The position numbers and the translations under genes were made by a program. Positions 1 through 64,000 of a stretch of DNA of 64,000 bases are shown here, one piece after another. The stretch lies in NCBI GenBank assembly GCA_973851085.1, contig OZ316775.1, positions 1,054,001 to 1,118,000 of the forward strand, read 5' to 3'. Numbering within the stretch: the stretch's first letter is position 1; the number at the start of each line of letters is the position of its first letter. This DNA is from Ptychomitrium polyphyllum. Lineage: Eukaryota. A model generated the notes under the pieces. The model was given only the letters and a program-made list of their open reading frames with translations, was not told the origin of the DNA and searched no databases.

Positions 1-14000: not shown

Positions 14001-14732
14001 CTTCCACACCAAATTGGGGAATTGAAGGCTCTTAGAAACTTGTATCTAAATGGGTGTTCATCCTTGCAGCAACTTCCACACCAAATTGGAGACCTAAATG
14101 CCCTTAGAAACTTAAATCTAAATGGGTGTTCATCTTTGGTGCAGCTTCCACAATTAATTGGAGAATTGAAGGCCCTTACAAACTTAACACTATTAGGGTG
14201 TTCATCCTTGCAGAAACTTCCACAGCAAATTGGAGAATTGAAGGCCCTTAGAGAATTGAATCTAACAGGATGTTCATCCTTGCAGCAACTTCCACAACAA
14301 ATTGGAGAATTGAAGGCCCTTACAAACTTAACACTATTAGGGTGTTCATCCTTGCAGAAACTTCCACAGCAAATTGGAGAATTGAAGGCCCTTAGAGAAT
14401 TGAATCTAACAGGATGTTCATCCTTGCAGCAACTTCCACAACAAATTGGAGAATTGAAGGCCCTAACAAACTTAACACTATTAGGGTGTTCATCCTTGCA
14501 ACAACTTCCACAACGAATTGGAAAATTGAAGGCCCTTACAGGATTGAATCTATCGAGGTGTTCATCCTTGCAGCAACTTCCACACCAAATTGGAGAATTG
14601 AAGGCCCTTACAAAATTGGATCTATCTGAGTGTTCATCCTTGCAACAACTTCCACAACAAATTAGAGAAATGAAGGCCCTTATAGAATTAAATCTATCAG
14701 GGTATTCATCCTTGGAAAAACTTCCTCAATAA
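11094..14732 (+). CDS. CC-NB-ARC-LRR (NLR) immune receptor, 1212 aa, intronless CDS, about 26 tandem 24-aa LRRs
   Basis: N-terminus MGDPLVAPAVVGAAVS (MAEPL-like), P-loop GRGGAGKT, kinase-2 LVLDDVW, RNBS-B GSVTLITTRN, GLPLAL, RNBS-D CFLYFAAFPED, MHD-equivalent VHD, then [24 protein letters not shown] repeats. A likely 5'UTR splice acceptor TTTGTAG ends at 11087. Confidence 0.95.
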   Translation: MGDPLVAPAVVGAAVSAFFTMVIDAAKCELGHRKKCKLLLESANKLQPHIDAAYQHSPNWEKAQCDALEEIKIIWEKARSFGTKGANESKSEWGKRAMMFWRWGKLPAEHMDIIGRIEEAKNNVLLCAAVQYLKDVNSAKTRTSSGFLGQQIPTEIVGVDIPFNKLKASILESYAKDMASHLGLHGRGGAGKTLLAKMLHNDRDIKERYGVDSIKWITVGLNARVLDLYKTMATFLEDARFEQSYGHRSLEDQRSYLIDAFKEKKVVLVLDDVWQEGGEQNHAIMYWLNIVTAPGSVTLITTRNVAIFSEVYADSEIVLSLSEDDSWELFCSHAFLNSTPPQSIPVELAKEVCQECQGLPLALKVVGSSMKDKVSKEEWDHALNSLKQSKTILGSPIDHELFGRLRWSYDMLQGNVLKTCFLYFAAFPEDYEISVTKLFQMWISEGLVDTEDEAMDYLEVLEKRSLIEWNHSGGHAKVHDILRDLALMIIENAEVGESAYECFFASGKVLKAFPRRKSSQAIKRMSLINNTIYQSINNLQLPHLQVCLLSGLNGSIDQISNIFSNLEKTNLKYLDFSHNQFNFQEMVPCMKLSTYLTHLDLSCGQSLQQLPQQIGELKALINLDLSGCSSLQQLPQQIGQLRALINFRLSRCSSLQQLPQQIGELKALTRLDLSECSSLQQLPHQIGELKALTYLHLSECSSLQQLPQQIGELKALRCLRLLKCSSLQQFPQQIGELKALRFLELSGCSSVQQLPHQIAELEALTCLHLSGNSSLRQLPYQIGELKTVTFLDLSRCSSLQQLPQQIGELKALKYLVLNGCSSLQQLPHQIGELKALTHLDLSKCSSLQQLPHQIGELKALTYLHLSGTSSLQQLPHQIGELKALTHLDLSKCSSLQQLPHQIGELKALTYLHLSGTSSLQQLPHQIGELKALTLLDVSDCSSLLQLPHQIGELKAVTHFHLRRNSSLRQLPHQIGELKALRNLYLNGCSSLQQLPHQIGDLNALRNLNLNGCSSLVQLPQLIGELKALTNLTLLGCSSLQKLPQQIGELKALRELNLTGCSSLQQLPQQIGELKALTNLTLLGCSSLQKLPQQIGELKALRELNLTGCSSLQQLPQQIGELKALTNLTLLGCSSLQQLPQRIGKLKALTGLNLSRCSSLQQLPHQIGELKALTKLDLSECSSLQQLPQQIREMKALIELNLSGYSSLEKLPQ

Positions 14733-17700
14733 ATTGGACAAATGAAGGCCCTTTACGGACTTGGCTCTATTACGGTGTTCATCCTTGCAGCAACTTCCAC
14801 AAGAGATTGGACAATTGAGGGCCCTTATAAACTTCCGACTATCAAGGTGTTCATCCTTGCAGCAACTTCCACAGCAAATTGGAGAATTGAAGGCTCTTTC
14901 GTACTTGGGACTATCAGGGTGTTCATCTTAGCAGCAACTTCCACACCAAATTGGAGAATTGAAGGCCCTTATGCACTTGCATCTTTAAGAGTGTTCATCC
15001 TTGCAGCAACTTCCACACCAAATTGGAGAATTGAAGGCCCTTATAGAATTGGAACTATCAGAGTGTTCATCCTTGCAGCAACTTCCACAACGATTTGGAG
15101 AATTGAAGGTCCTTACAGAATTGGATCTATCAGGGTGTTCATCCTTGCAGTAACTTCCACACCAAATTGGAGAATTGAAGGCTCTTTCGTACTTGGGACT
15201 ATCAGGGTGTTCATTTTAGCAGCAACTACCACACCAAATTGGAGAATTGAAGGCCCTTATGCACTTGCATCTTTAAGAGTGTTCATCCTTGCAGCAACTT
15301 CTACACCAAATTGGAGAATTGAAGGCCCTTATAGAATTGGAACTATCAGAGTGTTCATCCTTGCAGCAACTTCCACAACGATTTGGAGAATTGAAGGTCC
15401 TTACAGAATTGGATCTATCAGGGTGTTCATCCTTGCAGTAACTTCCACACCAAATTGGAGAATTGAAGGCTCTTTCGTACTTGGGACTATCAGGGTGTTC
15501 ATTTTAGCAGCAACTACCACACCAAATTGGAGAATTGAAGGCCCTTACAGAATTGGATCTATCAGGGTTCTCATCCCAACACCAACTTTTGCACCAAATT
15601 GGAGAAATGAAGGGCCTTATGCACTTGCATCTATCAGGGTGTTCATCCTTGCAGCAACTTCCACAACGATTTGGCGAATTGAAGGGCCTTACAGAATTGG
15701 ATCTATCAAGGTGCTCATCCCTGCAGCAACTTCCACACCAAATTGGAGAATTCAAGGCCCTTATGCACTTGCATCTATCACGGTGTTCATCCTTGCAACA
15801 ACTTCCACATCAAAACTGAGAATTGAAGGCCCTTACAGAATTGAATCTATCAGGGTGCTCATCCCTGCAGCAACTTCCACACCAAATTGGAGAATTCAAG
15901 GCCCTTATGCACTTGCATCTATCACGGTGTTCATCCTTGCATCAGCTTCCACATCAAAACTGAGAATTGAAGGCCCTTACAGAATTGAATCTATCGGGGT
16001 GTTCATCATTAGAGCAACTTCTTCATTAAATTAGACAAATGAAGGCCCTTTACGGACTTGGCTCTATTACAGAATTCATCCTTGCAGCAACTTCCACACC
16101 AAATTGGAGAATTGAAGGCCCTTATAGAACTGGAACTATCAGAGTGTTCATCCTTGCAGCAACTTCCACAACGATTTGGCGAAAAAAAGGGCCTTACAGA
16201 ATTGGATCTATCAGGGTGCTCATCCCTGCAGCAACTTCCACACCAAATTGGAGAATTCAAGGGCCTTATGCACTTGCATCTATCAGGGTGTTCATCCTTG
16301 CAGCAACTTCCACATCAAAATTGACAATTGAAGGGCCTTACAGAATTGGATCTATCAGGGAGTTCATCCTTGCAGCAACTTCTACACCAAATTGGAGAAT
16401 TGAAGGCCCTTATAGAACTGGAACTATCAAGGTGTTCATCCTTGCAGCAACTTCCACAACGATTTGGCGAATTGAAGGGCCTTACAGAATTGGATCTATC
16501 AGGGTGCTCATCCCTGCAGCAACTTCCACACCAAATTGGAGAATTCAAGGCCCTTATGCACTTGCATCTATCACGGTGTTCATCCTTGCAACAACTTCCA
16601 CATCAAAATTGACAATTGAAGGGCCTTACAGAATTGGATCTATCAGGGAGTTCATCCTTGCAGCAACTTCCACACCAAATTGAAGAATTGAAGGCCCTTA
16701 TAGAACTGGACCTATCAGGGTATTCATCCTTGCAGCAACTTCCACAACGATTTGGCGAATTGAAGGGCCTTACAGAATTGGATCTATCAAGGTGCTCATC
16801 CCTGCAGCAACTTCCACACCAAATTGGAGAATTCAAGGCCCTTATGCACTTGCATCTATCACGGTGTTCATCCTTGCAACAACTTCCACATCAAAACTGA
16901 GAATTGAAGGCCCTTACAGAATTGAATCTATCGGGGTGTTCATCATTAGAGCAACTTCCTCATTAAATTGGACAAATGAAGGCCCTTTACGGACTAGGCT
17001 CTATTACAGTGTTCATCCTTGCAACAACTTCCACACCAAATTAAAGAGTTGAAGGGCCTTACATACTTGCATTAATCAGGGTGATCATCCTTGCAGCAAC
17101 TTCCACATCAAATTGGAGAATTCAAGGGCCTTATGCACTTGCATCTATCACGGTGTTCATCCTTGCAACAACTTCCTCATCAAAACAAAGAATTGAAGGC
17201 CCTTTTAGAATTGAATCTATCGGGGTGTTTTTCATTAGAGCAACTTCCTCATTAAATTGGACAAATGAAGGCCCTTTACGGACTAGGCTCTATTACAGTG
17301 TTTATCCTTGCAGCAACATCTACACCACATTAAAGAGTTGAAGGGCCTTACATACTTGCATCAATCAGGGTATTCAACCTTGCAGCAACTTCCACATCAA
17401 AATTGACAATTGAAGGGCCTTACAGAATTGGATCTATCAGGGAGTTCATCCTTGCAGCAACTTCTACACCAAATTGGAGAATTGAAGGCCCTTATAGAAC
17501 TGGAACTATCAAGGTGTTCATCCTTGCAGCAACTTCCACAACGATTTGGCGAATTGAAGGGCCTTACAGAATTGGATCTATCAGGGTGCTCATCCCTACA
17601 GCAACTTCCACACCAAATTGGAGAATTCAAGGCCCTTATGCACTTGCATCTATCACGGTGTTCATCCTTGCAACAACTTCCACATCAAAATTGACAATTG

Positions 17701-20700
17701 AAGGGCCTTCTAGAATTGGATCTATCGGGGTGATCATCCTTGCAGCAACTTCTACATCAAATTGGAGAATTGAAGGCCCTTACAGAATTGGAATTATCAG
17801 GGTGTTCATCCCTCCAGCAACTTCCACACCAAATTGGAAATTTGAAGGGCCTTATGGACTTGCATCTATTAGGGTGTTCATCCTTGCAGCAACTTCCACA
17901 TCAAATTAACAATTGAAGGGCCTTACAGAATTGGATCTATCAGGGAGTTCATCCTTGCAGCAACTTCTACACCAAATTGGAAATTTGAAGGGCCTTATGG
18001 ACTTGCATCTATTAGGGTGTTCATCCTTGCAGCAACTTCCACATCAAATTAACAATTGAAGGGCCTTACAGAATTGGATCTATCAGGGAGTTCATCCTTG
18101 CAGCAACTTCTACACCAAATTGGAGAATTGAAGGGCCTTCCAGAATTGGATCTATCGATGTGATCATCCTTGCAGCAACTTCTACATCAAATTGGAGAAT
18201 TGAAGGCCCTTACAGAATTGGATTTATCAGGGTGCTCATCCCTGCAGCAACTTCCACACCAAATTGGAGAATTGAAGGGCCTTATGCACTTGCATCTATC
18301 AGGGTGTTCATCCTTCCAGCAACATCTATACCAAACAGGAGAATTGAAGGGCCTTATGACTTGCATCTATTAGGGTGTTTATCCTTGCAGCAACTTCCAC
18401 ATCAAAATTGACAATTGAAGGGCCTTCCAGAATTGGACTTATCAGGGTGATCATCCTTGCAGCAACTTCTACACCAAATTGGAGAATTGAAGGGCCTTAT
18501 GCACTTGCATCTATTAGGGTGTTTATCCTTGCAGCAACTTCCACATTAAAATTGACAATTGAAGGGCCTTCCAGAATTGGATCTATCGGGGTGATCATCC
18601 TTGCAGCAACTTCTACATCTATTAGGGTGTTTATCCTTGCAGCATCTTCCACATCAAAATTGACAATTGAAGGGCCTTCCAGAATTGGATCTATCGGGGT
18701 GATCATCCTTGCAGCAACTTCTACATCAAATTGAAGAATTGAAGGCCCTTACAGAATTGGATTTATCAGGGTGCTCATCCCTACAGCAACATCCACACCA
18801 AATTGGAGAATTGAAGGGCCTTATGCACTTGCATCTATCAGGGTGTTCATCCTTGCAGCAACTTCCACATCAAAATTGACAATTGAAGGGCCTTACAGAA
18901 TTGGATCTATCAGGGTGCTCATCCCTACAGCAACTTCCACACCAAATTGGAGAATTGAAGGGCCTTATGCACTTGCATCTATCAGGGTGTTCATCCTTGC
19001 AGCAACTTCCACATCAAAATTGACAATTGAAGGGCCTTACAGAATTGGATCTATCAGGGTGCTCATCCCTACAGCAACTTCCACACCAAATTGGAGAATT
19101 GAAGGGCCTTATGCACTTGCATCAATTACGGTAATCATCCCTGTAGCAACATCCACACCAAATTGGAGAATTGAAGGGCCTTATGCACTTGCATCTATCA
19201 GGGTGTTCATCCTTGCAGCAACTTCCACATCAAAACTGACAATTGAAGGGCCTTACACAATTGGATCTATCAGGGTGCTCATCCCTGCACCAACTTCCAC
19301 ACCAAAATGGAGAATTGAAGGGCCTTATGCACTTGCATCTATGAGGGTGTTCATCCTGCAGCAACTTCCACATCAAATTGGAGAATTGAAGGGCCTTACA
19401 GAATTGCATCTATCAGGGTGTTCATCCTTGCAGCAACTTCCACATCAAAACTGACAATTGAAGGGCCTTACACAATTGGATCTATCAGGGTGCTCATCCC
19501 TGCACCAACTTCCACACCAAAATGGAGAATTGAAGGGCCTTATGCACTTGCATCTCTCAAGGTGTTCATCCTTGCAACAACTTCCACATCAAAACTGAGA
19601 ATTGAAGGCCCTTACAGAATTGAATCTATCGGGGTGTTCATCATTAGTGCAACTTCCTCATTAAATTGGACAAATGAAGGCCCTTTACGGACTTGGCTCT
19701 ATTACAGTGTTCATCCTTGCAGCAACATCCACACCAAATTAAAGAGTTGAAGGGCCTTACATACTTGAATCAAATAGGGTATTCATCATTGCAGCAACTT
19801 CCACAACGATTTGGCGAACTGAAGGGCCTTATAGAATTGGATCTATCAGGGTGTTCATCCTTGCAGCAACTTCCACACCAAATTGGAGAATTGAAGGCCC
19901 TTACAAAATTGCATCTATCAGGGTGCTCATCCCTGCAGCAACTTCCACACCAAATTGGAGAATTCAAGGCCCTTATGCACTTGCATCTATCAGGGTGTTC
20001 ATCCTTGCAGAAACTTCCACATCAAAATTGACAATTGAAGGGCCTTACAGAATTGGATCTATCAGGTTGCTCATCCCCACAGCAAGTTCCACACCAAATT
20101 GGAGAATTGAAGGGCCTTATGCACTTGCATCTATCAGGGTGTTCATCCTTCCAGCAACATCCATACCAAATTGGAGAATTGAAGGGCCTTACAGAATTGG
20201 ATCTATCAGGGTGATCATCCTTGCAGCAACTTCCACATCAAATTGGAGAAGTGAAGGCCCTTACAGAATTGGATCTATCAGGGTGCGCATCCCAACAGCA
20301 ACTTCCGCACCAAATTGGAGAATTGAAGGGCCTTATGCACTTGCATCTATCAGGGTGTTCATCCTTGCAGCAACTTCCACATCAAAACTGACAATTGAAG
20401 GGCCTTACAGAATTGGATCTATCAGGGTGCTCATCCCTACAGCAACTTCCACACCAAATTGGAGAATTGAAGGGCCTTATGCACTTGCATCTATCAGGGT
20501 GTTCATCCTTGCAGCAACTTCCACATCAAAATTGACAATTGAAGGGCCTTACAGAATTGGATCTATCAGGGTGCTCATCCCTACAGCAACTTCCACACCA
20601 AATTGGAGAATTGAAGGGCCTTATGCACTTGCATCAATTACGGTAATCATCCCTGTAGCAACTTCCGCACCAAATTGGAGAATTGAAGGGCCTTATGCAC

Positions 20701-22080
20701 TTGCATCTATCAGGGTGTTCATCCTTGCAGCAACTTCCACATCAAAATTGACAATTGAAGGGCCTTACAGAATTGGATCTATCAGGGTGCTCATCCCCAC
20801 AGCAACTTCCACACCAAATTGGAGAATTGAAGGGCCTTATGCACTTGCATCTATCAGGGTGTTCATCCTTGCAGCAACTTCCACATCAAAATTGACAATT
20901 GAAGGGCCTTACAGAATTGGATCTATCAGGGTGCTCATCCCTACAGCAACTTCCACACCAAATTGGAGAATTGAAGGGCCTTATGCACTTGCATCAATTA
21001 CGGTAATCATCCCTGTAGCAACTTCCGCACCAAATTGGAGAATTGAAGGGCCTTATGCACTTGCATCTATCAGGGTGTTCATCCTTGCAGCAACTTCCAC
21101 ATCAAAATTGACAATTGAAGGGCCTTACAGAATTGGATCTATCAGGGTGCTCATCCCTACAGCAACTTCCACACCAAATTGGAGAATTGAAGGGCCTTAT
21201 GCACTTGCATCAATTACGGTAATCATCCCTGTAGCAACAATCACACCAAATTGGAGAATTGAAGGGCCTTATGCACTTGCATCAATCAGGGTGTTCATCC
21301 TTGCAGCAACTTCCACATCAAAATTGACAATTGAAGGGCCTTACAGAGTTTAATCTATCAGACTGATCATCCTTGCAGCAACTTCCACATGAAATTGGAG
21401 AATTGAAGGCCCTTACAGAATTGGATTAAAATGGGTGTTCATCCTTGCAAAACTTCCACACCAAATTGGAGAATTGAAGGGCCTTATGCACTTGCATCTA
21501 TCAGGGTGCTCATCCCTGGAGCAACATCCACACTAAATTGGAGAATTGAAGGGCCTTATGCACTTGCATCTATCAGGGTGTTCATCCTTGCAGCAACTTC
21601 CACATCAAAATTGACATTTGAAGGGCCTTACAGAATTGGATCAATCAGGGTGCTCATCCCCGCAGCAACTTCCACACCAAATTGGAGAATTGAAGGCCCT
21701 TATGCACTTGCATCTATCAGGGTGTTCATCCTTGCAGCAACTTCCACATCAAAATTGACATTTGAAGGGCCTTACAGAATTGGATCTATCAGGGTGCTCA
21801 TCCCCACAGCAACTTCCACACCAAATTGGAGAATTGAAGGGCCTTATGCACTTGCATCTATCAGGGTGTTCATCCTTGCAGCAACTTCCACATCAAAATT
21901 GACAATTGAAGGGCCTTACAGAATTGGATCTATCAGACTGATCATCCTTGCAGCAACTTCCACATGAAATTGGAGAATTGAAGGCCCTTACAGAATTGGA
22001 TTAAAATGGGTGTTCATCCTTGCAATACTTCCACACCAAATTGGAGAATTGAAGGGCCTTATGCACTTGCATCTATCAGG

Positions 22081-25000
22081 GTGTTCATGCTTCTAGCAAC
22101 TTCCACATCAAAATTGACAATTGAAGGGCCTTACAGAATTGGATCTATCAGACTGATCATCCTTGCAGCAACTTCCACATGAAATTGGAGAATTGAAGGC
22201 CCTTACAGAATTGGATTTAAATGGGTGTTCATCCTTGCAGCAACTTCCACACCAAATTGAAGAATTGAAGGGCCTTATGCACTTGCATCTATCAGGGTGT
22301 TCATCCTTGCAACAACTTCCACATCAAAACTGAGAATTGAAGGCCCTTACAGAATTGGATCTATCAGGGTGCTCATCCCTGCAGCAACTTCCACACCAAA
22401 TTGGAGAATTCAAGGCCCTTATGCACTTGCATCTATCAGGGTGTTCATCCTTGCAGCAACTTCCACATCAAAATTGACACTTGAAGGGCCTTACAGAATT
22501 GGATCTATCAGGGTGCTCATCCCTACAGCAACTTCCACACCAAATTGGAGAATTGAAGGGCCTTATGCACTTGCATCAATTACGGTAATCATCCTTGTAG
22601 CAACATCCACACCAAATTGGAGAATTGAAGGGCCTTATGCACTTGCATCTATCAGGGTGTTCATCCTTGCAGCAACTTCCACATCAAAATTGACAATTGA
22701 AGGGCCTTACAGAATTGGATCTATCAGGGTGCTCATCCCTACAGCAACTTCCACACCAAATTGGAGAATTGAAGGGCCTTATGCACTTGCATCTATCAGG
22801 GTGTTCATCCTTCCAGCAACATCCACACCAAATTGGAGAATTGAAGGGCCTTATGCACTTGCATCTATCAGGGTGTTCATCCTTGCAGCAACTTCCACAT
22901 CAAAATTGACAATTGAAGGGCCTTACAGAATTGGATCTATCAGGGTGATCATCCTTGCAGCAACTTCCACACCAAATTGGAGAATTCAAGGCCCTTATGC
23001 ACTTGCATCTATGAGGGTGTTCATCCTTGCAGCAACTTCCACATCAAAACTGACAATTGAAGGGCCTTACAGAATTGGATCTATCAGGGTGCTCATCCCT
23101 ACAGCAACTTCCACACCAAATTGGAGAACTAAAGGGCCTTATGCACTTGCATCAATTACGGTAATCATCACTGTAGCAACATCCACACCAAATTGGAGAA
23201 TTGAAGGGCCTTATGCACTTGCATCTATCAGGGTGTTCATCCTTGCAACAACTTCCACATCAGAACTGAGAATTGAAGGCCCTTACAGAATTGAATCTAT
23301 CAGGGTGCTCATCTCTGCAGCAACTTCCACACCAAATTGGAGAATTCAAGGCCCTTATGCACTTGCATCTATCAGGGTGTTCATCTTTGCGACAAAATCC
23401 ACACCAAATTGGAGAACTGAAGAGCCTTATGCACTTGCATCTATCAGGGTGTTCATGCTTCTAGCAACTTCCACATCAAAATTGACAATTGAAGGGCCTT
23501 ACAGAATTGGATCTATCAGACTGATCATCCTTGCAGCAACTTCCACATGAAATTGGAGAATTGAAGGCCCTTACAGAATTGGATTTAAATGGGTGTTCAT
23601 CCTTGCAGCAACTTCCACACCAAATTGAAGAATTGAAGGGCCTTATGCACTTGCATCTATCAGGGTGTTCATCCTTGCAACAACTTCCACATCAAAACTG
23701 AGAATTGAAGGCCCTTACAGAATTGGATCTATCAGGGTGCTCATCCCTGCAGCAACTTCCACAGCAAATTGGAGAACTGAAGGGCCTTATGCACTTGCAT
23801 CTATCAGGGTGTTCATCTTTGCGACAAAATCCACACCAAATTGGAGAACTGTAGAGCCTTATGCACTTGCATCTATCAGGGTGTTCATGCTTCTAGCAAC
23901 TTCCACATCAAAATTGACAATTGAAGGGCCTTACAGAATTGGATCTATCAGACTGATCATCCTTGCAGCAACTTCCACATGAAATTGGAGAATTGAAGGC
24001 CCTTACAGAATTGGATTTAAATGGGTGTTCATCCTTGCAGCAACTTCCACACCAAATTGAAGAATTGAAGGGCCTTATGCACTTGCATCTATCAGGGTGT
24101 TCATCCTTGCAACAACTTCCACATCAAAACTGAGAATTGAAGGCCCTTACAGAATTGGATCTATCAGGGTGCTCATCCCTGCAGCAACTTCCACACCAAA
24201 TTGGAGAATTCAAGGCCCTTATGCACTTGCATCTATCAGGGTGTTCATCCTTGCAGCAACTTCCACATCAAAATTGACACTTGAAGGGCCTTACAGAATT
24301 GGATCTATCAGGGTGCTCATCCCTACAGCAACTTCCACACCAAATTGGAGAATTGAAGGGCCTTATGCACTTGCATCAATTACGGTAATCATCCTTGTAG
24401 CAACATCCACACCAAATTGGAGAATTGAAGGGCCTTATGCACTTGCATCTATCAGGGTGTTCATCCTTGCAGCAACTTCCACATCAAAATTGACAATTGA
24501 AGGGCCTTACAGAATTGGATCTATCAGGGTGCTCATCCCTACAGCAACTTCCACACCAAATTGGAGAATTGAAGGGCCTTATGCACTTGCATCTATCAGG
24601 GTGTTCATCCTTCCAGCAACATCCACACCAAATTGGAGAATTGAAGGGCCTTATGCACTTGCATCTATCAGGGTGTTCATCCTTGCAGCAACTTCCACAT
24701 CAAAATTGACAATTGAAGGGCCTTACAGAATTGGATCTATCAGGGTGATCATCCTTGCAGCAACTTCCACACCAAATTGGAGAATTCAAGGCCCTTATGC
24801 ACTTGCATCTATGAGGGTGTTCATCCTTGCAGCAACTTCCACATCAAAACTGACAATTGAAGGGCCTTACAGAATTGGATCTATCAGGGTGCTCATCCCT
24901 ACAGCAACTTCCACACCAAATTGGAGAACTAAAGGGCCTTATGCACTTGCATCAATTACGGTAATCATCACTGTAGCAACATCCACACCAAATTGGAGAA

Positions 25001-25185
25001 TTGAAGGGCCTTATGCACTTGCATCTATCAGGGTGTTCATCCTTGCAACAACTTCCACATCAGAACTGAGAATTGAAGGCCCTTACAGAATTGAATCTAT
25101 CAGGGTGCTCATCTCTGCAGCAACTTCCACACCAAATTGGAGAATTCAAGGCCCTTATGCACTTGCATCTATCAGGGTGTTCATC
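22081..25185 (+). repeat. Higher-order duplication: about 1.3 kb block repeated at 1800-bp offset (25 units)
   Basis: Lines 22081-23385 read the same as 23881-25185. ORF pairs 22297/24097 and 22697/24497 match. Confidence 0.85.
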
Positions 25186-28100
25186 CTTGCAACAACTTCC
25201 ACATCAAAACTGAGATTTGAAGGCCCTTACAGAATTGAGTCTATCAGGGTGCTCATCCCTGCAGCAACTTCCACACCAAATTGGAGAATTGAAGGCCCTT
25301 ATGCACTTGTATCTATCAGGGTGTTCATCCTTGCAGCAACTTCCACATCAAAATTGACAATTGAAGGGCCTTACAGAATTGGAACTATCAGGGTGCTCAT
25401 CCCTCCAGCAACTTCCACACCAAATTGGAGAATTGAAGGGCCTTATGCACTTGCATCTATCAGGGTGTTCATCCTTCCAGCAACATCCACACCAAATTTG
25501 AGAATTGAAGGGCCTTACAGAATTGGATCTATCAGGGTGATCATCCTTGCAGCAACTTCCACACCAAATTGAAGAATTGAAGGCCCTTATGCACTTGCAT
25601 CTATCAGGGTGTTCATCCTTGCAGCAACTTCCACATCAAAATTGACAATTGAAGGGCCTTACAGAATTGGATCTATCAGGGTGCTCATCCCTCCAGCAAC
25701 TTCCACACCAAATTGGAGAATTGAAGGGCCTTATGCACTTGCATCTATCAGGGTGTTCATCCTTCCAGCAACATCGACACCAAATTTGAGAATTGAAGGG
25801 CCTTACAGAATTGGATCTATCAGGGTGATCATCCTTGCAGCAACTTCCACACCAAATTGAAGAACTGTAGAGCCTTATGCACTTGCATCTATCAGGGTGT
25901 TCATGCTTCTAGCAACTTCCACATCAAAATTGACAATTGAAGGGCCTTACAGATTTGGATCTATCAGACTGATCATCCTTGCAGCAACTTCCACATGAAA
26001 TTGGAGAATTGAAGGCCCTTACAGAATTGGATTTAAATGGAAGTTCATCCTTGCAGCAACTTCCACACCAAATTGAAGAATTGAAGGGCCTTATGCACTT
26101 GCATCTATCAGGGTGTTCATCCTTGCAACAACTTCCACATCAAAACTGAGAATTGAAGGCCCTTACAGAATTGGATCTATCAGGGTGCTCATCCCTGCAG
26201 CAACTTCCACACCAAATTGGAAAATTCAAGGCCCTTATGCACTTGCATCTATCAGGGTGTTCATCCTTGCAGCAACTTCCACATCAAAATTGACAATTGA
26301 AGGGCCTTACAGAATTGGATCTATCAGGGTGCTCATCCCTCCAGCAACTTCCACACCAAATTGGAGAATTGAAGGGCCTTATGCACTTGCATCTATCAGG
26401 GTGTTCATCCTTGCAGCAACTTCCACATCAAAATTGACAATTGAAGGCCCTTACAGAATTGGATCTATCAGGGTGCTCATCCCTCCAGCAACTTCCACAG
26501 CAAATTGGAGAACTGAAGGGCCTTATGCACTTGCATCTATCAGGGTGTTCATCTTTGCGACGAAATCCACACCAAATTGGAGAACTGTAGAGCCTTATGC
26601 ACTTGTTTCTATCAGGGTGTTCATGCTTGTAGCAACTTCCACATCAAAATTGACAATTGAAGGGCCTTACAGAATTGGATCTATCAGACTGATCATCCTT
26701 GCAGCAACTTCCACATGAAATTGGAGAATTGAAGGCCCTTACAGAATTGGATTTAAATGGGTGTTCATCCTTGCAGCAACTTCCACATCAAAATTGACAC
26801 TTGAAGGGCCTTACAGAATTGGATCTATCAGGGTGCTCATCCCTACAGCAACTTCCACACCAAATTGGAGAATTGAAGGGCCTTATGCACTTGCATCTAT
26901 CAGGGTGTTCATCCTTGCAGCAACTTCCACATCAAAACTGACAATTGAAGGGCCTTACAGAATTGGATCTATCAGGGTGCTCATCCCCACAGCAACTTCC
27001 ACACCAAATTGGAGAATTGAAGGGCCTTATGCACTTGCATCTATCAGGGTGTTCATCCTTGCAGCAACTTCCACATCAAAATTGACAATTGAAGGGCCTT
27101 ACAGAATTGGATCTATCAGGGTGCTCATCCCCACAGCAACTTCCACACCAAATTGGAGAATTGAAGGGCCTTATGCACTTGCATCTATCAGGGTGTTCAT
27201 CCTTGCAGCAACTTCCACATCAAAATTGACACTTGAAGGGCCTTACAGAATTGGATCTATCAGGGTGCTCATCCCTACAGCAACTTCCACACCAAATTGG
27301 AGAATTGAAGGGCCTTATGCACTTGCATCAATTACGGTAATCATCCCTGTAGCAACATCCACACCAAATTGGAGAATTGAAGGGCCTTATGCATTTGCAT
27401 CTATCAGGGTGTTCATCCTTGCAGCAACTTCCACATCAAAATTGACAATTGAAGGGCCTTACAGAATTGGATCTATCAGGGTGTTCATCCTTGCAGCAAC
27501 TTCCACATCAAAATTGACAATTGAAGATCCTTACAGAATTGGATCTATCAGGGTGCTCATCCCTACAGCAACTTCCACACCAAATTGGAGAATTGAAGGG
27601 CCTTATGCACTTGCATCTATCAGGGTGTTCATCCTTCCAGCAACATCCACACCAAATTGGAGAATTGAAGGCCCTTACAGAATTGGATCTATCAGGGTGC
27701 TCATCCCTCCAGCAACTTCCACACCAAATTGGAGAATTCAAGGCCCTTATGCACTTGCATCTATGAGGGTGTTCATCCTTGCAGCAACTTCCACATCAAA
27801 ACTGACAATTGAAGGGCCTTACAGAATTGGATCTATCAGGGTGCTCATCCCCACAGCAACTTCCACACCAAATTGGAGAATTGAAGGGCCTTATGCACTT
27901 GCATCTATCATGGTGTTCATCCTTGCAGCAACTTCCACATCAAAATTGACAACTGAAGGGCCTTACAAAATTGGATCTATCAGGGTGCTCATCCCTGCAG
28001 CAACATCTACACCAAATTAAAGAAATGAAGGGCCTTATGCACTTGCATCTATCAGGGTGTTCATCCTTGTAGCAACTTCCACATCAAATTGCAGAATTGA

Positions 28101-30184
28101 AGGCCCTTACAGAATTGGATCTATCAGGGTGCTCATCCCTCCAGCAACTTCCACAGCAAATTGGAGAATTGAAGGGCCTTATGTACTTGCATCTATTAGG
28201 GTGTTCATCCTTGCAGCAACTTCCACATCAGAATTGACAATTGAAGGGCCTTACAGAATTGGATCTATCAGGGTGCTCATCCCTACAGCAACTTCCACAC
28301 CAAATTGGAGAATTGAAGGGCCTTATGCACTTGCATCTATCAGGGTGTTCATCCTTCCAGCAACATCCACACCAAATTGGAGAATTGAAGGCCCTTACAG
28401 AATTGGATCTATCAGGGTGCTCATCCCTCCAGCAACTTCCACACCAAATTGGAGAATTCAAGGCCCTTATGCACTTGCATCTATGAGGGTGTTCATCCTT
28501 GCAGCAACTTCCACATCAAAACTGACAATTGAAGGGCCTTACAGAATTGGATCTATCAGGGTGCTCATCCCCACAGCAACTTCCACACCAAATTGGAGAA
28601 TTAAAGGGCCTTATGCACTTGCATCTATCAGGGTGTTCATCCTTGCAGCAACTTCCACATCAAAATTGACAATTGAAGGGCCTTACAGAATTGGATCTAT
28701 CAGGGTGCTCATCCCTACAGCAACTTCCACACCAAATTGGAGAATTGAAGGGCCTTATGCACTTGCATCTATCATGGTGTTCATCCTTGCAGCAACTTCC
28801 ACATCAAAATTGACAACTGAAAGGCCTTACAGAATTGGATCTATCAGGGTGCTCATCCCTGCAGCAACATCTACACCAAATTAAAGAAATGAAGGGCCTT
28901 ATGCACTTGCATCTATCAGGGTGTTCATCCTTGCAGCAACTTCCACATCAAAACTGACAATTGAAGGGCCTTACAGAATTGGATCTATCAGGGTGCTCAT
29001 CCCCACAGCAACTTCCACACCAAATTGGAGAATTGAAGGGCCTTATGCACTTGCATCTATCATGGTGTTCATCCTTGCAGCAACTTCCACATCAAATTGC
29101 AGAATTGAAGGCCCTTACAGAATTGGATCTATCAGGGTGCTCATCCCTCCAGCAACTTCCACAGCAAATTGGAGAATTGAAGGGCCTTATGTACTTGCAT
29201 CTATTAGGGTGTTCATCCTTGCAGCAACTTCCACATCAGAATTGACAATTGAAGGGCCTTACAGAATTGGATCTATCAGGGTGCTCATCCCTACAGCAAC
29301 TTCCACACCAAATTGGAGAATTGAAGGGCCTTATGCACTTGCATCTATCAGGGTGTTCATCCTTCCAGCAACATCCACACCAAATTGGAGAATTGAAGGC
29401 CCTTACAGAATTGGATCTATCAGGGTGATCATCCTTGCAGCAACTTCCACACCAAATTGGAGAATTGAAGGGCCTTATGCACTTGCATCTATCATGGTGT
29501 TCATCCTTGCAGCAACTTCCACATCAAAATTGACAACTGAAAGGCCTTACAGAATTGGATCTATCAGGGTGCTCATCCCTGCAGCAACTTCCACATCAAA
29601 ACTGACAATTGAAGGGCCTTACAGAATTGGATCTATCAGGGTGCTCATCCCTACAGCAACTTCCACACCAAATTGGAGAATTGAAGGGCCTTATGCACTT
29701 GCATCTATCAGGGTGTTCATCCTTGCAGCAACTTCCACATCAAAACTGACAATTGAAGGGCCTTACAGAATTGGATCTATCAGGGTGCTCATCCCTACAG
29801 CAACTTCCACACCAAATTGGAGAATTGAAGGGCCTTATGCACTTGCATCTATCAGGGTGTTCATCCTTGCAGCAACTTCCACATCAAAATTGACAATTGA
29901 AGGGCCTTACAGAATTGGATCTATCAGGGTGCTCATCCCTACAGCAACTTCCACACCAAATTGGAGAATTGAAGGGCCTTATGCACTTGCATCTATCATG
30001 GTGTTCATCCTTGCAGCAACTTCCACATCAAAATTGACAACTGAAAGGCCTTACAGAATTGGATCTATCAGGGTGCTCATCCCTGCAGCAACATCTACAC
30101 CAAATTAAAGAAATGAAGGGCCTTATGCACTTGCATCTATCAGGGTGTTCATCCTTGCAGCAACTTCCACATCAAAACTGACAT

Positions 30185-33100
30185 TTGAAGGGCCTTACAG
30201 AATTGGATCTATCAGGGTGCTCATCCCTACAGCAACTTCCACACCAAATTGGAGAATTGAAGGGCCTTATGCACTTGCATCTATCATGGTGTTCATCCTT
30301 GCAGCAACTTCCACATCAAATTGCAGAATTGAAGGCCCTTACAGAATTGGATCTATCAGGGTGCTCATCCCTCCAGCAACTTCCACAGCAAATTGGAGAA
30401 TTGAAGGGCCTTATGTACTTGCATCTATTAGGGTGTTCATCCTTGCAGCAACTTCCACATCAGAATTGACAATTGAAGGGCCTTACAGAATTGGATCTAT
30501 CAGGGTGCTCATCCCTACAGCAACTTCCACACCAAATTGGAGAATTGAAGGGCCTTATGCACTTGCATCTATCAGGGTGTTCATCCTTCCAGCAACATCC
30601 ACACCAAATTGGAGAATTGAAGGCCCTTACAGAATTGGATCTATCAGGGTGATCATCCTTGCAGCAACTTCGACACCAAATTGGAGAATTGAAGGGCCTT
30701 ATGCACTTGCATCTATCATGGTGTTCATCCTTGCAGCAACTTCCACATCAAAATTGACAACTGAAAGGCCTTACAGAATTGGATCTATCAGGGTGCTCAT
30801 CCCTGCAGCAACATCTACACCAAATTAAAGAAATGAAGGGCCTTACAGAATTGGATCTATCAGGGTGTTCATCCTTGCAGCAACTTCCACATCAAAACTG
30901 ACAATTGAAGGGCCTTACAGAATTGGATCTATCAGGGTGATCATATTTGCAGCAACTTCCACACCAAATTGGAGAATTCAAGGCCCTTATGCACTTGCAT
31001 CTATGAGGGTGTTCATCCTTGCAGCAACTTCCACATCAAAACTGACAATTGAAGGGCCTTACAGAATTGGATCTATCAGGGTGCTCATCCCTACAGCAAC
31101 TTCCACACCAAATTGGAGAATTCAAGGCCCTTATGCACTTGCATCTATCAGGGTGTTCATCCTTGCAACAACTTCCACATCAAAACTGAGAATTGAAGGC
31201 CCTTACAGAATTGAATCTATCAGGGTGCTCATCTCTGCAGCAACTTCCACACCAAATTGGAGAATTCAAGGCCCTTATGCACTTGCATCTATCAGGGTGT
31301 TCATCCTTGCAACAACTTCCACATCAAAACTGAGATTTGAAGGCCCTTACAGAATTGAGTCTATCAGGGTGCTCATCCCTGCAGCAACTTCCACACCAAA
31401 TTGGAGAATTGAAGGCCCTTATGCACTTGCATCTATCAGGGTGTTCATCCTTGCAGCAACTTCCACATCAAAATTGACAATTGAAGGGCCTTACAGAATT
31501 GGATCTATCAGGGTGCTCATCCCTCCAGCAACTTCCACACCAAATTGGAGAATTGAAGGGCCTTATGCACTTGCATCTATCAGGGTGTTCATCCTTGCAG
31601 CAACTTCCACATCAAAATTGACAATTGAAGGCCCTTACAGAATTGGATCTATCAGGGTGCTCATCCCTCCAGCAACTTCCACAGCAAATTGGAGAACTGA
31701 AGGGCCTTATGCACTTGCATCTATCAGGGTGTTCATCCTTGCGACAAAATCCACACCAAATTGGAGAACTGTAGAGCCTTATGCACTTGCATCTATCAGG
31801 GTGTTCTTCCTTGCAGCAACTTCCACATCAAAATTGACACTTGAAGGGCCTTACAGAATTGGATCTATCAGGGTGCTCATCCCTACAGCAACTTCCACAC
31901 CAAATTGGAGAATTGAAGGGCCTTATGCACTTGCATCAATTACGGTAATCATCCCTGTAGCAACATCCACACCAAATTGGAGAATTGAAGGGCCTTATGC
32001 ACTTGCATCTATCAGGGTGTTCATCCTTGCAGCAACTTCCACATCAAAACTGACAATTGAAGGGCCTTACACAATTGGATCTATCAGGGTGCTCATCCCT
32101 GCACCAACTTCCACACCAAAATGGAGAATTGAAGGGCCTTATGCACTTGCATCTATCATGGTGTTCATCCTTGCAGCAACTTCCACACCAAATTGGAGAA
32201 TTGAAGGGCCTTATGCACTTGCATCTATCAGGGTGTTCATCCTTCCAGCAACATCCACACCAAATTGGAGAATTGAAGGCCCTTACAGAATTGGATCTAT
32301 CAGGGTGCTCATCCCTCCAGCAACTTCCACACCAAATTGGAGAATTCAAGGCCCTTATGCACTTGCATCTATGAGGGTGTTCATCCTTGCAGCAACTTCC
32401 ACATCAAAACTGACAATTGAAGGGCCTTACAGAATTGGATCTATCAGGGTGCTCATCCCCACAGCAACTTCCACACCAAATTGGAGAATTGAAGGGCCTT
32501 ATGCACTTGCATCTATCATGGTGTTCATCCTTGCAGCAACTTCCACATCAAAACTGACAATTGAAGGGCCTTACAGAATTGGATCTATCAGGGTGCTCAT
32601 CCCCACAGCAACTTCCACACCAAATTGGAGAATTGAAGGGCCTTATGCACTTGCATCTATCAGGGTGTTCTTCCTTGCAGCAACTTCCACATCAAAATTG
32701 ACACTTGAAGGGCCTTACAGAATTGGATCTATCAGGGTGCTCATCCCTACAGCAACTTCCACACCAAATTGGAGAATTGAAGGGCCTTATGCACTTGCAT
32801 CAATTACGGTAATCATCCCTGTAGCAACATCCACACCAAATTGGAGAATTGAAGGGCCTTATGCACTTGCATCTATCAGGGTGTTCATCCTTGCAGCAAC
32901 TTCCACATCAAAATTGACAATTGAAGGGCCTTACAGAACTGGATCTATCAGGGTGTTCATCCTTGCAGCAACTTCCACATCAAAATTGACAATTGAAGGG
33001 CCTTACAGAATTGGATCTATCAGGGTGCTCATCCCTACAGCAACTTCCACACCAAATTGGAGAATTGAAGGGCCTTATGCACTTGCATCTATCATGGTGT

Positions 33101-35800
33101 TCATCCTTGCAGCAACTTCCACATCAAATTGCAGAATTGAAGGCCCTTACAGAATTGGATCTATCAGGGTGCTCATCCCTCCAGCAACTTCCACACCAAA
33201 TTGGAGAATTCAAGGCCCTTATGTACTTGCATCTATTAGGGTGTTCATCCTTGCAGCAACTTCCACATCAGAATTGACAATTGAAGGGCCTTACAGAATT
33301 GGATCTATCAGGGTGCTCATCCCTACAGCAACTTCCACACCAAATTGGAGAATTGAAGGGCCTTATGCACTTGCATCTATCAGGGTGTTCATCCTTCCAG
33401 CAACATCCACACCAAATTGGAGAATTGAAGGCCCTTACAGAATTGGATCTATCAGGGTGATCATCCTTGCAGCAACTTCGACACCAAATTGGAGAATTGA
33501 AGGGCCTTATGCACTTGCATCTATCATGGTGTTCATCCTTGCAGCAACTTCCACATCAAAATTGACAACTGAAAGGCCTTACAGAATTGGATCTATCAGG
33601 GTGCTCATCCCTGCAGCAACATCTACACCAAATTAAAGAAATGAAGGGCCTTACAGAATTGGATCTATCAGGGTGTTCATCCTTGCAGCAACTTCCACAT
33701 CAAAACTGACAATTGAAGGGCCTTACAGAATTGGATCTATCAGGGTGATCATATTTGCAGCAACTTCCACACCAAATTGGAGAATTCAAGGCCCTTATGC
33801 ACTTGCATCTATGAGGGTGTTCATCCTTGCAGCAACTTCCACATCAAAACTGACAATTGAAGGGCCTTACAGAATTGGATCTATCAGGGTGCTCATCCCT
33901 ACAGCAACTTCCACACCAAATTGGAGAATTCAAGGCCCTTATGCACTTGCATCTATCAGGGTGTTCATCCTTGCAACAACTTCCACATCAAAACTGAGAA
34001 TTGAAGGCCCTTACAGAATTGAATCTATCAGGGTGCTCATCTCTGCAGCAACTTCCACACCAAATTGGAGAATTCAAGGCCCTTATGCACTTGCATCTAT
34101 CAGGGTGTTCATCCTTGCAACAACTTCCACATCAAAACTGAGATTTGAAGGCCCTTACAGAATTGAGTCTATCAGGGTGCTCATCCCTGCAGCAACTTCC
34201 ACACCAAATTGGAGAATTGAAGGCCCTTATGCACTTGCATCTATCAGGGTGTTCATCCTTGCAGCAACTTCCACATCAAAATTGACAATTGAAGGGCCTT
34301 ACAGAATTGGATCTATCAGGGTGCTCATCCCTCCAGCAACTTCCACACCAAATTGGAGAATTGAAGGGCCTTATGCACTTGCATCTATCAGGGTGTTCAT
34401 CCTTGCAGCAACTTCCACATCAAAATTGACAATTGAAGGCCCTTACAGAATTGGATCTATCAGGGTGCTCATCCCTCCAGCAACTTCCACAGCAAATTGG
34501 AGAACTGAAGGGCCTTATGCACTTGCATCTATCAGGGTGTTCATCCTTGCGACAAAATCCACACCAAATTGGAGAACTGTAGAGCCTTATGCACTTGCAT
34601 CTATCAGGGTGTTCTTCCTTGCAGCAACTTCCACATCAAAATTGACACTTGAAGGGCCTTACAGAATTGGATCTATCAGGGTGCTCATCCCTACAGCAAC
34701 TTCCACACCAAATTGGAGAATTGAAGGGCCTTATGCACTTGCATCAATTACGGTAATCATCCCTGTAGCAACATCCACACCAAATTGGAGAATTGAAGGG
34801 CCTTATGCACTTGCATCTATCAGGGTGTTCATCCTTGCAGCAACTTCCACATCAAAACTGACAATTGAAGGGCCTTACAGAATTGGATCTATCAGGGTGC
34901 TCATCCCTGCAGCAACTTCCACACCAAATTGGAGAATTCAAGGCCCTTATGCTCTTGCATCTATCAGGGTGCTCATCCCTGCAGCAACTTCCACACCAAA
35001 TTGAAGAATTGAAGGGCCTTATGCACTTGCATCTATCAGGGTGTTCATCCTTCCAGCAACATCCACACCAAATTGGAGAATTGAAGGCCCTTACAGAATT
35101 GGATCTATCAGGGTGCTCATCCCTCCAGCAACTTCCACACCAAATTGGAGAATTCAAGGCCCTTATGCACTTGCATCTATGAGGGTGTTCATCCTTGCAG
35201 CAACTTCCACATCAAAACTGACAATTGAAGGGCCTTACAGAATTGGATCTATCAGGGTGCTCATCCCCACAGCAACTTCCACACCAAATTGGAGAATTGA
35301 AGGGCCTTATGCACTTGCATCTATCATGGTGTTCATCCTTGCAGCAACTTCCACATCAAAACTGACAATTGAAGGGCCTTACAGAATTGGATCTATCAGG
35401 GTGCTCATCCCCACAGCAACTTCCACACCAAATTGGAGAATTGAAGGGCCTTATGCACTTGCATCTATCAGGGTGTTCTTCCTTGCAGCAACTTCCACAT
35501 CAAAATTGACACTTGAAGGGCCTTACAGAATTGGATCTATCAGGGTGCTCATCCCTACAGCAACTTCCACACCAAATTGGAGAATTGAAGGGCCTTATGC
35601 ACTTGCATCAATTACGGTAATCATCCCTGTAGCAACATCCACACCAAATTGGAGAATTGAAGGGCCTTATGCACTTGCATCTATCAGGGTGTTCATCCTT
35701 GCAGCAACTTCCACATCAAAATTGACAATTGAAGGGCCTTACAGAACTGGATCTATCAGGGTGTTCATCCTTGCAGCAACTTCCACATCAAAATTGACAA
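30185..35800 (+). repeat. Higher-order tandem duplication of 2808 bp (39 units) in the array core
   Basis: Near-identical ORF pairs offset by exactly 2808: 30185/32993, 30865/33673, 32044/34852. Confidence 0.85.
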
Positions 35801-36939
35801 TTGAAGGGCCTTACAGAATTGGATCTATCAGGGTGCTCATCCCTACAGCAACTTCCACACCAAATTGGAGAATTGAAGGGCCTTATGCACTTGCATCTAT
35901 CAGGGTGTTCATCCTTCCAGCAACATCCACACCAAATTGGAGAATTGAAGGCCCTTACAGAATTGGATCTATCAGGGTGCTCATCCCTCCAGCAACTTCC
36001 ACACCAAATTGGAGAATTCAAGGCCCTTATGCACTTGCATCTATGAGGGTGTTCATCCTTGCAGCAACTTCCACATCAAAACTGACAATTGAAGGGCCTT
36101 ACAGAATTGGATCTATCAGGGTGCTCATCCCCACAGCAACTTCCACACCAAATTGGAGAATTGAAGGGCCTTATGCACTTGCATCTATCATGGTGTTCAT
36201 CCTTGCAGCAACTTCCACATCAAAATTGACAACTGAAGGGCCTTACAGAATTGGATCTATCAGGGTGCTCATCCCTGCAGCAACATCTACACCAAATTAA
36301 AGAAATGAAGGGCCTTATGCACTTGCATCTATCAGGGTGTTCATCCTTGTAGCAACTCCGACATCAAATTGGAGAATTGAAGGCCCTTACAGAATTGAAT
36401 CTAAATGGGTGTTCATCCTTGCAGCAACATCCACACCAAATTGGAGAATTGAAGGGCCTTATGCACTTGCATCTATCATGGTGTTCATCCTTGTAGCAAC
36501 TTCCACATCAAATTGGAGAATTAAAGGCCCTTACAGAATTGAATCTAAATGGATGTTCATCCTTGCAGCAACATCCACACCAAATTGGAGAATTGAAGGG
36601 CCTTATGCACTTGCATCTATGAGGGTGTTCATCCTTGCAGCAACTTCCACACCAAATTGGAGAATTGAAGGGCCTTTTGCACTTGCAGCTATCAGGGTGT
36701 TCATGCTTGGAGCAACATCCACACCAAATTGGAGAACTGAAGGGCTTTATCAAGTGCATCTATCAGGGTGTTCATCCTTGCAGCAACTTCCACATCAAAT
36801 TGGAGAATTCAAGGGCCTTACAGAATTGGATCTATCAGGGTGCTCATCCCTGCAGCAACTTCCACACCAAATTGGAGAATTGAAGGACCTTATGCACTTG
36901 CATCTATCAGGGTGATCATCCTTGGAGCAACATCCACAC

Positions 36940-38950
36940 CAAATTGGAGAATTGAAGGGCTTTATCAATTGCATCTATCAGGGTGTTCATCCTTGCAGCA
37001 ACTTCCACATCAAATTGGAGAATTCAACGCCCTTACAGAATTGAATCCAAATGGGTGTTCATCCTTGCAGCAACATCCACACCAAATTGGAGAATTGAAG
37101 GGCCTTATGCACTTGCATCTATCAGGGTGTTCATCCTTGCAGCAACTTCCACACCAAATTGGAGAATTGAAGGGCCTTAAGCACTTGCAGCTATCAGGGT
37201 GTTCATCCTTCGAGCAACTTCCACATCAAAATTGACAATTGAAGGGCCTTACAGAATTGGATCTATCAGGGTGCTCATCCCTGCAGCAACATCCACACCA
37301 AATTGGAGAATTGAAGGGCCTTATGCACTTGCATCTAACAGGGTGTTCATCCTTGTAGCAACTTCCACATCAAATTGGAGAATTGAAGGCCCTTACAGAA
37401 TTGAATCTAAATGGGTGTTCATCCTTGCAGCAACATCCACACCAAATTGAAGAATTGAAGGGCCTTATGCACTTGCATCTATGAGGGTGTTCATCCTTGC
37501 AGCAACTTCCACACCAAATTGGAGAATTGAAGGGCCTTATGCACTTGCATCTATCAGAGTGTTCATCCTTCTAGAAACTTCCTCATCAAAATTGACAATT
37601 GAAGGGCCTTCCAGAATTGGATCTATCAGGGTGCTCATCCCTACAGCAACATCCACACCAAATTGGAGAACTGAAGGGCTTTATCAATTGCATCTATCAG
37701 GGTGTTCATCCTTGCAGCAACTTCCACAACAAATTGGAGAATTGAAGGACCTTATGCACTTTCATCTATTAGGGTGTTCATCCTTGCAGCAACTTCCACA
37801 TCAAATTGGAGAATTGAAGGCCCTTACAGAATTGAATCTTAATGGGTGTTCATCCTAGCAGCAACATCCACACCAAATTGGAGAAATGAATGGCCTTATG
37901 CACTTGCATCTATCAGGGTGATCATCCTTGGAGCAACATCCACACCAAATTGGAGAATTGAAGGGCTTTATCAATTGCATCTATCAGGGTGTTCATCCTT
38001 GCAGCAACTTCCACATCAAATTGGAGAATTCAACGCCCTTACAGAATTGAATCCAAATGGGTGTTCATCCTTGCAGCAACATCCACACTAAATTGGAGAA
38101 TTGAAGGGCCTTATGCACTTGCATCTATCAGGGTGTTCATCCTTGCAGCAACTTCCACACCAAATTGGAGAATTGAAGGGCCTTAAGCACTTGCAGCTAT
38201 CAGGGTGTTCATCCTTCGAGCAACTTCCACATCAAAATTGACAATTGAAGGGCCTTACAGAATTGGATCTATCAGGGTGCTCATCCCTGCAGCAACATCC
38301 ACACCAAATTGGAGAATTGAAGGGCCTTATGCACTTGCATCTAACAGGGTGTTCATCCTTGTAGCAACTTCCACATCAAATTGGAGAATTGAAGGCCCTT
38401 ACAGAATTGAATCTAAATGGGTGTTCATCCTTGCAGCAACATCCACACCAAATTGAAGAATTGAAGGGCCTTATGCACTTGCATCTATGAGGGTGTTCAT
38501 CCTTGCAGCAACTTCCACACCAAATTGGAGAATTGAAGGGCCTTATGCACTTGCATCTATCAGAGTGTTCATCCTTCTAGAAACTTCCTCATCAAAATTG
38601 ACAATTGAAGGGCCTTCCAGAATTGGATCTATCAGGGTGCTCATCCCTACAGCAACATCCACACCAAATTGGAGAACTGAAGGGCTTTATCAATTGCATC
38701 TATCAGGGTGTTCATCCTTGCAGCAACTTCCACAACAAATTGGAGAATTGAAGGACCTTATGCACTTTCATCTATTAGGGTGTTCATCCTTGCAGCAACT
38801 TCCACATCAAATTGGAGAATTGAAGGCCCTTACAGAATTGAATCTTAATGGGTGTTCATCCTAGCAGCAACATCCACACCAAATTGGAGAAATGAATGGC
38901 CTTATGCACTTGCATCTATCAGATTGATCATCCTTGGAGCAACATCCACA
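36940..38950 (+). repeat. Higher-order tandem duplication of 1006 bp (14 units minus 2 nt)
   Basis: ORF pairs 36983/37989, 37199/38205 and 37481/38487 are offset by 1006. The block includes 71-bp units (GGGCTTTATCAATTGCAT). Confidence 0.8.
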
Positions 38951-41900
38951 CCAAATTGGTGAATTGAAGGGCTTTATCAATTGCATCTATCAGGGTGTTC
39001 ATCCTTGCAGCAACTTCCACATCAAATTGGAGAATTCAAGGGCCTTACAGAATTGGATCTATCAGGGTGCTCATCCCTGCAGCAACTTCCACACCAAATT
39101 GGAGAATTGAAGGGCCTTATGCACTTGCATCTATCAGGGTGATCATCCTTGGAGCAACATCCACACCAAATTGGAGAATTGAAGGGCTTTATCAATTGCA
39201 TCTATCAGGGTGTTCATCCTTGCAGCAACTTCCACATCAAATTGGAGAATTCAAGGCCCTTACAGAATTGAATCTAAATGGGTGTTCATCCTTGCAGCAA
39301 CATCCACACCAAATTGGAGAATTGAAGGGCCTTATGCACTTGCATCTATCAGGGTGTTCATCCTTGTAGCAACTTCCACATCAAATTGGAGAATTGAAGG
39401 CCCTTACAGAATTGAATCTAAATGGGTGTTCATCCTTGCAGCAACATCCACACCAAATTGGAGAATTGAAGAGCCTTATGCACTTGCATCTATCATGGTG
39501 TTCATCCTTGCAGCAACTTCCACACCAAATTGGAGAATTGAAGGGCCTTATGCACTTGCATCTATCAGGGTGTTTATCCTTGCAGCAACTTCCACATCAA
39601 AATTGACAATTGAAGGGCCTTACAGAATTGGATCTATCAGGGTGATCATCCTTGCAGCAACTTGCACATCAAATTGGAGAATTAAAGGCCCTCACAGAAT
39701 TGAATCTAAATGGGTGTTCATCCTTGCAGCAACATCCATACCAAATTGGAGAATTGAAGGCCCTTACAGAATTGGATCTATTAGGGTGCTCATCCCTGCA
39801 GCAACTTCCACATCAAATTGGAGAATTGAAGGGCCTTATGCACTTGCATCTATCAGGGTGTTCATCCTTGCAGCAACTTCCACATCAAATTGGAGAATTG
39901 AAGGCCCTTACAGAATTGGCTCTATCAGGGTGTTCATCCTTGCAGCAACATCCACACCAAATTGGAGAATTGAAGGGCCTTATGCACTTGAATCTATCAG
40001 GGTGTTCATCCTTCCAGCAACATCCACAACAAATTGGAGAGTTGAAGGGCCTTATGCACTTGCATCTATCAGGGTGTTCATCCTTGCAGCAACTTCGACA
40101 TCAAATTGGAGAATTGAAGGCCCTTACAGAATTGGCTCTATCAGGGTGTTCATCCTTGCAGCAACATCCACACCAAATTGGAGAATTGAAGGGCCTTGTG
40201 CACTTGAATCTATCAGGGTGTTCATCCTTGCAGCAACTTGCACACCAATTTGGAGAATTGAAGGGCCTTACAAAATTGGACCTATCAGGGTGCTCATCCT
40301 TGCAGCAACATCCACACCAAATTGGAGAATTGAAGGGCCTTATGCACTTGCATCTATCAGGGTGTTCATCCTTGCAGCAACTTCCACACCAAATTGGAGG
40401 GGTGAAGACCTAACAGAGTTGCATCTATCAGGGTGTTCATCCTTGCAGCAACTTCCACACCAAATTGGAGAATTGAAGGGCCTTATGCACTTGCATCTAT
40501 CAGGGTGTTTATCCTTGCAGCAACTTCCACATCAAAATTGACAATTGAAGGGCCTTACAGAATTGGATCTATCAGGGTGATCATCCTTGCAGCAACTTGC
40601 ACATCAAATTGGAGAATTAAAGGCCCTCACAGAATTGAATCTAAATGGGTGTTCATCCTTGCAGCAACATCCATACCAAATTGGAGAATTGAAGGCCCTT
40701 ACAGAATTGGATCTATTAGGGTGCTCATCCCTGCAGCAACTTCCACATCAAATTGGAGAATTGAAGGGCCTTATGCACTTGCATCTATCAGGGTGTTCAT
40801 CCTTGCAGCAACTTCCACATCAAATTGGAGAATTGAAGGCCCTTACAGAATTGGCTCTATCAGGGTGTTCATCCTTGCAGCAACTTGCACACCAATTTGG
40901 AGAATTGAAGGGCCTTACAAAATTGGACCTATCAGGGTGCTCATCCTTGCAGCAACATCCACACCAAATAGGAGAATTGAAGGGCCTCATGCACTTGCAT
41001 CTATCAGGGTGTTCATCCTTGCAGCAACTTCCACACCAAATTGGAGAATTGAAGGGCCTTATGCACTTGCATCTATCAGAGTGTTCATTCCTCTAGCAAC
41101 TTCCACATCAAAATTGACAATTGAAGGGCCTTACAGAATTTGATCTATCAGACTGATCATCCTTGCAGCAACTTCCACACCAAATTGGAGAATTGAAGGC
41201 CCTTACAGAATTGGATCTATCAGGATGTTCATCTTTGCAGAACTTCCACACCAAATTGGAGAGTTGAAGGGCCTTATGCACTTGCATCTATCAGGGTGTT
41301 CATCCTTCCAGCATCTTCCACATCAAATTCGAGAATTGAAGGCCCTTATAGAATTGCATCTAAATGGGTATTCATCCTTGCAGCAACTTCCACACCAAAT
41401 TGGAGAATTGAAGGGCCTTATGCACTTGCATCTATCAGAGTGTTCATCCTTGCAGCAACTTCCACATCAAATTCGAGAATTGAAGGCCCTTTTAGAATTG
41501 CATCTAAATGGGTATTCATCCTTGCAGCAACTTCCACACCAAATTGGAGAATTGAAGGGCCTTATGCACTTGCAGCTATCAGGACGTTCATCCTTCGAGC
41601 AACTTCCACATCAAAATTGACAATTGAAGGGCCTTACAGAATTGGATCTATCAGGGTGCTCATCCCTGCAGCAACATCCACACCAAATTGGAGAATTGAA
41701 GGGCCTTATGCACTTGCATCTATGAGGGTGTTCATCCTTGTAGCAACTTCCACATCAAAATAGACAATTGAAGGGCCTTACAGAATTTGATCTATCAGAC
41801 TGATCATCCTTGCAGCAACTTCCACACGAAATTGGAGAATTGAAGGCCCTTCCAGAATTGGATCTATCAGGGTGCTCATCCTTGCAGCAACTTCCACACC

Positions 41901-44900
41901 AAATTGGAGAGGTGAAGGGCCTTATGCACTGGCATCTACTAGGGTGTTCATCCTTGCAGCAACATCCACACCAAATTGGAGAATTGAAGGGCCTTATGCA
42001 CTTGCATCTATCAGGGTGTTCATCCTTGTAGCAACTTCCACATCAAATTGGAGAATTGAAGGCCCTTACAGAATTGAATCTAAATGGGTGTTCATCCTTG
42101 CAGCAACATCCACACCAAATTGGAGAATTGAAACGCCTTACGCACTTGCATCTATGAGGGTGTTCATCCTTGCAGCAACATCCACACCAAATTAGAGAAT
42201 TGAAGGGCCTTATGCACTTGCATCTATCAGGGTGATCATCGTTGTAGCAACTTCCACATCAAATTGGAGAATTGAAGGCCCTTACAGAATTGAATCTTAA
42301 TGGGTGTTCATCCTTGCAGCAACATCCACACCAAATTGGAGAGTTGAAGGGCCTTATGAACTTGCATCTATCAGGGTGTTCATCCTTCTCGCAACTTCCA
42401 CATCAAAATTGACAATTGAAGGGCCTTACAGAATTTGATCTATCAGACTGATCATCCTTGCAGCAACATCCACACCAAATTGGAGAACTGAAGGGCTTTA
42501 TCAATTGCATCTATCAGGGTGTTCATCCTTGCAGCAACTTCCACAACAAATTGGAGAATTGAAGGACCTTATGCACTTTCATCTATTAGGGTGTTCATCC
42601 TTGCAGCAACTTCCACATCAAATTGGAGAATTGAAGGCCCTTACAGAATTGAATCTTAATGGGTGTTCATCCTAGCAGCAACATCCACACCAAATTGGAG
42701 AAATGAATGGCCTTATGCACTTGCATCTATCAGATTGATCATCCTTGGAGCAACATCCACACCAAATTGGAGAATTGAAGGGCTTTATCAATTGCATCTA
42801 TCAGGGTGTTCATCCTTGCAGCAACTTCCACATCAAATTGGAGAATTCAAGGGCCTTACAGAATTGGATCTATCAGGGTGCTCATCCCTGCAGCAACTTC
42901 CACACCAAATTGGAGAATTGAAGGGCCTTATGCACTTGCATCTATCAGGGTGATCATCCTTGGAGCAACATCCACACCAAATTGGAGAATTGAAGGGCTT
43001 TATCAATTGCATCTATCAGGGTGTTCATCCTTGCAGCAACTTCCACATCAAATTGGAGAATTCAAGGCCCTTACAGAATTGAATCCAAATGGGTGTTCAT
43101 CCTTGCAGCAACATCCACACCAAATTGGAGAATTGAAGGGCCTTATGCACTTGCATCTATGAGGGTGTTCATCCTTGTAGCAACTTCCACATCAAATTGG
43201 AGAATTGAAGGCCCTTACAGAATTGAATCTTAATGGGTGTTCATCCTAGCAGCAACATCCACACCAAATTGGAGAAATGAATGGCCTTATGCACTTGCAT
43301 CTATCAGATTGATCATCCTTGGAGCAACATCCACACCAAATTGGAGAATTGAAGGGCTTTATCAATTGCATCTATCAGGGTGTTCATCCTTGCAGCAACT
43401 TCCACATCAAATTGGAGAATTCAAGGGCCTTACAGAATTGGATCTATCAGGGTGCTCATCCCTGCAGCAACTTCCACACCAAATTGGAGAATTGAAGGGC
43501 CTTATGCACTTGCATCTATCAGGGTGATCATCCTTGGAGCAACATCCACACCAAATTTGAGAATTGAAGGGCTTTATCAATTGCATCTATCAGGGTGTTC
43601 ATCCTTGCAGCAACTTCCACATCAAATTGGAGAATTCAAGGCCCTTACAGAATTGAATCCAAATGGGTGTTCATCCTTGCAGCAACATCCACACCAAATT
43701 GGAGAATTGAAGGGCCTTATGCACTTGCATCTATCATGGTGTTCATCCTTGCAGCAACTTCCACATCAAAATTGACAATTGAAGGGCCTTACAGAATTGG
43801 ATCTATCAGGGTGCTCATCCCTACAGCAACTTCCACACCAAATTGGAGAATTAAAGGCCCTCACAGAATTGAATCTAAATGGGTGTTCATCCTTGCAGCA
43901 ACATCCATACCAAATTGGAGAATTGAAGGCCCTTACAGAATTGGATCTATTAGGGTGCTCATCCCTGCAGCAACTTCCACATCAAATTGGAGAATTGAAG
44001 GGCCTTATGCACTTGCATCTATCAGGGTGTTCATCCTTGCAGCAACTTCCACATCAAATTGGAGAATTGAAGGCCCTTACAGAATTGGCTCTATCAGGGT
44101 GTTCATCCTTGCAGCAACTTGCACACCAATTTGGAGAATTGAAGGGCCTTACAAAATTGGACCTATCAGGGTGCTCATCCTTGCAGCAACATCCACACCA
44201 AATAGGAGAATTGAAGGGCCTCATGCACTTGCATCTATCAGGGTGTTCATCCTTGCAGCAACTTCCACACCAAATTGGAGAATTGAAGGGCCTTATGCAC
44301 TTGCATCTATCAGAGTGTTCATTCCTCTAGCAACTTCCACATCAAAATTGACAATTGAAGGGCCTTACAGAATTTGATCTATCAGACTGATCATCCTTGC
44401 AGCAACTTCCACACCAAATTGGAGAATTGAAGGCCCTTACAGAATTGGATCTATCAGGATGTTCATCTTTGCAGAACTTCCACACCAAATTGGAGAATTG
44501 AAGGGCCTTATGCACTTGCATCTATCAGGGTGTTCATCCTTGCAGCAACTTCCACATCAAATTGGAGAATTGAAGGCCCTTACAGAATTGGCTCTATCAG
44601 GGCGTTCATCCTTGCAGCAACATCCACACCAAATTGGAGAATTGAAGGGCCTTATGCACTTGAATCTATCAGGGTGTTCATCCTTCCAGCAACATCCACA
44701 ACAAATTGGAGAGTTGAAGGGCCTTATGCACTTGCATCTATCAGGGTGTTCATCCTTGCAGCAACTTCCACATCAAATTGGAGAATTGAAGGCCCTTACA
44801 GAATTGGCTCTATCAGGGTGTTCATCCTTGCAGCAACATCCACACCAAATTGGAGAATTGAAGGGCCTTGTGCACTTGAATCTATCAGGGTGTTCATCCT

Positions 44901-47900
44901 TGCAGCAACTTGCACACCAATTTGGAGAATTGAAGGGCCTTACAAAATTGGACCTATCAGGGTGCTCATCCTTGCAGCAACATCCACACCAAATTGGAGA
45001 ATTGAAGGGCCTTATGCACTTGCATCTATCAGGGTGTTCATCCTTGCAGCAACTTCCACACCAAATTGGAGGGGTGAAGACCTAACAGAGTTGCATCTAT
45101 CAGGGTGTTCATCCTTGCAGCAACTTCCACACCAAATTGGAGAATTGAAGGGCCTTATGCACTTGCATCTATCAGGGTGTTTATCCTTGCAGCAACTTCC
45201 ACATCAAAATTGACAATTGAAGGGCCTTACAGAATTGGATCTATCAGGGTGATCATCCTTGCAGCAACTTGCACATCAAATTGGAGAATTAAAGGCCCTC
45301 ACAGAATTGAATCTAAATGGGTGTTCATCCTTGCAGCAACATCCATACCAAATTGGAGAATTGAAGGCCCTTACAGAATTGGATCTATTAGGGTGCTCAT
45401 CCCTGCAGCAACTTCCACATCAAATTGGAGAATTGAAGGGCCTTATGCACTTGCATCTATCAGGGTGTTCATCCTTGCAGCAACTTCCACATCAAATTGG
45501 AGAATTGAAGGCCCTTACAGAATTGGCTCTATCAGGGTGTTCATCCTTGCAGCAACTTGCACACCAATTTGGAGAATTGAAGGGCCTTACAAAATTGGAC
45601 CTATCAGGGTGCTCATCCTTGCAGCAACATCCACACCAAATTGGAGAATTGAAGGGCCTCATGCACTTGCATCTATCAGGGTGTTCATCCTTGCAGCAAC
45701 TTCCACACCAAATTGGAGAATTGAAGGGCCTTATGCACTTGCATCTATCAGAGTGTTCATTCTTCTAGCAACTTCCACATCAAAATTGACAATTGAAGGG
45801 CCTTACAGAATTCGATCTATCAGACTGATCATCCTTGCAGCAACTTCCACACCAAATTGGAGAATTGAAGGCCCTTACAGAATTGGATCTATCAGGGTGT
45901 TCATCTTTGCAGAACTTCCACACCAAATTGGAGAGTTGAAGGGCCTTATGCACTTGCATCTATCAGGGTGTTCATCCTTCCAGCATCTTCCACATCAAAT
46001 TCGAGAGTTGAAGGCCCTTTTAGAATTGCATCTAAATGGGTATTCATCCTTGCAGCAACTTCCACACCAAATTGGAGAATTGAAGGGCCTTATGCACTTG
46101 CAGCTATCAGGACGTTCATCCTTCGAGCAACTTCCACATCAAAATTGACAATTGAAGGGCCTTACAGAATTGGATCTATCAGGGTGCTCATCCCTGCAGC
46201 AACATCCACACCAAATTGGAGAATTGAAGGGCCTTATGCACTTGCATCTATGAGGGTGTTCATCCTTGTAGCAACTTCCACATCAAAATAGACAATTGAA
46301 GGGCCTTACAGAATTTGATCTATCAGACTGATCATCCTTGCAGCAACTTCCACACGAAATTGGAGAATTGAAGGCCCTTCCAGAATTGGATCTATCAGGG
46401 TGCTCATCCTTGCAGCAACTTCCACACCAAATTGGAGAGGTGAAGGGCCTTATGCACTGGCATCTATTAGGGTGTTCATCCTTGCAGCAACATCCACACC
46501 AAATTGGAGAATTGAAGGGCCTTATGCACTTGCATCTATCAGGGTGTTCATCCTTGTAGCAACTTCCACATCAAATTAGAGAATTGAAGGCCCTTACAGA
46601 ATTGAATCTAAATGGGTGTTCATCCTTGCAGCAACATCCACACCAAATTGGAGAATTGAAACGCCTTATGCACTTGCATCTATGAGGGTGTTCATCCTTG
46701 CAGCAACATCCACACCAAATTGGAGAATTGAAGGGCCTTATGCACTTGCATCTATCAGGGTGATCATTGTTGTAGCAACTTCCACATCAAATTGGAGAAT
46801 TGAAGGCCCTTACAGAATTGAATCTATGAGGGTGTTCATCCTTGCAGCAACATCCACACCAAATTGGAGAATTGAAGGGCCTTATGAACTTGCATCTATC
46901 AGGGTGTTCATCCTTCTCGCAACTTCCACATCAAAATTGACAATTGAAGGGCCTTACAGAATTTGATCTATCAGACTGATCATCCTTGCAGCAACTTCCA
47001 CACCAAATTGGAGAATTGAAGGCCCTTACAGAATTGGATCTATCAGGGTGTTCATCTTTGCAGAACTTCCACACCAAATTGGAGAGTTGAAGGGCCTTAT
47101 GCACTTGCATCTATCAGGGTGTTCATCCTTCCAGCATCTTCCACATCAAATTCGAGAATTGAAGGCCCTTTTAGAATTGCATCTAAATGGGTATTCATCC
47201 TTGCATTAACTTCCACACCAAATTGGAGAATTGAAGGGCCTTATGCACTTGAATCTATCAGGGTTTTCATCCTTCCAGCAACTTCCACACCAAATTGGAG
47301 TGTTGAAGGCCCTTATGCACTTGCATCAATCAGGGTAATCATCCTTGGAGCAACTTGCACATCAAATTCAAGAATTGAAGGCCCTTACAAAATTGGACCT
47401 ATCAGGGTGCTCATCCTTGCAGCAACATCCACACCAAATTGGAGAACTGAAGGGCCTTATGCACTTGCATCTATCAGGGTGTTCATCCTTGCAACAACTT
47501 CCACATCAAATTGGAGAATTGAAGGCCCTTACAGAATCGGATCTCTCAGGGTGTTCATCCTTGCAGCAACATCCACACCAAATTGGAGAATTGAAGGGCC
47601 TTGTGCACTTGAATCTATCAGGGTGTTCATCCTTGCAGCAACTTGCACACCAATTTGGAGAATTGAAAGGCCTTACAAAATTGGACCTATCAGGGTGCTC
47701 ATCCTTGCAGCAACATCCACACCAAATTGGAGAATTGAAGGGCCTCATGCACTTGCATCTATCAAGGTGTTCTTCCTTGCACCAACTTCCACACCAAATT
47801 GGAGAATTGAAGGGCCTTATGCACTTGCATCTATCAGGGTGTTCATCCTTGCAGCAACTTCCACATCAAATTGGAGAATTGAAGGCCCTTATAGAATTGG

Positions 47901-50900
47901 CTCTATCAGGGTGTTCATCCTTGCAGCAACATCCACACCAAATTGGAGAATTGAAGGGCCTTATGCACTTGAATCTATCAGGGTTTTCATCCTTCCAGCA
48001 ACTTCCACACCAAATTGGAGTGTTGAAGGCCCTTATGCACTTGCATCAATCAGGGTAATCATCCTTGGAGCAACTTGCACATCAAATTCAAGAATTGAAG
48101 GCCCTTACAAATTGGACCTATCAGGGTCCTCATCCTTGCAGCAACATCCACACCAAATTGGAGAACTGAAGGGCCTTATGCACTTGCATCTATCAGGGTG
48201 TTCATCCTTGCAGCAACTTCCACATCAAATTGGAGAATTGAAGGCCCTTATGCACTTGCATCTATCAGGGTGTTCATCCTTGCAGCAACATCCACACCAA
48301 ATTGGAGAATTGAAGGGCCTTGTGCACTTGAATCTATCAGGGTGTTCATCCTTGCAGCAACTTGCACACCAATTTGGAGAATTGAAGGGCCTTACAAAAT
48401 TGGACCTATCAGGGTGCTCATCCTTGCAGCAACATCCACACCAAATTGGAGAATTGAAGGGCCTTATGCACTTGCATCTATCAGGGTGTTCATCCTTGTA
48501 GCAACTTCCACACCAAATTGGAGGGGTGAAGACCTAACAGAGTTGCATCTATCAGGGTGTTCATCCTTGCAGCAACTTCCACACCAAATTGGAGAATTGA
48601 AGGGCCTTATGCACTTGCATCTATCAGGGTGTTTATCCTTGCAGCAACTTCCACATCAAAATTGACAATTGAAGGGCCTTACAGAATTGGATCTATCAGG
48701 GTGATCATCCTTGCAGCAACTTGCACATCAAATTGGAGAATTAAAGGCCCTCACAGAATTGAATCTAAATGGGTGTTCATCCTTGCAGCAACATCCATAC
48801 CAAATTGGAGAATTGAAGGCCCTTACTGAATTGGATCTATTAGGGTGCTCATCCCTGCAGCAACTTCCACATCAAATTGGAGAACTGAAGGGCCTTATGC
48901 ACTTGCATCTATCAGGGTGTTCATCCTTGCAGCATATTCCACATCAAATTCGAGAATTGAAGGCCCTTACTGAATTGCATCTATCAGGGTATTCATCCTT
49001 GCAGCAACATCCATACCAAATTGGAGAATTGAAGGGCCTTAAGCACTTGCATCTATCAGGGTGTTTATCCTTGCAGCAACTTCCACACTAAAATTGACAA
49101 TTGAAGGGCCTTACAGAATTGGATCTATCAGGGTGATCATCCTTGCAGCAACTTCCACATCAAATTGGAGAATTGAAGGCCGTTACAGAATTGGATCTAT
49201 TAGGGTGCTCATCCCTGCAGCAACTTCCACACCAAATTGGAGAATTCAAGGCCCTTATGCACTTGCATCTATTAGGGTGTTCATCCTTGCAGCAACTTCC
49301 ACACCAAATTGGAGAATTGAAGGCCCTTACAGAATTGAATCTATCAGGGTGTTCATCCTTGCAGCAACATCTACACCAAATTGGAGAATTGAAGGGCCTT
49401 ATGCACTTGAATCTATCAGGATGTTCATCCTTCCAGCAACATCCACACCAAATTGGAGAGTTGAAGGGCCTTACATAATTGCATCAATCAGGGTATTCAT
49501 CCTTGCAGCAACTTCCACACCAAATTGGAGAGGTGAAGACCTAACATAGTTGCATCTATCAGGGTGTTCATCCTTCCAGCAACTTCTACACCAAATTAAG
49601 GAATTGAAGGGCCTTACAGAATTGGATCTAAATGGGTGTTCATTCTTGCAGCAACATCCACACCAAATTGGAGAATTGAAGGCCCTTATATACTTGCATC
49701 AATCAGGGTATTCATCCTTGCAACAACTTCCACACCAAATTGGAGAATTGAAGGCCCTTACGCACTTGGATCTATCAAAGTGTTCATCCCTTGCAGCAAC
49801 TTCCACAACAAATTGGAGAATTGAAGGCCCTTACGTACTTGCATCTATCAGAGTGTTCATCCCTGCAGCAACTTCCACAACAAATTGGAGAATTGAAGGC
49901 CCTTAGATGCTTGCGTCTATTAAGGTATTTATCCTTGCAATAACTTCTAGAACACATTCGAGAATTGAACGCCCTTTTGCACTTGCATCTATCAGGGTGT
50001 TCATCCTTGCAGCAACTTCCACAACAAATTGGAAAATAGAGGCCCTTAAGCGCTTGCATCTATCAGGGTGTTCATCCTTGCAGCAACTTCCACACCAAAT
50101 TGGAAAATTGATGGCCCTTAAGCGTTTGCATCTATCAGGGTGTTCATCCTTGTAGCAACTTCCACACCAAATAGGAGAATTGCAGGCCCTTAGAGAATTG
50201 GATCTATCAGAATGTTCATCCTTGCAGCAACTTCTACAACAAATTGGAGAATTGAAGGCCCTTACAGAATTGGATCTATCGGGGTGTTCATCCTTGCAGC
50301 AACTTCCACAACAAACTCGAGAATTGAAAGCCCTTAGATGCTTGCGTCTATTAAGGTGTTCATCCTTGCAACAACTTACACACCAAATTGGAGAATTGAA
50401 GGCCCTTACATACTTGCATCTATCAGAGTGTTCATCCTTGCAGCAACTTCCACAACAAATTGGAGAATTGAAGGCCCTTACACACTTGAGACTATTACGG
50501 TGTTCATCTTTGTAGCAACTTCCACACCAAATTGGAGAATTGAAGACCTTTACGCACTTGGATCTATCACGGTGTTCATCCTTGCAGCAATTCCACAGCA
50601 AATTCGGGAATTGAAGGCCCTTACGCACTTGAATCTATCACGGTGTTCACCCTTGGAGCAACTTCTACAACAAATTGGAGAATTGAAGGCCCTTATGCAC
50701 TTGGATCTATCAAAGTGTTCAGCCTTACAGCAGTTCCCTCAGCAAATTGGGAAATTGAAGGCCCTTACATACTTGAGACTATCACGTTGTTCATCCTAGC
50801 AGCAACTACCATAGCAAATTTAAGAATTGAAGGCCCTTATATATTGGAGATTGTTAGGATGTTTATCTTTGCAACAACTTCCACAGCAAATTCGAGAAGT

Positions 50901-51189
50901 AAAAGCTTTTATGCACTTGGATCTATCAAAGTGTTCATCCTTGCAATAGCTTCCATAACAAATTGGAGAATCAAAGGCCTTTATGCATTTTGACCTATCA
51001 GGGTGCTTATCTTTACAACAACTTCCATACCAAATTGAAGAGCTGAAGGCTCTTATAAACTTGGATCTGTTGAGGGTGTTCATCTTTGTAGCAACCTCTA
51101 CAACAAATTGGGGAGTTGAAGACTTTCACGCACTTGAATGTAAATGAATTTGTATACTTGCAGCACCTTCTATAGGAGATTAAGATTAC

Positions 51190-53400
51190 AATGGATTATT
51201 GATTTGAACTAAGAAAAGTGTACATTTGTAAAGTATGTTTCAAAAAATATTGGTATAAAGAAGTGTTATATAAAACAAAGTTTTGTTATATGTAAAAGAC
51301 TTTGTCTACTAAATAGAGAAGCTTGCCTAAATAAGAAGATTTTTTTTACTATATCATATACTTGTATACTCATAAAAGTAGATTTTCAATGTATATATAA
51401 CAAAGCATTTTTATGAAACTTGCACAAAAATGAGGCTTGGATAATATTTTAATACTCCCTATGGCTTTTGTTGTAATGATTTAAACTATAAAAAATTACT
51501 ATTTTTAAATATTAAACATCCATGATAAACAAATAATGACTATATTGATGGATTTAGAATATATGGATTACTTTATAATTTTGATAAATGTTCATTATGT
51601 ATAAAATAAATAAATTTAATATTCTTGAAATATATTTAAAATACCATTTATTCTTTATGAATGTGACTTGAGCATTTATGAAAGAGTTAGTATGTGAAGA
51701 AAATCTTTGATATTATATATCTATTTAAAATAGCACTTTAGTTTTACACTTTTGTAGTTTTTGCGTTTTTAGAAGTGGGTGTTGAATAATGAGCTCATGA
51801 ATTTTGAAAATCATAATTAGTAGTCCTACAAAACTTTCTTATTATGAACTTGAAATGCTTGAATATGTAATTGGTAGAAGGTGTTTTGCCTATTATTTGA
51901 AGAATAAAATTGGATGGCATATAATAAAACCATCAAAACATGTTTTTTTTAGCTATATTTTGCAATATTGCATTAACTTCAAAAACCATCATTGATTCTA
52001 TTCTTGGCATGAATATGGTTCATAATCATCAATGGCAAAATGACTCAAAAGTGGAAGAAGTTATGGTAGTAGCTTTTACTTCTTACCAAGAAATATACAA
52101 ATGAATTCATATAAAGAATTTAAAGATAAGCTTATCATTTTAGAATATTTTATGCCACAAAGTTATTTAAATAGTAATTTGAAGATACTTTGATATGTTG
52201 AAATGTATGCCAAAACATATGTGTTGAAAAGTGTACTAATGTACAATGATATTAATCTTTAAAAGATAGGCCTTCTACAAAAATGATCAACCTCTATTTC
52301 TTTATGCAAATTAGCCATTGAATATTTTGAAATATATTTAAAGTGAACATTTTATTTAAAAGAATGAGCTCATATGGGTTATCCAAATGTCAAATATATG
52401 ACCTATAGAATAAACTAAATATAAACTTTTAGTATAATGCATTCAAAATATCATATGATTTTTCAAAATAATAACACTTGTCTCCAATTTTATTTACAAT
52501 TTGTATTATAATAATGAACTAAGTAATATGATTTGAATTGAAATAACAATTCTATCATCAAATATTTGATAAACATATATGTTTTATAGTGTGATTGAGA
52601 CTATAATCTTGTATAATCTTACAAATGTGATACAATCCTCAATAAAAAGTAATTTGTTAAGATTTGTTTTTTTGGACAAAGGAATTAAGTTTTAAGGTTG
52701 AAATTGGATATGATCAACCTCTATCCACTATTTGGTCTTTTTGGAATAAAGACATACTTTAAGACATTCAATAAAATACCACAATGCCTTAAATTTCCAA
52801 ATCTAAAATACTTTTGTGTGAAAATCCATTGTTCTTTTTTTATTAGTGTATAATTTAAAGTACAAAGGCCATTAGAAAGAGGATTGTAAACAAAAGTGAT
52901 TTGTGGCCTTTCTAATTTGCATTTACTTTTGTAACAATTCTCATAAGAAACATAAAAAGAATATAAAAGCCAAGAAGGAAATGGAGTATTTCAAAGGCTC
53001 TAAACAAAAAGAAGGGAACAGAACTGTAGTGTCATACAATTTCTTTTAGCTGTTACAATGAATTAATCAACATGCATCTACAAATTTTTCAATGTATAGT
53101 ACAAACAACATAATACATAAGTTCAATTCCAACTCCTTACATCTTTGGCTCCTTGCAAGAATCCATAAGAGAACAAGCAACCAACACAAACAAGCACATT
53201 GTATGAAACTATGACTCTACAAATTGTACTAAAGGTTTTGCATAGTAAATATGGAACATAATAAGTGATGTTTACAAATGAACACCAAAAGAAACTAGTT
53301 CTTAAAATAACACAAGATTTAAAAAAAAAATTAATTTATCTTTACAACCAAAGAAATAACACAAAGGACAAAAATGAATAACAATAATCACCTTTATAAG
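51190..53400. other. Very AT-rich non-coding spacer after the array
   Basis: Abrupt compositional shift after the last LRR unit. No credible ORF and no recognisable element termini. Confidence 0.6.
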
Positions 53401-54027
53401 TTTGATGGAAGTGGTTAACAAGGCCCAAGGATATGGTTTATTCACAAAGAGTCCTTCAAGCAACACCCTCGTGACCTGTTCTTGTATGATTTCCTTCATA
53501 CATGTCCATAGGCTGAAAATATCCATGGGTGCACTCTGTGTTACAGGTGCTGTTGGCACTGCCAATCGTTGTGGTATTATCTTGCTCTGCATGTGCTGTG
53601 ATGCCTGTGCAGGGTTTCAGACTATCAGCAATGCTCATTGTCCTGCTGATTGCAAAATCAATGCGGCGTTCATGCTAAGCTATGCATCACGGCCAGACTA
53701 AAACATACGACATCTTTGGTAAGAGTACTCTGAAACCGACGCAAAAATGCACTAAGATATTGTGCGTAGACGACTTCCTATGTTTCTGAGACGGTGCAAT
53801 GTTTCTTGAAATCCTGACTAGTTCCTTCAGAAATCTTGTAACGTGCTCTTGTACTTGTATCCTGATAAGACTGCACAAGAAGTACCTCTACTGACACCCC
53901 TAGAGAACCCAGTGTGCAGAGAAGGGAGAGTCGGACTCCTTTGTAGAAAGGTTTGTGCCCAGCCAGGAAGAGCGGCTCTCTCTTTTGCAGCTCTGCAGCG
54001 AATTGCAGGTAAACTCTTGATATCACT

Positions 54028-54495
54028 ATGTCGAGCAATCCGAGCATGGCCACGGCGATAACCCTGCTCACGCGGTCAGGCACTCTTCCCTCTCTCCGCT
54101 TTTCTGTTCCCACACTGTTTTTTCGGTTCAGAAGGTGGACTGGGTCGCATAATGGATGTGGGCAGTAGGGACAGCCCAGTGTTCGATTGATATCGAGTTC
54201 CAGCAGTTCTGGCGCTGTGTTGAGTTTTGCAGTTGAAACCGTTTGTGGCATCTCGACTCTGAAGCTGGGAGTTGTGACTGGGGACTCTTGTGTTCATGGT
54301 TTCCCATGGTTTGAAGGCTCTGAAATTGGGATCGTGGTTGTCGGATTTATCAGAGATGGCTTTGATTCTGCAGCGGGTGAAGAGCTTCTGGGTTGGGGTT
54401 CGAGAGGTGTGAGTGGCACCGCGACGCAGCGGAGAAATGACCTTCAAGTGTGCATCGTTGGGAGTGGCCCAGCGGGGTTTTACACTGCTGACTAG
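54028..54495 (+). pseudogene. Fragment (first exon) of mitochondrial NADPH:adrenodoxin/ferredoxin reductase
   Basis: A transit-peptide-like Ser/Arg-rich leader from ATG 54028/54046 is followed in the same frame by LQVCIVGSGPAGFYTAD, the FAD-binding start of this family. In-frame TAG at 54166 and 54493. No downstream exons recognised. Confidence 0.75.
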
Positions 54496-56571
54496 GCGTG
54501 TGGGGTTCAGGGATTTAGAGTTGGAAAGGGAGCACTAGGTGGTCGAGCTAGAAACACTGATCAAGAGCGTCCTGTCATGGGGAAATTTGTGTATTCTTCG
54601 TGATTTTAACATTCTTTGTATGATCACAATGTGAGTGCATTCTTTTCCACTCAATCAGAACACAACGGAAACAGTCGTATGCAGTTTGAAATTGCAAGTT
54701 GGACTCAAAGCTCAACAACCCACATTTCAGCGAACGACAGAACTTACCGACAAGCGTTAGGCCCGCAAATAACATCCACCTTTTTGTTGGCAACAATCAA
54801 TTTCTCCTGTAACCGCTCAGCCGTGCAGCCCAACACTCCGACCTTGGGAGGCTTTGCTGGACGAGGGGCAGTAACGGACGGATCGCGATTCCGCCTGGAT
54901 CGTGCAATATCATAAGAACAGGTTCAAATGTTGCTGCAAATCCAGGATTATTGTGTAGGCCAGCCTTTAGATGGGAACAGAGCACAGAGCGTACCTGGAG
55001 ATTCAGACAACGCACAGTTCACGTACTCTGCTTTTCAAGTGCTTGACATGATTAACCCGATGCCAGGTTTTGGGCTCGGCATTCTCGCTTATTGCGCATA
55101 TGTCGGTCTTGCTGAATGCAGCAAGTGCTGAAGTCTCTTCAGCGGTGGTGGATGCACATGGGCTGTGTGACGAGGCACATGTGCTACACAACGGCTGGCT
55201 GAGCACGATGCCGAGGTCGACGAGGATTGGGTGCCCCTGTCTAGCGGAAGCTTCTGTGGGCAGTCGATTCAGCTGATTCCGTGGAGGTGAAGGCAACATC
55301 GCTCCTTTGCTCCCAGAGGCAGTCGGGGGAAACGAGAGCAACAAAAGCGCTGTGCTTGGAACGAAGCCGAAAACTGAAGGAGGCCATAAATTCCAGTCTA
55401 TGGATACGAAGATCCAGCGGTCTGAGTCATCTTCTTATGGATTTCCAGCGAGAATGGGGATTCCCTGGTGAATCTGGATGGCAAATCGCACTGGTTTCCT
55501 GTACACACTATCTTGGCAAACATTGCTGAATAGTAGCGTCGAATGCGTGCTCAATGAAGTCTGAGGAAGTCAGGGTTGTCAAGATGCAGTGAAGACCCGG
55601 GCACTTCAAGCACTCCGAGACTTCAAGCTCTTGACCTTGCGATGCTTTGTCTACGCATGAGCTAACCTGAATAACCTTTCATGCTTATTATTAATCGATA
55701 ATTTTGATATTTATGTGGTTTGAAAATAACGATGATTATGTAACATTATGTTGAATAAATACTTAGGCATGGAGTTTAATTAAAATTCATTTTTGGTATC
55801 ATTGATATTAAAACTTTGAATGTATGACCAATCAAATAAATGATAATTTATTAGAGATATTTTAAAAATATCTCTAAATCAGTTTTAATATGTTAAGAAG
55901 AACAATAATTCTTCAATCTTGAATAAAATTGGTAGGCTTCCTTGCAATTTAATAGATGTTTTAACATAATGAATAAGACAAGATACAAATTTGATTGATA
56001 CACCATTATTTTATATTATGTGTTTTACAACAAATTCTTATAAAATGGTGATTGCTAAGTGCAGTCATAGCTACTTTTCATTAATTGACTTAGTTTTTAA
56101 ATAATAAATAAATATATACAGAATTAGTGTTTTTTAGATATTTTTAAAAATAAAATTCTTCTATCATAAACACTTTGAAATTGAATATCTTCTACAATAT
56201 AAGTTACTCTAATATAAGACGAAGTGGATTACGTTTTAATTGATAAATATTTCAAAATACTATTATAAGTACATTAAATATCATAATGATTTAAAACATC
56301 ATTTATTCTTAATATGATGTTTTGATGTATTTTTTTATTGATCAAGTTAAATTGACGATAATACACTATCAAACCTAAAAATTGTTCCATAGTTGAGAAC
56401 ATAAACAAGAGACAGTTTCACAAGCAGTTATTGTTTACACATAGGTTTCCTTAACTGTGGTGCTTTGAGGAGAACGGTGACGGCTTTGGGTGTGCATGGC
56501 GGAGGAGAGGGTGGAGGGAGGCCAATACCCGGCAGTGGCGCTCAAGGCTGCAATTGAGAACCGGGGGGAGG

Positions 56572-56580
56572 AAACCCTAA
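56572..56580 (+). promoter_or_regulatory. Telo-box (AAACCCTAA) upstream of eIF2-alpha
   Basis: Exact motif about 240 bp before the ATG. Telo-boxes are typical of plant translation-machinery genes. Confidence 0.55.
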
Positions 56581-56813
56581 AGTCCAGCAGGAGCGTCGAG
56601 CTTGTGTAGCGAAGCCCTAATCGAGCTCTCTCGCTCTTGCCATTGCCATCGCTTCTCTCTGCTCCGCAGGACTGCATCGCTTGCCCCGGCGTCTCGTCTT
56701 TGCTTGCACTTCCTCTTCTCTGCAGCTGGTATTTTTGTTCTCTCTCTCGCGCTTTCTCTCGCTGAATCTTGTTTCTCGCACTAGAGTTCACTGTAACACA
56801 AACGAGCGCAACC

Positions 56814-59324
56814 ATGACGGTCACCGATTGTCGGATGTACGAGGCGCGCTACCCGGAGGTGGACGACGTCGTCATGGTGTCGGTACGTAGTTCTTTGTGC
56901 CTTGCCTTTGCTTGAGTCGTGTTTTTGTCGTTTTATCGTTTCTTCGATTAGATTTTTTTCGGTATGTGAGTTTTGAGCTAGGGTCTTTGGAATCGGTCTA
57001 GTGGATTGGGGAACTTGGAGAAGTCAATAATGTTTCGCTTGGTTGAGTTCGAGGGAGTTCGTGAGAGCCTTGTTGTTGACGCTGATGGGTTGCAGGTGAA
57101 AAATATCGCCGAGATGGGTGCGTATGTGGCGCTGCTGGAGTACAATAACATCGAGGGTATGATTCTGCTTTCGGAGCTCTCACGGCGGCGTATTCGAAGT
57201 ATCAGTAGCTTGATTAAGGTTGGACGCCAGGAGCCCGTCATGGTGCTGAGAGTGGACAAGGAGAAGGGGTACATAGATCTTAGCAAGCGCAGGGTGTCAG
57301 AGGAGGATGTTGCTGGCTGTGAGGAGCGGTATAACAAGAGCAAATTGGTGCACTCCATCATGCGACATGTTGCCGATACCATGGATGCTGATTTGGAGGT
57401 AATGTTTCAAGTAGCGGAAGCGAATAGGATACTTCTGGGAGAATCTGGTTATGACTTGGTTAATACTGGCACTGTGAATCTCTCTTAGTACTGATGCTCA
57501 CTGTCGATCGTCATTACTTGGATTTCGGATAGGTAACACCTATTTGCTATATAAACCAGTTGCTATGACATGGTTTGTACTTAACAGTGTTCGTCAATTA
57601 TGTGGACTAAATTGGTTGACTGTATATCGTGGTCGTCTTTTCTACTATCGTTACAGGATCTCTACACTCATGTTGCCTGGCCGCTGTACAAGAAATACGG
57701 ACATGCATTTGAGGTGAGCACATTTTCACGGTTATTAATTGCTGTGTCGTTCAGTGTGTGGTTTGCTGAGGAGGGTGCAAAGATGCCTGCGCATACTGTA
57801 TGCTAGCTCTGGAGTTTTTAAGCTATAATTAGCGGGCGTACATTAATATGTATTTTTGGACAACTGGTCGACCCTTCCTAATTCATCTTTTCATTGCATT
57901 CGAAAGTATTATGCTGGTCAGATCTATCTTTTCAAGTGAGCGTCGACCTAATGTGCCTACTGTTGTTGACAGGCTTTCAAGTTGATTGTTACTGATCCAG
58001 ATTCTGTGCTCAGTGGACTCACCAAGGAAGTGAAGGAAATGGAGGGTGATGACGAGGTGAGTTGGGATCGTCACGTTGATGTTTAGGTGAATGTGATAGA
58101 TGTTTTGAGGTGAAGGTGCTTGTGGCATTTTGTTCCTTCCAGCGACAGCCTAAGAAGCTTTGACATTGATGTGACGATGTAGGTAACTAAGACAGTGCCA
58201 GCAATGACTGAACCAGTCAAAGATGCCCTTATCAAGAATATCAGAAGAAGAATGACTCCTCAGCCGCTGAAGATTCGTGCTGATATTGAGTTGAAATGCT
58301 TTCAATTTGACGGGGTTTTGCATATCAAGGTGACGCAGTTGCTGCTGTTCCTTGAGTATTTCAAGTTCTCTTAGGTACTGGTAGTTGATTAGTCTGTAGT
58401 TCTAGGGTTTGTAAGTAAGCGAACCGCGTCATTTCAGGCTATCAGTTATATGATTTTAGTCATATTTTTATGTTTCTTTATTTCAGGATGCAATGAGAAA
58501 GGCAGAGGCTGCTGGTACCGAAGAGTGCCCTGTGAAGATTAAGCTAGTGGCACCCCCACTTTATGTTATCACCACCCAGACTCTTGACAAGGTTTGAGAC
58601 TTTTCGCATTTTGTTAGTGGAGGGTTTTGAGTAGGTGCGTTTGCGACTTCTACAGCTACATCTTTTGCACTATTATCATCGTTTGAAATGTAAAACTAAT
58701 GAAGTTTTACTGCTGTTAAATCCGCTTTCTATATATCTTATTGGTTTAAAAGGTAATTCTCAGTTAATGATTTACTTTCCCACAACTTCTTTGGTGGTTT
58801 TCTTTTTGAGAGCATATTGTGGATAATCAGTACCTCAATTTGTTGTGTTCTCCACTGTGATCGACGCTCAGGCTGGACTTGTTTACTCCGTTTGGCAGGA
58901 TCTTGGTATTGCCGTATTGGAAACTGCTATTAAAGCTTGTGCGAAAGAAATTGAAAAGCACAAAGGAAAGCTTCTTGTCAAGGAGCCGCCACGAGCGGTA
59001 CTTTCCCTTTTGTTTCCCCACGTACTTTCTTGTTTTTCCTGTGGTCCTTCTGCAAGAATATATGTTTTTTATGTGACATTTGTGTTGCTGTGCTCTGCAG
59101 CTTCGAGAGAAGTAACTTGTATGAAGTTAGTTGTGTATTTGAATTGAAACTAATGCTATCTGATCTGTCTATTGCAGGTGAGTGAGAGGGAAGAACGGTT
59201 CCTTGCAGAGACGATTGCGAAGCTTGAGGACGCTAATCTGGAAGTGGATGGAGATGCTGACAGCGAGGAAGAAGATAATGGCATGGGTGATATTGACATT
59301 GAGGGTGGTGGTATAGCAGAGTAG
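56814..59324 (+). CDS. eIF2alpha: Eukaryotic translation initiation factor 2 alpha. Exons 56814-56882, 57096-57398, 57657-57713, 57973-58056, 58183-58329, 58487-58591, 58899-58997, 59178-59324
   Basis: [45 protein letters not shown] (regulatory phosphosite), [43 protein letters not shown] and an acidic tail. All introns are GT-AG, phase 0. Confidence 0.97.
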
Positions 59325-60503
59325 GTAGATTATCGTTTCTAAATTTAGTGCCATATATGTCTAGAATGAGTCTTTGATGGGTCTTAAAGTATTTTTGACT
59401 TTGTTCTTAGTGTTAAAATCAGCCGTGCGGATTGAAAGGCGAGTGCAGTGTAACCACTTGATGGGTTTTCAGAAGTACAGTTAAAGACTTACCCAGAAGG
59501 TTAGAATGTGTAAACAAACTACGAGCAAGTTGCAGTCGTACTGAACAGAAACGGCCCTGTCAGGAACTTCGGCACGTGCTTTGTGGACAGCCGCGATAGG
59601 TGAAAACGATTAGTTGTCCCTCCTATTGTGCCCAGTCCTCCTTAAGGGTTTGGATATTTGGTGCTTGTTACACTATTCTTGCATTCTAGTTTGAATCAGT
59701 ACGTCCTTCGTAGATCACCAGAATATCTGAACTTTGTATTGAATGCACCTATAATCAACATATTGTTGATAGATTTTCTACACTTTCCATCACGAAAAGA
59801 ATGAACATTTTAATTGTAAAAGCAGTATTCTAGACTCTTGCAAACAGTAGCAGGTAGCCCACTCGTTCAAATTTAGCCCTAGTCGTTAGTTTGAATGGCA
59901 TTTCTGTTGGCGGCTACTTATTCTTGTTCAAATTGCTTTTGGACTTTTTGTTTATCATTGTCACTTGTGAATTTCGTTCCATTGCCTCCTTGACCATTTT
60001 CAGTTGTGAGGTATTATGGACTAGTGGACCAGTAAGCTGCTAGAGCGGGGAGGAGGTGGCGTTACGTTTTGATATTACCTTGTGAGTACGATGAGCATGG
60101 AAACTACGTCATAGTGAATATCACTTGTTCTCGCTTACCCAAATTCGTATCACAACGGTGCAAGCCCTCGTTGAATACCGACCTTTATATGATTTCAAGC
60201 CTTATACCTGGGTATCTCACGGGATTCATTCCAGGTAACCTTCTTGGATGTAAGTTACTCTTATGCTGCCTTCGAGCCGTGAACGAACTCTTATCACTTG
60301 AAGCTTCTCCAACGCCTGTAGGTTCTCCACCTTCAACAGCCTCACTTTTATCAGATCGTTTGTGGAAGAGGTTCTTCGGTAAGTCAGCTGGCTAGAAATG
60401 AGGATTCAAATCTCACACTCTCAGCGGCGAACTTAATCCCAATGAACCTGCAACTGGAATGGAAGGAGGGTTACTGAGTTTAGCTACACTAGAAACTCGA
60501 TAG

Positions 60504-60764
60504 TCCACTCTCAAATAGGCAGAACTGGTAGTTGAAAGGATCCAAAGCAAATGTGGCCCATCTCCGAACGGATTTCCTGGCATCCAATATTCATTTTCAG
60601 ATTTGCCGACTAACGGCTTCAATACTCTGTTCCAACAGCTGGAGGATTGGAAGACGAGGGTGACTGATGGAGGGGGGTTTTATCCTGTAGCGGTACCAGG
60701 CTCATTTCGTGCGGGGAGTCTCCATGTTGTCACCTGTACTTGGAGTTTGCATTATCTCTCTCAG
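60504..60764 (+). pseudogene. SABATH-family SAM-dependent carboxyl methyltransferase exon fragment
   Basis: IQYSFSDLPTNGFNTLF...AVPGSFRAGSLHVVTCTWSLHYLSQ followed by a GT donor resembles the family motifs DLPxNDFNTLF / VPGSFY / SLHWLSQ. It has an in-frame TAG at 60516, lacks the usual YxRLFP segment after PGSF, and has no recognisable flanking exons. Confidence 0.75.
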
Positions 60765-61616
60765 GTATACAGCAAAAGAAACGATCTTCCTTTTCCTTTT
60801 TCACTTCATATTATTCATTGTATGCGAGAGCTCAACTTGGGATCGAAAATCTGCAGATAATTCAGTGACCAGTTCTGTTCCAAGTCTATATTTTGACAAT
60901 ACTATCAGAAGAGAATGTGGTGAGAAGATTAATTTTAACTTGCAGTATTGAAGTTTTGAGGGAGTTCTGTATTGAATAATGAAATTTTGGAAAACCTTTC
61001 TCCACAAGATTCGATAGAAATCTAGTAGGATGGTAGTAGATAGTACTTTTTAGAAGTCATGTATCTGATTACATACGATCCTTTCTCAAGCTTCATGAAG
61101 CTTATCATCTACATTCAACAGCTCCCCTAAGTAAATAGTGCACCGATCAAATATTTCATCATCACATACATTGTTTTATCAACGCCAACTTCACTAAAGC
61201 CTCTGATGGTTGAAAGGTTTCAAAGCAAATTCTTCAAATGCCAACCACTTGTTGACTTCCTACCAATCACCATCACAACATGATGCACTGCTCAACATCT
61301 GTAACCATTTATGTTGCAAAACACCGCTAATGATTTAGTCCTTCAAAATCCTATATACAGTAGTTAGAGATACTAAACTTAAACAAGACTCAACAACCTA
61401 AGTTTTATCAACCTATTTGCTACTTGCTGAGGTTCACGTGCCTAATATTCGTCACTTCGTATTGAATCTGTGGAATGTCGTTATGAAGTGTCACACCACA
61501 AGATTACCTCAATGCAAATGCCTTCTACTTCAACGAGCTTGACACGTGACAGTACTTATAGACACTACACGATTTCTAATTTGTCACGAGTAATATACAT
61601 TACACCTAAAAAGCAT

Positions 61617-63715
61617 TTAGCTCTTCACCATTGGATAAGTTTGTGGATAAGTTGGTGGATAAGCTGGTGTGGAAGTGGAAGACATCCTCTCTTCTGAACT
61701 ACTGCGATCTGCATTGCCAACACCACTTACGAACATAACGCACAAAAACAGGAAACGAAATCTATTCATCTTGCAATTTGACAGTTCTGCAAATTCACAT
61801 CTACATAATTTCCCTGCAAATTTTCAATAATGAGAAAAAAACATGTCACATAAATGAGATGAAGCCATAATGCAGTTACTACGAAATCTTACCTGCAAAA
61901 TTCTGGGAAGCAGAGGCAGCTGCTGTCTGCCCATGATAATCTGAATGCGCAGGAAATGTGTGTTGTAGACGTTCAGCAGTTTCTTTGGGCGCGGCAGTGA
62001 ACAACCAGCTCACGGCACCAGACACACGGTCAGCAATACCCGGAGTGTTGGCCGAATTCGCAGTGTTCGCGGAGGGGGAAGCAGGGCCGAAGACTTTCTC
62101 CCTGATGACACCAGGCAGTGTGCTTAAAGTCTGCGTCACTTGCTCAGAGAGCGCCTTGTCATGGTGTGTGGGAGTAGTCTGAGCAGCAAGTCGGTCTTTC
62201 GTCCAAGCCGCGCGGTCTGCAGCACTGGCACCATACTCTCTGCTTTTCTGACCCGCCACGCTCATGTATGCCTTCGCCTTTTCTGTAAGCGGAGGAGCAT
62301 TCGGATCCCTAGGTTTGTCAAGGCCCAAAGTGGCCTTTGTCTTGTCCAGAATCGACGGTGCATTTGGATCCGTGTGCTTGTCCATTCCGAGAGTTTCCTT
62401 CGTCCTGTCCACAACGGATGGCGCATTCAGGTCGCTGGGTTTGTCTAAACCTAGAGTCGACTTTGCCTTGTCCAACACCGACGGCGCGTAGGGATCTCTA
62501 GGCTTGTCCAATCCAAGAGTGGATTTCGCCCTGTCCAGGATTGACGGCGCGTTAGGATCTCGTGGCGCAGAAGGTGTGTCATTGTAGTAACCCATTTTGT
62601 CACCGAGAACAACAGCAGCACCCGCGACGGAATTTCTAACCTTCTCCACCATACCCTTATTTGTAACTGTTGTAGGGCTTGCTCTGTACGAGTTGCGTGG
62701 AACATCACTGTAACCCTTTTGTATGCTCTGGACAAAGACCACAAAATGCAAACTTCATCAAGACCTACAACTGTGTGCTGCCTGCATTTCTTACTTCAGA
62801 GTTACACTGACCTCTCCTTTGGAAGATGATGTATGATATGGAGTTGCTGCATACCTCTATTGTTGAGCGAGAGTACTCTTGATCGGGCTGGTAACTGCGA
62901 ATCGGGTCGATCTGAGGTTTTGTCACCGAGGGCGAGAATTGCTGCTCCGGCTGGTAACTGCGAATCGGATCGATCTGAGTATTTGTCACAGAGGGAGAGA
63001 ATTGCTGCTCAGGCTGATAACTGCGATCAGTTGGAGGATTCACAAAACGGGGAGATTTCTCTCCGACATCCAGGTACTTGAATTTCTCCTCCAAAGTGGG
63101 AGCCAAGTTCGATCTTGGCGAATCAGTTGTCATCGGAGCGGGACGCATAGGAGGCGCTGCCGCCACATGGTTCCGATTCTGCGATTCGTATCCCGAAGGA
63201 CTGATCGGCGAAGGCCTTGAGTCGTAGTCTCGATTGTGCACCTCACGTGGAGATGTTCTCTCGTACGATGGCGGGGAGTTAGCGTCGTGAGACACAGGGG
63301 TGGTCTTCACCGTGGAGAATGGCGTGGAATCGCCAACGTTGTACCCCGTCTCGGGTCCAGGACCCTGTCATCAACAATCAACAACCGCGGCGTTACGTAC
63401 ATTCATTGGATCACCAAGGCCGTGATAAAACTCCTTGGAACTCGTACACTACGGCGAACCCCAAATGCATGACTTGAACGAGGGTTATAAGACAGAAGCT
63501 CTTACCCTAGGAGACCCATCGTCGTACTCCGAGCTATCCTCATGGCCGTCGTCATCGACGCCCGCGTCACGCTTCTTCATGCCCGGGAGACGATTCTTCA
63601 AGTTCATCACCTTATCCTTGACGCGCGAGTGAGGAACTTTGGCCTTAAGCTTCGACGTCAACGACTTTCCTCCCGTTTCCCCCTGCACGGGATCTGAAAC
63701 CCCAGCCCAATTCAT
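61617..63715 (-). CDS. LTI65/LTI78 (RD29/CAP160)-like hydrophilic stress protein. Exons 63715-63506, 63364-62855, 62727-61893, 61708-61617
   Basis: KSLTSKLKAKV...VKDKVMNLKNRL followed by an acidic stretch, then KGMVEKVRNSV, HDKALSEQVTQTL (PGEEDKALSE-like) and GIADRVSGAVSWLF. The four exons are phase-consistent and end PTYPQTYPMVKS*. Family assignment is from recalled motifs. Confidence 0.72.
62270..62565 (-). repeat. Coding 63-bp (21-aa) tandem repeat, 4 full copies plus a partial: PRDPNAPSILDRAKSTLGLDK
   Basis: Visible in ORF 61879-62751. Confidence 0.9.
62870..63030 (-). repeat. Coding 63-bp (21-aa) tandem repeat, about 2.5 copies: RSYQPEQQFSPSVTNTQIDPI
   Basis: Visible in ORF 62765-63310; the copies are nearly identical at DNA level. 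Confidence 0.9.
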
Positions 63716-64000
63716 CACAACGTCCCCACACTCAGTCTCATAATCAGAACCACCCCATAAAACGCACTCAGCTAACCCCACACATTCCCTCAATCCCCCA
63801 CCATAACCTCGACTCACCCCTCCCCACGGCATGCGAACCTAAACCTAATCAACCACCAACAAACAACCAAGCCCCACATGACCCAAATGCTCCCCTCAAT
63901 CTAACCCCTAACAAAACAAACTCCTCAATCTCCAGAACTGCATAGCAACACCAACACTAACTCTTACATATCTCTCCACTAAGTCCATCACCAGAGACAG

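Follow-up and report, generated by a model that had tools for sequence, protein, structure and literature searches.

The 64-kb window, i.e. the whole stretch of DNA that was analysed, contains a moss-type CC-NB-LRR gene whose LRR units continue in tandem for 36 kb past its stop codon. Our preferred explanation, to which we assign a probability of roughly two in three, is that the LRR tail behind the stop has grown by unequal crossing-over into a half-broken satellite, and that the units carrying a stop-plus-insertion signature are passengers of this growth. What we see here appears to be a satellite emerging from a protein repeat at its original site, next to a parent gene that is still open and shares its register, and coding and non-coding copies of one unit can be compared at a single locus.

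The receptor gene and its coding LRR units

The ORF of the gene contains the motifs P-loop, kinase-2, RNBS-B, GLPL, RNBS-D and VHD (Table 1), the last of which is also found in all four nearest relatives. By its NB-ARC motifs (MHD-type included) and the modelled C-terminal LRR solenoid the predicted product is a plant NLR. The MGDPL start is common to the relatives, several of which have a precomputed PF05659 match. In the gene itself this match stays below the cut-off, and it is not assigned to the RPW8-type NLRs (RNL).

The coding LRR shows a mean best internal identity of 0.90, calculated from those 17 units that the pattern caught, which exceeds the 85% threshold for fungal HiC repeats. 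Two pairs of units are identical (9/11 and 18/20), and recent in-frame block duplications were detected in units 9-12 and 17-21. In the predicted structure the last 12 coding units stack into a solenoid that stays regular up to its end, with a mean pLDDT of 89.

Table 1. Features of the receptor gene and the array (window coordinates).
Feature	Position	Strand	Evidence or remark
Uninterrupted CC-NB-LRR ORF, 1212 aa	11094..14732	+	ORF list, domain matches
Coiled-coil/RPW8-like N-terminal domain, start MGDPL	11094..11540	+	PF05659 E=0.012, 15.7 bits, cut-off 30.4
NB-ARC and winged-helix	11619..12551	+	PF00931 E=4e-38, PF23559 E=2e-10
25 coding 72-bp LRR units, stop-free and indel-free	12930..14729	+	20 distinct exposed-residue signatures
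Last coding unit	14658..14729	+	three alleles absent from other coding units, found in 9-12 post-stop units
AATAAA hexamer overlapping stop	14728..14733	+	sole one between 12953 and 51605
LRR-derived tandem array past stop	14730..51175	+	505 units and one decayed end unit
Terminal stop unit, signature copy 1	14730..14802	+	TAA for CAA and 1-nt insertion
430-aa ORF, alternative frame opened by insertion	14742..16034	+	
Edge unit differing from coding unit 1 by 2 nt	14803..14874	+	70-nt exact match
Internal signature copy 2	16027..16099	+	
Internal signature copy 3	16964..17036	+	
Internal signature copy 4	17253..17325	+	run X2 contig matches
Internal signature copy 5	19662..19734	+	
Distal edge	49664..51175	+	20 mostly unique decayed units and end unit
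Three distal edge units 1-3 nt from coding units	49736, 49809, 50384	+	

Extent and make-up of the array

Repeat detection in the 64-kb window delimited a 38-kb array of the 72-bp LRR unit, placed at 12908-51121 and running out at about 51,170 with 530.6 copies, of which 25 clean coding units precede and 505 units follow the stop. The latter comprise 260 distinct sequences in two alternating monomer types, and 336 of them have an identical twin. Block duplications in this part reach 27 units; the copies of a 27-unit block differ at 7 nt, those of a 22-unit block at 8 nt and those of a 17-unit block not at all. The longest exact repeat, 1663 bp, recurs at an offset of 2808 bp, and another one of 1330 bp at 1800 bp. 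The share of near-identical unit pairs falls slowly from about 5% at lags 2-3 to 1.4% beyond 200 units, indicating that homogenisation also acts beyond close neighbours. Units of the distal edge mostly occur once and are divergent, with nearest-neighbour distances of 5.5-9.4 nt (0.1-0.6 nt in mid-array), and the distal end fades as a degenerate LRR unit. The original prediction was confined to 14700..19720 and thereby missed the scale of the array. Housekeeping genes, TIP41-like and eIF2-alpha, are situated to either side of the locus.

A stop or indel disrupts 251 of the 505 post-stop units compared to none of the 25 coding units. Stops are present in 225 post-stop units, and the longest undisrupted run comprises 10 units. 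Five stop alleles were amplified (121, 44, 40, 20 and 15 copies), the most frequent being a TGA allele that is spread from 15811 to 49089. Indels were inherited and are not scattered read errors, since the same unit types carry them repeatedly (one deletion type in 12 units). Furthermore, only two exposed-residue signatures cover 243 of the 505 post-stop units, as against 20 signatures in the 25 units of the coding part.

It seems highly improbable that the array length was inflated by assembly error. The two long exact repeats (1663 and 1330 bp) are segments of the kind that assemblers can duplicate, but the 260 distinct units, the nested blocks with 0-10 differences, the recurring indel types and a sequence devoid of N speak against such an artefact, as do array-type unit junctions occurring in public contigs.

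Constraint before and after the stop

Stop-creating changes are absent from the coding units (0 of 101; P=0.002 at the neutral share, which is partly true by ORF definition) and account for 44 of 481 changes behind the stop, 1.55 times the neutral share. It had been predicted that truncation came first and that the proximal array then expanded free of coding constraint. The expansion without coding constraint is supported, and for the whole 36 kb rather than just the proximal part; this stop may, but need not, have been the first one. The crude framework omega amounts to 0.49 and 0.59 for the first two thirds of the array behind the stop versus 0.51 in the coding units, and the replacement excess at exposed sites persists behind the stop (1.5-2.6). 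In the coding units we counted 36 nonsynonymous and 5 synonymous changes at exposed sites versus 33 and 27 in the framework (Fisher p=5e-4), and the same skew was found post-stop. Because the post-stop values match the coding ones, spanning-tree omega cannot alone split constraint from inherited differences; only the stop counts do so.

The stop-plus-insertion signature

The ORF ends with CCT CAA TAA, and the TAA at 14730 opens an LRR unit, in whose first codon the coding consensus has CAA. An extra T in the run 14752-14754 extends this unit to 73 nt. Both the nonsense change and the 1-nt insertion had been predicted, as had the recurrence of the signature at five sites: exact matches of the 32-nt signature were detected at 14730, 16027, 16964, 17253 and 19662 only, and allowing up to 4 substitutions gave no further site. 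The signature marks 5 of the 505 post-stop units. Stop and insertion always occur together, no unit of the signature lineage having either alone. All five copies have in common a rare derived T in column 69 of the preceding unit (4 others among 530) and a rare derived A in unit column 13 (12 others), and they are therefore copies by descent, which bears out the view that the junction itself was duplicated. The terminal copy stands apart: it shows 17-21 differences in 144 positions to the four internal ones, as against 4-14 between any two of these, and its split therefore predates the recent block duplications. The AATAAA hexamer is absent from the internal copies. The signature units are likely ordinary inherited passengers of the expansion, useful only as a clock.

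A 220-nt contig of run X2 spans the junction with 22 differing letters and no indel, the same number of differences as for the 17253 copy, and agrees with this copy at three positions private to it. This argues against an assembly slip in the 17253 copy, the sample being possibly the window's own source and hence not independent. The small shares from runs X3 and X4 were left out of the comparison, and summed contig depth was not read as copy number. Bases private to the terminal copy (14714-14729) were not among the contigs aligned there, and several window bases of the unique region were not seen in contigs of sample S1; such contigs attest presence only, as the filter drops records.

In a tree of the units, as suggested in the original prediction, the labels are clustered, needing 25 changes where shuffled labels need 49.6 on average, and edge units intermix with coding units, but 72-bp recombining units yield no reliable order of events.

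Relatives and their C-termini

The nearest relatives are NLRs of the moss Ceratodon with 55-58% identity over residues 1-600. They belong to chromosome 6 of Ceratodon purpureus (M758_6G046000, M758_6G067500, KC19_6G049300, M758_6G046200 and KC19_6G049200), and the cluster is the sister group in the NB-ARC tree (SH-aLRT 91). All eight chromosome-scale Ceratodon models of the query's clade, which are predicted gene models with ends unchecked against DNA or RNA, have unrelated C-termini 4-33 aa past the last matched LRR unit. The LRR count among relatives ranges from 7 to 23, and one Ceratodon model ends in the same register as the query. In the sister clade, a C-terminal motif is common to 8 of 10 proteins. 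The assumption that the stop had removed a native C-terminal cap is not supported: the Ceratodon models end equally abruptly, and no cap remnant was found at the distal array end.

Paralogues with 85-95% identity, frameshifts and deletions among them, were detected in sample S1. A first metagenome scan gave no relative. In a second one 78 loci with 31-40% identity were found, of which only L003 and L021 have at least 4 LRR-profile units, both ending at the contig edge. The search for longer homologues returned three matches, all from angiosperms, and no giant moss LRR protein, which is weak evidence. Shorter matches to the LRR part alone were not informative.

Origin of the array

In the preferred scenario the gene would belong to a clade with open-ended LRRs, in which the end of the protein falls at the first stop and a short decaying tail remains. 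Near-identical units could mispair and give rise to block duplications, selection holding the 25 in-frame units before the stop and none behind it. Within the tail, a central two-monomer set containing stops may recently have run away, displacing the old tail end 36 kb downstream. The stop unit would have entered the proximal tail by a single copying event, followed by three further duplications within blocks of 3-4 units, and occasional short exchanges would connect coding units with both edges of the array.

Alternatively it might be that the stop inactivated the gene and that the satellite grew at a locus no longer mattering. A 36-kb repeat array directly behind an ORF could attract silencing, frameshifted and deleted paralogues exist in sample S1, and the last coding unit shows five framework departures, including a conserved Cys changed to Tyr. 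Nevertheless we regard a young pseudogene or dying paralogue as unlikely, because the 3.6-kb ORF is intact with all NB-ARC motifs kept, the 25 clean coding units stand against a half-broken tail, and block duplications within the coding part were recent and in frame. Moreover, the relatives end likewise, and the truncated end is still modelled as a complete solenoid.

Silent cassettes act as donors in other immune or antigenic-variation systems, and post-stop units might in the same way pass on patches or entire units to the coding LRR through gene conversion or crossover, with a movable stop tuning receptor length. Judging from the unit sequences, the boundary between coding part and array is apparently not sealed and some exchange happens: 4 of 30 edge units lie within 3 nt of a coding unit versus 0 of 474 middle units, with exact matches of 70, 80 and 66 nt to coding units 1, 3 and 9/11. 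Together with the tail alleles in the last coding unit and the varying LRR number of the relatives, this would fit a donor library and makes it plausible that recombination moves the stop, as had been predicted. The gain in receptor length would be small, however, since random entry into the array would add on average only 1.0 readable LRR. The dominant array alleles, three of which occur in 326, 205 and 194 post-stop units, are found in none of the 25 coding units. This speaks against a donor library, as does the bulk array being half broken and less diverse than the coding part. Copying from coding part to tail explains the edge exchanges equally well. Donors in silent-cassette systems (VLR-like) are diverse and mostly usable; here, in contrast, the 251 disrupted units and the two prevailing signatures point to the opposite, and signs of exchange are confined to the last coding unit and to four units at the edges. 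We therefore consider the donor library rather improbable.

A further reading would be that a moss NLR clade has given up a fixed C-terminus for an open-ended LRR tape, in which a single C-to-T change at the boundary of a unit creates both the stop and the overlapping AATAAA, thereby resetting receptor length and mRNA end, and in which the tail would be an edge-exchanging cassette store that can run away into a satellite. This reading appears improbable to us.

Likeness to known systems

Satellite DNA formed by unequal crossing-over consists of head-to-tail monomers over tens of kb, with two-monomer alternation, block duplications and divergent edges. The array has in common with it the long non-coding head-to-tail run, the block duplications and the divergent edges. 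It differs from ordinary satellite DNA in having a protein-coding unit as its monomer, in running on without a break and in register from a gene that is still open, and in its position among housekeeping genes.

The Ceratodon chromosome-6 NLRs, compared as proteins only, also have 24-aa LRR units, a best internal identity of 0.79-0.93 and abrupt, unrelated C-termini, but another unit consensus. Highly self-similar LRRs without a shared C-terminus may represent a trait of this moss NLR clade. For fungal HiC NLRs such as het-e and het-d of Podospora, excerpts of two publications describe near-identical sensor repeats, for which concerted evolution through unequal crossing-over is proposed, together with variation at exposed sites, changes in length and occasional stop-bearing repeats (PMC12222747, PMC4986451). 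Near-identical repeats are shared by the moss-type gene, in which replacement changes are skewed to exposed sites both before and behind the stop. The fungal proteins, according to the same excerpts, have WD40, ANK or TPR repeats, about 10-12 of them conserved, and need cryptic C-terminal blades to fold; a large non-coding continuation is not mentioned in these excerpts (PMC12222747, PMC4986451). By its repeats the moss-type gene would work like a HiC-repeat NLR without being a member of this group, having LRR instead of WD/ANK/TPR in a fungus. CC(MAEPL)-NLRs, presented in an excerpt of PMC11218826 as NLRs of non-flowering plants, resemble the gene in their MGDPL/MADPL start and hydrophobic residues, a likeness by resemblance only. 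In a non-flowering plant, LRR number and stop position can thereby be tested as causes of receptor variation.

Splicing, readthrough and the alternative frame

Most GT sites of the last three coding units are weak ones that recur in the majority of units. On paper, in-register splice joins over 25-35 kb would lengthen the protein by no more than 106 or 237 codons, and readthrough of the stop would reach the shifted frame after seven codons. No match to Rfam was found. A selected protein from the alternative frame was considered and rejected, because the stop alleles are as mutation predicts and no Pfam match reached the cut-off. Distinct stop alleles number 10 in the alternative frame and 15 in the LRR frame, which is approximately the ratio expected from mutational accessibility (0.035/0.059). 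The consensus unit already has this frame open, and the 430-aa ORF is a by-product of that.

The array behind the NLR stop

The features of note at this locus are a satellite of 36 kb built from LRR units and the apparently open-ended character of the NLR's clade, not the stop-plus-insertion signature. Tandem Repeats Finder detected a single array with a period of 72 and 530.6 copies (12908-51121). Cut into units, it consists of 25 coding units without stop or indel followed by 505 post-stop units; a stop is present in 225 of these, an indel in 40, and one or the other in 251. The 505 post-stop units comprise 260 distinct sequences, and the longest run of clean units among them is 10. The commonest stop allele, TGA at codon 3, is present in 121 units scattered between 15811 and 49089; the next four alleles number 44, 40, 20 and 15 copies. 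In the titles and abstracts consulted, mainly of openly accessible papers, no array of LRR units of such size behind an NLR stop is described.

An identical twin is present for 336 of the 505 post-stop units, duplicated blocks of 27, 22, 17 and 16 units differ by 7, 8, 0 and 10, respectively, and exact repeats reach 1663 bp. Two monomer classes alternate in 352 of 504 steps. Units in the middle of the array are young, with nearest-neighbour distances of 0.1-0.6 nt; the 20 at the distal edge, all unique, have decayed (5.5-9.4 nt). A degenerate LRR, identical to the consensus at 49 of 72 positions, closes the array, with AT-rich DNA after it; neither contains a cap-like remnant. Twins, blocks and decayed distal units fit an old decaying tail whose middle probably expanded by unequal exchange. 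A 108-nt unit (18547-18654), one and a half monomers long and the sole large register break in the array, results from out-of-register exchange. Loose ends in the public sequencing run X3, compared with window 14640-14830, correspond to unit types that characterise the distal half of the array, although this run covers the unique gene region only sparsely; the repeat may also occur under another organism label.

Exchange and constraint

Three alleles, carried by 326, 205 and 194 post-stop units respectively, are found in 0/25 coding units, which argues that the array bulk does not feed the gene. At the array ends, 4/30 edge units lie at most 3 nt from a coding unit versus 0/474 middle units, and the last coding unit carries three alleles found elsewhere only post-stop; the boundary between gene and tail has thus leaked or shifted. 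By calculation, a crossover landing on a post-stop unit chosen at random would yield 1.0 readable LRR on average, and at least 3 in 12% of cases. The tail has the structural features of satellite DNA; it lacks the diversity and usability of donor-cassette systems.

According to the original prediction, at least the proximal array grew free of coding constraint. This is borne out by a spanning tree over non-redundant units without gaps (23 coding, 233 post-stop; indel units excluded), in which 44/481 post-stop changes create stops, 1.55 times the neutral share. The corresponding value for coding units, 0/101, is partly definitional; the contrast of 25 clean coding units with a longest post-stop run of 10 is not. 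Coding units and the first two-thirds of the tail alike have a framework omega near 0.5, at exposed sites omega is above 1 in each, and this similarity counts against a clean constraint reading. Because they are alike in coding units and tail, the ratios carry inherited differences and do not speak for ongoing selection. The insertion opens a frame of 430 aa, starting with the ATG at 14742, that the consensus unit also leaves open. It shows 10 stop alleles versus 15 in the LRR frame, at an accessibility of 0.035 versus 0.059, and thus gains stop alleles as expected.

History of the stop-plus-insertion signature

The NLR ORF terminates at a TAA that stands as the first codon of an LRR unit with a 72-bp period, and one extra T brings this terminal stop unit to 73 nt. 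The predicted recurrence of stop plus insertion is real: the exact 32-nt signature is found at 14730, 16027, 16964, 17253 and 19662, and the same search tolerating up to 4 substitutions added no site. It marks 1% of post-stop units. The codon-1 TAA arises easily, since it recurs without the insertion in four unrelated units.

Over 144 columns (preceding unit plus stop unit), the terminal copy differs from the four internal ones by 17-21 positions, and these differ from each other by 4-14. The terminal-versus-internal gap lies mostly within the preceding unit, with a clear common tract beginning at about its last 15 nt. Derived bases are common to the four internal copies, and others are private to the terminal copy, a split pointing to one early duplication and then three local re-duplications within small blocks. 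The signature itself is likely just an ordinary passenger. A contig from public run X2 corresponds to the copy at 17253, with 22 differences both expected and observed; the sample is possibly the window's own source.

The NLR and its C-terminal end

The 1212-aa protein encoded by ORF 11094-14732 has NB-ARC, winged-helix and LRR matches; an RPW8 match at its N-terminus is weak. Closest are Ceratodon purpureus NLRs (55-58% identity), followed by other moss proteins. In the NB-ARC tree (28 rows) it adjoins the Ceratodon chromosome-6 cluster (SH-aLRT 91) inside a 12-row clade (82), whose sister is a 10-row clade (99). The N-terminal MGDPL resembles the start of the MAEPL-type CC domains of PMC11218826. 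In how it works, the protein is comparable to the highly internally conserved NLRs of fungi (PMC12222747, PMC4986451), but as a moss LRR protein it is no member of that group.

The original prediction is supported in part: the signature copies were duplicated, but the loss of a native cap through the stop is not supported, a fixed end being likewise missing in 8/8 chromosome-scale Ceratodon models of the same clade. These end 4-33 residues beyond the last matched LRR unit and have 7-23 units and unrelated last residues; the end of one falls in the register seen in the NLR studied here. Three more clade members, which come from short metagenome contigs and may be cut, were left out of this comparison. 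Because all eight end so abruptly, the missing fixed end would be a clade trait rather than a product of the stop, as far as the Ceratodon gene models are reliable. A short C-terminal motif is common to 8/10 sister-clade proteins. Structure prediction from a single sequence gave a solenoid that stays regular throughout the final 12 coding units (pLDDT 89; 68 in the last block).

The terminal stop is contained in an AATAAA, the sole one from 12953 to 51605, which the internal signature copies have lost; 6/24 coding unit boundaries are one C-to-T change short of the same stop-plus-hexamer. Among near-upstream elements of Physcomitrella, AAUAAA ranks first in frequency, yet occurs in only 7.25% of transcripts (PMC6413133), and in plants this element lies 13-30 bases ahead of cleavage (PMC10800305). 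Given this share and spacing, and two other AATAAA inside the ORF, the hexamer is a weak candidate for a transcript end.

An acceptor-like, pyrimidine-rich AG lies 6 nt upstream of the NLR ATG (11075-11096), suggesting a putative 5' UTR intron. Contigs of public runs X1 and X2, compared with window 10400-12930, contain several paralogues of 85-95% identity, some frameshifted or internally deleted, consistent with a birth-and-death NLR family in that sample.

Genomic neighbourhood

Features neighbouring or overlapping the NLR and its array
Feature	Window position	Strand	Domain evidence
TIP41-like gene, multi-exon	8335-9345	minus	PF04176, E=3e-8 for one exon
606-aa antisense ORF over coding LRR	12905-14725	minus	
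eIF2-alpha gene	56815-59325	plus	S1 domain and PF07541
Gene containing coding repeats of 63 bp (62376-62561, 62886-63026)	61879-63700	minus	No Pfam match

The locus is flanked by the TIP41-like gene and the eIF2-alpha gene, the position of the latter placing the array amid housekeeping genes. The TIP41-like gene is transcribed away from the NLR, with a short common upstream interval of less than 2 kb. The antisense ORF is probably a by-product, since the consensus unit has one antisense frame open. The gene with 63-bp repeats may resemble a low-temperature or desiccation-induced repeat protein.
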